The notes beneath the pieces were generated by a model. The model was given only the letters and a program-made list of their open reading frames with translations. It searched no databases and was not told the DNA's origin. This document shows positions 1 to 64,000 of a DNA stretch of 64,000 nucleotides, piece by piece (the stretch's first letter is position 1; every line of letters begins with the position of its first letter). The translations under genes were made by a program, and so were the position numbers. The DNA comes from Mobula birostris (lineage: Eukaryota): assembly GCF_030028105.1 (NCBI RefSeq), contig NC_092370.1, positions 171,254,647-171,318,646 on the forward strand, written 5' to 3'.

Positions 1-228
1 GAATCTGTGGAATTCTCTACCCAAAGAAGCGGTGGAGGCTACCTCAGTAAATATATTTAAGACAAGGTTAGATAGATCTTTGCATAATAGGGGAATTAAG
101 GGTTATGGGGAAAAGACAGGTAGGTGGAAACGAGTCCATGGTCAGATCAGCCATGATCTTATTGAATGGTGGAGCAGGCTCGACGGGCCAGATGGCCTAC
201 TCCTGCTACTATTTCTTATGTTCTTATG
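1..228 (+). mobile_element. CR1-type LINE 3' end
   Basis: RT C-terminal remnant (WNSLP..VEATSVNIFKTRLD) and a 3' UTR ending in (TTCTTATG)n; similar to 57259-57530 and the 45903 end. Confidence 0.8.
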
Positions 229-336
229 ACACAATTTAAAATTATGAATCATACCTGTCATCCAAAAAAAGCCAATATTCTATTCATGTTACCTACTGCA
301 TCTTGAACTTTTCTTTCCTGCAGTAGCTTTGATGAG

Positions 337-1338
337 GTAGTTTGTCAATGCCTTCTAAATGTCGAATGTTTACTTTATCTAAAGCACTTATTACTTCTCC
401 AAAGAACTTCAATAAAGTGGTCAAATATGATTTCTCTTTCTCAAAACCATCTTGACTTTACCTAATTATTTTGATTATTTTCTAAGTGCCCCATGCTACT
501 CTAATGCCTGTAATAGCTTTTGTTTGATACATATTAAAGAAAAATAGTCCGTGTTTTTCTACTTGCTGACTTTTTGAATAAAGGAGTTGTATTTGCAATA
601 TTCAAAACTATTGGAGATTTCTCCAAATGTGTGAAATTTTGGAAGATCATAATTTTCTTTGAGATTCAATGATAATGTTCATCAGGACTTAGGAACTTGA
701 CAACCTGTAGCTCTGTATGCTCAAAATACTCAGTATTGACTCTCTGATGATTACAATTTCCTGAGTTCTTCCTCTTAATTCCCAATTTATCATTATTTCT
801 GGAATGTGGTATCAACTAAAACTGAAATTACCTATTTAATTCATCTGTCATTTTACTATATTGTATTATTAAGTCCCTGGACACACTTTCTATGGCCTAA
901 AATTCACTTTATTAATACTTTTCTTTAAAAAAAATGCGCAAAAAAAACTTTTTATCTGCATTTTACATTTTTAGCAAACTTTATGTCACACTCTAGTTCT
1001 TCCTTTTTTCTTACTCTTTCACAGACTCTTTTTGCTGTTCAAGTTAAGTTTATTGTCATGTGCACAAGTGTGCTGAGGTACAGGTACAATGAAAAATTTG
1101 TTTACAGCAGCATTACATACAGGTTTAGACAACAAACAAGAGATAAATTATACATAAGTTAAACATAAATTATACAGCACGGTAAAAACAAAATAAAGAT
1201 TGTACAAACCAAGACATTATTGCAAAAATAAATCACAATCAGTGACAAGTCAAGTGAAATACAAGAGGTGGCCCAGAGTGTTCCATTGCTGAGGTATGAT
1301 TTGGGTTACGATGATTGATTCAAGAACCTGATGCTTAT
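337..1338. repeat. Copy 1 of an inverted ~1 kb duplication (partner 56754-58002); mosaic of an ancient CR1 remnant and a Rex/Babar-type tail
   Basis: Reverse complement aligns continuously with 56754-57258 plus 57531-58002. Confidence 0.9.
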
Positions 1339-1870
1339 AGTTAAGTTATTTGTGAACCCGGTGCTTTAACACCTCAGGCTTCTGTACCTCCAGCCTGACG
1401 ATAGCAACAAGAAGAGGGCATGATACAGATGCTGAAATCCATGATTATATCCTTGATTATACGTCAGAAATGCATTAACAGAATGTGGAATAAAGTTAGA
1501 ATACTTTCAACAATATATCTTTAAAAGCCAGTATTTGGTGACAAGCCAAATCTCCTTAAGCTTCTAACAAAGTCAAGGTGCTGGTGTACCTTCTTCATGA
1601 TTGCATCTATGTAATTAACCCAGGACAGGTCGTCCAAGATGCTCTTGCACAGGAATTTGTTTACTCTCTCCACCTCTGACCCACCAATGAGAACTGGCAT
1701 GTTGTCTCCCAACATTCCCTTTCTGAAGTCAATGATTAGCTTCGTCATTTTGTTGACACTGAATGCGTTTGTAATTGCAGCACAATTCAACTGGATGTTA
1801 TATCTCACTCCCGTACGCTGACTCATCACTGGTCGTGGTTCAGCCAACAACTGTGGTGTCATCAGTGAAT
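1339..1870 (-). mobile_element. Rex1/Babar-type LINE RT C-terminal fragment
   Basis: ORF 1521-1862: KMTKLIIDFRK...VERVNKFL..DDLSW..KKVHQHL..RSLRRFG. Confidence 0.7.
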
Positions 1871-2076
1871 TTCAAAGTTCAACAGTTCAAAGTTTAAAGT
1901 CAATTTATTATCAAAGTACGTATGTGTCACCATATACTACCCTGAGATTCTTCTTCTTGTGGGCATTCACAGTAGGTGCAATAGAATCAATGAAAAACTA
2001 CATACAAAGATGGACAAACAACCAATGTGCAAAGGCGAACTGTGAAAATACTAAAAAAAAGTAATAGTAATAAATA

Positions 2077-3659
2077 CAGTGCCTATAGGAAGTATTCAAC
2101 CCCTCCCTTTGGAAGTTTTCATGTTTTATTGTTTTACAACTTTGAATCACAGTGGATTTAATTTGGCTTTTTTGACACTGATGAACAGAAAAAGACCGTT
2201 TTGGGTCAAAGTGAAAACAGATCTCTAAAAAGTGATCTAAATTAATTACAAATATAAAACACAAAATAATTGATTGCCTCTCTTTAATATGACACACCAA
2301 ATCATCACTGGTGCAGCCAATTGGTTTTAGAAGTCACATAATTAGTTAAATGGAAATCATAGTGTGCAGTCAAGGTGTTGCAATTGATTGTAGTAACAAT
2401 ACACCTGTATCTGGAAGGTCCAACTGCTGGTGAGTCAATATCCTGACAAAAACTACACCATGAAGACAAAAGAATACTCCGAGCAACTCCGTGTAAAGGT
2501 TATTGAAAAGCGCAAGTCAGGAGATGGATACAAGAAAATTTCCAAGTCACAGAGTATCCCTTGGAGTACAGTTGTCAATCATCAGGAAATGGAAAGAATA
2601 AGGCACAGCTGAAAATCTGCCTAGAACAGGCCATCCTCAAAAACTAAGTGAGCATGCAAGAAGGGGACTAGAGAGGGAGGCCACCCAGAGATCTATGACA
2701 ACTCTGGAGGAGTTACAAGCTTCAGTGGCTGAGATGGGAGAGACTGCACATACAACAACTGTTGCCCGGGTGCTTCACCAGTCGCAGTTTTACGTGACAG
2801 TGGCAAAGAGAAAGTGAAAAAATCTCAAATGAAATCTCACCTAGAGTTTGTCAGAAGACACGTGGGAGACTCTGAAGTCACCTGAAAGAAGGTTCTATGG
2901 TCTGATGAAACCAAAATTGAGCTTTTTGGCCTTTAGACTGAACGCTGAGTTTGGCGTAAGCAAAACACCCCCATATCATCAAAAAGTATGGAGGTGGCTG
3001 CATCATGCTGTGGGGATGCTTCACTGCAGCAGGCCCTGGAAGGCTTGTGAAGGTAGATGGTAAAATGAATACAGCAAAATACAAGGAAATTCTGGAGGAA
3101 AACCTGATACAGTCTGCAACAGAACTGCGACTTGTTTCCCCAAGACAATGACCCTAAGCATAAAGCCAAAGCTACACAGGAATGGCTTAAAAACAACAAA
3201 GTTAATGTCCTGGAGTGGCCAAGTCAGAGTCCAGACGTCAATCCAATTGAGAAATTCGGGCTGGACTTGAAAAGGGCTGTTCACTCACGATCCCCATGCA
3301 ATTTGACAGAGTTTGGGCAGTTTTGTGAAGAAGAATGGGAAAAAGTTGCAGTGTCCAGATGTGCAAAGCTGATAGAGACCAATCCACACAGACTCAAAGC
3401 TGGAATTGCTGCCAAAAGAGCATCTACTAAGTACTGATCGAAGGTGGTGAATACTTATGCAATCAATTATTTTATGTCTTATATTTGTAATTAAGTTAGA
3501 TCACTTTGTAGAGATCTGTTTTCACTTTGACCTGAAAGAGTCTTTTTCTGTCGATCAGTGTCAAAAAAGCCAAATTAAATCTACTGTGATTCAATGTTAC
3601 AAAACAATAAAATATGAAAACTTCTGGGGGGGGGGGGTGAATACTTTTTATAGACACTG
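2077..3659 (+). mobile_element. Tc1 transposon, near full length, transposase pseudogene
   Basis: TA|CAGTG...CACTG|TA; ~200 bp TIRs (2077-2277 and 3458-3659); frameshifted transposase from ATG 2460 with WSDETK, QDNDPKH and WPSQSPDVNPIE. Confidence 0.95.
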
Positions 3660-3723
3660 TAAATGATATTGAGAACGTGAGTTGTAGAATCCTTGAGAGT
3701 GAGTCCATAGGTCGTAGAATCAC

Positions 3724-3864
3724 GCAAACACGAGAAAATCTGCAGATGCTAGAATTTCAAGCAACTCACACAAAATGCTGGTGGAACACAGCAGGCCAGG
3801 TAGCATCTATAGGAAGAAGTACAGTCGATGTTTCGGGCTGAGACCCTTTGTCAGGACTAACTGA
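3724..3864 (-). mobile_element. Short PLE-derived unit with decayed hammerhead (3822-3858)
   Basis: Minus strand agtcCTGACAAagggtctcagcccGAAAcATCgactg followed by the shared ~105 nt tail. Confidence 0.8.
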
Positions 3865-3870
3865 TTTCAG

Positions 3871-5359
3871 TTAGATGTAGTCATTCATGGTTTGGGTCTC
3901 AGGCAGGTAGAGGGAGATCAGATGCCATGGGGATTGGGTGGTATAGAGGTTGACCACACAGTTCTGTGGTCTGTGAGATGGTAGGGTGCTGGTTTCTCTT
4001 TTACTGAAGGCAATGGCTAAGTCGTGGTATTCCTGTGGGACTTCAATGAGGTCAGGGTTTTCCTTAGTCTCCCCAGATTTACAGGGTGAAATCAATTGAG
4101 GTTGCAGGCAGGTGGGTCCCCGCCTGGATGACCAGGCAAAGTGAGTGGAGAGCCAGAGGTAACCCAAGCTGAGAGATACGTTCAGTGAGTTGATCAGGAG
4201 AAATTGGATGGATTTGCGATGCTCTCCAATGATGATGTACATAGGCCATGTGTGTGGTGCTCTGACCATTCCAGATCCCAAGGGATGTTCGTCAATGGCC
4301 GTGATGCAGAATGGGTGCAAGACAGGCTACACACATGGAGTCCGGTCCAGAAAGTTGCTGGCTGCACCAGAATCCACTAGAGCCTCCTGTATGTATAGAG
4401 CCCTCGAGGTGTAGAGGAGGACAGAGATAGTGAGTCAGGCTTTGGTGCTAGAATGAGAGGCCAGGGGAAGCTTACCAGATAAGAGGCCCCTCGTCTCTTC
4501 CCGGTGGTGCCGTTTCTTGGATGTGCTGGACATTTGATGCATGGGCGGTCGGCTGCTCTGCAGTAGGCACACAAGTTGCTTTTCCACCAATGCTCATACT
4601 CTTGGTGGTTAACGAAGCTCTTCCTAAATGCATGTGTTCTGGAGGTGTTGCTGATGGGGGTCCTGCAGCCTGAAATGGTTCTGGGAATGGAACTGGGGAT
4701 CCAGCTGATGATCTGGAGGGTGGTTCCATAAGGCGCTTGTCTATTCGGTTGGGCCAGATTTATATGGCTTTTGAGGTCAGTGGGCATCTCCAAAGGTACA
4801 TAGCTCATCTTTCAAGCACTCCAAAAGGCTGTGACAGTAATGGGCCAGCAGCATTTCCGCACTCCACCTGCACCACACTGCAAGGATCCTGAATTCCACG
4901 GTGTATTTCAGCACTGAGTGTGTGCTTTGACACAGGCGAAGTATCTGGTCCACTGTTCCCCCTTCCACTTCCCGGATGGTCAAAAACGTAGTGCAGCTCA
5001 ACAGTGAATTCCTCATATGTGGTTTATTGGCCCAGGCCAGAGCTTGTCCAATCAAGAGAGAGATGACGAAGGCACTCTTGGCTCAGTTTGTAGCAGACAA
5101 CGATGGCTGGAGACTGAAGTGGAAGACATACTGAGACTGGGAGTTGCAGCATTGGGTTGGGGATCCATCAAAGCTTCTGGGCACTGGAATCTGTGCTCAG
5201 AGGGAGGTTCACTGTGCGGGGCTGGTGTGTTAAGATGGAGAGTTGGAAGAGAGTGGCGAGCAAATGGTCAGTGGTTTCGTGTAGATTGTGTGCTCATGTC
5301 GACAGGCAACCTCCTTCAGATGAGCAAACTCTGCTGGGTCAATGCAGGTTCACTCACCC
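3871..5359 (-). mobile_element. Ty3/Gypsy LTR retrotransposon internal remnant (gag, protease, start of RT), truncated
   Basis: Gag GQALAWA..LRLCQSTHSVLKYTVEFRILA; degenerate Zn knuckle CAYC..CP; protease ALVDSGAASNFLD (~4345-4383); VPQEYHDLAIAFSK..LPSHRP. Confidence 0.85.
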
Positions 5360-5696
5360 TGTCAGGGAACATAGAGGAGGCTTCACCCAAACGCACAGCA
5401 GTGGAGATGATTAAGCAATGAGTGATTACTTTAATAATAAACTGCAAAATTACAAGCCACGAGGGCCACAAAATTAAAGAGAAAAGATAATTAACCATGG
5501 CAAGGCAAGAAGATATCACCTGAAGGCTCGGAGCAACTGTTGAGGCTGGCTGGTTCGAATGAGTGAACAAGGGTTGTGGATGAGAGCTGAGTTTAAATAG
5601 ACTGCAGGTGACGAGGTGAAAACAAGTGGGCAAGTGGCTCCCATTAGCTGAGTGGTGACTGGGAGGAGCCTGCGTGTGCAGGCCTGGCAGTTGACA
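5360..5696 (-). mobile_element. 5' LTR of the Gypsy element
   Basis: TGTCA...TGACA termini, adjacent to gag; related copy at 63143. Confidence 0.75.
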
Positions 5697-5699
5697 CAC

Positions 5700-6100
5700 A
5701 GGGTAGACTTGTAATGAAGGGTAATAATTGTTCCTGAACCTGGTGGTGAAAGACCTTAGGCTCCTGTACTTGCTTTTTGATGGCATGAGAAGTGAACTTG
5801 GCTTAGATGGTGGATGCTGCTTTCTTGTGGCAGCGCTCCATGTAAATGTGCTCAATGAGGGGGGGTGGTTTTCCTGTGATGCACTGGGCTGTCGCCATTA
5901 CATTTTGTTGGCTTTTCTGTTCATGAGAATTGGTGTTTCCCTATCAGGCCACGATGCAACCAGTCAGGGTACTCTCCAGCTTCTGATGGCACTTACCTGC
6001 TTGTCCCAAAACAGATCCACTAAAATAACATCTAGGATTTTAAAGTTACCCACCTTCTCCACCTCTGATCCCTGGATGAGGACTGGCTCATGGACCAATT
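5700..6100 (-). mobile_element. Rex1/Babar LINE 3' fragment
   Basis: Same decayed motifs as other copies (ERCHKKAASII, RFRNNYYP). Confidence 0.6.
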
Positions 6101-6651
6101 ATCAGCTCTCTGGTTCAGCAGACTGTGACAGAGCCAGTCTACAACAAGTGAAATCTTCACCCCCCACTCTCCCAATAGCCCCGTAATTCTCATTATCCCT
6201 GTCTGGCTGCGCTGACGTTACGCTTATTGCGTGCACACGCCAGGCTTGGATGTTTTTGTTTGTACTTGCACACTCCAGGACAGTGGCATTGCTTGACGTG
6301 CCCTGTTTGTTGTGGCTACCAGAGTTTCAGGGAGGGGACCTGACTGATGACAGGTGTCTAAAAAAGATGCCTGTTTGTGGTGGCACCTGCTCTGAGCTGC
6401 CTCCGTGGAAGACTTCATTATGGGGGTGGAGAAGAGGGCTGGCTCCTGGAAAATAGTTAGTTATTGATTTATTTGTTGCACAATGTAATTTTATCTTATT
6501 GTGATGAATGTATTTGAGGAGATTTGTGATTGTGAAGAGAGATGTGAATTCCTGCCTTTTGGGTTTTGTATGATTATTCAGGCTCATGATAACTACTCCC
6601 CCACATTCCACGGAATGGACTATCCCTTTTCCCTTAAAGTAAGGAGATCCT

Positions 6652-8616
6652 CAAACACGAGGAAATCTGCAGATGCTGGAAATTCAAGCAACACACACAA
6701 AAAATGCTGGTGAGCACAGCAGGCCAGGCAGCATCTATAGGAAGAGGTGCAGTCGACGTTTCGGGCCGAGACCCTTCGTCAGGACTAACTGAAGGAAGAG
6801 ATTTGAAAGTGGGAGGGGGAGGGGGAGATGCAAAATGATAGGAGAAAACAGGAGGGGGAGGGATGGAGCCAAGAGCTGGACAGGTGATTGGCAAAAGGGA
6901 TACAAGGCTGGAAAAGGGAGAGGATCAATGGGACGGGAAGCCTAGGGAGAAAGAAAGGGGGAGGGGAGCCCAGAGGATGGAGAGCAGGCAAGGAGTTATA
7001 GTGAGAGGGAGAAAAAAGAGAGAGAGAGAGAGAATGAGAATGAATAAATAAATAAATAAGGGATGGGGTACGAAGGGGAGGTGGGAGTTTGAGATGTCAA
7101 TGTTCATGCCATCAGGTTGGAGGCTACCCAGACGGAATATAAGGTGTTGTTCCTCCAACCTGAGTGTGGCTTCATCTTGACAGTAGAGGAGGCCATGGAT
7201 AGACATGTCAGAATGGGAATGGGACGTGGAATTAAAATGTGTGGCCACTGGAAGATCCTGTTTTCTCTGGCAGACAGAGCATAGGTGTTCAGTGAAATGA
7301 TCTCCCAGTCTGCATTGGGTCTCGCCAGTACATAGAAGGCCACATCGGGAGCACCGGACGCAGTATATCACCCCAGCCAACCCACAGGTGAAATGTCGCC
7401 TCACCTGGAAGGACTGTCTGGGGCCCTGAATGGTGGTAAGGGAGGAAGTGTAAGGGCATGTATCGCACTTGTTTCGTTAGAAGGATAAGTGCCGGCAGGG
7501 AGATCGGTGGGAAGGGATGGGGGGGGGGGAGAAGAATGGACAAAGGAGTCGCGTAGGGAGCGATCCCTGCGGAAAGCAGAAAGAGGGGGGTAGGGAAAGA
7601 TGTGCTTTGTGGTGGGATCCCGTTGGAGGTGGCAGAAGTTACGGAGAATTATATGTTGGACCCGGAGGCTGGTGAGGTGATAGGTGAGGACAAGGGGAAC
7701 CATATTCCTAGTGGGGTGGCGGGAGGATGGAGTGAGAGCAGATGTACGTGAAATGGGAGAGATGCGTTTGAGAGCAGAGTTGATGGTGGAGGAAGGGAAG
7801 CCCCTTTCTTTAAAAAAGGAGGACATCTCCTCCAGCCTGGAATGAAAAGCCTCATCCTAAGAGCATATGCGGCGGAGACGGAGGAATTGCAAGAATGGGC
7901 TGGCATTTTTGCAAGAGACAGGGTGGGAAGAGGAATAGTCCAGGTAACTGTGAGAGTCCGTAGGCTTATAGTGGACATCAGTAGATAAGCTGTCTTCAGA
8001 GATAGAGACCGAAAGATCAAAAAAGGGGAGGGAAGTGTTAGAAATGGACCAGGTAAACTTGAGGGTAGGGTGAAAGTTGGAGGCAAAGTTAATGAAGTCA
8101 ACGAGCTCAGCATGTGTGCAGGAAGCAGCACCAATGCAGTCGTCGATGTAGCGAAGGAAAAGTGGGGGACAGATACCAGTATAGGCTTGGAACATGGATT
8201 GTTCCGCAAAGCCAACAAAAAGGAAGGCATAGCTGGGACCCATACAGGTGCACCTTTAGTTTGGAGGAAGTGGGAGGAGCCAAAGGAGAAATTATTAATT
8301 AATATTAAGGAGTAAGGACTAATTCCGCTAGATGGAGGAGAGTGGTGGTAGAGGGGAACTGGTTAGGTCTAGAATCCAAAAACAAGTGGAGAACTTTGAG
8401 ACCTTCCTGGTGGGGGATGGAGGTATATAGGGACTGGACATCCATCATGAAAATAAAGTGGTGGGGGCCAGGGAACTTAAAATCATTGAAAAAATTCAGA
8501 GCATGAGAAGTGTCATGAACATAGGTGGGAAGGGATTGAACGGGGGGGGGGATAAAACGGTGTCGAGGTATGCAGAAATGAGTTCGGTGGGGCAGGAGCA
8601 AGCTGAGACAATGGGT
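6652..8616 (-). mobile_element. Penelope-like element fragment (RT C-half, GIY-YIG endonuclease, 3' region with hammerhead)
   Basis: MDVQSLYTSIPH, MGPSYA.LFVG, RYIDD, HYKPTDSHSYLDYSSSHP; GIY-YIG VIYCVRCSRCGLLCTGET..RLGDHFTEH..EEQHLIFRLGSLQPDGMN. Confidence 0.92.
6750..6787 (-). ncRNA. Minimal type-I hammerhead ribozyme, intact core
   Basis: Minus strand uaguc-CUGACGA-a-ggg(ucucgg)ccc-GAAAC-GUC-gacug: stem I uaguc/gacug, stem II ggg/ccc, palindromic ACGU in place of stem III. Confidence 0.85.
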
Positions 8617-9360
8617 TCCAGGACAAAGGCGATGTCCTCCTTTTTTAAAGAAAGGGGCTTCCCTTCCTCCACCATCAACTCTGCTTTCAAACGCATCTCT
8701 CCCATTTCACGCACATCTGCTCTCACCCCATCCTCCAGCCACCCCACTAGGAATAGGGTTCCCCTGGTCCTCACCTACCACTCCACCAGCCTCCGGGTCC
8801 AACATATAATTCTCTGTAACTTCCGCCACCTCCAACGGGATCCCACCACCAAGCAGATCTTTCCCTCTCCCCTCTTTCCACAGGGATCGCTCCCTACGTG
8901 ACTCCCTTGTCCATTCGTCACCCCCCATCCCTTTCCTCCGATCTCCCTCCCGACACTTATCCTTGTAAGTGGAACAAGTGCTACACATGCCCTTACACTT
9001 CTTCCCTCACCACTATTCAGGGCCCCAGACAGTCCTTCCAGGTGAGGCAATACTTCACCCGTGAGTCGGCTGGGGTGATATACTGCGTCTGGTACTCCCG
9101 ATGTGGCCTTTTATATATTGGTGAGACCCGACGGAGGCTGGGAGACCATTTTGCTGAACACCCACGCTCTGTCTGCCAGAGAAAGCATGATCTCCCAGTA
9201 GTCACACATTTTAATTCCACATCCCATTCCCATTCTGATATCCACGGCCTCCTCTACTGTCAAGATGAAACCACACTCAGGTTGGAGGAACAACACCTTG
9301 TATTCCTCCTGGGTAGCCTCCAACCTGATAGCATGAACAGTGACTTCTCTAACTTCCATT

Positions 9361-10055
9361 TGTAAGGGGGTTTCGTCTTTTATGTTACTGCGTAGGCTAA
9401 TTAAAATAGCTTCTTTGTTATGTTATACTTGGGAATGCTTCTTTGTTATGTTAAACACTGAGAAAGTTCTTGCGCTAGCAGCTTGTTTTGAGTTAGAGTG
9501 TGATAAGAATATGTTACAAACCATTTGGGATAGTTGTTATGTTTTTGGTGTATTTGAAGATATTGTATGCGCGGGGTTTTGGGGCAGAAGGCGGGAGAGA
9601 GAGACAGAGGATGGACCAGGTGCTGTGATGTCTGCTAACGGGGTCGGACCCCGAGCAGAGCGTTCGGCGAGGAGACGGAGACGGACTCGTGTGGAGCGTC
9701 TGGTCGACCACCATTGTTGGTCCCAGGCGGCCGGTCGAGGTGGTCCGAGGGGTCGCAGGGTGAAGAAGAAGGGTCCTAAGCTCCAACTGCTTGTGCACGA
9801 AGAGATTGAACTTTGATAAGTGTGGCGCCTTTTATTTTCCTTTTATATTTTATTCCCTATTAATTATATAGTTCCAGTAATATCTATAAACTGTAAATCA
9901 TTTAATCGTATCTGGTGTATTGTCTGTTATTTGGGCGGGGTGGGGTACCTCACACAGCATCCACACAAACTGATTAGTCAGTTTGCCAGGGCCGAGGGCT
10001 GTTTCCCTAGGCAACAGCGAGCCGAGCGACCCTGAGGCTGGCCAGGGGGGCTACA
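9361..10055. mobile_element. Solo LTR (695 bp) inserted in the PLE
   Basis: TGTA...TACA termini; 4 bp TSD catt/cgtt (one CpG-type change); PLE sequence is contiguous across it. Confidence 0.8.
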
Positions 10056-10363
10056 CGTTAATACCCCATCTCCCCTTCGTACGCCATCCCTTATTTATTA
10101 TTTTCCCCTTTTCTCTCTCTCTCTTTTTTCTCCATCTGTCCCTCTCACTATAACTCCTTGCCTGCTCTTCATCCTCTGGGCTCCCCTCCCCCTTTCTTTC
10201 TCCCTAGGCCTTCCGTCCCATGATCATCTCCCTTTTCCAGCCTCGTATCCCTTTTGCCAATCAACTTTCCAGCTCTTAGCTCCATCCCTCCCCCTCCTGT
10301 CTTCTCCTATCATTTCGGAACTCCCCCTCCCCCTTCAAATCTCTTACTATCTCTTCTTTCATT

Positions 10364-10401
10364 TAGTCCTGATGAAGTGTCTCGGCCCGAAACATTGACT
10401 G
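10364..10401 (+). ncRNA. Hammerhead motif, core intact, stems II and III mutated
   Basis: tagtcCTGATGAagtgtctcggcccGAAAcATTgactg. Confidence 0.65.
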
Positions 10402-11109
10402 TATTTCTTCCTATAGATGCTGCCTGGCCTGCTGTGTTCACCAGCATTTTTTGTGTGTGTTCCTTAGCTGAAGCTTCATTTGGTGTAAGTGGTAAGGGAG
10501 AGAGGGTATGGTTAGGTGAGGTGTATTACTTCAGACTGATGTTTTGAAGCTGTAGTCCTGAAGGTCTGATGGGTCTCTATTATCTCTTTTATCTTTTTTT
10601 TGCATTGTAAATATTTGTGCACTTTTTCTAATTGTTTTAAGTCTCTGGCACACAATAAACTCCTTTGCACTGAATGCGCCCTTTATAAGGGCAAACAACC
10701 CTCACCAAAACCCAAGGTGTGACACGGACACCGAGTGAGAAGTTGTTATTGTGGCCCCATTCAAGCAGATTTTCAATCTCCTATCTGTGGATCTGTCACC
10801 ACCTTTGATTTGGCCAGCAACAAAAACAATCATTTGTAGGTGGTATGGGAACTGAGCTTAGCCACACAGTTAAAGACTCAGTTTAATAACCCATTCATGT
10901 GATATCACTTTTCTTTGGTGATAGAAGAAGTGCCAGACTTAAATTCTATGCTCAATTCTCTGGAGTTACCAGAAGATAAACTCTGAAATGCACTAGATGG
11001 TGGAGGCAGAAACTCCCACAACATCTTCATAAGATAAAAGTTGCTGGTGAACGCAGCTTGAATCTCCAGCATCTGCAGAATTCCTGTTGTTTGCATCTTC
11101 ATAAGATGT

Positions 11110-11680
11110 TCTGTTTTCTAAGGAAGATGAGATCCTTCAACGTGTGCAGCAGGATGTTGGAGATCTTTTACCAATCTGTTGTATTGAGTGCAAACTTCTT
11201 TGCAGTTTTATGTTGGGGGAGCAGCCAGTGCTGGTGATATAAAAAGGCTAAATTAATTCATCAAAAGGCTGAATCCGTCCTTTGCTACAACCTGGACTTC
11301 TTTGAGTTAGTGGTGGAGAGGAGGTCACCAAACAAACCATTATGGACAATCCTATCCATGACCTACTGAATAAGCAGCGAAGCACCTTTCAAACAGGCTC
11401 ATTCAGCTCTGTTGTCACAAGGATCGTTAGAGAAAGTCTTTCCTACCAATGCAATATTCATATTCAACAATTCATCTCTGCGCGACAGGAGAACACACAT
11501 AGTACAATAGTCTCTGCTTTATTATTTTGTACATTATTGCACATTAGTAAATTATTGTGTATATTATTATTATGTATTTTATTGTTAGTTAAGTCTGCAC
11601 ATTGCTAAGTGTGTTTTTAAATGTTGCTGCTGTAATGAAAGAATTTCCCACTCGGGATCAATAGAGTACTTATTATTATT
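11110..11680 (+). mobile_element. Rex/Babar-type LINE 3' fragment
   Basis: Decayed RT C-terminus and tail aatttcccactcgggatcaatagagta(tta)n. Confidence 0.55.
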
Positions 11681-11987
11681 AAGTACATCACCAAGGCATA
11701 GAAGGCTGCAGGCCAAGTGCTGTAAAATAGAATTAGTAAAGATAAGCAAGTTGTGGTTGAAATGAACATGCTGGGCCGAAGGGCGTGGAAGGGCTTGCTT
11801 CTGTGCTCTGTGGCTGTGGCAAAAAAAGACATTAAAATACATTCGGACAGGAGCACAGATGGGAAAGGTTTCAAGGGAGACTGCAAGTGCTGGAACCTGG
11901 AGCAACGAACAATATGCCGGAGAAACTATGCAGGTCGAGCAGCATCCATAGAGGGAAAGGAATTGTTAAAGTAGAGGGATGTGGGTC

Positions 11988-13207
11988 TGTCATAACGTGG
12001 GGTTCTGGGAGCGGACCCAAATGCAAGACACAGACACTGAAGTACTAGGAACAGGACTTAACTAGAGAGCTGGGACAAGAACACAGACTTGGGCTAGGAC
12101 ATTGGCTAGGCAAGCAGGACCAGGACAAGGAACTGGGAACTAGGAGCCTGGGCTTGGACTCCGAGTCGGAGACTGGACGAGGACCCAAAACCTGGGTCTT
12201 GACTCGGGCTCGGACTCCGGAACTAGACGAAGACATGACGTGGTCTTGGGAGACAGGACTAGGCGAGGCTACAGGACAGAACGAGAGACTCCTGGGCAGG
12301 ACGAGGGAACTCCAGTACAGGACGAAAGAACTCCAGCACAGGACGAAGCACATGGACAGGACGAGAACACAAAGCCTTGACTTGGTACTCAGGAACAGCT
12401 GAGCCTTGGACTCGGGATGACAGGAACACAGAACACAGAGCCTTGGTCTAGAGCACGGGCACACGGAGCCTTGGACTTGAGAGACAGGAACACATGGACA
12501 TGGAATACAGAGCTGGGACCCCTCCTTGGGAACAGGACTTAGGGCTGGGACTTGCACACGGAACACAGAGACAGGACCCTTCCTTGGGAACAGGACTTGG
12601 GGCTGGGGCTCTACAGAGAATGCTGAACACAACGAGACGGTTTCCAACACTAGGTAGCAGCAAACGGCCGGACCTCCCTAGCGCAGGCGTGGACAGAGAC
12701 GGTTCCAACTCAACGATAGACAGTTCCTTGACACAGAAAGGCTCCGGTCTCGCTCCGGTGGTAGAACTTGTTAAGGTTGCAGGCAAGGCTCCAGACATAG
12801 GTTACAGGCAAGGCTCCAGACACAGGTTACAGGCAAGGCTCCAGACACAGGTTACAGGCAAAGGCTTCAGAAGGAAGGGGAAGGGAAGGGAACAGTCCAG
12901 CCTCAGGGTAATGGCAAAGATGGCCTGGCTTACCCAACGGAGGCAAGGACAGGAAGGGACGGATCCACCCGCAGGGTAACGGCAAAGACAGCCTGACTTA
13001 CCCCACGGAGGCGAGGACGGGATACTGACAAGAGAACCAGCAACCACACTCAAACCCAGGGCCACCTATATTCCCAGCCCCAAGACGAGCATCAGGTGCC
13101 TATGATTAAGCCCAACTGAAACAAGGGACAGCCAGAACACCCGGCGTCCGCAGTCCACGGACTGGACCGTGAACTGGAATGCGGAGTTCACAGACCAGAC
13201 CATGACA
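11988..13207. mobile_element. Solo-LTR-like element (1220 bp) rich in internal repeats
   Basis: TGTCAT...ATGACA termini; start resembles the LTR at 5360 (tgtca...acccaaa.gca); TSD imperfect (gggtc/ggacc). Confidence 0.65.
12781..12866 (+). repeat. 25 bp tandem repeat, ~3.4 copies
   Basis: (aggcaaggctccagacaYaggttac)3 plus a partial copy. Confidence 0.9.
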
Positions 13208-13699
13208 GGACCAAAAGTGGTCAAGTGGGATCACCGTAGATAGGCATCTGGAGTTAAAGTAAAACAAGTCACATCTAAGTTTTGGTTGTAGACCCTTCAT
13301 CTGGAAGGGCAAATGCAGTATGTAGACCTGAAACGACGACTGTCCATTTCCTTCCATTGATGCTACCTGACCTGCTGAGTTCCTCCAGCATCTTGTCTTT
13401 TGTTTTGCTCCAGATTCCAATATTTGCAGTCTCATGCGTCTCCAGATGGTCAGCATGGAGGAGGGGGCCAGAGGAGCTTGTTTCTGCGCTGTACAACTCC
13501 ATGAGCTTAAAAGCTGCCTGTGCTACAGGTCAGTGTCTTCTGTTTCCTCCCACAATCCAAAGACGCAATTGGCCATTGTAAACTGTTCCGTGATTAGGCT
13601 ACGATTAAATCGGGGGTTGCTGGACAGCGAAGTGCTGTAACTATCAACAAATAAGTACATGCCTGGAACTAAAGTTCGCCACCTCGGCAAGATTCCGAC

Positions 13700-13807
13700 A
13701 TAGCTGACAGCAGGAAGTTGCTGTTCCGGGTGTGAGGAGGCGAGAGACTGACACTGAGCACCGATCGCAGCCTCCAAGCCCAGGCTGTAAGGAAGCAGAG
13801 TTAAAAG
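13700..13807 (+). promoter_or_regulatory. Candidate TMEM187 promoter/5' region at the start of a CpG island
   Basis: ETS-like CAGGAAGT (13711) and TTCCGG (13724); CpG-rich through ~14590. Confidence 0.35.
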
Positions 13808-14605
13808 ATGTGGACGCCGGCGCAGAGCGCCTTCCTGCACGTCCTGCTGCTCTTCGGCCTCTGCATCGCCGTCACCTGCAGCGGCGTCATGGACGGCGTG
13901 TGGACCGAGCTGGGTTACGAGCATTACGCCGAGCGGCCCTTGGCCTGGCTGCCGCGCTGTCTGGCCATGCCGGCCAACTCGCTGGTCAACCTGGGCTACG
14001 TGGCGCTGGGGGCTCACTGGCTGTGGCGGCAGGCGGCAGGCAGCGACAGCTACCACAAGGACGCGTTTGCCTGGATGGTGCTGGCCTACGGGCCGGTGCA
14101 GTGGGCCCGGATCGCTTCGCAGTCCCAGCGCCCGGCCGTGCTCGACCAGTGGCTCACGCTGCCCATCTTTGCCTGGGTGTTGGTGTGGGCGGCGTACCTG
14201 CTGGCGGGGCAGGAGGACGGGAAGAGCCGTCGCCACTCCAGCGCGCTGGCAGTGGAGGCGGCTTCGATCGCTAGCTACGGTCTGGCGCTGGTCCACCGCC
14301 GCGGCTTCGAGATCGCCCTTGGCTGTCATATCGCCACTGCCGTGCTGGCCGGGCTGGCGGCTCAGCGTCGCCTGGGCGACGCGGTTTCCCACCGGTACCT
14401 GCTGCTAGCTGTGGCTTCCTGCTTCGGCTTTGTGGGTCTGAAACTACTGGACCTGCCGCTGGCGGGCCTCGACCCGGGGCTAGGCCTCCTATCTGGGCCG
14501 TTGTCTGGACATTTCTGGTCCAAACTCTGCGATCTGTTGCAGATCCACTATAGCCTCTGTTTCCTACAGCACCTGGCGGGGCGGAAAATTCTGAAGCTCA
14601 AGTAG
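13808..14605 (+). CDS. TMEM187: Transmembrane protein 187 (265 aa, single coding exon)
   Basis: Recognised motifs GYEHYAE, LAMPANSLVNLGY, YGPVQW, AVLDQWLTLPIFAW, GFVGLKL, GHFWSKLCD; hydrophobic helices; intact ATG to TAG. Confidence 0.93.
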   Translation: MWTPAQSAFLHVLLLFGLCIAVTCSGVMDGVWTELGYEHYAERPLAWLPRCLAMPANSLVNLGYVALGAHWLWRQAAGSDSYHKDAFAWMVLAYGPVQWARIASQSQRPAVLDQWLTLPIFAWVLVWAAYLLAGQEDGKSRRHSSALAVEAASIASYGLALVHRRGFEIALGCHIATAVLAGLAAQRRLGDAVSHRYLLLAVASCFGFVGLKLLDLPLAGLDPGLGLLSGPLSGHFWSKLCDLLQIHYSLCFLQHLAGRKILKLK

Positions 14606-14880
14606 CAGTGTACCTTTTAATTACAAAACAAAACGGTTTTCATAAAAATATAAACAAAAATACAAATGGAATGGGTCCGTGTCTCTCTTTACCTTCCTTG
14701 TGCCATTAAATTGATGCATTCCATTAACAGTATTTCAGTGCTGCTGAAGGTGTATCTTTAAACCCATTAAGTCCTGTTGCAGGAATTTGAACTGAAACGT
14801 TGACATCCCCTACAGATACTGCTGGGCTGGACTGGCTGAGAGCCTCCTGCAGATTGTTATTATCCATCAAGTATTTCCTA

Positions 14881-15410
14881 CACTCAGTGGGTGCTTCATT
14901 AGGTACACATGTAAACCTGTTCGTATTTAATTTAATATTTAATCAGTCAATCAAGTGGCAGCAACTCAGTGCATGAAAGCATGCAAACATGGTCAAGAGG
15001 TTCATTTTTTGTTCAGACCAAACATCAGAATGGGGATGCAATGTGGTCGAAGTGACTATGACCCTGGAATGACTGTTGGTGTCAGACTGGGTGGTTTGAA
15101 TATCTCAGAATATCTGCAGATCTCCTGGGATTTTTTACACACAAAAAAATCTCTAGAGTTTACAAGAAATGGTGTGGAAACCCAAAAAACATACAGTGAG
15201 CAGCAATTCTGTGGGCCTTGTTAATGAGCGAGGTCAGAGGAGAATGGCCAGACACGTTCAAGCTGACAGGAAGGTGATAGTAGTTCAAATAACCACGTTA
15301 CAACAGGGGTGTGCAGAAGGGCATAGTTGAATGCACAACACATTGAAGTGGATGTGGTGGAGCAGCAGCAGACCATGAACATACACTCAGTGGTACACCC
15401 AGTACCTAAC
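14881..15410 (+). mobile_element. Non-autonomous Tc1-derived element
   Basis: TA then cactcagtgg..ttcattaggtacac start; decayed HTH-coding segment; related minus-strand fragment at ~32100-32285. Confidence 0.55.
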
Positions 15411-15889
15411 ATTATATATATTGAGCTAGCAGTTATCTCACAGAAGAGAAGTGACTCAATCATTTTCTCTCCTCTGTATCCTACTATCATGCTGACATAT
15501 TGACTGTGTCTTTAAGGGCTGGAGCCCTTAACAGTTTGCTGCACAGCAAATTTTCAGAAGCTGTAATCCATATTATGTGCTTTAGCAGGAAGCTATTTTA
15601 TTGTAGACTGCCCGAGTGGTGCACGCAACATCTTTTCTGACCTATTCCACAGTTTTGCAATGTCCTAAATCAGCATTACTACTAAATCAAACAATGGTTT
15701 AGTGCTTCAAAAAGACAGGTAGATCTCAGTGTCTAGGCTGTAACACCACAGGGTGGGGGCAGATATTGAAGATTGTACACTCAATTATCAAAAATTGTTG
15801 GTTAATGATCTAGCAGTGGTCAGTGAAAAAGATGAGTATTATACAGCTGAGTTAGCTTGAGTAATAATTGTGGTCCTAGCCAGCAAAAT

Positions 15890-17500
15890 CGACACACATT
15901 GTCAAGTTTGCTGATGACATTACAGTGGTGGGGCCCATCACCAACAATGATGAGATGGCCTACAGAGAGGAGGTAGAAGAACTTGAGGCCTGGTGCCTGG
16001 CAAATACCCTCTTCCTCAATATCAGCAAGACCATGGAGATGGTCATTGACTTCTAGACATCTCACATTACTCAGCCCCTCTTTACATTGGCGGCAGAACA
16101 GCGGGAACTGCAAGTAAAGAGAGGGCATGAGGTGGATCTGGCAGGCAAGGTTATTATAGCCATATTAAAAGGGTGGCTAGGGAGAGAGTATATCTCTTTA
16201 GATATCAGCAGGGCATAATGAGAAAAATCATGGTTGCTCAAGAGATAAGGGGAACGAGTGGAGATGTTTCAGAGAACATGCATAATACCAGGGTGGAGAG
16301 ATTTGCAGTCTAAAAGCACATTAGGGTCGATAACTCACCAGGGCCGGACCAAGGTAATCTCAGATTTTGTGAGGGCTAGAGAAGAAACTGTGGATGCCCA
16401 TGCGGATATATTTGCTCTCACCAAACCCATGGAAAGCATCTGGCCCAAACAGGGTAACTGTCCTCACTACTGAAAACCTGTGCTAATCAGCTGACTGGAG
16501 TGTTCACTGATATCTTTAACCTCTCTCTTCTGCAGTCTGTAGTACCCACTGCTTCAAGCAGACTTCAATGATATCAGTGTCTAAGAAGAATGTGGTAACC
16601 TGCCTCAATATCTATCATTCAGTCGCACTTACATCCACAGTGGTGAAGTGCTTTGAGATATTGGTGATGGAGCATATCATCTCCTGCTGGAAGACTGACT
16701 TGGTACTCTCACTCAATGTTAGCAAAACCAGAGAGCTGATTATTGACTACAGGAGGAGGAAACCAGTGTCCTCAGAGGTGGAGAGGGTCAACTATTTTAA
16801 ATTCCTCAGCCTCATCCTTTCAGAGGATCTGATCTGGGTCCAGCACATAAGTGACATTACAAAGAAAGCACAGCAACATCTCTATTTTCTTAGAAGTTTG
16901 TGAAGATTTGGCATGTCATCTAAAACGTTGACTGATTGCATCACGGCCTGGTATGGAAACACCAAAGCCATTGAATGGAAAAACCTAAAAGAAGTGGTGT
17001 ATACAGCCCAGTCCATCACAGGTAAAGCCCTCCCCACCATTGAGCACATCTGCAAGGAGCGCTGTTGCAGGAAAGTAGCATCCATCATCCAGCTATGCTC
17101 TCCTCTTGCTGCTGCCGTCAGGAAAGAATTGCAGGAGCCTTATGTCCCACACTGCCAGGTTCAGGAACAGTTATTTCTCCTCAACCATCTGGCTCTTGAA
17201 CCAGAGAGGATAACTTCACTCAACCCAACAGAGAACTGATTCCACAACTTATAAACTCACTTTCAAGGACTTAACAACTCATGTTCTCAATATTTATTGC
17301 TTATTTATTTACTATTATTATTTTTTTGTTCTCTTTCTCTTTGCAGTTTGTCTTTTGCACATTGGTTATTTGTCTTTGCTGTGTGCGTTTTCTTCATTGA
17401 TTCTATTGTGTTTTATTGCACTGTGAATGTCTGCTAGAAAACAAATCTCAGGGTAGTATATTGTGACAGATATATATACTTTGATAATGAATTTGAACTT
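15890..17500 (+). mobile_element. Rex1/Babar LINE fragments
   Basis: KFADD, VALTSTVVKCFE, SLNVSKTRELIIDYRR, CITAWYGN, ALPTIEHI; tail ending tttgaacttt. Confidence 0.75.
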
Positions 17501-20166
17501 TATCTTGTTGTTAGCTAGTGGTGAAGTTCCCAAAGGTTGTTCCATTGTTTAAATAGGCTAGCAAGAACACTCCAGAGAACCATATTGAAATACAGCACAG
17601 AATAGGCCCTTCCAGTCTGAGTTAATCCGAACCTAATCATGGGACAATTTACAAAGATCTATTAACCTACCAACAGGTAGGTCTTTGGACTGTGGGAGGA
17701 AAGTGGAACACCCAGAAGAAACACACGCTGTCACGGAGAGAGCGTACAAACTCATTACAGGCAGCGGCAGGATTGTTACCTTGTTCAGTTTAGTGCCATT
17801 GGTCAACGTAAAAATTCTACTTGACATTAGATCTAATGAGGTGACTCAAAGCAACTAATAGCATTAAGAATACACTGGGATGCTGCGAAGAAGACTGAAT
17901 ATCCTTTTTAAAGTTTGTATCATTGGAAGAACTGTCACATGAACAACAACAATGGAAGAAAACAATACCGCCTTCCCACTTGGGGGGCCAAACACAGGAC
18001 ATTGGGATGAAATAGGTGGGCATTGTGGTTGGAGTGGACTTTTTGGGCTGAAGGACCTGTATTTCTGCTGTGTTTCTCTATGATTCTAAACAATCCATGT
18101 AGGATTTAAGATGTACTACCCAATGTTCAATAGGACATTGATAAAACTTGTACAATCTTGAAAGATCACTATCTGAACCCTACTTTTCAGAAAAAAGTGG
18201 CATTTAGGTGTTTTCCCACTATGTACTATATGTCCAGAATTTCAGAAGTGTCACAACATTTAATGTGTCGCTGCACAGCTCTAAGAACCTGGATTTGAAC
18301 CTGGCCTCAGTTAACATCTGCATGAAATGTACATGTTCTTCCTTTGGCTAGGTGTATTCCACTTACCACCACCATGCCCCCAAGTTCCATCCCACCTCTC
18401 AAGTGATGCAGATTAATCAGCAACTGTAAATGATGCAAAGGGGAGTTGATGGGCACCAGAAATGGAGAGTATGGGGAAATAAAAAAATGGGTCTGACAGG
18501 TTCAAACTACCAGAAGTCACCACGGAACCAGTGAGTTGAATATTCTCCCGTGTCATAACAAGTAATTATAATGTCGTGAAGCAACACTGTCAATCCTTAT
18601 ATATGCAATGCCCATTAAAAATGTGACCAATATTATAGTGACAACCAAGAAATGTGTTACAATTGTAATATGTTTTGCAACAAGGAAGCACAGAATGTAA
18701 GAGTTTTAAAACATGAAGTACTCCCATTATCAACATGTATGTAGAATCTCTTTTCACATCAAAATGTATTAGCAGTTTAGGAAGTCACTCACAACCAATC
18801 ATTAGATAAGCTTACTGAATGCTGGCAGTTTGTTTTTAAGAGTCCCAATTACAATCTTCCTTTAATTGTTTCTCCTGCGATAAAGATGCCTTTTCAATTG
18901 CTTGGAAGTGGGGTACAAATTTCCATTTTTCATTCAACATTCACCACCAACAGTTCCACACCTTCCCTCCCCTCAACAAGGAAAAGCTTTTAATAAAAAA
19001 AATGCCTACTGACAACTGAATTATCCAATCAAAACAGGTGCATGTTTTAATTACACATATTCCATATGAAAACAATACAAGAAAATCCAATTTTCACATT
19101 AAAATAATTCTGGCAACATTAGTGAACTGAAGTCATTACTGGTACAATTCTGGTTATCTCTTATACAGTATATATAAATTTATTCATTCAACGTTATCAT
19201 TGCTTTTGTATGCACCATTACTTTGTCTCACTCACAAGCACCAAGTGACTAACACAAAGAACTCTGAGAGTCAGCCACTCCACTAATACTGCCTATTGAT
19301 CAATGCACCCTAGAAAATGAACACATGTTCAAAGGCTACATTAACTATAGTTGAGAACTCCAATTGAACAAAAAGGTTTGATTTGCTGTTAGTTTCAATT
19401 CACTTGAGAGGAAAAAAAATTGCTACACTAGGTAATTGACTTTCATGTTTATAGGTGTCCAAAAGCAAAATGGAAACATACAAAGGACCTTGACAGTGTA
19501 TGGGCTCAAGAAAGAAGAGCAAGCAGAAATAACCATAGTGCGGGTACCTGTTATCTGTCCAGCTATCTAGGCTGTAAACAACGTTGCCTAGATGTATATA
19601 TGGCCAAAACAAGATTCCAGAGGTAAATTCCACCCAGAGAGTATTTGTCCCCAAAATACTATCAAATGGACAGGGTAGGTGAGAGAGAGAGAAAAAAAGT
19701 ACAGGCAGGATTCGATAAACAAAGTTTGGAGTTGTATCAAATGATAATTAATTTTGGAATTATCACTTTAAACCTAACCTGTGTTACAATCTTTAGAAGC
19801 AAGGGAAGAAAAGTTCAATTGTGGTGAAATAAAACTAAATTTGTCACCATGAAGATAAAATGCAACAAACAACTACAATCAACAGCTTTCAAATCTTTGT
19901 GCAAAGGTGAATTTAATCTCTACAATACTGGATGATGTTGATGAAATACTTATTGACAGTACTGCTTTAACAGAACGCTTAATGAAGTACTTTTGAACAA
20001 AAAAAAATTCCAACAGTAATGTAATTAGTAGCTCAGAGTAAGAATTTCAGATGTTCTTGGATTGCACTCTGTACAGTTTTTTTTGCATGAAATATTGAAG
20101 AATTTCTTAGATTAGTAACACTTAAAGTTTATAAAAAGGATCTTCTTAAATCTGTAGCTCATTTCA

Positions 20167-20733
20167 TCATAAATGTAAATGCAAGAACTCTTGAATCTTT
20201 CGCCAGGAATCCTCTTGGGCGTAGCAGTGCTTTATTGGTTCTCCTCCTGACAGTACTGGATGCCCAAGGAAGCGGTCAATCACAGCAAAACAATATGGAG
20301 AACATGGAGGTTCAATATGATGCCCAGTTCCTGGGTAACTAAGAAGTTTGTAGTTATTCTTCCCATGTGTATTCAGTCTTTTTATCGCTTCTTCAGCAAA
20401 TAATTTGCTGTTCAATATCTTGTCATCTTCTCCTACCACAAACAGGATGTGTCCTTCAGCTTTTTCTAATGGGATGATGCTCTTTTGATTTTCATTGGGG
20501 TCACTAAGTGTACCAGACAGATCTAGAACTCCTGAGTCCAAACGAATGATTTCATCTAAATTGTGAGTCACACAGGGGAGATACACATCTTTGTAATACA
20601 GATCAGTTAAGGTGTTTGCATTGCAGCCAGAGATACAAACAGACGCCGTCACTTTTGGTATAAACGTGATCATTGATAGAGCCAAATCCGCACCTTTTGA
20701 AGAACCTATTACTCCAATACCAGGGCCTTTCAC
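20167..20733 (-). CDS. Acyl-CoA thioesterase gene A, exon 3 (catalytic domain)
   Basis: Acceptor tttgtag|GTG; GSSKG nucleophile, GEDD, GTGHHIEPP; ends FLHLHL then TGA TGA. Confidence 0.93.
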   Translation of the reverse strand: MKGPGIGVIGSSKGADLALSMITFIPKVTASVCISGCNANTLTDLYYKDVYLPCVTHNLDEIIRLDSGVLDLSGTLSDPNENQKSIIPLEKAEGHILFVVGEDDKILNSKLFAEEAIKRLNTHGKNNYKLLSYPGTGHHIEPPCSPYCFAVIDRFLGHPVLSGGEPIKHCYAQEDSWRKIQEFLHLHL

Positions 20734-21289
20734 CTACAAAAATTCAAAATCCATTATACAAGCTTGCTCTAAATAACATAAATCTTGGTATACATACAAA
20801 CTAGTCCAGAAAAATACATAAGTGTTCACAATGGTGCAATCTACATTGTTCAATAAGTGACTAATATTTTAATCCTACGTCAAACTTTCCCACTTACAAG
20901 AAAGGCAGAAAGTAACTTTCAAAGATGACATGTCAAAGTCATGCACTACAACACAAACCATTCATTATCAGTCAGATGTGACAATGTTATTTATTAAATG
21001 AAATAATACCTGAAGGAAGTCCCAAGAGATATGTATCTGAAGGAGGATCATTCGTTGTAATATAAGTTAATGTGATAAAGTGGTATGATATTACATATCT
21101 GTGCATTATGTCACAGACTGGTGATAAGTCAGGAACGACAGATTACTCAAGTAACAGTTCAAGATAACTAAGTAACAGTGAAAATTAGATCCTACATGTG
21201 AGGTGGTAATAAGGAGCAGAACCACAAAGAAATAAGATGCTGTCCTGGGGTATATCAAAATAAGGACGTTAAACTTACCCAACCTAACC

Positions 21290-21966
21290 AAAAAGTGGAT
21301 TATTGACTACAGGCGAAAGAAATTGAGCATCTATGAGCCAGTGCTCATTAGGAGATTGGATGTGGAGAGAGTCAGTAATTTTAATCACTGGGAGTGTATC
21401 CTAACTGGATGCATTACAGTCTGGTATGGCAACACATTGGAAAAGCCTACAAAAATGGTGGTTACAGACCCATTCAGCATAGGAAAATCCCTCCCTCCAT
21501 TGAGCGCATCTACAAGGAGCGGTGCCACAAGAAAGCAGCATCTGTCGTCAAGGACCCCCACCATCCAGACCATGCTCTCTTCTCGCTGCTACCATCAGGA
21601 TGTTACAGGAGCCTTAGGTCCTATACCAACAGGTTCAGGAACAGTTATTATCCTTCAACCATTGAGCTCCTGAACCAATGTGGACATCTTCACTCACCAT
21701 AACTGAACTGATCATTGAACTTTTGGACTCACTTTCAAGGGCTCCATGACTCATGCTCTCAGTTTGCAATCTATTTATTTATTTACTTACTTATTTTTAT
21801 TACTTGTTTCTTTTTGTATTTGCACAATTTGCCAGTCTTTATGTATAGTTTTCCATTTATTCTATTGTACTTCTTTGTTCTACAAAGATTCTTGCAAAAA
21901 TGAATCTCAGGGTAGTATTTGATGGCATATATACTTTGATAATAAATTTTTACTTTGAACTTTGAA
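21290..21966 (+). mobile_element. Rex1/Babar LINE 3' fragment
   Basis: ILTGCITVWYGN, ERCHKKAASVVKDPHHP, RFRNSYYP; (actttga)n tail. Confidence 0.75.
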
Positions 21967-22599
21967 CCATAAAGACTAAATAGTGGGTAAACTAATGCTG
22001 GTATTTTCAATTCATACACTAGAAAGGCTAGCTTTCCTTGGAGCAGTGAAGGTTGTGAGGGCATCTGATAGAGCTTATAAATTTGAGAAGCATAGATAGT
22101 TACTCAGAATTTTTTCCCCACGTCACAATATTTGGATGAGCACTTTGCAAAGTGGGCTAAAAGCACCTGTTGGTAAATGGGATGAGTACTTTATAGCTCA
22201 CATAGACATGCTGGGCTGAAAGGCCTGGTTCTGTGATGTGTGGCTCTAAGAATGGTACAAGATGCTGGAAAAACTTAGAACTAATACAGGGTCATGCAAT
22301 GATAACTTATTGAACTGCTTGATGCTGATTTGAAGATAAAGTCAGGGAAGATGCAGTGGATGTAACTATTGCCTTCTTGGAAAACATTGTGTCCTCATAC
22401 AAGACTATTTTAAAAGAATTGCTTTTGATAACCTGATGTCGGAGACATAGAGGGACAATCCTAATTTCCTGAGTCTGTGTTATAACATTATACTTAAAAG
22501 CCAAAGATTGATCCACACTTGAGACTGGCATGATGCTGGGCCATCACAAGTACAATTGAGGGAATTTACACTGGAAATGCTCAATAACTTTACAATTAA

Positions 22600-23290
22600 G
22601 AACTCAAGGAAGTAGGAGCAGGAGTAAGCCATCACGCCTCTTAAGCGTGTTCCACCATTCAATAGGGCCATAGCTCAGCCTTAACCTCTATACAAGTTCC
22701 CCACAGCCTAGAATTCCCTGACTTTTCTAGTCTCTATGACCTCCTGGAATAGAGAATTCCAAGAGGTTTAGCATACTCTGCGGTAAGAAATTATGACAAA
22801 CCTTTGTTTTGAATGACGTCCCCTTATCTTCTAATACTGTCTCCTTATTAAAGGCTTTCTGAATCATGGAAACTTCCTCCCTCTCCTGCCTTCTTTGGAT
22901 CTTAGGTCCTAATTTCTTCCACAATTCATGATCCTCAATTAGTTTTAGATTGCCTTGAGTACTAGTACATCCTTTTTTAAGGGGATAAAACTATGTAGAG
23001 TACTTAATGAGCTCACCAACACCCTGTGTCATTGTTATAATAGTTCCCCATTTGTAAACTCTAATCCCATTTCTAAACTCCAACCCTCCGGTAATAAAGG
23101 TGCATGCGAAATTTCCCTTCCTACATAATTGCTGTATCTATCATCCTTATGATTCAGACAGAACATCTCGATTCCTTTGCATTTCACTCATTTGCAATTT
23201 CTCTCCATTTGGATGGTGGTCTACCCTTTGATTCCTCTTACTGAAGTGAGTAACCTCAGACTTTCCCCACATTAAACTCCAGTCTCTGAG
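22600..23290 (-). mobile_element. Decayed CR1 3' fragment
   Basis: Collinear with the 3' part of the CR1 at 45903-46710. Confidence 0.55.
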
Positions 23291-24606
23291 ACAGAGTCAC
23301 AGAGCACTACAGCACAGGAGCCGGCCTTTCAGGCCATCTAGTATCATTCTGTACAGCCCATCGACCAGAGCCCTCCACACCCCTCCCAACCATGTACTTA
23401 TCCGAATTTCTCATAAATACTGAAACTGAACCCGCAACCTCCACTTCTGCTGTGTTCACCCACTTGTTATTTTGTGGCAGAATGCAAAAATCTTCACTAC
23501 AACACAACCTCTCATCTATTTCTGGTGTTATCGGCAACAATTGATACCTTACACTCTGCTTTTCTCTCTGGATCATTAATGCAATCAGCAAGTTATTGAA
23601 ATTCAAGAACTAGTCTTGGGAAGATCTTAGACATAAGACCACACGACACAGGAACAGAATTAGGCCATTCATGCTCTGCCAGATGATTAAGGCTAATTTA
23701 ATTACCCCCTCAACTCCAGTCTCTTACCTTCTCCCTGTTACCTTTGAAGCTCTCAATACTCAGCCTCCACTTTAAATATATCCAATGACTAGGCCTCCAC
23801 AGCCGTTTGTGGTAATGAATTCCAGATTCTCCAATGGACAGATACTTAACAGCATAGTATGAATCAGATAGTTTGGCTCATAGAAACCAAAGCACTGGCA
23901 TAAATCCAATTAAGAAATTGATTTTGATACAATTAACTACTAATACCACTGGATACAACTCAATGTTGGGAATTAAAAGGAGATATTAAGTTGACGAGCT
24001 GGGATGAAAATGAGATTAAAGGTCCACAAAGTGTATTCCCAAAATGCTCACAAGATATAGGACCAGAATTAGCCCATTCAGTCTGGTCTGCCATTCAACC
24101 ATAGCTATTTTTTTTCTCAATCCCATTCTCCTGCCTTCTCTTAGTAATACCTAACTCCCTTGCACGTCAAGAACCTACCAATCTTTGCCTTAAATATAAC
24201 AACAACCGTTTCCACGGGCCTCTTTAGCAGCAAATTGCATAGGTTCACCACCTTCTGGCTGAAGAAATTCCTTCTCATCTCAGTCCTAAAGGACATACCT
24301 TTATTCGGAGAATGCTGGAGAGGAGATGGGTTTGTAAACCCAGGTGGTCGTCAGAGGAAATATGGCTACAAAAAAAAGATCCGTTGAGTATAAATGACCT
24401 TTAGAAGAATGTGATGTTGATTAAATCATATGGATGTTTCATTGACCAAGGTACAGGTGTCATATTGGGTTGGCCAAGAAAAAGCTCATCATGATGTGTT
24501 ATCTTTGATTTGAAAGACAGGGGTCACATGTAATTATGCTTACTGTATCATTGTGATTAAATAAGGGTCTCAATAAATTGCTGAGACAATAATAGACACA
24601 TCTTAC

Positions 24607-24809
24607 CTTAGGATGCTTCCATAAATATTCTGCAGCTTCTTCAAAATATTCTAGATGAAAATCTACCAGGGTCATTGGTAGATCCTCAAACCCAAAGTAG
24701 GGAAGAGCAAGGGCAGCAAAGCCTCGACTTGCAAGGAGACAGGCACGAAATTCAGTCAAACCGCCTTCATCACCAAACAGGTCTATCACTCCAGGAAAAG
24801 GACCATCCC
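24607..24809 (-). CDS. Acyl-CoA thioesterase gene A, exon 2 (203 bp)
   Basis: ttccttcag|GG...AAG|gtaaga; [42 protein letters not shown]; phase 1 to phase 0 fits exons 1 and 3. Confidence 0.93.
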
Positions 24810-26019
24810 CTGAAGGAACAACAAGAACAAAATTGCTTATTAGAAGAATCATCTACCCATTTGTTTTGGAATGCAGCCACAACTTTTGCCCTGAGTTATA
24901 AAATCACAGCTATTTAGTACTGGATTTTAAAAACAGCAGCACTTAAATAAAACTGTGCAGACATCAAGTTCCAATCAAAAATTAAATTCTGATATTTGTT
25001 TCAAAATCATAATCTAATCTAAATACATCACAGGAAGATAAAATTCTGACGACAGTTTCAAATTGATGCTCATGGTTTTGAATTTGGAGTGTCAGGGGTA
25101 CCATCAACATGCCATTTTTCACCTTTCATCTTCATGTGAAATCAGTGAATCCCTTACATATGCCTCCACTCTTTACATAAACCTCTTCATGTGAAAACAC
25201 ATTTCACACTCTACAATTTCAAAATTATTCTTCTACCGGTGGTCACAGAGTATTCTCAAGTCCATAGAGAATTATGATCTGTTGATTAAGCTTGAGGTAC
25301 ATCAGTGTACCCCAGAACCAACAATACACTAGCCTCTGGACAAATCAAATATGCAGCAAACATTCAAATCTTTTTTATATCATCTAAAAAACTTGCGCTC
25401 AAAAACATGTTATGTAGGAATGGAGTCCAGATTGTTGCTTTTAAATTGTTTTTCTTTATAGTTTTAGTTTTCTTTATATTTGCTTACGTGTTTGTATAAT
25501 CACCCATATGTCCGTAGACTTTTAGTACATATAGCTCCATATTTCTGTAGCTTCTTTGCAAAGCTGGAGTGTGACTCAATCAGTACTTGTTAACAGATTT
25601 CTTATCTAATTTAGTTCAGACTGGTTTGCAGGGCAAAAAGAAAGCATGTGCCGAAGTTTCTCTATTGCCTTGCTTGCTAGTACAGATTGGCTATATTTGA
25701 CCTGTACTATGATGAACATTTTATAAAACACCTGTAACCCCAAGATCTGCACCTCATTCTTGACTTCTAAAGAACTTTCTGGAAAACATCATCTCCACAT
25801 CTAACAGCTACTCATAAACTTTTCCCAATTACCAGCAAAGCAGCAGGATTCACCAAGTGACAGTCACACACTACTAAGTACCTTGCTGACATTCAGTAAG
25901 GGCAGTTTCTGATCTCATCTCAGTCTTACTTCTGACAAGGTAGTGGCAGGGCTGTACTGAGCTCAGCACTGTAACTCCAAGCAAAACAAGTAAATGGGGT
26001 AAGAAGATGGGAATGCAGT

Positions 26020-26320
26020 TGCTGGCATCTCAAGCAGCAAATAAAATTCTGGAGGAACTCAGAGGGTTATGCAGCATCTGTAGAGAGAAACGGACATTTG
26101 GTTTTTTAGGTCAAGACCCTTCATCTCGACTGGAAGATAGCGAGGAAATGGCAGGTATTAAGATGTGAAAAGAAGGGGTGAAGCAAAAGCTGATAAGTAG
26201 TAGGTGCGGTGGTAGGCAGATGGAGGAGGGAAGAGTAGAGACAGGAACAGAAGCTATAAGGTGATAGGTGGGGGATGACAAAAGGATGATAGAATATGAT
26301 AGGAAAGGTTGGTTAAACAT
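26020..26320 (-). mobile_element. Decayed PLE 3' region with degenerate hammerhead (~26100-26132)
   Basis: Minus strand cagtcgagatgaagggtcttgacctaaaa plus the shared tail. Confidence 0.55.
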
Positions 26321-26742
26321 GAAATGAAATAATAGAAGTCGGGTGGCAGATAGGAACAGTAGGAAGAGAGGACCCAGCAGAAGGAGCGTGCGTGATGGAG
26401 CAGGGTGTTAGATCTGGAGATGAAGTTGTTCAAAAGGTATTTTGGAAGTCAACAACATTGCACAAATCTTACAGTTATAGTCATTTTATTAGATGTTAAT
26501 CATAGTACAGGTCACTGGGTCAGCTGATACCAGCAAGCAAAGTATAGAGGTTACAAATAGAAAGCAACAACAGAAGCTGAGCACACACTTTCCTTTTATA
26601 CTGCAAACTGATCAAAACCAGTCAAGATACATTAACAAGTACTGAATGAATCACGCTTCAGCTTTGCAGACAAAGAAACCCAATTATAGAACCAAATGTA
26701 CTACAAGTTACTAAATGTGATTACACACATATTAGGAAGCAT

Positions 26743-26994
26743 TAGGAAGGAATTCTGTTTAGATTAGTTTTGTTTTGGGGGTGGGTTTTTTTTTCTTTTT
26801 CATGATGTTTCTCGTTTTTTTTTGTCCTGTATTATTCATTGTTATCCTACGTGATTGGGAGTTTTGTCAATTTATACTATTTGGTTTTATAATTGCTCAT
26901 CTTAAGTATAACAATGTATTTCCAACAATTTTGTATTATTGCTATGTTATGTTTATATTTTATGAAACTAATAAAAAGATAGAAAAAGAGAGAA
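26743..26994 (+). mobile_element. L1-like 3' UTR insertion
   Basis: TSD aggaagcat on both sides; tail aataaaaagatagaaaaaga like the one at 42618. Confidence 0.6.
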
Positions 26995-28339
26995 AGGAAG
27001 CATAAAGAAAGCTAACACTACAAGGAAAAACACCAATAAAAACAATTTGGATCCTATTCCAACAATCCTGCCCCTTGATTCAAAATACAACATTTTGAAC
27101 CTATGAAAATTCAGAGGCAGAAAAACGTGGTAGAAGTGTTGAACGAAAACCAATGAAAACTAATTTCCCCCGGGATCAATAAAGTATGACTATGACATAC
27201 GCCGTAATCAACCTTGAGTTATAAAACATCGGGGGTATTTATATAGCGATGTCATAAACAAGTGGGCTGTCCTTATGTGTCCGGAAGCTCACTTGAGATT
27301 GAGCAGATTGATTTACTAATGATGTCCTTATATCAGTAATTAAAATGTAAACTACAAATAAGCACACCGCGGTAAGCACTAAACTTAAAACATTCAGTAA
27401 CCCCAGCTCCTTAGGGGTAATTTGATACAGTTGAAGAAATTCTACTCAGTGGTTTGTACTCATCTTGATTGCTTCTTTATGATTGACCAAGTCAGATGTT
27501 TTCAGACTCATCAGCTGAATAGGTACAACACTTTTTGCTTATAATTGCACCTTTTCCCCCACCACCATCCTTAACAGTGAAGATCTAATGTTACACAACT
27601 TTGGAGAACCATTTTTCGCACTGCAAACCATTTCTGCTGCTACTTTCTATAAGACACCAACACTTTTAATTCACATCACAGCTCTTGTAAAACCATACAC
27701 TGGAAATGGAACTCTCCCTCAGCACAGGTGCACCACAAGGCTGTGTGCTTAGCCCCTTGCCCTACTCACATGATACTAAACACAACTCCAATATCATATT
27801 TAAGTTTGTCGTTGACACCACTGACATTGACTGAACCAAGCGTGGTGACAAATCAGCATACAGGAGGAGACTGAAAATCTGGTTGAGTGGTACCACAACA
27901 ACAACCTCTCACTCAATATCAGTAAGACCAAGGAGATGATTATTGGCTTCAGGAGGAGGCTAGCGTGAATCCACTTTTTCCTTTGACTTTTACTGCTGAA
28001 TTAGTAATTATCAGCACCTGATAAGGTCCTTCCCACTGAGTGCCCAAATGGCTCCTTATGTGCTTTCTTGATTCAGGATCCACTCACTACGAATCAGGGT
28101 GTGTCCTTCTGGTGGATCATTCCAGGTGGTAGAAACCTGTGGAGAAGCAGACTGAAAAGCCTGCGTTACTTTCACACAATAGTCAAATAGGCTGTCTGTC
28201 ATGATGTGTCTATATGTGTTCTGAGGTCAAGAGCTCTGGGTAATGACGCATCTCGTTCATCTTGTCACCACTTAGGCTTAGTCTAGTCTTTTTGTTTGGA
28301 GTTTCTCTGATGCTGGTCAAGGCCATGGGAAGGGCCAGC

Positions 28340-29215
28340 AGCTATCTTGACTATACCTCTCCCTGCCCACTCTCCTGTAGGAATGTTATTCCCTTTCCTC
28401 AGTTCTTTTGTCTCCGCCGCATCTGTTCCCAGGATGAGACTTTCCTTTCTAGAACATCAGAAATGTCCTCCTCCTTCAAAGAATGGGGTTTCCCTTCCTC
28501 CATCATTGATGCTGCCCTCACCCTCCTCCTTTTCCCAGACATCCAAGCTCACCCCATCTTCCCGCTGCCTCAACAGGGATAAAGTTCCTCTTGTCCTCAC
28601 CTACCACTCATGAGCCTCCACATTTGACACATCATTCTCCTCAACTTCTGTCAACTTCAACAGGATCCTACCACCAACCACATCTTTACTTTCTCTCCCC
28701 ATTCCCTGAAGGGATCGCTCCCTCTGTGATTCCCTTGTCCATTTGTCCCTCCCTACTAGGCACATAGCCCTGCAAGCAACCAAAATGTTGCACCTGTCTA
28801 TTTACCTCCTCCTTGACCTCCACTCAAGGGCCCAAACAGTCCTTCAGTGAGGCAACACTTCAGCTGCCAACCTTTTGGGGTTGCCTAACTTATTCGGTGC
28901 TCCTGATGCGGCCTCCTCTACATTGTTGAAACCTGATGTGAATTCGGCAACTGTTTTGTCGAGCACCTCTGCTCTGTCTGCCAGGAGCTGAATTTCTTGT
29001 TGGACAACCATTTTAATTCCTATGCCCATTCCCATTCCAACATTTCAGTACATGGCCTCTTGCCACTATGAGGCCATTCTCAGCATTGGCTCCAACCTGA
29101 TGGCATGAACATCGATTTCTCCTTCTGGTAAAAATGTCCGTTCTCCTTCCTTCTTCTATTTCCCACACTGCCCTCTTCTCACCTGCCTATCTCCTCACCC
29201 TTTCTCCCATGGTCC
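28340..29215 (+). mobile_element. Penelope-like element fragment
   Basis: SYLDYTS..CLRRICSQDE..MSSSFKEWGFP..KVPLVLTYH; decayed GIY-YIG. Confidence 0.8.
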
Positions 29216-29219
29216 ATTT

Positions 29220-30345
29220 ATGTGCACAATGCCTCAATCAAAACAACTTTCAGAGGACCTTAGAATTGTGAAGATGCATCAAGCTGGAAAAGGTTACAAA
29301 CGCATTTCTAAAGACCTGATTGTTCATCAGTCCACAGTAAGAGAAATTGTCTACAAATGGAGGAAATCCATTACTGTTGCTATTCTCCCTGTGGAGTGGA
29401 CATCCTGCAAAGATCACACCAAGAGCACAACATACAATGACAGAGGTGAAAAAAAAAGACCCAATGGTAACCTGCAGGAATCTCTAGAGCTTGCTGAAGT
29501 CTCTGTTCTGTGTCCACTATAAGAAAAATACTGAACAAGAACAGTGTTCACGGAAGGACATTGCTGCATGTCTCAAGTTTGTAAAATACCACCTAGATGT
29601 TCTACAGTGCTTCTGAGACACTGTTCTGTGAACAGATAAGACAAAAGTTGAACTTGTTGGCAGAAATGCACATTGCTCTGTTGACTACACACCAACACAA
29701 CAACCTCATCCCTACTATGAAGCATGGTGGAAGCAGTATCATGGTTTGAGGCTGCTTTGCTGCCTCAGGGCCGGGACAGCTTGCAATCATTGAGGGAATA
29801 ATGAATTCAAAATTGTACCAAGACATTTTACAGTAGAATGTTAGGGTAACAGCCTGTCACCTGAAGCTTAACAGAAGTTAGATAATGCTACAACACAATA
29901 ATCTGAAAGACAAGAATTAAGCAACAACAGAATGGTTTAAAAAGAAGAAAATTCGTGTTTGGAATGGCAGAGTCAAAACCTGACCTTAATCCTTTAGAAG
30001 TGTTGTGGAAGGACCTAAAGCAAGCATTTCATGCAAGGAAGCCCATCAACAATCCAGAGGTGAAGCAGTTTTGTAAGGAGGAATGGCCAAAAATTCCTCC
30101 AAGCCAATGTGCAGGGCTGATCAACAGTTACTGGAAACGTTTAGTTGAAGTTATTGCTGTACAAGGGTGTCACAAGCGTTACTGAAAGCAAAGGTTCACA
30201 TTCTTTTTCCAACAAATACCTGTAATATTGAATCATTTTTCTCAATAAATAAACAAGTATAGTGTTTGCTTGCATTATTTATTTAATTGAGTTCTCCTTC
30301 TCTAGCTTTAGGACTTGTGTGAAGATCCAATCACATTTTAGGTCC
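29220..30345 (+). mobile_element. Tc1 remnant lacking its left end
   Basis: MPQSKQLSEDLRIVKMHQAGKGYKRISK; KHGGSSIMV; PDLNPLEVLWKDLK. Confidence 0.85.
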
Positions 30346-30359
30346 CACAGCTCCTGATT

Positions 30360-31040
30360 ATCCTGTGATTTTGCTCTCTGAGACCGACGTGAAAGCATTA
30401 ATCATGAGGGTGAACCCACAGAAAGCATCGGCCCAGACGGGGTACCCGGTCAAGTACTAAAGACATGCTGATCAGCTGGCTGGAGTGTTCACTGCTATCT
30501 TTAACTTCTCACTTCGGCTGTCTGAGGTACCCACCTGCTTCAAGCAGGCTTTAATTATACCAGTGCCTAAGAAAAATGTGGGTAATCTGCCTCAATGACT
30601 ATCATCCAGGAGTACTTATATCCACTGTGATGAAGTGCTCTGAGAAGTTGATATCAATTCCTGCCTGAGAAGTGACTTAGATCTGGTTCATTTTGTCTAC
30701 TATCACAACAGGGCAACAGTAGATGCCATTTCATTGCCTGATCACTCAATCCTTGAACATCTGAAGAGTGTAAATGCATACATCAGGATGCTGTTCATTG
30801 ACAACAGCTCAGCATTCAATACTACCATCCGCTCAAAACTAATCAATAAGCCCCAAGACCTGGGTCTCAATACCTGTGTATCTGGATCCTCAATTGCAGA
30901 CCCCAATCAGTTCAGATTGGCAACATCATCCCCACAATCTCCCTCAGCATAGGTGCAGCATAAGGCTGTGAACTTGAACAGAAAAGCCTACAAAGGTAGT
31001 GGCTACAGCCCAGTCTATCACAGGGAAAGCCTTCCCCACT
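30360..31040 (+). mobile_element. Rex1/Babar LINE RT fragments
   Basis: YIRMLFIDNSSAFNT; GAPQG-like; ends TAQSITGKAFPT next to the exon 1 donor. Confidence 0.7.
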
Positions 31041-31048
31041 TTGCTTAC

Positions 31049-31613
31049 CTGGAGGCAGAAACAAGCTGCCTCTTACCCTGCCTTCCCTTAACCTAATCCA
31101 GCGGACTCCGGGTTTGCTGTACCACCTATCGACAGCCTGCTTGGCCAGGATCTGTCCAGGGATCATTCCGGCCTGCGTGTGGCCCGAGTGCAAGGACAGG
31201 TCGACTCGCAGGGGCCTGCCGGTCAGATTGGTGCAGGGCCTCAACTTCTGGTAGGGCGTCTCCATACTAGCGGGAGAAAGGGTCCACAAGAGCCCCATGG
31301 GCACCACGCCCAGGTAGTCGCCGCCCAAAGAGGGGGAGCGGCCGACGTCAAGTAGCCCGCGGTCGTCGGCGCGGAACTGGGCGCTGGAGTCGAACATTTG
31401 CTCGTTCTCGGTGAGCACCAGGGCTCGCAGCGTGACCTTCTGGTGCGGCGACAGCCCCGCCGCACGGATGCACACGGGCTCGTCCGCCAGGCTCGGCTGC
31501 GGCGTAACCGAGAGCGTGGCTGCACCGCGCTTCCCTCGGCCGCAGCTCTTGCCCGGGCGCCGCCAAGGTCCGTAGCGAGCCCGCCACAGCCCGAAAGCCG
31601 TCCGCCCCAGCAT
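31049..31613 (-). CDS. Acyl-CoA thioesterase gene A, exon 1, with Arg-rich presequence (ACOT2-like)
   Basis: ATG 31613; AATLSVTPQPSLADEPV..GVVPMGLLW..REGRVRGSLFLPPG; donor CCA G|gtaag; CpG island; spliced CDS 1335 nt = 444 aa. Confidence 0.92.
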
Positions 31614-34142
31614 CTTCGCCACCACAACCAACTGCAGCGACGGTGACCTTTACACCGCACGCTCACCCAACCCCAAACCAACATAAAAACTAGCGGGAAT
31701 TAATCAAACGCAGACTTCATCGCTGAAGCGGCTGTGACAGAGATGCTCCAGTCAGATTTTTTCCACCACAGTTAAGCTTTTTGTTTGTTTCCACGCCTTC
31801 AAAATAATGCAGACATCTACTCATGCTCGGGCTAAAATGTAGGGGGTTGTCGTTGAGGAAGTTCCGAGACAATGACATTTGGGGCAGTGAGGGTGGAAAA
31901 TGGGAATGCAATTACGGAGTTATTAGGCGGTCAAGTAATTTTCCTGACCGCAACTCTTTTAAAACAGAAATGTTTGACATCTCTGTTTAACACCACGATA
32001 TTCCAAAGGGAAGAAAATAACTACAGTCATTAGCCTTTTTATTTAAAGTGGCCACTGTGTGTGTTCAAAGTTTTCTGCTGCTTTAGCCAATCCACTTCAC
32101 GGTTTGACGTGTTGTGCCGTTACAGGTGCTGTTCTGCGCCGCGCTGTTGTAAGGCCTGGTTATTTGACTTAACTGTCGCTTTCTCGTCAGCTTGAACCAG
32201 TCTGGCCATTCTCTTCTCCTAGTTTGCGCCCACAGAGCTGCCGCTCACTGGATGTATTTTGTTTTTTGCACTATTCTCTGTGAACTCAGCTTTCCCAACG
32301 TTAACTGATTTTATTTCATATTATTCTGAGATAACAATTTCCATATCTCAATTTTCACTCATTTCTCGCTCCCTAAATCTAATGAGAAATGTGCGTGAAC
32401 AATTAACTTAGGTTTCCTAGGTTTGACTGTCATGCACGTATCAAAAATGAGCACAAGAGGGAGCTTATCGTGGAGACACCACCCTCATCTTGTGATTGAC
32501 TAATTTAGACTGCCCTTTGATAAGTTTGATTTGTGGACACGGGAAAGCTGGTACATAAATGTACAAATATGACCATTACCAAAATGACATCTTTAAATGG
32601 CTAATCTGATTTTTGCCTTCAACAATATCTCAATGTCTAATTTTGGGAAAATCAGTTAGAGGTCTACATAGGAAAATATTGTAATAATTTATTAATAATA
32701 ATTGTAATAATTATTGTAATAATTTGAACAGTGGCCAAACCGAGATCGGGAGCAAGAGAAGAAGTGGCTCACACAGGTTGATGAGTGTGCATTAAAAAGC
32801 AGCGCTTCATGGGAATTTTGGTGTTTCAGCAGTGGCCAATCAGAGATCAAGATTCATCAGCAAGGGAAAATAAAAATAAGGCAGGGACATATGCAGAGTG
32901 GCCTTTGTTAGAATAGACAGTGTTAGAGTGGGGATTTGAGGCTTGAGTGAGAGAAGGTGAAAAGCTGTAGGTAGATTTTTTCCAGTTTATTTATTGGTTC
33001 TTTCTTTATAGTTGCAGTTAGAGTAGTAGGGATGCCAGGCAGGATAGTTGAATGCTTCATTTGTGGGATGTGGGAAGGCAGGGAGACCTCCGATATCCCC
33101 AGTGACTTCACCCGCAAGAAGTGCATCCAGCTGCAGCTTCTATCGGACTGCGTCAAGGAGTTGGAGCTGGAATTGGATGAAATCTGGATCATTTGGGAGG
33201 CTGAGGGGGTGATATAGACGTGTAGTTACACCGAAGATGCAGGGCACAGGAAGCTGAATGCCAGTCAGGGAGGTGAAAAAGGTTTAACAGTCAGTGCAGA
33301 ATACCTCTGTGGCCATCCTCCACTTTGGATACTGTTGAGAGCAATGACCTAGAAGAGGAAAGTCACAGTGGTCAGGTTGCTGGCACGGAGTCTAGCTCTG
33401 CATCTCAGAAAGGAAGAAGGGAGAAAAGGCGAGTTGTGGAGATAGGGGATTTGTTAGTTAGGAGAACAGAAAGGAGGTTCTATGGACGAGAACGCGATTC
33501 CTGGATGGTACGTTGCCTCTGGGTGCTAGGGTCCGGGATATCTTGCATCGAGTCCTCAGCATTCTTGAATAGAAGGGTGAGCAACCAGAGGTTGTGGTCC
33601 ATACAAGTACCAATGACATAGCTAGGAAAAGGGATGAGATTCTGCAAAGTGAGCTCGGGGAGTTAGGTACTAAGTTTAAGGACTTGACCTCCAGAGTTAG
33701 AATCTCAGGATTGTGACATGCTAGTAAGGCCAGAAATAGGAAGATTACACAGTTTAACACTAGGATAAGGAATTGCTATAGGAGGGAGTGGTTCAGATTT
33801 TTGGATCACTGGGCTCTCTTCCAGGGAAGGTGGGATGTATAGAGAAGAGAGTTTGCAGCTAAGGTGGATTAATATCTGAGCGGAAAGGTTTGTTAGTATT
33901 ACATGGGGGGGGGGTGAAGTTAAACTACAGCTGAACCACAATACCAGAACAGATAGTGGAGTGGCTGTTGTTAAGACCTCGGGTAAAGTCAGGAATCAAA
34001 AGGTTGAGGATAGTGGATTAATGCTCTGACTTGCTAGAAGTATTGTGTGAAAGGCAGATGAGCTCAGGGCATGGATCAACAAATATTGTAGCCATTAGCG
34101 AGTCTTGGTTGCAGGAGGGACAGGACTGGCAGCTCAAATATT

Positions 34143-34984
34143 CTTTGAGGAGCTTAGGAGGTTAAATGGCACCTAACAGTGACTCCTTTGCTTGCATCTT
34201 CAGAAACAGCTTTATTTTCATCTTTAATATCTCTATTTTTCCCATTTCAGGGTTCTTTTGAAGACCCTGACCTGGAGTTGCATGCTGACTATGGTTCTTT
34301 GCGGGAATGGGACCCGCTCTTGGGGTTTCATGAATGGCCATTATTTGGCACGGCAAGGACTTGGCCTAAGAGCCCTGCTCGCCTTCAGAGGTTCAAGATT
34401 TCATGGCTCTGGAGACGGGGTGATCAGAGGTCGGTGTCCGGACAGAAGATCTGTGTGTCATGGGAGATGGAAGATCTAAGGCTGTGTGCCCAGAGACCCG
34501 AGATCTTTGGGCACAGAGCTTGGAAAAAGCAACGCAACAGACTTTTAATATCGTAAACCAGTGAGTTGATTGTTATGTCTCCCCTCCCGCTGTAAAATGG
34601 GACACATCTTTCTCCCTTATTGGGGGGAGAGAGAGAGAGAGAGACACAGACAGACAGACAGACTGACTGTGGTATGTCGAATGCCGGGTGAACAAGTAAT
34701 CTTTGGGGTACTGTAAGTCTGTATCTTTGCTGTTCCTTTGCTTACGCTTCAGTGCTCAGTGGCGGGTGCCGATGCTTTTATTTTTGCCAGTGGGGGGGGG
34801 GATTGTTGTTTGCTGCCATTTAGCGCGGGGGGGAACTGGGGGGAGCTTTGGGGTTCTAACATTTAACTGTCATTCATTCTTTGAGGGCACTTCTCTGTTT
34901 TTGTGGATGGTTGCGAAAAAAAGTATTTCAGGATGTATATTGTATACAATTCTCGGACATTAAATGTACCTTTGAAACCTTTGA
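34143..34984 (+). mobile_element. Non-coding retroposon nested in the CR1
   Basis: TSD aaatatt (34136-34142 and 34985-34991); tail (cctttgaaa)2; internal GA/GACA microsatellite. Confidence 0.6.
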
Positions 34985-35380
34985 AATATTTCAAGGTTCC
35001 ATTGTTTTAGATGTGACAGAGCAGGAAGAATTAAAGGGGGATGGGGTGACATAACTTGTCAGGGAAAATCTCTTGGCGCTGCTCAGTTAGGATAGACTGG
35101 AGAACTTGTCTAGAGAGGCCTTATGAGTAGAACTGTGAAATAAGAAAGCTATGACCATGTTAATGGGGCTATATTACAGACCATCCAATCGTCTGTGGGA
35201 TTTAGAGGGACAAATTTGTAGAAAGTTAACAGGCTGTTGCAGGAAACATAAGGCAGTGATAGGTGATTTTAACTTTCCATATATTGAATGGGACTCCCGT
35301 ACTGTAAAAGACTAGATGGGATAGAATTTGTCAAATGTGTTCAAGAAAGTTTCCTTAATCAGTATATAGAAGTCCCAACA

Positions 35381-35526
35381 TTTTATCTCCTATTAGGGAG
35401 TGGGACAGAGGTTTGTGTAGGGGAACACATTGTAATTAGTGAACATAATGTACTATTTTATCTCCTATTAGGGAGTGGGACAGAAGTTTGTGTAGGGGAA
35501 CACATTGCATCTAGTGAACATAATGT
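35381..35526 (+). repeat. 75 bp tandem duplication within CR1 ORF2
   Basis: Encodes FYLLLGSGTEVCVGEHI..SEHNV twice. Confidence 0.9.
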
Positions 35527-36132
35527 TATTAGTTTCAAGATAATTATGGAAAAGGATAGGTCTGGTACATGGGTTGAGATTCTAAATTGGAGAAAGGACA
35601 ATTTTGATGGTATAATAAAGGATCTGGCAAATTTGGACTGGGGCAGGCTGTTTTCCAGCAAAGGTGTACTTGATAGGTAGGAGACTTTCAAAAGTAAAAT
35701 TTTGAGAGTACAAAGCTTGTATATGCCTGTCAGAATAAAAGGCAAGGATAACAGGTTTAGGGAACCTTGGTCTTCGAGCTACTGAGACCCTGTTTAAGAG
35801 AAAAATAAAAAGCAAATGCTTAGCAGGTACTGGCAGGTAGGAACAAATGAGATACTTGAGTAAAAGAAATGCACGAGAACACTTACGGCATAAGGAGTCA
35901 AAGAGAAGACGAGGTTGCTCTGGCAGACAAGGTGAAGGAGAATCCCAGGGGCTTCTACAGATATGTTAAGAGCAAAAGAATTACAAGGGATGAAGTTGGT
36001 CTTTTGGAAGATCGGAATGGTAATCCATGTGGAACCAAAAGAGACGGGGGAGATCTTAAATGTTTTATTTTTTCATCTGTATTTACTTGGGAGATGGACA
36101 CAGAGTCTATAGAAGTGAGGTATAGCAGCAGT

Positions 36133-37384
36133 GAATTGAATTGACTTTATTGCTTACATCCTTTGTATACATGGAGTAAAAATCTTTGTTACGTCTCCAT
36201 CTAAATGTGCAATATATGGTAGTTTATAATAAATAATATGTACAACAGGATAGTCAATATAACATAGAAATACAGTTGTGTCAGCATGAGTTAAGCAGTC
36301 TGATGGCCTGGTGGAAGAAGCTGACCTGCAGCCTGTTGGTCCTGGCTTTTATGCTGCGGTACCATTTCCCGGATTGTAGCAGCTAGAACAGTTTGTGTTT
36401 TGGGTGACTCAGGTCCCCAACAATCCTTCAGGCATTTTTTACACACCTGTCTCTGTAAATGTCCTGAATCATGGGAAGTTCACATCTACAGATGTGCTGG
36501 GCTGTTCGCACCACTCACTGCAGAGTCTGGCGATTGAGGGAAGTACAGTTCCTATACCAGGCAGTGATGCAGCCAGTCAGGATGCTCTCAATCGTGCCCC
36601 TGTAGAAAGTTCTTAGGATTTGGGAGCCCATACCAAACTTCTTCAACTGTTTAAGATGAAAGAGGCACTGTTGTACCTTTTTCACCACACAGCCAGTATG
36701 TACAGACCACATGAAATCCTTGGTGATGTTTATCTTGAGGAACTTGAAGCTGTTTACCTTCTCAACCCCAGATCCATTGATGTCAATAGGGGCTAGCCTG
36801 TCTCCATTCCTCCTTAGTCCACAACCAGCTCCTTTGCTTTTGCGACATTGAGGAGAGATTGTTTACCTGACACACTGTGTTATGGTAATGACGTCTTCTC
36901 TGTGGGCTGCCTCATTATTTGAGATTAGGCCAATCAGTGTAGTGTCAGTAGTAAATTTAATTAGCATATTGGAGCTGTGGGTGGCGACACAATCATGGGT
37001 ATACAGAGAGTAGAGGGGACTTAGGACACAGCCCTGAGGGGCTCCTGTGTTGAGGGTCAGAGGTGAGGAAGCCCACACTTACCGCCAGCTGGCAATCTGA
37101 CACGAAGTCCAGGATCAAGGCAGGGTGAAGGCTGAGGGCTGAGGTCTCTGAGCTTCTTGTCGAGCCTGGAGGGAATTGTGGTCTTGAATGCTGAACTGTC
37201 GTCCAAGAACAGCATTCTCACATAAGCATCCTTCTTCTCCAGATGCGTAAGGGCAGTGTGCAGAGCTGAGGTTACTGTGTCGTCTGTCGATTGGTTGTGT
37301 CAGTAGGTGAATTGTAGGGAGTCCAGTGTGAGTGGTAGCATGCTGCAGATTTAGTCCTTGACCAGCCTCTCAAAGTATTTGCTG
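36133..37384 (-). mobile_element. Rex1/Babar LINE 3' portion nested in the CR1
   Basis: LTLNTGAPQGCVLSP, IESILTGCITAWY; (attga)n tail at 36133. Confidence 0.85.
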
Positions 37385-37680
37385 ATGGACCCTATGCAGA
37401 TTACACAGAAGGTATTTGGTGTCTTGATGCAAATTAAGGTGAATAAATCCCCAGGGCCTGACAAGGTATTCCCTCAGATTGAGGGATGCAAATTGCAGAG
37501 ACTGAAGGAGCCCTAGCAGAAATATTTAAATCATCCTTAGTGACAAGTGAGTTACTGGAGGATTGGAGGATAGCTAATTTTGTTCTGTTGTTTAAGAAAG
37601 GCTCTAAGAATAAACCTGTAAATTATAGGCTGGTGAACTTGACATCAGTAGTGGAAAAGTTATTGGAAGGTATTCGAAGG

Positions 37681-37935
37681 CCGTGGTCCCCAACCTCCGG
37701 GCTGGGGACCGATACGGGGCCACAGAGAATGCAGTGGTAGCTGGAATGCACCCAGCACATCTTTAATTGCCTCTGATCTGGGCCGACATTTATGTGCCGG
37801 GCGGCACCTAATTAATTAGCTTGTTTATTTCAGCTTTTTTCTTAAAGATGTGCTGGGTGCATTCCGGCTACTGCTGCACCCCTGCATGCTTCACGGCCCG
37901 GTATTAATCCGTGGCCTGGAGATTGGGGACCACTG
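37681..37935. mobile_element. hAT (Charlie-like) MITE, strongly palindromic
   Basis: TIR c.gtggtccccaa/ttggggaccactg; 8 bp TSD ttcgaagg/ttctaagg; internal inverted repeat gaatgcacccagcacatctttaa. Confidence 0.85.
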
Positions 37936-39438
37936 TTCTAAGGGACTGGATATGATTATTTGGGTAGACAGGGACTGATGAGGGATAATCAGCATGGCTT
38001 TGTACATAATAGGTCGTATCTAACTAATTTTATACAGCTTTTTAAGGAAGTTACCAGGAAAGTTGATGATGGTAATTCAGTTGATGTTGTCTACATGGAC
38101 TTCAGCAAAGCATTTGACAAGATTCCACAGGGGAAGTTGGTCAAGAGGGTTCAGTCACTTGGTATTCAAGATGAGGTAGTAAATTAGATTAGACATTGGC
38201 TTTGAAGAGAAGCCAGAGTATTAGTAGATGGATGCCTCTGTGACTGGTGAAGTGCCGCAGAGATCGCTGCTGGGCCCATTATTGTTTGTCATCTCTATCA
38301 ATAAATGGATGATAATGTGATTGATTGGATCAGCAAGTTTGATGACACCAGGATTGGGGATGTAGTGGACAGCGAGGAAGATCATCAAAGCTTGCAGTGG
38401 GATCTGGATCAGTTGGAAAAATGGGAGATGGAATTTAATGCAGACAAGTGTGAAGTGGTGCACTGCGGGAGGACTAACCAAGATAGGTTTTACACAGTGA
38501 GAAGTAGAACAAAAGGATCTGTGAATACAGGTCCGTAATTCATTGAAAGTGGCATCACAGGTCGATAGGGTTGTTAAGAAAGCTTTTGGCACTTTGGCCT
38601 TCATAAATCAAAGTACTGAGTACAGAAGTTGGGATGTTATATTGAAGTTGTACAAGACATTGGTGAGTCCTAATCTGGCGTATTGTGTGTAGTTTTGGTC
38701 ACCTACCTACAGGAAAGATGTAAATAAGATTGAAAGAGGACAGAGAAAATTTACAAGGATGTTGCCAGGACTATAGGACTTGAGTTATAAGGAAAGATTG
38801 AATACATTAGGACTTTATTCCAGAGAATATAAAAGATTGAGGGAGAATTTGATAGAGGTATACAACACTGTGAGAGGTATAGATAGGGTAAATGCAAGCA
38901 GTGTTTTTCCACTGAGGTTGGGTGAGGCTCCAACTAGAAGCCATGGGTTAATGGTGAAACGTGAAATGTTTAATGGGAAAGTGAAGGGAAACTTCTTCAC
39001 TCAGAAGTTAGTGAGAGTGTGGAACAAGCTGCCAGTGCAAGTGGTGGAAGCAATTTCAAGTTTAAGAGAAGTTTGAATAGGTATGTGGATGGGAGGGTTA
39101 TGGAGGGCTGTGGTCCAGGGACAGATTGATGGAAAGTCAGCATAATAATCCGAAATGGACAAGATGGGCCAAAGGGCTTGCTTCTGTGCATTATTGTGGT
39201 ATATGATCCAACAGTAGCATTCAGTTGATATTAGGAATGGATGATGACTTCCTTTTGCTAGCTATTCCATATCCCACAGCAATTCATGGGATATTTGCAA
39301 AATTATATTTAAAAACTTCACCTGGAGTTTTGTACATTTTAAAAAAATAAAATTAATTCCTATAAAACATGCACTATTTAATAACTAAAAGACTCAGTGA
39401 CTCAGGTTAAAATCCAGGAAACCACATTCGTAAGACTA

Positions 39439-39444
39439 TTTATT
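39439..39444 (-). terminator. Candidate polyadenylation signal of ACOT gene B
   Basis: AATAAA on the minus strand ~550 nt after the stop; alternative ATTAAA at 39787-39792. Confidence 0.35.
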
Positions 39445-39992
39445 AAGAAATGGGTTCTCCAGTAATGAACAACGGAAGAGTTCAGAATTAGTTGTCAAAA
39501 TAATTTTTTTGTTGTTTTTCTCTTTTGGGTTAATAGTATGGCGTGTGAAGGTCAAATGCTGTCTAAGATGTGAAAGTGCCCTTGTCCTACCATTAATTAG
39601 ATACCAGCATTCTAGAAGTACTGATGTAATCTAACCTGATCAATAATAGCTGGTATTTCTTCACCTGTTTGCTTTAAAACGGGCCTTTACCAACAGCAGT
39701 CCACCTCTTAAGTTCCCGTGTTCTCAATAATGAATCTTAATTGAACAGAAGCAAAAAAGCAAACCAAAAATATTCATGCAGAAAACTTTAATTACATAAT
39801 GAAATTGACAGGAAAATATTACATCATAGATATGGGAAAGGTAAGAAAAATGTTACTGGTTCCAAAGTGGTAAAGTTTTAAAATCATTCTCCACAAAGTA
39901 CATGCACATACAAATGGAATCAAATACATAATATTAAAAAAATGATTTATGAAATAATCCAATCCATTTCATGAATCAGGTATTAGATATTT

Positions 39993-40586
39993 TCACAATT
40001 GGCTTTGTTGTTTTTCAAGATGTTTTCTTAGAAACATTTGTATCTTTGGCCAAAGGTCTATCTGGGCTAATGAATGCTCTTTCATTTCTCCTCCCCATAA
40101 CACAGGAAGCCCTGCCAACTGATGAAAAGAAGCATAACAGAATGGAAAATAGCAGGGCTCCAGTAAGTGTCCTGCCTTTGGGTAAGTAAGAATTTCATAG
40201 TTTTCTTTTCCATTTTCCTTCAGTCGTTCGATAGCTTGCTGAGCAAAGAGTGAAGTGTTCCAATTCTTGTCATCCTCTCCAACCACAAACAAAAAATGAC
40301 CTTCAGCCTTTTCTAATGGGATGATACAATCTTTATTTTCTTCATCCCTTGGGTTATTTGTTGTTTCAGAGATATCAATAATATTTGATTCCAGAAACCT
40401 AGCTCGGTCCAATGAAATACCCAGGCCTGGAAGAGTGATGTTTCTGTAATGCAAGTTACCTAAAGTGTTAGCATTGCATCCGCCAATACTGATAGCTGCT
40501 CTCACATGTGGTATAAACGTAGTCATTGAAAGAACCAAGTCTCCTCCCTTTGATATTCCTATTGCTCCAACTCCAGGACCTGTTAC
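39993..40586 (-). CDS. Acyl-CoA thioesterase gene B, exon 3 (catalytic domain, C-terminal SQL)
   Basis: ttttaag|GTA; GISKG, GEDDKNW, KAGHLLEP; ends FLRKHLEKQQSQL then TGA. Confidence 0.93.
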   Translation of the reverse strand, partial: VTGPGVGAIGISKGGDLVLSMTTFIPHVRAAISIGGCNANTLGNLHYRNITLPGLGISLDRARFLESNIIDISETTNNPRDEENKDCIIPLEKAEGHFLFVVGEDDKNWNTSLFAQQAIERLKENGKENYEILTYPKAGHLLEPCYFPFCYASFHQLAGLPVLWGGEMKEHSLAQIDLWPKIQMFLRKHLEKQQSQL

Positions 40587-40688
40587 CTTAAAACAGTAAT
40601 TTAAGCATGTTAACAGCATCAACTTTATTATCTATACTTCTAGTAAATTATGCTAGAACAACCTTTGGGTGGAACCACTTGTACCATA

Positions 40689-43126
40689 CAGTGGCATGCA
40701 AATGTTTGGGCACCCCTGGTCAAAATTTCTGTTACTGTGAATAGTTAAGTGAGTAGAAGATCTCCAAAAGTCATAAAGTTAAAGATGAAACATTCTTTTC
40801 AACACTTTAAGCAAGATTAGCGTATTATTTTTGTTTTGTACAGTTTTAGAGTGAAAAAAGGAAAAGGGCACCATGCAAAAGTTTGGACACCCCAAGAGAT
40901 TTGAGCTCTCAGATAACTTTTTACAAGGTCTCAGACTTTAATTAGATTGTTAGGGCTATGGCTTGTTCACAGTCATCATCAGGAAAGGCCAGGTGATGCA
41001 AATTTCAAAGCTTTATAAATACCCTGACTCCTCAAACCTTGTCCCAACAATCAGCAGCTATGGGCTCCTCTAAGCAGCTGCCTAGCACTCTGAAAATTAA
41101 AATAAATGATGCCCACAAAGCAGGAGAAGGCTATAAGAAGATAGTCAAGTGTTTTCAGGTAGCTGTTTCCTCAGTTCGTAATGTAATTAAGAAATGGCAG
41201 TTAACAGTAATAGTGGAGGTCAAGTTGAGGTCTGGAAGACCAACAAAACTTTATGGGAGAACTGCTCGTAGGATTGCTAGAGAGGCAAATCAAAACCCCC
41301 ATTTGACTGCAAAAGACCTTCAGGAAGATTTAGCAGACTCTGGAGTGGTGGTGCACGGTTCTACTGTGTGGCAACACCTGCACAAATATGACCTTCATGG
41401 AAGAGTCATCAGAAGAAAACCTTTCCTGCGTCCTCACCACAGAATTCAGCATCAGAAGTTTGCAAAGGAACATCTAAGCAAGCCTGATACATTTTGGAAA
41501 CAAGTCCTATGGACTGATGAAGTTAAAATAGAACCTTTTGGCCGCAATGAGTAAAGGTATGTTTGGAGAAAAAAAGGTGCAGAATTTCATGAAAAGAACA
41601 CCTCCACAACTGTTAAGCATGGGGGTGGATCGATCAAGCTTTGGGCTTGTGTTGTAGCCAGTGGCACGGGGAATATTTCACTGGTAGAGGGAAGAATGAA
41701 TTCAATTAAATACCAGCAAATTCTGGAAGCAAACATCACACCATCTGTGAAAAAAGCTGAAGATGAAAAGAGGATGGCTTCTACAACAGGATAATGATCC
41801 TAAACATATATCTAAGTTTAAAATAAGGGCCCATATATCTAAGGATAAATTAGCCTCATATAAATCCTGTATGTGATATAAGTCACTCTGAGATAGCTTC
41901 TTTAACTCATATGTTTTGGTTATGTCCTTTCTTGAAAAAATATTGGAAAGATATCTTTGATATTATTTCAACTGTTTTAAGTATTGATTTACAACCTCAC
42001 CCTATTATGGCAATTTTTGGGTTACCAATGATAGAACCAATTCATCTAATCCTTTCAGCTCGTCGGATGATTGCATTTGTTACATTAATGGCTTGAAGAT
42101 CCATTTTGCTGAATTGGAAAGAGATTAATCTTCCCACCACAATTCATTGGTTCTCTCAAACTATGTTGTGTTTAAACTTAGAAAAAACTAGAAGTGTCTT
42201 TATGATCTCTCTATTAAACTTGAAAAGACTTGGAGGCTATTTATTCAACACTTCCATATGATGTAATTTGACCTTTTCCAAACCTATTCTATTACTTTCA
42301 AATATATGGAGAGAGGAGCGGAGTTAATGACACTAATGGTTCTATCTGATGTAATGTAACAGCCCATGTCTTTTTCTTTTTTCTTTTCTTTAGTTTAGTT
42401 GATTAGTATTGTTTAGTTTGTTTGGGGGGGGTATTTTGTTTTTTTTTCTTTTTCTATGCTACTTCTACATTTTTTTTTATCTTATTCGTATTTTGTAAGA
42501 TTTTGGGAGGTTAATATCCGTGTGTTAACTGACCTTATATTTTTATATGCTAATTATTAATAATGTAATCCCAATTGTTTTGTATTAATATTATGTTATG
42601 GTTAACATTTTGATATCAATAAAAAGATTAGAAAAGAAAGATCCTAAACACACTTCAAAATCCACATGGCAAGCTGAAGGTTTTGCCATGGCCCTCACAG
42701 TCCCCTGACCTAAACATCATCAAAAATCTGTGGATAGACCTCAAAAGAGCAGTGAATGCAAGACGGCCCAAGAATCTCACAGAACTAGAAGCCTTTTGCA
42801 AGGAGGAATGGGCAGAAATCCCCCAAACAAGAATCGAAAGACTCTTAGCTGGCTACAGAAAGCATTTACAAGCTGCGATACTTGCCGAAGGGGGTGTTAC
42901 TAAGTAATGACCATGCAGGGTGCCCAAACTTTTGCTTCAGGCCCTTTTCCTTTTTTATTTTGAAACTGTAAAAGATGGAAATAAAAAAGTAATCTGTTTA
43001 AAATATTAAAGAAATGTTTCATCTTTAACTTTATGACTTTTGGAGATCAGTTCATCTTCTACTCACTTAACTAATTGTAGTAACAGAAATTTTGACCAGG
43101 GGTTCCCAAACTTTTGCATGCCACTG
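40689..43126 (+). mobile_element. Tc1 (IR/DR type) transposon in ACOT-B intron 2, interrupted by L1
   Basis: TA|CAGTGGCATGCAAA...TTTGCATGCCACTG|TA; inner direct repeats at ~40871 and ~42918; WTDEVKIE, QQDNDPKH, WPSQSPDLNII. Confidence 0.95.
41807..42639 (+). mobile_element. 5'-truncated L1/Tx1-type LINE nested in the Tc1
   Basis: 11 bp TSD gatcctaaaca (41796-41806 and 42640-42650); Cys/His C-terminal motif THMFWLCP..YW; aataaa plus A-rich tail. Confidence 0.85.
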
Positions 43127-43397
43127 TACCTCGTCTCGCCCTGCCACTTGTAAAAACTCCATTCCCTTCTCTCAATTCCTCTGTCTCCAACACATCTGCT
43201 CTCAGGATGAGGCTTTTCATTCTAGAACGAAGGAGATGTCATCCTTTTTCAAAGAAAGAGGCTTCCTTTCCTCCAACATCAATACTGCCCTCAACCGTAT
43301 CTCTTCCATTTCATGCATGTCCACTCTTATCCCATCCTCCTGCCACCCTACCAGGGATAGGATTCCTCTTGTCCTCATCTATCACCCCACCAGCCTC
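43127..43397 (+). mobile_element. Penelope-like fragment
   Basis: CKNSIPFSQFLCLQHICSQDEAF..MSSFFKERGF..IPLVLIYHP. Confidence 0.8.
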
Positions 43398-43402
43398 TAG
43401 AG

Positions 43403-43609
43403 CAGGGGTCCCCAACCTTTTGCGCACCGCGGACTGGTTTAATATTGACAATATTCTTGTGGATTGGCCGATGGGGGCGGGGGGGGTGGGGTGGGGTGTT
43501 CAAGTTCAACAGTGCGTGACAGGGAATGAGGAAAGGTGCAGCTGACTCATATCGTTTGATATCGCCAAATCATATGGTTTCTGTGCGGCCCAGTGGTTGG
43601 GGACCACTG
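43403..43609. mobile_element. hAT MITE (same family as 60049-60795, opposite orientation, no nested insert)
   Basis: TIR caggggtccccaacc/ggttggggaccactg; imperfect TSD ctctagag/ccctagac. Confidence 0.8.
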
Positions 43610-44332
43610 CCCTAGACCAATCAGAGTACCAGCAACAAATCACATTTTCCTGGGTGGTTGTGCATACCAGGTGTCCCTGGAACAATAGCTTGGAATTATT
43701 CATCTAGGATCCCAATCTTTGCAAGATAGGTTTCAGATTGTGAAAATGATGTAAAAATGCATAAGGCGGGCAATTTTCTAATTAAAGAAAGGAAATATCC
43801 CATCCAATATGGAATTTTGGTATCCCCTTCTATTGTTCCCTCTATTCTTTCATCCTTCCCTGTTCCTTTAACTCAACTCTCCTCAAAAATTGTCCAAAAT
43901 GAACAGTATTCATGAGATAGCTCAAACGTTCAGCCTTAAGTTTGAACACCTAATCGAACTCTTAGGAGGCAGCAGGGAAATTACATGCCCAGGAGTACTT
44001 CTTCCCAGTTTTCAACATCAGTAATAGTTTGCTGAAATGTGTATTTCCATCTCAGGAAAGGAGCAGAGGAGTTCCTGCTAGTTGGTTCAATTGCTGTCCA
44101 GTTATAACAAGCACTGATATCTGAGTATTTCATTCCCTGCATTCAACATCGATATTCCCGAGCTCTTTGTGAATTGGCTATTTTACCTTCCCCAGGATCT
44201 TTCTTGACATCACAAGATGGCAAGAAAAATATGCAAATTAATTGCATTCTTTTGCATTGAACAAATTGTCCTTCCCTTTTTCAAAGAATCATATTCAAAA
44301 TTATTTTCTAAATGGAACATGAAGCATCTTAC

Positions 44333-44535
44333 CTTTGAATGCTGCCTCAAGAAGTTCACAGCTTCTTCAAAGTATTCAAGATCAAGGTTGAGAAAGTGGT
44401 TTGGAAGGTCATCGAATCCAAAATATCCTAAAGCCAGCGTCAGAAATCCATGGCTTGCCAAGAGACTAGCTCTGTGTTCAACCACCCCACCGACTGACCC
44501 ATACATGTCAATAACCCCTGGAAATGGACCATTGC
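44333..44535 (-). CDS. Acyl-CoA thioesterase gene B, exon 2 (203 bp)
   Basis: ttgacag|GC...AAG|gtaaga; [46 protein letters not shown]. Confidence 0.93.
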
Positions 44536-44909
44536 CTGTCAAATTCAAAGATTACAGTGATTCACCATGGAAATTTACAATGTAATTAAGACTCTGTACA
44601 TCATGGATTACGCACGAAACATTGAATAGGTATAAATGGGGCTTACTTAGGATAGCTAGCGGTGACAAGTGAGAAACTACAGATATCAGTATTTAGGTCC
44701 TAGCTATTCACAAAAGATATAATTTTGGCACTGGAACTAGAATCAGGGTCATAGAATAATACAGCATGGAAATGGGCCTTTAGCCCAACTGGTCCACCTG
44801 CCCAAGATTCCCATTTAAGCTTGTCCCCTTTGCCCACATTCCTTTAAACCTGATCTATCCATGTGCCTGTCCTAGTACTTTCTAAATGTTGTTCATATAC
44901 CTGCCTCAT

Positions 44910-45447
44910 CATTGAGAAGAGATAAGAGGCAGAAGTGGGGAATAGAAGAGGGAAAGGGGAAGGAAAAAGAAAAAAATTACTGGAAGGAGAAATTGATGTT
45001 CATGCCATCAGGTTGGATAGAGATTACCTAGATGGAATACCAGATTTTGCTCCTTCACCCTGAGAGTGGCCTTATCGTGACAAAAGAGGCGGCCATGGAC
45101 TGACAGTTTGGAATAGGAGTGCCCCTTCTCCTCACCTGCCTATCCCCTCCCCCGGTGCCCCTTCTTCTTTCTCCCATGGTTCACTCCCCTATCCTATCAT
45201 ATTCCTCCTTTACCTTTCCTACCTACCTGACTTCACTTATCATCTTCTAGCTTGTCCTCCTTTACCTCCCCCCACCCACCACTTTTTATTCTGGTGTCTT
45301 CCCTCTTCCTCTTCAGTCCTGATGAAGGGTCTCAGCCCAAAACATTGACTGTTTATTCATTTCCATAGATGCTGCCTGACCTGCTGAGTTCCTCCAGCAT
45401 TCTGTGTTGCTCTGGATTTCCAGCTTTTGCAGAACCCCTTGTGTTTA
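44910..45447. mobile_element. Back-to-back PLE 3' fragments; decayed hammerhead at 45314-45351 (+)
   Basis: Minus-strand GIY-YIG end (44985-45120), then plus-strand tail cagtcCTGATGAagggtctcagcccAAAAcattgactg. Confidence 0.7.
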
Positions 45448-45902
45448 TGATTTGGTACTCCAAAGGCTTGCTAGAGCATGGGAAGAGGAGGTGAAAGAAA
45501 TAAGAAAGCCTAAAGAGAATGGTAAGATTGATTCTGTTTGGTAGGTGTAAATTCTATCCCAGTCTGGAATGAAGAAGAGGGGGATTACAAGTGGAGGGAG
45601 TAAAACCAAAGATTCCCCGCTCAATTATGCACTCCTAAGGAAAGGAGAAGAGAACAGCCGCAGGAAACCCAAGGTAGATGAAAAATTAGAATTGTGGGAA
45701 ACAAGGTCATTTTGCTAGGGCATTTAGGACACTCCAACAGCTACCACAGGGACTCGGACCAGGATGTCCCACAATTGCATCTGGTCAGCCTTTCAGGATG
45801 GCCTCAATATGTCAAGAGCGCTGGAGGGAGTAGTCAAAACGTGTAACTTCCTCAATTTTTAATTTAATGGGAATTGGAAGGTGCCAGAGTTTTCGTTGAT
45901 TT

Positions 45903-48094
45903 ATAGACAATAGATGAAGGAGTAGGCCATTCGGCCCTTCGAGCCAGCACTGCCATTCACTGTGATCATGGCTGATCATCCACAATCAGTATCCAGTTCC
46001 TGCCTTATCCCCATAACCTTTGATTCCGCCATCTTTAAGAGCTCTATCCATCTCTTTTTTGAAAGCATCCAGAGACTTGGCCTCCACAGACTTCTGGGGC
46101 AGAGCATTCCATATATCCACCACTCTCTGGGTGAAAAAGTTTTCCCTCAACTCCATTGTAAATGGCCTACCCCTAATTCTTAAACTGTGGCCTCTGGTTC
46201 TGGACTCACCCCTCAGCGGGAACATGCTTCCTGCCTCCAGCGTGTCCAATCCCTTAATAATCTTATGTTTCAATAAGATCCCCTCTCAGCCTTCTAAATT
46301 CCAGAGTATACAAGCCTAGTCGCTCCAATCTTTCGACATATGACAGTCCCGCCATCCCGGGAATTAACCTTGTGAACCTACGCTGCACTCCCTCAATAGC
46401 AAGAATGTCCTTCCTCAAATTTGGAGACGAAAACTGCACACAGTACTCCAGGTGTGGTCTCACCAGGGCCCTGTACAGTTGCAGAAGGACCTCTTTGCTC
46501 TTATACTCAATTCCCCTTGTTATGAAGGCCAGCATGCCATTAGCTTTCTTCACTGCCTGCTGTACTTGCATGCTTGCTTTCAGTGACTGATGTACAAGAA
46601 CACCTAGATCTCATTGTGCTTCCACTTTTCCTAACTTGACTCCATTTAGGTAATAATCTGCCTTCCCGTTCTTACCACCAAAGTGGATAACCTCACATTT
46701 ATCCACATTAAACTGCATCTGCCCACTCACCCAGCCTGTCCAAGTCACCCTGCATTCTCATAACATCCTCCTCACATTTCACACTGCCACCCAGCTTTGT
46801 GTCATCGGCAAATTTGCTAATGTCACTTTTAATTCCCTCATCTAAATCATTAATATATATTGTAAACAGCTGCGGTCCCAGCACTGAACCCTGCAGTACC
46901 CCACTGGTCACCGCCTGCCATTCTGAAAGGGACCTGTTAATCGCTACTCTTTGCTTTCTGTCAGCCAGCCAATTTTCAATCCATGTCAGTACTCTGCCCC
47001 CAATACCACGTGCCCTAATTTTGCCCACTAATGTCCTATGTGGGACTTTATCAAAGGCTTTCTGAAAGTCCAGGTACACTACATCCACTGGCTCTCCCTT
47101 GTCCATTTTCATAGTTACATCCTCAAAAAATTCCAGAAGATTAGTCAAGCACAATGTTCCCTTCATAAATCCATGTGGACTTGGACCAATCCTGTTACTA
47201 CTATCTAGATGTGTCGTAATTTCATCTTTTATAATTGACTCCAGCATCTTTCCCACCACCGACGTCAGGCTAACTGGTCTATAATTCCGTTTTCTCTCTT
47301 CCTCCCTTCTTGAAGAGAGGGACAACATTAGCCACCCTCCAATCCACAGGAACTGATCCTGAATCTATAGAACATTGGAAAATGATTACCAATCCATCCA
47401 TGATTTCTAAAGCCACCTCCTTAAGTACCCTGGGATGCAGACCATCAGGTCCCGGGGACTTAACAGCCTTCAGACCCAACAGCCTATCCAACACCATTTC
47501 CTGCCTAATATAAATTTCCTTCAATTCATCCATTACCCTAGGTCCTTTGGCCACTATTACATCTGGGAAATTGTTTGTGTCTTCCCTAGTGAAGACAGAT
47601 CCAAAGTACCTGTTCAACTCGTCTGCCATTTCCTTGTTCCCCATAATAAATTCATCTGCTTCTGTCTTCAAGGGCCCAATTTTGGTCTTAACTATTTTTT
47701 TCATTTTCACATACCTAAAGAAGCTTTTACTATCCTCCTTTATATTCTTGGCTAGTTTACCTTCGTACCTCATTTTTTTCTCCGTGTATTGCCCTTTTAG
47801 TTACCTTCTGTTGCTCTTTAAAAGTTTCCCTATCCTCCGGCTTCCCACTTGTCTTTGCTATGTTGTACTTCTTCTCTTTTATTTTTATATTGTCCATTAC
47901 TTCCCTTGTCAGTCACGGCCTCCCCTTACTCCCCTTAGGATCTTTCTTCCTCTTTGGAACGAACTGATCCTGCACCTTCCACATTATTCCAGAAACATTT
48001 GCCATTGCTGTTCCACTGTCATCCCTGCTAGGGTATTGTTCCATTGAACTTTGGCCAGCTCCTCCCCCATAGCACCATAGTTCCCTTTGTTCAA
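45903..48094 (-). mobile_element. CR1 LINE, 5'-truncated, relatively well preserved ORF2
   Basis: KSPGPDGLHPRVLKE, NYRPVSLTSVVGKMLE, YLDFQKAFDKVPH, QGSVLGP, KFADDTK, ALVRPHLEYCVQF; only a few frameshifts. Confidence 0.95.
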
Positions 48095-49069
48095 TCCCCT
48101 TTGGGGATATTAATTTTTTTGTTTCTGCATGATCATTTCTTCTGGCATTCTTTTGCACTGAAGCTTCAAGGATCGAGAAGGATTTCCTTGAGACATCCAT
48201 CCCAGCTAAAGAAGTTATACCTACACCTAATGTAGAGGGTACTGGGACAGGGAAAAGGTGGCATGAGGGAAAGGCCAGGCCAACACTATAAAGTTGCAAG
48301 GGGAGGGGCATGATTAATAATTCAGCGAGTCTGGATGTATATGGTATGATAGCATCTTCCTCCACACAGTTGAGAAAGGCAAAGCCCATAGGGACAAATG
48401 CCAGCTGATGGACAGAACTGTAATGTGTCCACCTATGGAAGGAAATAAACAGTTGATATTTCAGGCTGAAAACTTTCACTGGTCCTGATAATGGGTATCA
48501 GCCCACTTGTGTGTGTTGCTCAAGATTTCCAGCATTAGCATAATCTCTTGTGTCATAAATCCATACCATTTTCCTGAATGAATATTCACGGGTGGTTTCT
48601 CGATAGATACCGACTTAAATTTGCATGATAGAAGCCTAATGCATCAGTACAGTCACATACGGGGGGGGGGGGTTAATACTACATAGTAACCTTTACTTAA
48701 GCACAGGGTATACGGTCTAGATGTTTAAATGGACCGAAGGCTATGCTGACATAAAGGTGAATTATATCACTGATGAGTGGCTTTTTTTTTTGCAGAGTAG
48801 CAACCTTTGAGATAGGTGAGGTAGTCAGCATTCTTTAGCAGTTTAATGGCTGCCCAGGTTTATGTTCAGATTGTAGAGCTGTATTTTACCTCCCTCTTGA
48901 ATAACAGGTATATTTCTGAATCCAGGAATGCATAACAGTTCTGAGACATTATCAAACTAATCACACCTTTTGTTGGAAAGCTAGGAAACTCCTTATTGAT
49001 ACCAAAGGCAGCCCATAGCCCATGAATGTTCTATGGCTTCTGAAGACTGGGAAATTAGCTCAGAAATTG

Positions 49070-49890
49070 GTAAATTGGTTTATTATTGTCACACATACCA
49101 AGGTAGATTGGAAAACTTTGTTTTGCATATTTCCATAGAGATCGAGGGATCAGATCAGTACATTGAGGTAGTATGAAAGAAAATAACAAAATGCAAGATG
49201 AAGCGTTACCATTACAGAGAAAGTGCAGTGCAGGTAGCCAATAAGGTGCAAGGTCATACAAGGTAGACTGTGAGGTCAAGAGTCAATAAAAATGTTATTG
49301 TGCTATGGAACCATTAAGTCTTATAACAGTGGGGTAGCTGTTGTCTTTGAGCCTGGGGGTATGTGCTTTCAGGCTTTTGTATCTTTTCCCCAATGGGAGT
49401 GGGAAGAAGGGAGAATGTCCAGATTGTATGGAGTCTTTGATTATGTTGGCTGCCTTATCGAGACAGTGAGAAGTGTCTTATGTACCGAGTCCATAGGGTA
49501 GAGGCTGGTTTCTGTGATGTGCTGAGAGGTGACAACTCTCTGCGGTTTCTGGTAGTCTTGAGCAGAGCACTTGCCGTACAGAGCTGTGATGCATCCCGAT
49601 AGGATGCGTTCTGTTGTGCAGTGATAAAGGATTAAGGATCAAAGGGAATATGTTACACTTCTTTAGTCTCTTCTGAGGAAGTAGGAGTGCTGGTGTACTT
49701 TCTTAGCCAAGGCATCTACGTGGTTCGACCAGGACAGGCTATTGGTGACAATCACTTCTATGAACTTGAAAGTTTCAACCTTCTTGACATCAGAGCCATT
49801 GGTGTAAGCAGGAGCAATTGCACCCTCCACCTTCCTGTAGCATATCACCAGCTCTTTTGTTGACATTGAGGGAAATGTTGTTGTCATGAC
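49070..49890 (-). mobile_element. Rex/Babar LINE 3' fragment
   Basis: TKELVICYRK..KVETFKF..NSLSWSNHVDALAKK; caataataaacc tail. Confidence 0.65.
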
Positions 49891-50351
49891 ACCAGGTTCT
49901 TTATGTTTGAAAAACATTGCCTTTATGGTGCTCTTGAGAACTTTAGCACTGATCACCTTATTGCAATGCTTTGCTGATGTTAAGACTTGGGGGCAAGGTT
50001 GAATACAGGTGGATTATGCAGTGATCAGTTTAGCAGTCATCAGTGCCGTTGCAATTTGGCTGATGTAAATGTCTTTGCAACCCCTCGTCCAGACAATGAC
50101 ACAATCTAATAGATGCCAACGCTTGGACAAAGGGGAGGGGTTGCATATTATCTTCGTGCACCAGGAATTGTACAAGGAGGGCTTAGAGGGTTAAGATGGA
50201 TTCAGAGCTAAGGAGCCTGCATCTGTGTTGTATTGCTTCATGACTCTATGTTCTTGATTTAATATGTCACAACCAAGCTCCAAGCCCTTTTTATCCCCCA
50301 AAAGGAAAACTCTGTTGGGGTTAGTCACCCTTAAAACCTACTTGCGAATTT

Positions 50352-50895
50352 ACAAATACTGGAGGAACTCAGCAGGTCAGGCAGCATCTATGGAGCGGAA
50401 TAAACAGTCTCAGTTTCGGGCTAAGAGCCTTCATCAGGACTGGAAAGGAAGGGGAAGAAGCCACAATAAGGTGGGTAGAGGTGAAGGAGTACCGCTCAGG
50501 TGAGTGCATGGTCAGAACAGCAGCAGAGATCACAAAGGGGAGAAGTGAGCATCTGCAGAATCTTGTGTTTATGATTTGCTGCTCCACTGCAAAGTCTCTT
50601 CGAGAAACGCCTACTCTAAAGAAGTTTAAATCTTCTCTTCAATGGGAGTTCAGTGAAACCCTCTCACTGTTCTCCCCCTTTGATTTCTGCTGCTTTCCAA
50701 CTCTTCTACCACATGCTCACCCAGACTCTACGCCTTTCCCTCCCCCCACCTTATTCTGACTTCTTCCCCTTTACTTTTCAGTCCTGATGAAGGCCCTCAG
50801 CCCTAAACCTCGTTTGTTTATTCATTTCCATTGATGCTGCCTGGCCTTCTGAGTTCCTCCAGCACTTTTCTCTGGATTTTCAGTATCTGCAGAAC
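50352..50895. repeat. Inverted pair of PLE hammerhead tails (50352-50480 minus; 50738-50895 plus)
   Basis: Arms are reverse complements; hammerhead motifs at 50405-50442 (-) and 50779-50816 (+). Confidence 0.75.
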
Positions 50896-50899
50896 TGTG

Positions 50900-52815
50900 C
50901 TTGCTTACTTACTTATTGCTGCTGGCATTTAGGGCAGCAATGAAGGTCCTCCATCTCTGTCTGTCCTTGGCCATTTTTCCTATTGCGCCCCAGGTATGGT
51001 TCGGGGTCCTCATTTCTACAACACCAAAATGACTTTGGTCTCCCATGTTTCCTCCGCCCTTCATGGGCCCACTAAAGTGCTATCTTGATGATGGAGGTGA
51101 CCCCTCTTCACATCATGTGCCCAATCCATCCCCAAATGTTTCCTCATGATGATTGTAGCTATGTCCTCTAGGTGACACTGAAGGAGTAGTGCATGCTTGA
51201 AGATCTTTCTTGGCCAGAAAATATGGAGGATCTTCTGGAGTTTCATGGTATGGAATGACGGTGGCTTGGTAAGGTTGCTTTGTCATGTGCTAGCATTCTG
51301 ACACATACAAGAGTGTGCACAGAGCACCTTGGTGTGGATGCTGTACTTGGTTGATCCCCATACATTGCTCATAGATCTGAAGACATTTCTAACTTTGCTG
51401 AATTTGCACTGGATGTTGTCCTTGGTCCCACTAGGTGAATCTGTTGGAGATGGGCAAGTCAGTGCCGTATGCCTTAATGGGAGGAGGAGACTCTACATTG
51501 AGGGTTGTGGTTTCAGTTAGGAGAGTGAGTCCAACCTGTCCAAAGGTATTCTCTTGCACATGCAAGTGTGTATGTGATAATAATGTGAGATCATCTGCAA
51601 AGTCAAGGTCTTCTAAAGTAGACAATAGAGTTCAACTAATGCCTGTCTGCTATCTTTCGTTGTTTGTCTCATAACCAGGTTAAACAATATTGCTGACATC
51701 CCACAGCTATGCCTGATACCTGACTTGACTTCAGAGCTCAGATTATAGTCCCCAGCTGTGCAGGTGAAATTAGCATAGAAACTCTGGATAAGTTGGAAGG
51801 GATCCCATATGATCTGAAAATTTGCCAAAGGGTCTCCATGTGGACGTTGAAGTCCACAAAATTCACACAGTTGTTTTTGCCAATCTGTACACTGTTCTAT
51901 GATGTTACGCAGCGTGAAAATCTGATTGACATAGCCTCTGTTCTTCCTGAAGCCAGCTTGGTCAATGACTTTGGCGAGAATCTTGCTGGGCACTGATAAA
52001 AGTGTGACACCATGGCAGTTGTTACAATCATTTAGCACTGCTTTCCTGAGGATCCTAACAGTAACTCCCTTTGTCCAGTTCTCGGGTACTTGTCCCCATT
52101 CCCAGATTACAGTAAACAGTGGCTGCAGGATTGCTGCTGCAACTTCTGTTTCAGCTTTGAACAGTCTGATGTTCAAATTGTCATGTTGTGGAGCTTTGCT
52201 GTTCTTTAATGATTTAATCACAGCAACAATCTCTTCTTTCATGGTGGATCTATATGCTGATGTTGAGGTCCTCTGCTGCCTCTCATCTGATAGTGGCCTA
52301 TTCAGTAATTCTCTGAAATACTCTGTCCCTCGTGCTTTTTGCTCTTTCTCAGTTGTCAAAAACAGACCATTCTTATCTCTCACGGGATAACTGGATCTGG
52401 CCTGGAACTTTCTGCATACCCATTCTGAAATCCCTGATCACCTTGACTGGCTGCTGCTTTGGCCTCCTCTGCAAGGTCTTTCATGTAGACTCTCTCATCC
52501 TTTTTTAAAAGCCTGTTCACCTTCTTGTTAGCTTCGGTGCATGCTGGTTGAAATTTCACCATAATTCATATTGACTTTGCATCTAACACTTGCTTCTTAA
52601 TTTTCCATCTTTCTTCTAAGGTTGTCCATGTTTCCTTTTGTATCCATTCTCTGTTCTTCTTTCCACCCCTATCCTAGACAAGCCTCACTGATCTCCTTGA
52701 AGACTGAGGCAATTTATATGGATCTTGTCTACCAACACATCCTCATCAAGATTGTGCACGACCTGAAACCTATACTGAAATCTTGTACTTATGACTTGTT
52801 AATTACACCTTGCTA
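50900..52815 (-). mobile_element. RTE-clade LINE, decayed
   Basis: GVTLLSVPSKILA, QAGFRKNRG..QIFTLRNIIEQ, LEDLDFADDL; (taag)n tail. Confidence 0.85.
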
Positions 52816-53764
52816 GAACATAGAACTGTACAACACAGGAACAGGCCCTTCAGATCATGAGATCTGTGCTGACCACAATGTCAAATTAAGCTAATCCTTC
52901 CTGTCTGTACATGGTCTATATCCCTCTAGTCCGTGTTCATGTGTCTATCTGAATGCTTATTAAATATTGTTACTGTACCTCTCTGTTGTTTCACCACCTC
53001 TCTTGGCCGCCCACCCAGTGTCTACAACTTCCTCTGCAAAATGAAAAATAGTCCCATAAATCTTTAAACACTTCTGCTCTCACCTCAAAGCTATATGTTA
53101 AAGTCAGGTAGGGTCAATCAGTTTCTCTTTAGGATATGAAGTAGGAATTTGATGCCCACCTAAGCTTCATCTGAAGCTTTTGGAGAAGGAACATATGTAC
53201 CATGGCCAGAATGTGTTCATTCCATATTGGAATGATCTGGTATTCACCCATTTCACAGGAAGTAGCTGAGATGCCAGATGAACTTAATTGGGCTGAAGCT
53301 CACTCCGTAGATTGTGTATTCCTTTTCTGATTTGTCCCTCCAGAAGATATACCCCTTGCCCTCCTCCTCATTGTGCTCCTTCAGCTGAAACATTTTATTT
53401 CCTGAGCTATGATAGCCAAACAGCATTCAGGTTGTGATTGCCCATGAAGTGCACCGGCATTCCAGCTCTGAAATCTGTATTGTGGTGTGGAAGTTGTCTG
53501 CATGTGAATTCTTTTAGCATGGTTAGCCACTGCATACCAGCTACCACATAGCTTCACAGAATTAGTTTCATAGAAGAACAAGGCAACTGGAGATTAGGCT
53601 CTGCCCGATGGTAATTAATACTGTGAGTAAAATTGTACTATTATACAAAAGGTATGATTAATGTGCTATGGTGTAGCTACAAAACGGATAACAATGACAC
53701 TGAAATCTTAATCTCCTCAGTAATTTTCAATTCCCTGGCTCTGAATGCCTCATTTTCACCCTGA

Positions 53765-55370
53765 ATGTTCACTTCTATACCCCATCAAGGAAGGTTCAAA
53801 GCTCTGTGCTTTCTTAACAAAAGAACCAAATAATTCCCCTCTACCAGCACCCTCCTCTGTCTAGCAGAACTAGTTCTCGGCCTCAACAATTTTTTCTTCA
53901 GCTCCTCCCACATTTTCTAGACTCGAGGTGTAGTCATGAGCACCTGCGTAGCTATGCCTGCATAGAACAGTCCACATTTGAAGACTTCTCTGGTCATACT
54001 CCCCAATTCTTCCTCCCCTACATTGTCAAACGCATTAGTGCTTCTCCATGCATCCATGCTGAGCTTGTCAATTTCATCAACTTTGCCTCTAACATCCACT
54101 CTGCCCTTAAATTCACTTGGTCCATTTCCTCCCTCCCCTTTCTCAGTCTCTGTGTTTTCATTGCTGGAGACAAACTGTCAACCGACATCTTTTATAAATC
54201 TACCGATTCCCATGGGTACCTTTACTACTTCATCTTCTGAAAAAACACCATCCCCCTTTCTCAGTTCCTTCGCCTCCACTGCACCTGTTCCCAGGATGCG
54301 GCTTTTCTTTCTAGGACAGATGTCCTCTTTCTTCAAAGGACGGGGTTTTCCTTCCTCTATTATTGATACTGCCCATATCTGCATCTCCTCCATTTCCCAA
54401 ACATCCCCGCTCACCCATCCTTCCCACTGCCTCAACAGTGATAGGGTTCCTCCTGTCCTTACCTATCACCCATGAGCCTCTGCATCCAGCACATCATCCT
54501 TTGAAACTTCTGTCATCGCCAAAGGGATCCCACCACTAAACATACCTCTACCCCCCCCCCCCCGGCTTTCTGCAGGGATCGCTCCCTCCGTAATCCCCTA
54601 GTCCATTTATCCCTCCCAACTAATCTCCCTCCTGGCACTTAGCCCTGCAAGTGACCCAAGTGCTACACCTACCCATTCACCTCCTCCCTTCCCTCACCTC
54701 CACTCAAGGCCCCAAACAGTCTCTCTAGATGATGTAACACTTCACCTGCAAATCTGCTGGGATTGTCTATTGTTTCTGGTGCTCCCACTGCGACCTCCTC
54801 TATACTGGCAAGGTCTGTCATAAATTGGGGGACTGTTTGTCAAGTGCCTCTGCTCCATCTGCCTAAAGCGGAACTTCCCGCTGGCCAAACATATTAATTC
54901 CGATTCCCATTCCGACACAATGGTGCACAGCCTCCTCTCTTGCCACGATGAAGCCATTCTCAGGGTGAGGAAGCAACACTTTATATTCTGTCTGGGTAAC
55001 CTGATGGCATGAACACTGATTTCACCTTTTGGTAGAAATTTCCCTCATCGTCCCCTCTTCTATTCACCCCCTCCTTCCACCTGCCCATCACTTCCCCCCC
55101 CAGCTCCCCTCCTCATTCCCTTTCTCCTATGGCCCACTCTCCTCTCCTATCAATTTCTTTCCTCTTCAGCCCTTTACCTTTCCTACCCATATGGCTTACC
55201 TACCACCTTCTAGCTCACCTCCTTTCCCCTCCCCCCACCTTTTTATTCTGGCATCTTCCCCCTTCCTTTTCAGTCCTGAAAGTGTCTCACCCCAAAACGT
55301 CAACTGCTTATTCATTCCCACAGATGCTGCCTGACCTGCTGTGCTCCTCCCATACCTTCTGTGCGTTGTA
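53765..55370 (+). mobile_element. Penelope-like element, decayed, with degenerate hammerhead at 55271-55306
   Basis: Collinear with 6652-8616; MSSFFKGRGFP, RVPPVLTYHP; shared tail. Confidence 0.8.
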
Positions 55371-55479
55371 CTGAAATCTACTGATTGCTTGGTTTCAATG
55401 GTCCATTTGAAACTAAAAGCTCATAAAAAGTTTTATTTACATTGTATAAGCATGTACTTTGAAACATGAAGTACATTTT

Positions 55480-55650
55480 GGGCAGCATGGTGGCATAGCA
55501 GTTAGCATTACGCTATTATAGTGCCATTGACCTGAGTTCAATTCAGCTGCTGTTTGTACTTTCTCTCGTGATCATGTGGATTTCCATGGGTGTTCCTGGG
55601 CATGTGTGTTCTCTGGGCCAGGAGGGCCTATTACCCTACTGTATCTCTAC
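55480..55650 (+). mobile_element. tRNA-derived SINE
   Basis: A-box tggcatagcagtt, B-box gagttcaattc, and a 3' end resembling a LINE tail. Confidence 0.55.
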
Positions 55651-55989
55651 ACAAATAATCAACATGAAGGAAAATTGTTAATGTAATACACTACTTTGAT
55701 AGCAGTTGAAACAAGCTTACGTGCAAAGCAATGCATTGACTAAGTGCTTGTGTCTTTTTTAATGAAGATTATTCGAGAAATATTACTGCCAAAGGCAGTC
55801 CGATGAAAATCTTCAAAATTGCAGCCGGTATTTAGTCAGGAACAACAGTCTATCCCTACAATTAAACTCCAGATCAGAATGTGGCAGGTTTTCAATGTAC
55901 TTACTCAAGCGTTCAATGCCTGATCATGTCAAAGGAGATTTTAACATTTAGTAACTTTTGGGTGGCTATTGAGATCATACCCATTCCCA

Positions 55990-56755
55990 CACTGTGTTAA
56001 TTGCAAGTACGGAGGAAGAACTACAAAACTTAATTGATATAGTTGTTGAAGAAAGTACAAAAATGGGTCTATCTATCAATCGCAAAAAGACAGGATGTAT
56101 GGTGATATCCAAAAAGAAGGAGAATCCTATCTGCAGCCTGAAAATAAATGGGGAAGACATAAAACAAGAACAGAACTTTTGCTACTTAGGAAGTTGGGTG
56201 ACATCAGATGGCAGGTGCGACATGGACATCAAAAGAAGAATAGGGATGGCTAAAGACACCTTTACGAGAATGAATACTGACCAACACTAAACTAGGCAAG
56301 ACAACCCGCCTCGGAGTACTGAAATGTTACATTTATCCAGTTATGTTATATGGATCAGAATGTTGGACAATATCTAGTAACATGAGGAAATGAATTGAAG
56401 CAGCAGAGATGTGGTTTTTGAGGAGGATGCAAAGAATATCATGGATGAAACGAATATCTAAAGAGGATGTCATGAACAGAGCAAGCACAAAAAAAGAAAT
56501 AATGTATGAGATCATGAAGAGGCAATGTAACTTTATTGGACATGTGATTAGGAGAGGAGTTAGAATGCACAGTAATTCTGGGAAAGATTGAAGGGAAGAA
56601 AGCAAAAGGAAGGCAAAGACAAATGATGATGGCGACAGCAGCCAGAGAACTGGAAATGAATACCAATGAATTGATCCACTTGACCCGAAACAGGAGTCAG
56701 TGGGCCATAGCAGTCAAAGCTCAATCCGGGCTTGGCACCTAATGACGATGACGAT
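55990..56755 (+). mobile_element. RTE LINE 3' portion
   Basis: LIASTEEELQNL, GLSINRKKT, FCYLGSWVT, LYGSECWT, EMWFLRRM; (gat)n tail. Confidence 0.88.
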
Positions 56756-58002
56756 AAGCATCAGGTTCTTGAATCAACCAGTGTAACCCAAATCGTACCT
56801 CAGCAATGGAACACTCTGGGCCACCTCTTGTACTTCACTTGACTTGTCACTGATAGTGATTTATTTTTGCAATAATGTCTTGGTTTGCACGATCTTTATT
56901 TTCTTTTTACTGTGCTATATAATTTATGTTTAACATGCATAATTTATCTGTTTGTTGTGTAAACCTATGTAATGCTGCTGTAAACAAGTTTTTCATTGTA
57001 CCTGTACCTCAGCACACTTGTGCACATGACAATAAACTTAACTTGAACAGCAAAAAGAGTCTGTCAAAGATTAACAAAAAGAACTAGAGTGTGACATAAA
57101 GTTTGCTAAAAATGTAAAAAGCAGATAAAAGTTTTTTTTCACATTTTTTAAAAGAAAAGTATTAGCAAAGTGAATTTTAGGCCATAGAAAGTGTGTCCGG
57201 GGATTTAATAATACAATATAGTAAAATGACAGATGAATTAAATAGGTAATTTTAGTTTGAGGATAAAGGGGAAGCCTTTTAGGACCGAGATTAGGAAAAA
57301 CTTCTTCACACAGAGAATGGTGAATCTGTGGAATTCTCTGCCACAGGAAACAGTTGAGGCCAGTTCATTGGCTATATTTAAGAGGGAGTTAGATATGGCC
57401 CTTGTGGCTAAAGGAATCAGGGGGTATGGAGGGAAGACTGGTACAAGGTTCTGAGTTGGATGATCAGCCATGATCATACTGAATGATGCCGCAGGCTCAA
57501 AGGGCCAAACTCCTGCACCTATTTTCTATGTTTAGTTGATACCACATTCCAGAAATAATGATAAATTGGGAGAAGAGGAAGAACTCAGGAAATTGTAATC
57601 ATCAGAGAGTCAATACTGAGTATTTTGAGCATACAGAGCTACAGGTTGTCAAGTTCCTAAGTCCTGATGAACATTATCATTAAATCTCAAAGAAAATTAT
57701 GATCTTCCAAAATTTCACACATTTGGGGAAATCTCCAATAGTTTTGAATATTGCAAAAAAATTCCTTTATTCAAAAAGTCAGCAAGTAGAAAAACATGGA
57801 CTATTTTTCTTTAACATGTATCAAACAAAAGCTATTACAGGCATTAGAGTAGCATGGGGCACTTCGAAAATAATTAGGTAAAGTCAAGATGGTTTTGAGA
57901 AAGAGAAATCATATTTGACCACTTTATTTTAGTTCTTTGGAGAAGTAATAAGTGCTTTAGATAAAGTAAACATTCGACATTTAGAAGGCATTGATAAACT
58001 AC
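56754..58002. repeat. Copy 2 of the inverted duplication (partner 337-1338), in ACOT-B intron 1
   Basis: Direct alignment by eye; extra CR1 3' insert at 57259-57530 is absent from copy 1. Confidence 0.9.
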
Positions 58003-58098
58003 ATGGCAGTCAAAGCTCAACCTGGGCACGGCACCTGATGATGATGATGACGACAATGACCCATTCCAACCTGAGTAAACCCAAAGCTTGTATCTTCC

Positions 58099-58234
58099 TG
58101 ACGAAGGGTCTCAGCCCGAAACATCGACTGTACCTCTTCCTATATATAGATACTGCCTGGCCTGCTGCGTTCACCAGCAACTTTTGTGTGTGTTGCTTGA
58201 AATTCCAGCATCTGCAGATTCCCTCGTGTTTGCC
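58099..58234 (+). mobile_element. Short PLE-derived hammerhead unit with 10 bp TSD
   Basis: TSD tgtatcttcc (58089-58098 and 58235-58244); (c)TGACGAagggtctcagcccGAAAcATCgactg plus tail. Confidence 0.85.
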
Positions 58235-58427
58235 TGTATCTTCCAAAGCTTTCTGCAGACTGAACTACTGGCTACAGCAACCTATCTAATACATTGTTAT
58301 TGTTTCAAATTGTGCAATATTACTTTAGAGAAAAACTTTTATAAAGCCAAAAATGTTCTACGTTTAGTGCAAGGTAAACACACACAATAAATTGGCTCAA
58401 TTACATACATACAAGTGCCATTCTTAC

Positions 58428-58965
58428 CAGGTGGGACGAAGAGTACCCCCCGGATCCTGCCCTTTCTCACTGGGATCCTGGTCACCCCTTTACTCATGAA
58501 CCAGCGCTCATTGACACAAGCGGCCAGTGGGAGCCCCTGGGGGTCGCCACTGTGCCCATCAAACACTTCGATGCGGACCCGCAGCGGCGAAGTGGCCACA
58601 TCTTTCTTCACCAGACGCTTTAACGGATTGGCTGGCGTGAGCGACCAGAAGAGGCCCATGGGCTCGGTGCCCGTGTAGTAGCCGTCCAGGGACGGCGAGC
58701 GGCTCAGGTCCAGCTCGCCCCGCTTATCCGCCTGGTAGAAAGCCACGGAGCTGAAAGTTTCGCCCTTCTCATCAGTGAGGGAGGCCTTCAGGGTGACCTG
58801 TTGCAGGGCCGACAGACCATTCACCCGTACCCGCACCGGCTCATCGAAGAGGCATTTGGCGCCCGGTTCCAGCCACGCACTCGCAGACATGCCGGCCCAG
58901 CGACATCGGCTGCAGCCAGGGATCCGCAGGAACCGCACAGCTAAACTCCCTGCTGCAACAAACAT
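58428..58965 (-). CDS. Acyl-CoA thioesterase gene B, exon 1 (in-frame ATGs at 58965 and 58890)
   Basis: MSASAWLEPGAKCLFDEPVRVRVNGL..GTEPMGLFWSL..RLVKKDV..PVRKGRIRGVLFVPPG; donor CCT G|gtaag; spliced product 444 aa (419 aa from ATG2). Confidence 0.93.
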
Positions 58966-58969
58966 CCTG

Positions 58970-59038
58970 CCGGAAGTCAATTAAAGGCCAGCGTACTGCG
59001 CATGACGGAACTGACAACGGCATTGCAGGTACTGTAGT
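58970..59038 (-). promoter_or_regulatory. Candidate ACOT-B CpG-island promoter with ETS/GABP, NRF1-like and ZNF143-like motifs
   Basis: CCGGAAGT 58970-58977; TGCGCATG 58997-59004; minus strand ACTACAgtacctgcAATGC 59020-59038. Confidence 0.5.
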
Positions 59039-60048
59039 ACTGCGGCCAAAGGTGGCAAAATCTGTCTCTGGGAAACCGGGGGCCCAAGTCCGGTGCATGG
59101 AAAACCATGAAATTTAAAAAAAACTCCTGAAACACTCAGCAACACACACAAAATGAGGGAGGAATTCAGCCCGAAATGTCGACAGTACTCTTTTCTTAAA
59201 TACTGCGGGCCTGCTCAGTTCCTCCACCATTTTGTGTGTGTTGCTTGGGTTTCCAGCATCTGCAGATTTTCTCTTGTTTGTGATTGAAACACGCGGCAAG
59301 TCAGGTAGCAACTGCGGAAGGTGGAAACAGAACCTGCGTTTCAGATTTTAAAAATCTTTCATCACAATAGTAAATGTCATTGCAAGGACATTTCTACCCA
59401 TCCTGCTGAAAGTTTTCTGCCTGAAACGTCAACTATTTATTCCTTTCCATAATTCCTCCATCATTTTGTGTATGTTACTCTGGGTTTCCAGTGTAGTGTA
59501 CAGATCTATTTCTGTTAGTGCAATGACTCCCCCCTTAGCATTAATTATTGACATAACTTATTCATGTGCATTGATCTATTGTTCTCTCTGCAAAGTGAAT
59601 ATACAAGTTAACTTCTCCAGGTGTGTGCCTTTATTTATTTGATTTGATGCACTTCTCGCTGTTGTAGTCGTCAGGGACACTGGAGGTCACCCTGCCTTCC
59701 CACGTCCCACAGGAGGAGCATTTCACTATCCTGCCTGGCATCTCTACTGTTCCTAGCTGAGCAAATATAAAGAAGAGATGGGAAAAAAGCTTGAGCTTTC
59801 TTCTCTTTACTTTTGTTGACTGAAGCCTCTCTTTGCTGAAACCTTGAAGAGCTAAAGCCAGAAGATTGATGAAGTTTTAAGGGTATTTGGGGATGTAAGA
59901 AATGATTCTTGAACTCTTGTACATAACGGGTTAAATTAAGTGCCAACTTATGTGTGCTCTGTTCTGAACAGGGTCCAATTACTGTTTGTCCTTCACTGTG
60001 GAATCTGTCTGCAACTTGTTTTAATTAACTCACAGATGTTCTCTTGAG

Positions 60049-60795
60049 CAGCGGTCCCCAACCACCAGGCCGCGAGGAAGTGATATGAGTCAGCTGCACC
60101 TTTCCTCATTCCTTGTCATTCACTGCTGGACTTGAACATATGGTTGCCAACTGTCCCGTATTTGCCAGGACATATCGTATATTGGGCTAAATTGGTTTGT
60201 CCCATACAGGACCGCCCTTGTCCCATATTTCCCCCGCTAAGGTAGAGTGTTCCTATGAAACCTTTCGTGCCGAAATGGCGTGAAGCAAAGAAGCAATTAC
60301 CATTAATTTATATGGGAAAATTTTTTGAGCGTTCCCAGACCCAAAAATAACCTACCAAATAACACATAAAGCCGAAAATAACACTAACATATAGTAAAAG
60401 CAGGAATGTTATGATAAATATACAGCTTATATAAAGTAGAAATAATGTATGTACAGTATAGTCGGGAAGATTAGGCCAAAACTGATCTGTGGGAAAAAAC
60501 CGGCATGTACGCGCACGCGCGTGTCTATGCGCACGTTACGCATGCGCACACAGGTGCCCGCGCAAGGCTTCATGGTCATGGTAGTCTTCTTTGGGGTAAA
60601 TACAAGTGTCCCAGGATTTGATTGCTAATTTTGTTCCTTATTTGGGAGTGAGAAAGTTGGCAACTCTAACAGTAAAAGTCATGTTGAGGTGAGTTTAACC
60701 CTACTTGAACATCCCACCCCCACAGGTTGGCTGGTCTGCAAGAATATTGTCAATATTAAACCGGTCCGCGGTGCCAAAAAGGATGGGGACCCCTG
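60049..60795. mobile_element. hAT MITE with a nested second element
   Basis: Perfect 8 bp TSD ctcttgag; TIR cagcggtcccca/tggggacccctg. Confidence 0.9.
60139..60703. mobile_element. Nested hAT element with TAGGGTTGCCA-type ends
   Basis: 8 bp TSD cttgaaca (60131-60138 and 60704-60711); left end tatggttgccaac; inner right TIR gttggcaactcta ends at 60668; outer end aacccta at 60703. Confidence 0.8.
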
Positions 60796-61642
60796 CTCTT
60801 GAGAACGAAATGGGGTCTGAATTCATACGGGTTACATACATCACTGATCTAAGTTCCCTCCTTTGTTTAGAGAAAACTCATTGATAAGGCAAGAACCTGT
60901 CTGTAATTAAAACCGTGATTTAGTAGACTCTCTTATCTAAGTAATTAAGTTTTGCTCTAACTGACTTGGCTGGAATATCTGTTGAACTGATTGCTCTTTG
61001 TATCGCTAGCTGTGTAAATTGTGTTTCTGAATGTTAGACAGAGGCCCGATACAAGCCCCCAGGGAGAGAAGGAATTCTGTCCCTCTAGGTGTTTTGGCTC
61101 TGGAGCCTTTCGCCGGCTGAGCTCGAACAAATAAACTGGTAAAAAGGAAAAAGTAAAGAATGACGTGGTGTGGTTATTGGTCCGGCGAATTTAAGTTTAC
61201 AAGATCACCACTCAGACAACAGGTACCACATGCCTTTGCCTTCCTTTAATTTGCTCTTACTAATCAATCCCAAATGTCAATTGGTTGCTGGTCAAAGCTC
61301 TTTTTTGCTCCTCTGACCCGCTGCTGCCTTTTATCCTTGGTCAATGGACCTGATTGAATTCCCTTCCCCTCCAAACATCCGATGGTCCAACTGGTCGCTG
61401 ATCAAAGCTCTTTTTCATAGGAGAATGAGCATCAAATCATTGTCAGCTGGTTCACTGAAGCAAAAAGGAGATGTAGCTTAAATCAATATCTGTTGAACAA
61501 AGATCCCATACCAACTGTTTGCATTCTGCAGCACTTCTCCCTGTCAATAAGGGTTCACAGGGAAACCCTGTAAAAGAAGGACCACATTGTAAGTCTTGGG
61601 TGCCACCACTCTGTGAAGGCAGGCATGCATGGTGAGATTGAA

Positions 61643-62515
61643 CTATTATTATTATTAAATTATTAATAAATGCAAAATTACAACAAAAAACATAGATATT
61701 CTTTAAAACAGACCGAAAGGGTGTAGGCTGAAGCTACAGCTTATTACGCCTACCCCTCTTACTTATACAAAACATATTTGGTGTCAATCATCACATCAAA
61801 AAAAAATTCATAATCTTTTAACACAAAATCCAATTCCAAGTATCATTTATTTACATTATTCCCATTCCTTTTAAATCATGTATTTTATATTTGTTCATTA
61901 AATTATTTTTAATTAATTTTTTAAACTTAAGTGTGGTGCATGCTTTTAAATTCTCACTACAACTGTTCAATAGATTCATCCCTCTGACTGAAATACAATG
62001 ATTTTTTACATTTTTCTGATGCTTTGGTTTTGAAATGTACATGTTCCTCTCAAATCATGTTGACTTTCTCTCATTTTAAACAACCTTTGGATACTTTGTT
62101 GTAGCTGTCCATTTTTAACTATGCATAATTTGTATTATTTTAAAATCTACAAAATCACTGAATTTTAATGTATTTAGTTGAATAAATAGTGGATTGGTTG
62201 GCTCATAATAACTTGTCTTATTTACAATTCATATGCCTTTCTTTTGGAGTAGAAAAATTGAGTTTGTAATTGTTTTGTGTGTATTTTCTCATACCTCTAC
62301 ACAGTAAGTCATGTATGGGACTATATGTGAACAGTATAGTGTATACAAAGATTCCTGATTTAAGAAATCTTGTGCTTTGTACAGTATTGCAATACATTTT
62401 GATATTTTTGCTTTGACATAATGTATATGTGGTTTCCAGTTTAATTTATTATCTATTACCACTCCTAAAAATTTTGTTTCAGATACCTTATCAATTTCAA
62501 CATCATTTATTCTAA
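61643..62515 (-). mobile_element. L2/Jockey-group LINE 3' fragment
   Basis: KFLGVVIDNKLNWKPHI..ISKCIAILYK..LYCSHIVPYMTYC; (taa)n tail. Confidence 0.75.
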
Positions 62516-63142
62516 GCATACTATATGATCTCACCTGTGTAACAAAGTTCTTATCTACTGAGGAAAACAATGTTTGGTGTCGAGACGTAAAACCCAGCAA
62601 AAAAAACTTATAATATATCAGGCAGCCTTTGTCTATGTGATTCTGAGACTTGGAATAAGGGGTTGAAAGACCTGACTTACAGAAATTCAACTTTACACAT
62701 AATCTCCCTGACTCAACTCTCAGGTACTCTATTCGAATCTCCTCAAACTGGTAATTTGGTTTATTATTGTCATATGTTATGAGGTACAGTGGAGAAACTG
62801 TTTTGCATGCCTTCTATACAGATAATTTCATCACATAAGTGTATTGAAGTAGTACAAAAAATAATAGAAAGGAGAATGTAATATTACAGTTACAGAGAGT
62901 ACATTGTAGACAGACAACAATGTGCAAGTAGATTGTATTGTTAAAGGTCCTTCTTAACATACAACAGGTACGTTGCATGTTCTTATAACTGCAGGATAGA
63001 AGCTGTCTTTGAGTCTAAGTGGTATGTGATTTTAAGCTCTTCTGGCTTCTGCCAGATGGGAGTGGGGAGAAGAGAGAGTGTTCAGGGGGGATGGATTGTC
63101 ATGTTGGCTGCTTTACTAAGGCATACTCCATGGAGGGGAGGT

Positions 63143-63382
63143 TGTCAGGGATTGCAGAGTAGGCTTGACCCAAAAGCAGAGCAGTGGAAATTATTTCGGA
63201 GTAAATGATTCTTTATTAATAAACTCCAAGACGACAAGCCACGAGGGGCTACAAAACAAAGGAGAATAGATAAGCAACAGGCGACAAGGTAATTGAAAGC
63301 TAGGAGCAACTGGTTGAGGCTGGCTGGTTCAATGGATGAACATGGACTGTGGATGAGAGCTGGGTTTAAATAGGCTGCAGAT
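63143..63382 (-). mobile_element. Truncated LTR related to 5360-5696
   Basis: Shares tgtcaggga, acccaaa.gca.agcagtgga, tgaggctggctggttc and tgtggatgagagctg.gtttaaatag. Confidence 0.75.
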
Positions 63383-63383
63383 T

Positions 63384-63990
63384 GTCGCGATGCATCTCCA
63401 CTCTGCCACCCAAGGTAAAGATTTTACATTATCATTTAGGGAGAAACAATTTGTTTCTGACTTACAGAAAGATGAGTTTGTGGACAGATCTCAGGAACGC
63501 CACCTGGGGATGCCCTGTACATATCAAGATACTGGAGAAACATCACCAACCATGTCTCTACAAAATCCTTCTTGTTCACTGACAGGATGAGCAAACCCAA
63601 TGTCAGTCTCCTCTCCCACATCAACATCCTCAGCCTGGATGGTCTAATTATATTCAGTTAGCTCCATTGGATAGGTTACTTTTTTGCATGCCTCACATTC
63701 ACTCCAAAAGCAAACGCTATATTCTGAGCTCTATCATGGGACAAGATCAGCAAATGTTCAGAGGAAAAGATTCAACAATGTCTTTCAAATCTCCTTGAAA
63801 ACAAATTGCAACCTTCCCACTGACACTTAGGAATCTGTGGTCTGTGACCTTTCAAAATCTAGCAGCAGCTGAACAGGATGACTGTGAAAACCTTGAGTCC
63901 AGGCATTGGCAGCACATGGAAGCTTAATATTAAAGAAGAATAAAAGTGCAGCATGTCGCAAACCATCAACCTTCCCACCCCATCTGGGGT
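63384..63990 (+). mobile_element. Decayed RTE-like LINE 3' fragment
   Basis: LEKHHQPCLYKIL, LHWIG and LYSEL-type motifs. Confidence 0.55.
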
Positions 63991-64000
63991 AGAGTTTGTG

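Follow-up and report, generated by a model that had tools for sequence, protein, structure and literature searches.

A complete minimal hammerhead motif in the terminal repeat (3' pseudo-LTR) of a decayed, likely Neptune-type Penelope-like element of Mobula birostris

The window (the whole stretch of 64,000 nucleotides of Mobula birostris DNA analysed here) carries on its minus strand, at 6787-6750, a complete minimal type-I hammerhead motif (min-HHR), with a predicted cut at 6755|6754. We consider it very probable that this intact motif was inherited in the 3' pseudo-LTR (pLTR) of a broken, 5'-truncated Penelope-like element (PLE), likely of the Neptune clade, and that it is likely an inert relic at this locus. 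The features of the motif, of the element and of the neighbourhood are collected in Table 1.

Table 1. Positions of the hammerhead parts, the host element and neighbouring features in the window
Feature	Position	Strand	Remarks
Stem I	6787-6783 with 6754-6750	-	5 bp: 4 Watson-Crick and one U-G
Core CUGACGA	6782-6776	-	fits CUGANGA
Extra A between 9 and 10.1	6775	-
Stem II	6774-6771 with 6766-6763	-	4 bp: three G-C and a closing U-G; loop CUCG
G12-A13-A14	6762-6760	-	GAAA is 6762-6759
Palindrome ACGU (A15.1-C15.2-G16.2-U16.1)	6759-6756	-	reduced helix III; no loop 3
C17	6755	-	cleavage triplet GUC is 6757-6755
Tail	6652..6754	-	103 nt past the predicted cut; family insertion end at 6652/6653
3' untranslated part of the pLTR, pyrimidine-rich, from ORF end to hammerhead	6788..7086	-	differs between two subfamilies of the window
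Left arm: frameshifted, stop-containing, 5'-truncated PLE ORF	7087..8618	-	RT core, CX4CxxC linker, GIY-YIG endonuclease
Right arm, ORF part: inverted, 5'-truncated second copy, head-to-head	8616..9360	+	TTCCA microhomology at the join
Likely solo LTR, later insertion, 695 bp	9361..10055	.	TG...CA ends; 4-bp flanking repeat with one mismatch
Right arm, pLTR part	10065..10465	+	stops about 34-37 nt before the left arm's end (optional tail)
Sister hammerhead, mutated	10364..10401	+	mismatch in stem II; changed palindrome and cleavage triplet
Nearest same-strand solo pLTR fragment	3725..3864	-	2.9 kb downstream; G8 and G16.2 both changed to A
TMEM187 ORF, nearest host ORF	13805-14602	+
BAAT/acyl-CoA thioesterase (ACOT)-like exons, tandem cluster	20170-20733, 30915-31649, 39996-40631, 58342-58980	-

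The hammerhead motif and its host element

The complete core, the two stems and the ACGU in place of stem III, which the initial annotation had read on the minus strand, were confirmed base for base. The 3-bp stem II with a 6-nt loop given there is equal to the 4-bp stem with loop CUCG used here, and the G10.1-C11.1 pair is present (G6774-C6763). When both strands of the 64 kb window were scanned with a relaxed type-I descriptor, 6750-6787 was the sole match. The loose descriptor gave a mean of 0.115 matches per dinucleotide shuffle (n=200), and none of the 200 shuffles contained a match of equal quality, defined as a stem I of at least 5 bp, a stem II of at least 4 bp and a minimal stem III. 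Of the two kinds of scan that had been proposed for this motif, the descriptor search recovered it, whereas the covariance models of Rfam, run at E<=10 over 1-20000 and 6640-6860, returned no hammerhead family, only sub-threshold noise; 6750-6787 lies outside the canonical type-I class of the Rfam models, with its loop-bearing helix III. Stems I and II were also recovered in the RNAalifold consensus of eight window copies. In that alignment two-sided changes were seen at none of the 18 predicted pairs, and a one-sided U-G/C-G change in stem I, present in four of the eight copies, alternates between the subfamilies.

The motif lies on the ORF strand (sense), about 300 nt past the end of an ORF for reverse transcriptase (RT) and a GIY-YIG endonuclease (EN), and is contiguous with it, which bears out its earlier placement in the 3' pLTR of a PLE. 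The element consists of two arms, 6652-8618 (minus) and 8616-10465 (plus), that are about 90-91% identical over aligned columns, and the likely solo LTR splits the right arm just past the ORF end. No target-site duplication is evident at the outer ends of the element. There is no tandem direct repeat at the site, and the 64 kb window holds one intact motif. In the tail downstream of the cut, at 6652-6736 (minus), there is an open frame of about 28 codons that begins with ATG, and a hairpin is predicted there too.

The left-arm ORF matches the relative P0001 at 84-88% and the ORF of the metagenome locus L002 at 40-42%. Pfam gave no relevant family on five ORF fragments of the element; on P0001 and another relative, P0003, the GIY-YIG matches were weak and below curated cut-offs. 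The right arm, P0001, P0002, P0004 and P0006 carry the linker as CX4CxxC, and P0003 and P0005 as CX3CxxC. Among the longer proteins, all ten homologues of the element's protein (10/10) come from Mobula hypostoma or Hypanus sabinus, at 66-97% identity, which points to a myliobatiform ray as host. Since a CX2-5CxxC linker between RT and EN marks Neptune and Nematis (Craig et al. 2021, PMC8557442), and only Neptune and Poseidon are reported in vertebrates in the preprint by Li, Clavereau and Pollet (2026, 10.64898/2026.07.22.740005), the element is likely a member of the Neptune clade, an assignment that follows the linker motif and not a tree. With the Neptune EN+ PLEs described by Craig et al. 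it shares the RT followed by a C-terminal GIY-YIG, the linker, the 5' truncation, the inverted truncated copy and the tail at one end; inverted 5'-truncated copies and an optional 30-40 bp tail are typical of PLE insertions (PMC8557442). Unlike those elements, the copy here has a broken ORF and lacks an upstream direct pLTR.

That PLE terminal repeats carry minimal type-I hammerheads with a palindromic stem III, as had been stated when the motif was first noticed, matches the work of Cervera and De la Pena (2014, PMC4209133), according to which the pLTRs of metazoan PLEs harbour min-HHRs, most of them solo, that are inactive as monomers and cleave weakly as dimers. Every sequence feature of the metazoan consensus published there is found in 6750-6787: type I, the extra nucleotide, G10.1-C11.1, the palindrome 15.1-16.1, NUH and a short helix I. 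The U-rich 5' flank, the mostly solo occurrence in truncated PLEs and the opposite-strand pairs are shared as well. The Neptune motif of Acropora digitifera (PMC4209133) agrees with ours in the core letters, in the 4 bp of helix II and in C-G-U-C. In the schistosome families of that paper helix II has 7-8 bp, as against 4 bp here, and the letters of stem I and loop II in our copy are family-specific when set beside its motifs. Cartilaginous fish are absent from its species list (Fig. S3, Table S1), and we found no description of an elasmobranch PLE hammerhead among the papers listed by our searches; the supplements to PMC4209133 and to the 2026 preprint may cover the lineage.

Related motifs in the window and in metagenomes

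A profile built from 10 window copies gave 20 matches at E<=0.5, and the 15 that span the motif were inspected. All but one (14/15) are mutated in the core, the stems or the palindrome, many at CpG; only 6750-6787 is intact (1/15). Judged by its sequence, the copy at 3725-3864 is not a competent partner, and there is none on the same strand at the locus. This fragment was also considered as the other end of a full PLE unit, for which the 2.9-kb spacing fits, but no PLE ORF lies between it and 6750. The N-terminal part of the L002 ORF has no match in the window.

A second PLE subfamily (45122-45446, 50306-50905 and 55068-55400) shares the hammerhead and tail with the first and has an unrelated 3' region upstream of them; its ORF, at 53706-55019, is about 66% identical in DNA, and 50359-50549 and 50663-50862 form another inverted pair. 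Short pLTR fragments at 3725-3875 (minus), 58085-58232 (plus), 59128-59285 and 13274-13439 start within about 20 nt of the 5' part of the hammerhead, none of them exactly at the cut, which may reflect stalling of the reverse transcriptase at the structured motif. Small inversions are seen at some fragment joins, as in the 8-bp inverted repeat at 3864-3875 and the back-to-back pair at about 13300-13320.

The same core was searched for in metagenomes with a pattern made of the core and the base of stem II, stem I being left out of the pattern. It was found in at least 121 metagenome loci (at least 130 matches), and a scan of viral contigs gave 0 matches. Among the matches listed, stem I pairs over at least 3 bp in 57 of 90 distinct contexts, compared with 6% of random flanks, and a PLE ORF match is present in 23 of the 121 loci. 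Stem I shows A-U/U-A and G-C/C-G swaps in these loci, the related copies among them not being independent of one another. In L002 a long Neptune-like ORF with the same linker (1005-3663) lies between inverted hammerhead-bearing repeats, one hammerhead being 139 nt past the aligned ORF end and the inverted one upstream. Back-to-back pairs of hammerheads on opposite strands occur in several loci among L002, L007, L019, L042, L050 and L114, and the families of these six loci diverge only some tens of bases beyond the cut.

These data also bear on whether 6750-6787 could be a chance match, or belong to a tandem non-LTR retrozyme instead of a PLE terminal repeat, which we regard as extremely unlikely. 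The lack of an Rfam hammerhead match here would fit such an origin, as would the hammerhead retrozymes reported in one chondrichthyan genome (10.64898/2026.07.22.740005). However, the shuffles and the contiguity with the PLE ORF refute it, the same core with a covarying stem I recurs in unrelated families, and the site is free of tandem direct repeats. Animal retrozymes, like the element here, carry a type-I hammerhead that is derived from or shared with PLE pLTRs (PMC7229834, 10.64898/2026.07.22.740005), but they are tandem arrays with a complete hammerhead in each unit, whereas our copy has no neighbour of its kind on its strand and adjoins the remains of an ORF.

Insertion ends, predicted folds and a proposed mechanism

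The family was followed in contigs (not reads) of four sequencing runs, aligned to 6580-6960 with records at least 80% alike kept. X19 and X20 are probable DNA runs, with 47,522 and 34,329 contigs aligned; X1 and X5 are RNA by guess and gave 5,581 and 5,023, which, being contigs of runs so classed, cannot show strand, ends or expression. Loose ends accumulate at 6652 and 6653, with 968 and 464 contigs in X19, 526 and 274 in X20, 118 and 55 in X1, and 116 and 47 in X5. None of the best 24 of 1,119 loose-end rows is at 6754/6755. Thus the cut site does not delimit the inserted copies, and the initial annotation's proposal that the hammerhead marks the processing site of the family's RNA fails for them: their junction is uncut and their end lies 103 nt further on. 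Cleavage of some transcripts from an active master copy is possible.

Two other groups of loose ends were set aside. Those at 6786, seen in all four runs (79, 54, 478 and 460 contigs), were considered as signs that copies are truncated where the ribozyme begins. Their consensus, however, opens with purine-rich sequence that lies upstream in the second subfamily, so that a boundary between subfamilies accounts for them at least in part. Those at 6750, seen in three of the four runs, resemble the tail of the second subfamily and were read as alignment breaks, not as real ends.

The substitution rows listed are all but 23 of the total. Among those for X19 and X20, no position of 6750-6787 has a majority unlike our copy; the motif changes listed are minorities at the CpG positions 6762, 6763, 6770 and 6778, at 6-18% of depth. 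At 6714, 6749, 6794, 6830, 6847 and 6913, in contrast, 98-99% differ from our copy in these two runs. The motif is thus shared by the family, and what has decayed in our copy is the sequence on either side of it. The expectation that the family consensus would retain the core, GAAA, GUC and the stems held for X19 and X20, whose majority inside the motif equals our copy in the rows listed. At 6763, however, a change of C11.1 to U reaches 66% and 60% of depth in X1 and X5, compared with 7-13% in X19 and X20, so that not every run's majority equals our copy; different organisms and the weighting by contig depth may explain this contrast.

The predicted energies favour inactive folds. With ViennaRNA the monomer is predicted to form a rod of -12.9 kcal/mol, the active double hammerhead reaches -16.7 kcal/mol and an inactive dimer -34.1 kcal/mol. 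In the predicted rod G5-A6-C7-G8 is paired with C15.2-G16.2-U16.1-C17, and the identical lock is the predicted monomer fold of 35 of 38 natural motifs, namely those with a stem I of at least 3 bp (30 of 68 distinct motifs were excluded for a shorter stem I). The gap between inactive and active dimer, 17.4 kcal/mol for 6750-6787, is near the top of the range (median, 12.7), although a gap of 17 kcal/mol may be overstated, because nearest-neighbour energies omit Mg2+-stabilised or tertiary contacts and treat three-way junctions crudely.

A comparable case is the hammerhead of the anole Poseidon element (PAc, Anolis carolinensis), whose cleavage required the addition of the PAc protein (Frangieh et al. 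2024, PMC11167929). In that study core mutants were without effect on insertion in vitro, no RNA-seq ends were reported at the cut, and reverse transcription starts at internal sites that match the genomic tail. As in PAc, the hammerhead here is inside the pLTR, the insertions end at a fixed distance past the cut and there is an optional 30-40 nt tail. The distances differ, with PAc starting reverse transcription at ORF +111-118 and having its cut at +26, and the family here ending at +103 from the cut. PAc, a member of the Penelope/Poseidon clade, has an ORF that begins within stem II (PMC11167929), whereas the copies here are without a complete 5' end; PAc was assayed in vitro, whereas 6750-6787 is known from its sequence and predicted folds.

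Could the motif nevertheless be a dimer ribozyme that works efficiently as RNA alone and sets the ends of the family's transposition RNA, this copy cleaving when it meets a second one in trans, supplied by the very numerous transcripts of the family? No catalytic position is altered and the palindrome is whole, PLE min-HHRs have been reported to cleave as dimers, though at a low level (PMC4209133), and the family is abundant in X1 and X5, the runs guessed to be RNA. Such a ribozyme is nonetheless quite unlikely in view of insertions that end well beyond the cut, of loose-end rows (the best 24) without 6754/6755, of inactive folds predicted to be far more stable and of a locus that lacks a competent partner in cis. 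The anole element, uncut without protein, without RNA ends at the cut and indifferent to core mutations for insertion, argues in the same direction (PMC11167929).

The scheme that we propose for the family starts from an active tandem master (pLTR-ORF-pLTR), in which two motifs would pair through ACGU into a double hammerhead and each core would cut the other copy after GUC. Cutting is likely weak and dependent on protein help, because of the predicted pairing of the core in the stable rod. The template of a new insertion would be RNA that is uncut (or religated), on which reverse transcription begins at an internal site, about +103 or +69 nt from the cut; this would explain why the whole motif is kept in genomic copies. 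The copy at 6750-6787 would then likely have stayed intact by chance. A further step, which we offer tentatively and think on balance unlikely, would be that the PLE min-HHR is by default a self-locked rod, with G5-A6-Y7-G8 paired over the cleavage triplet, and serves as a protein-gated switch and landmark rather than a free dimer ribozyme. In this model it would be kept shut so that RT starting some 70-100 nt downstream copies through it, and binding of the PLE protein would be needed to open it.

Retention of the motif at this locus and its significance

Our copy keeps all 38 bases of the motif and all five of its CpGs. The divergence between the arms corresponds to 3.9% per lineage at non-CpG positions, and 12 of 35 CpG sites are retained in both arms. 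From this divergence the chance that a given copy stays intact is about 1-4%, a value that uses a CpG loss rate of 0.49 taken from the 35 sites and biased upward, and the chance of at least one intact copy among the 15 inspected is roughly 15-40%. Intactness is thus compatible with neutral decay and is not proof of neutrality: 1-4% is low enough that protection could be involved, or the copy could be younger than the arm comparison implies.

Protection would be expected of a regulatory self-cleaving element kept by the host, for instance one that cuts a minus-strand read-through or antisense transcript near TMEM187. The complete retention of bases and CpGs in spite of a sister divergence of about 9-10%, with its low chance per copy, speaks for such a use, which we nevertheless judge very unlikely. 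The copy was chosen for being intact among the 15. TMEM187 has the opposite, plus-strand orientation, and one has to go 13 kb upstream, to 20170-20733, to reach the closest host exon found on the minus strand, a BAAT/ACOT-like one. Moreover, a minus-strand read-through includes the antisense of the sister arm, computed to pair with the motif at -61 kcal/mol, and would therefore sequester it. A relic retained by chance remains the reading that we prefer.

Other repeats lie in the same neighbourhood. A remnant of a Tc1-like DNA transposon (2075-3661) has inverted ends of about 200 bp (88% alike) and a DDE match; a second Tc1-like transposase fragment is found at 40997-41551, and a LINE-type RT fragment at 46711-47364. 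Two inverted repeats of about 500 bp each, 92-95% identical and 56 kb apart, are present at 325-1341 and 56751-58017, the latter being interrupted by another repeat.

The class of motif described here is already known, and our copy is at most a new lineage example. Fish, amphibian and invertebrate genomes hold thousands of such motifs, so that a single copy is of little consequence. The in vivo role of PLE hammerheads is unsettled (Craig et al. 2021, PMC8557442; review PMC7761336). A natural copy left intact, from an elasmobranch family that is likely of the Neptune clade, can serve as a test substrate, and the insertion ends of this family provide a second case, beside the anole Poseidon, in which the cut site does not delimit the inserted sequence. 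With an abundant ray family, a sharp end at +103 and copies broken or inverted at the motif, the suggestion that the hammerhead may act as a locked switch becomes testable for a Neptune-type element.
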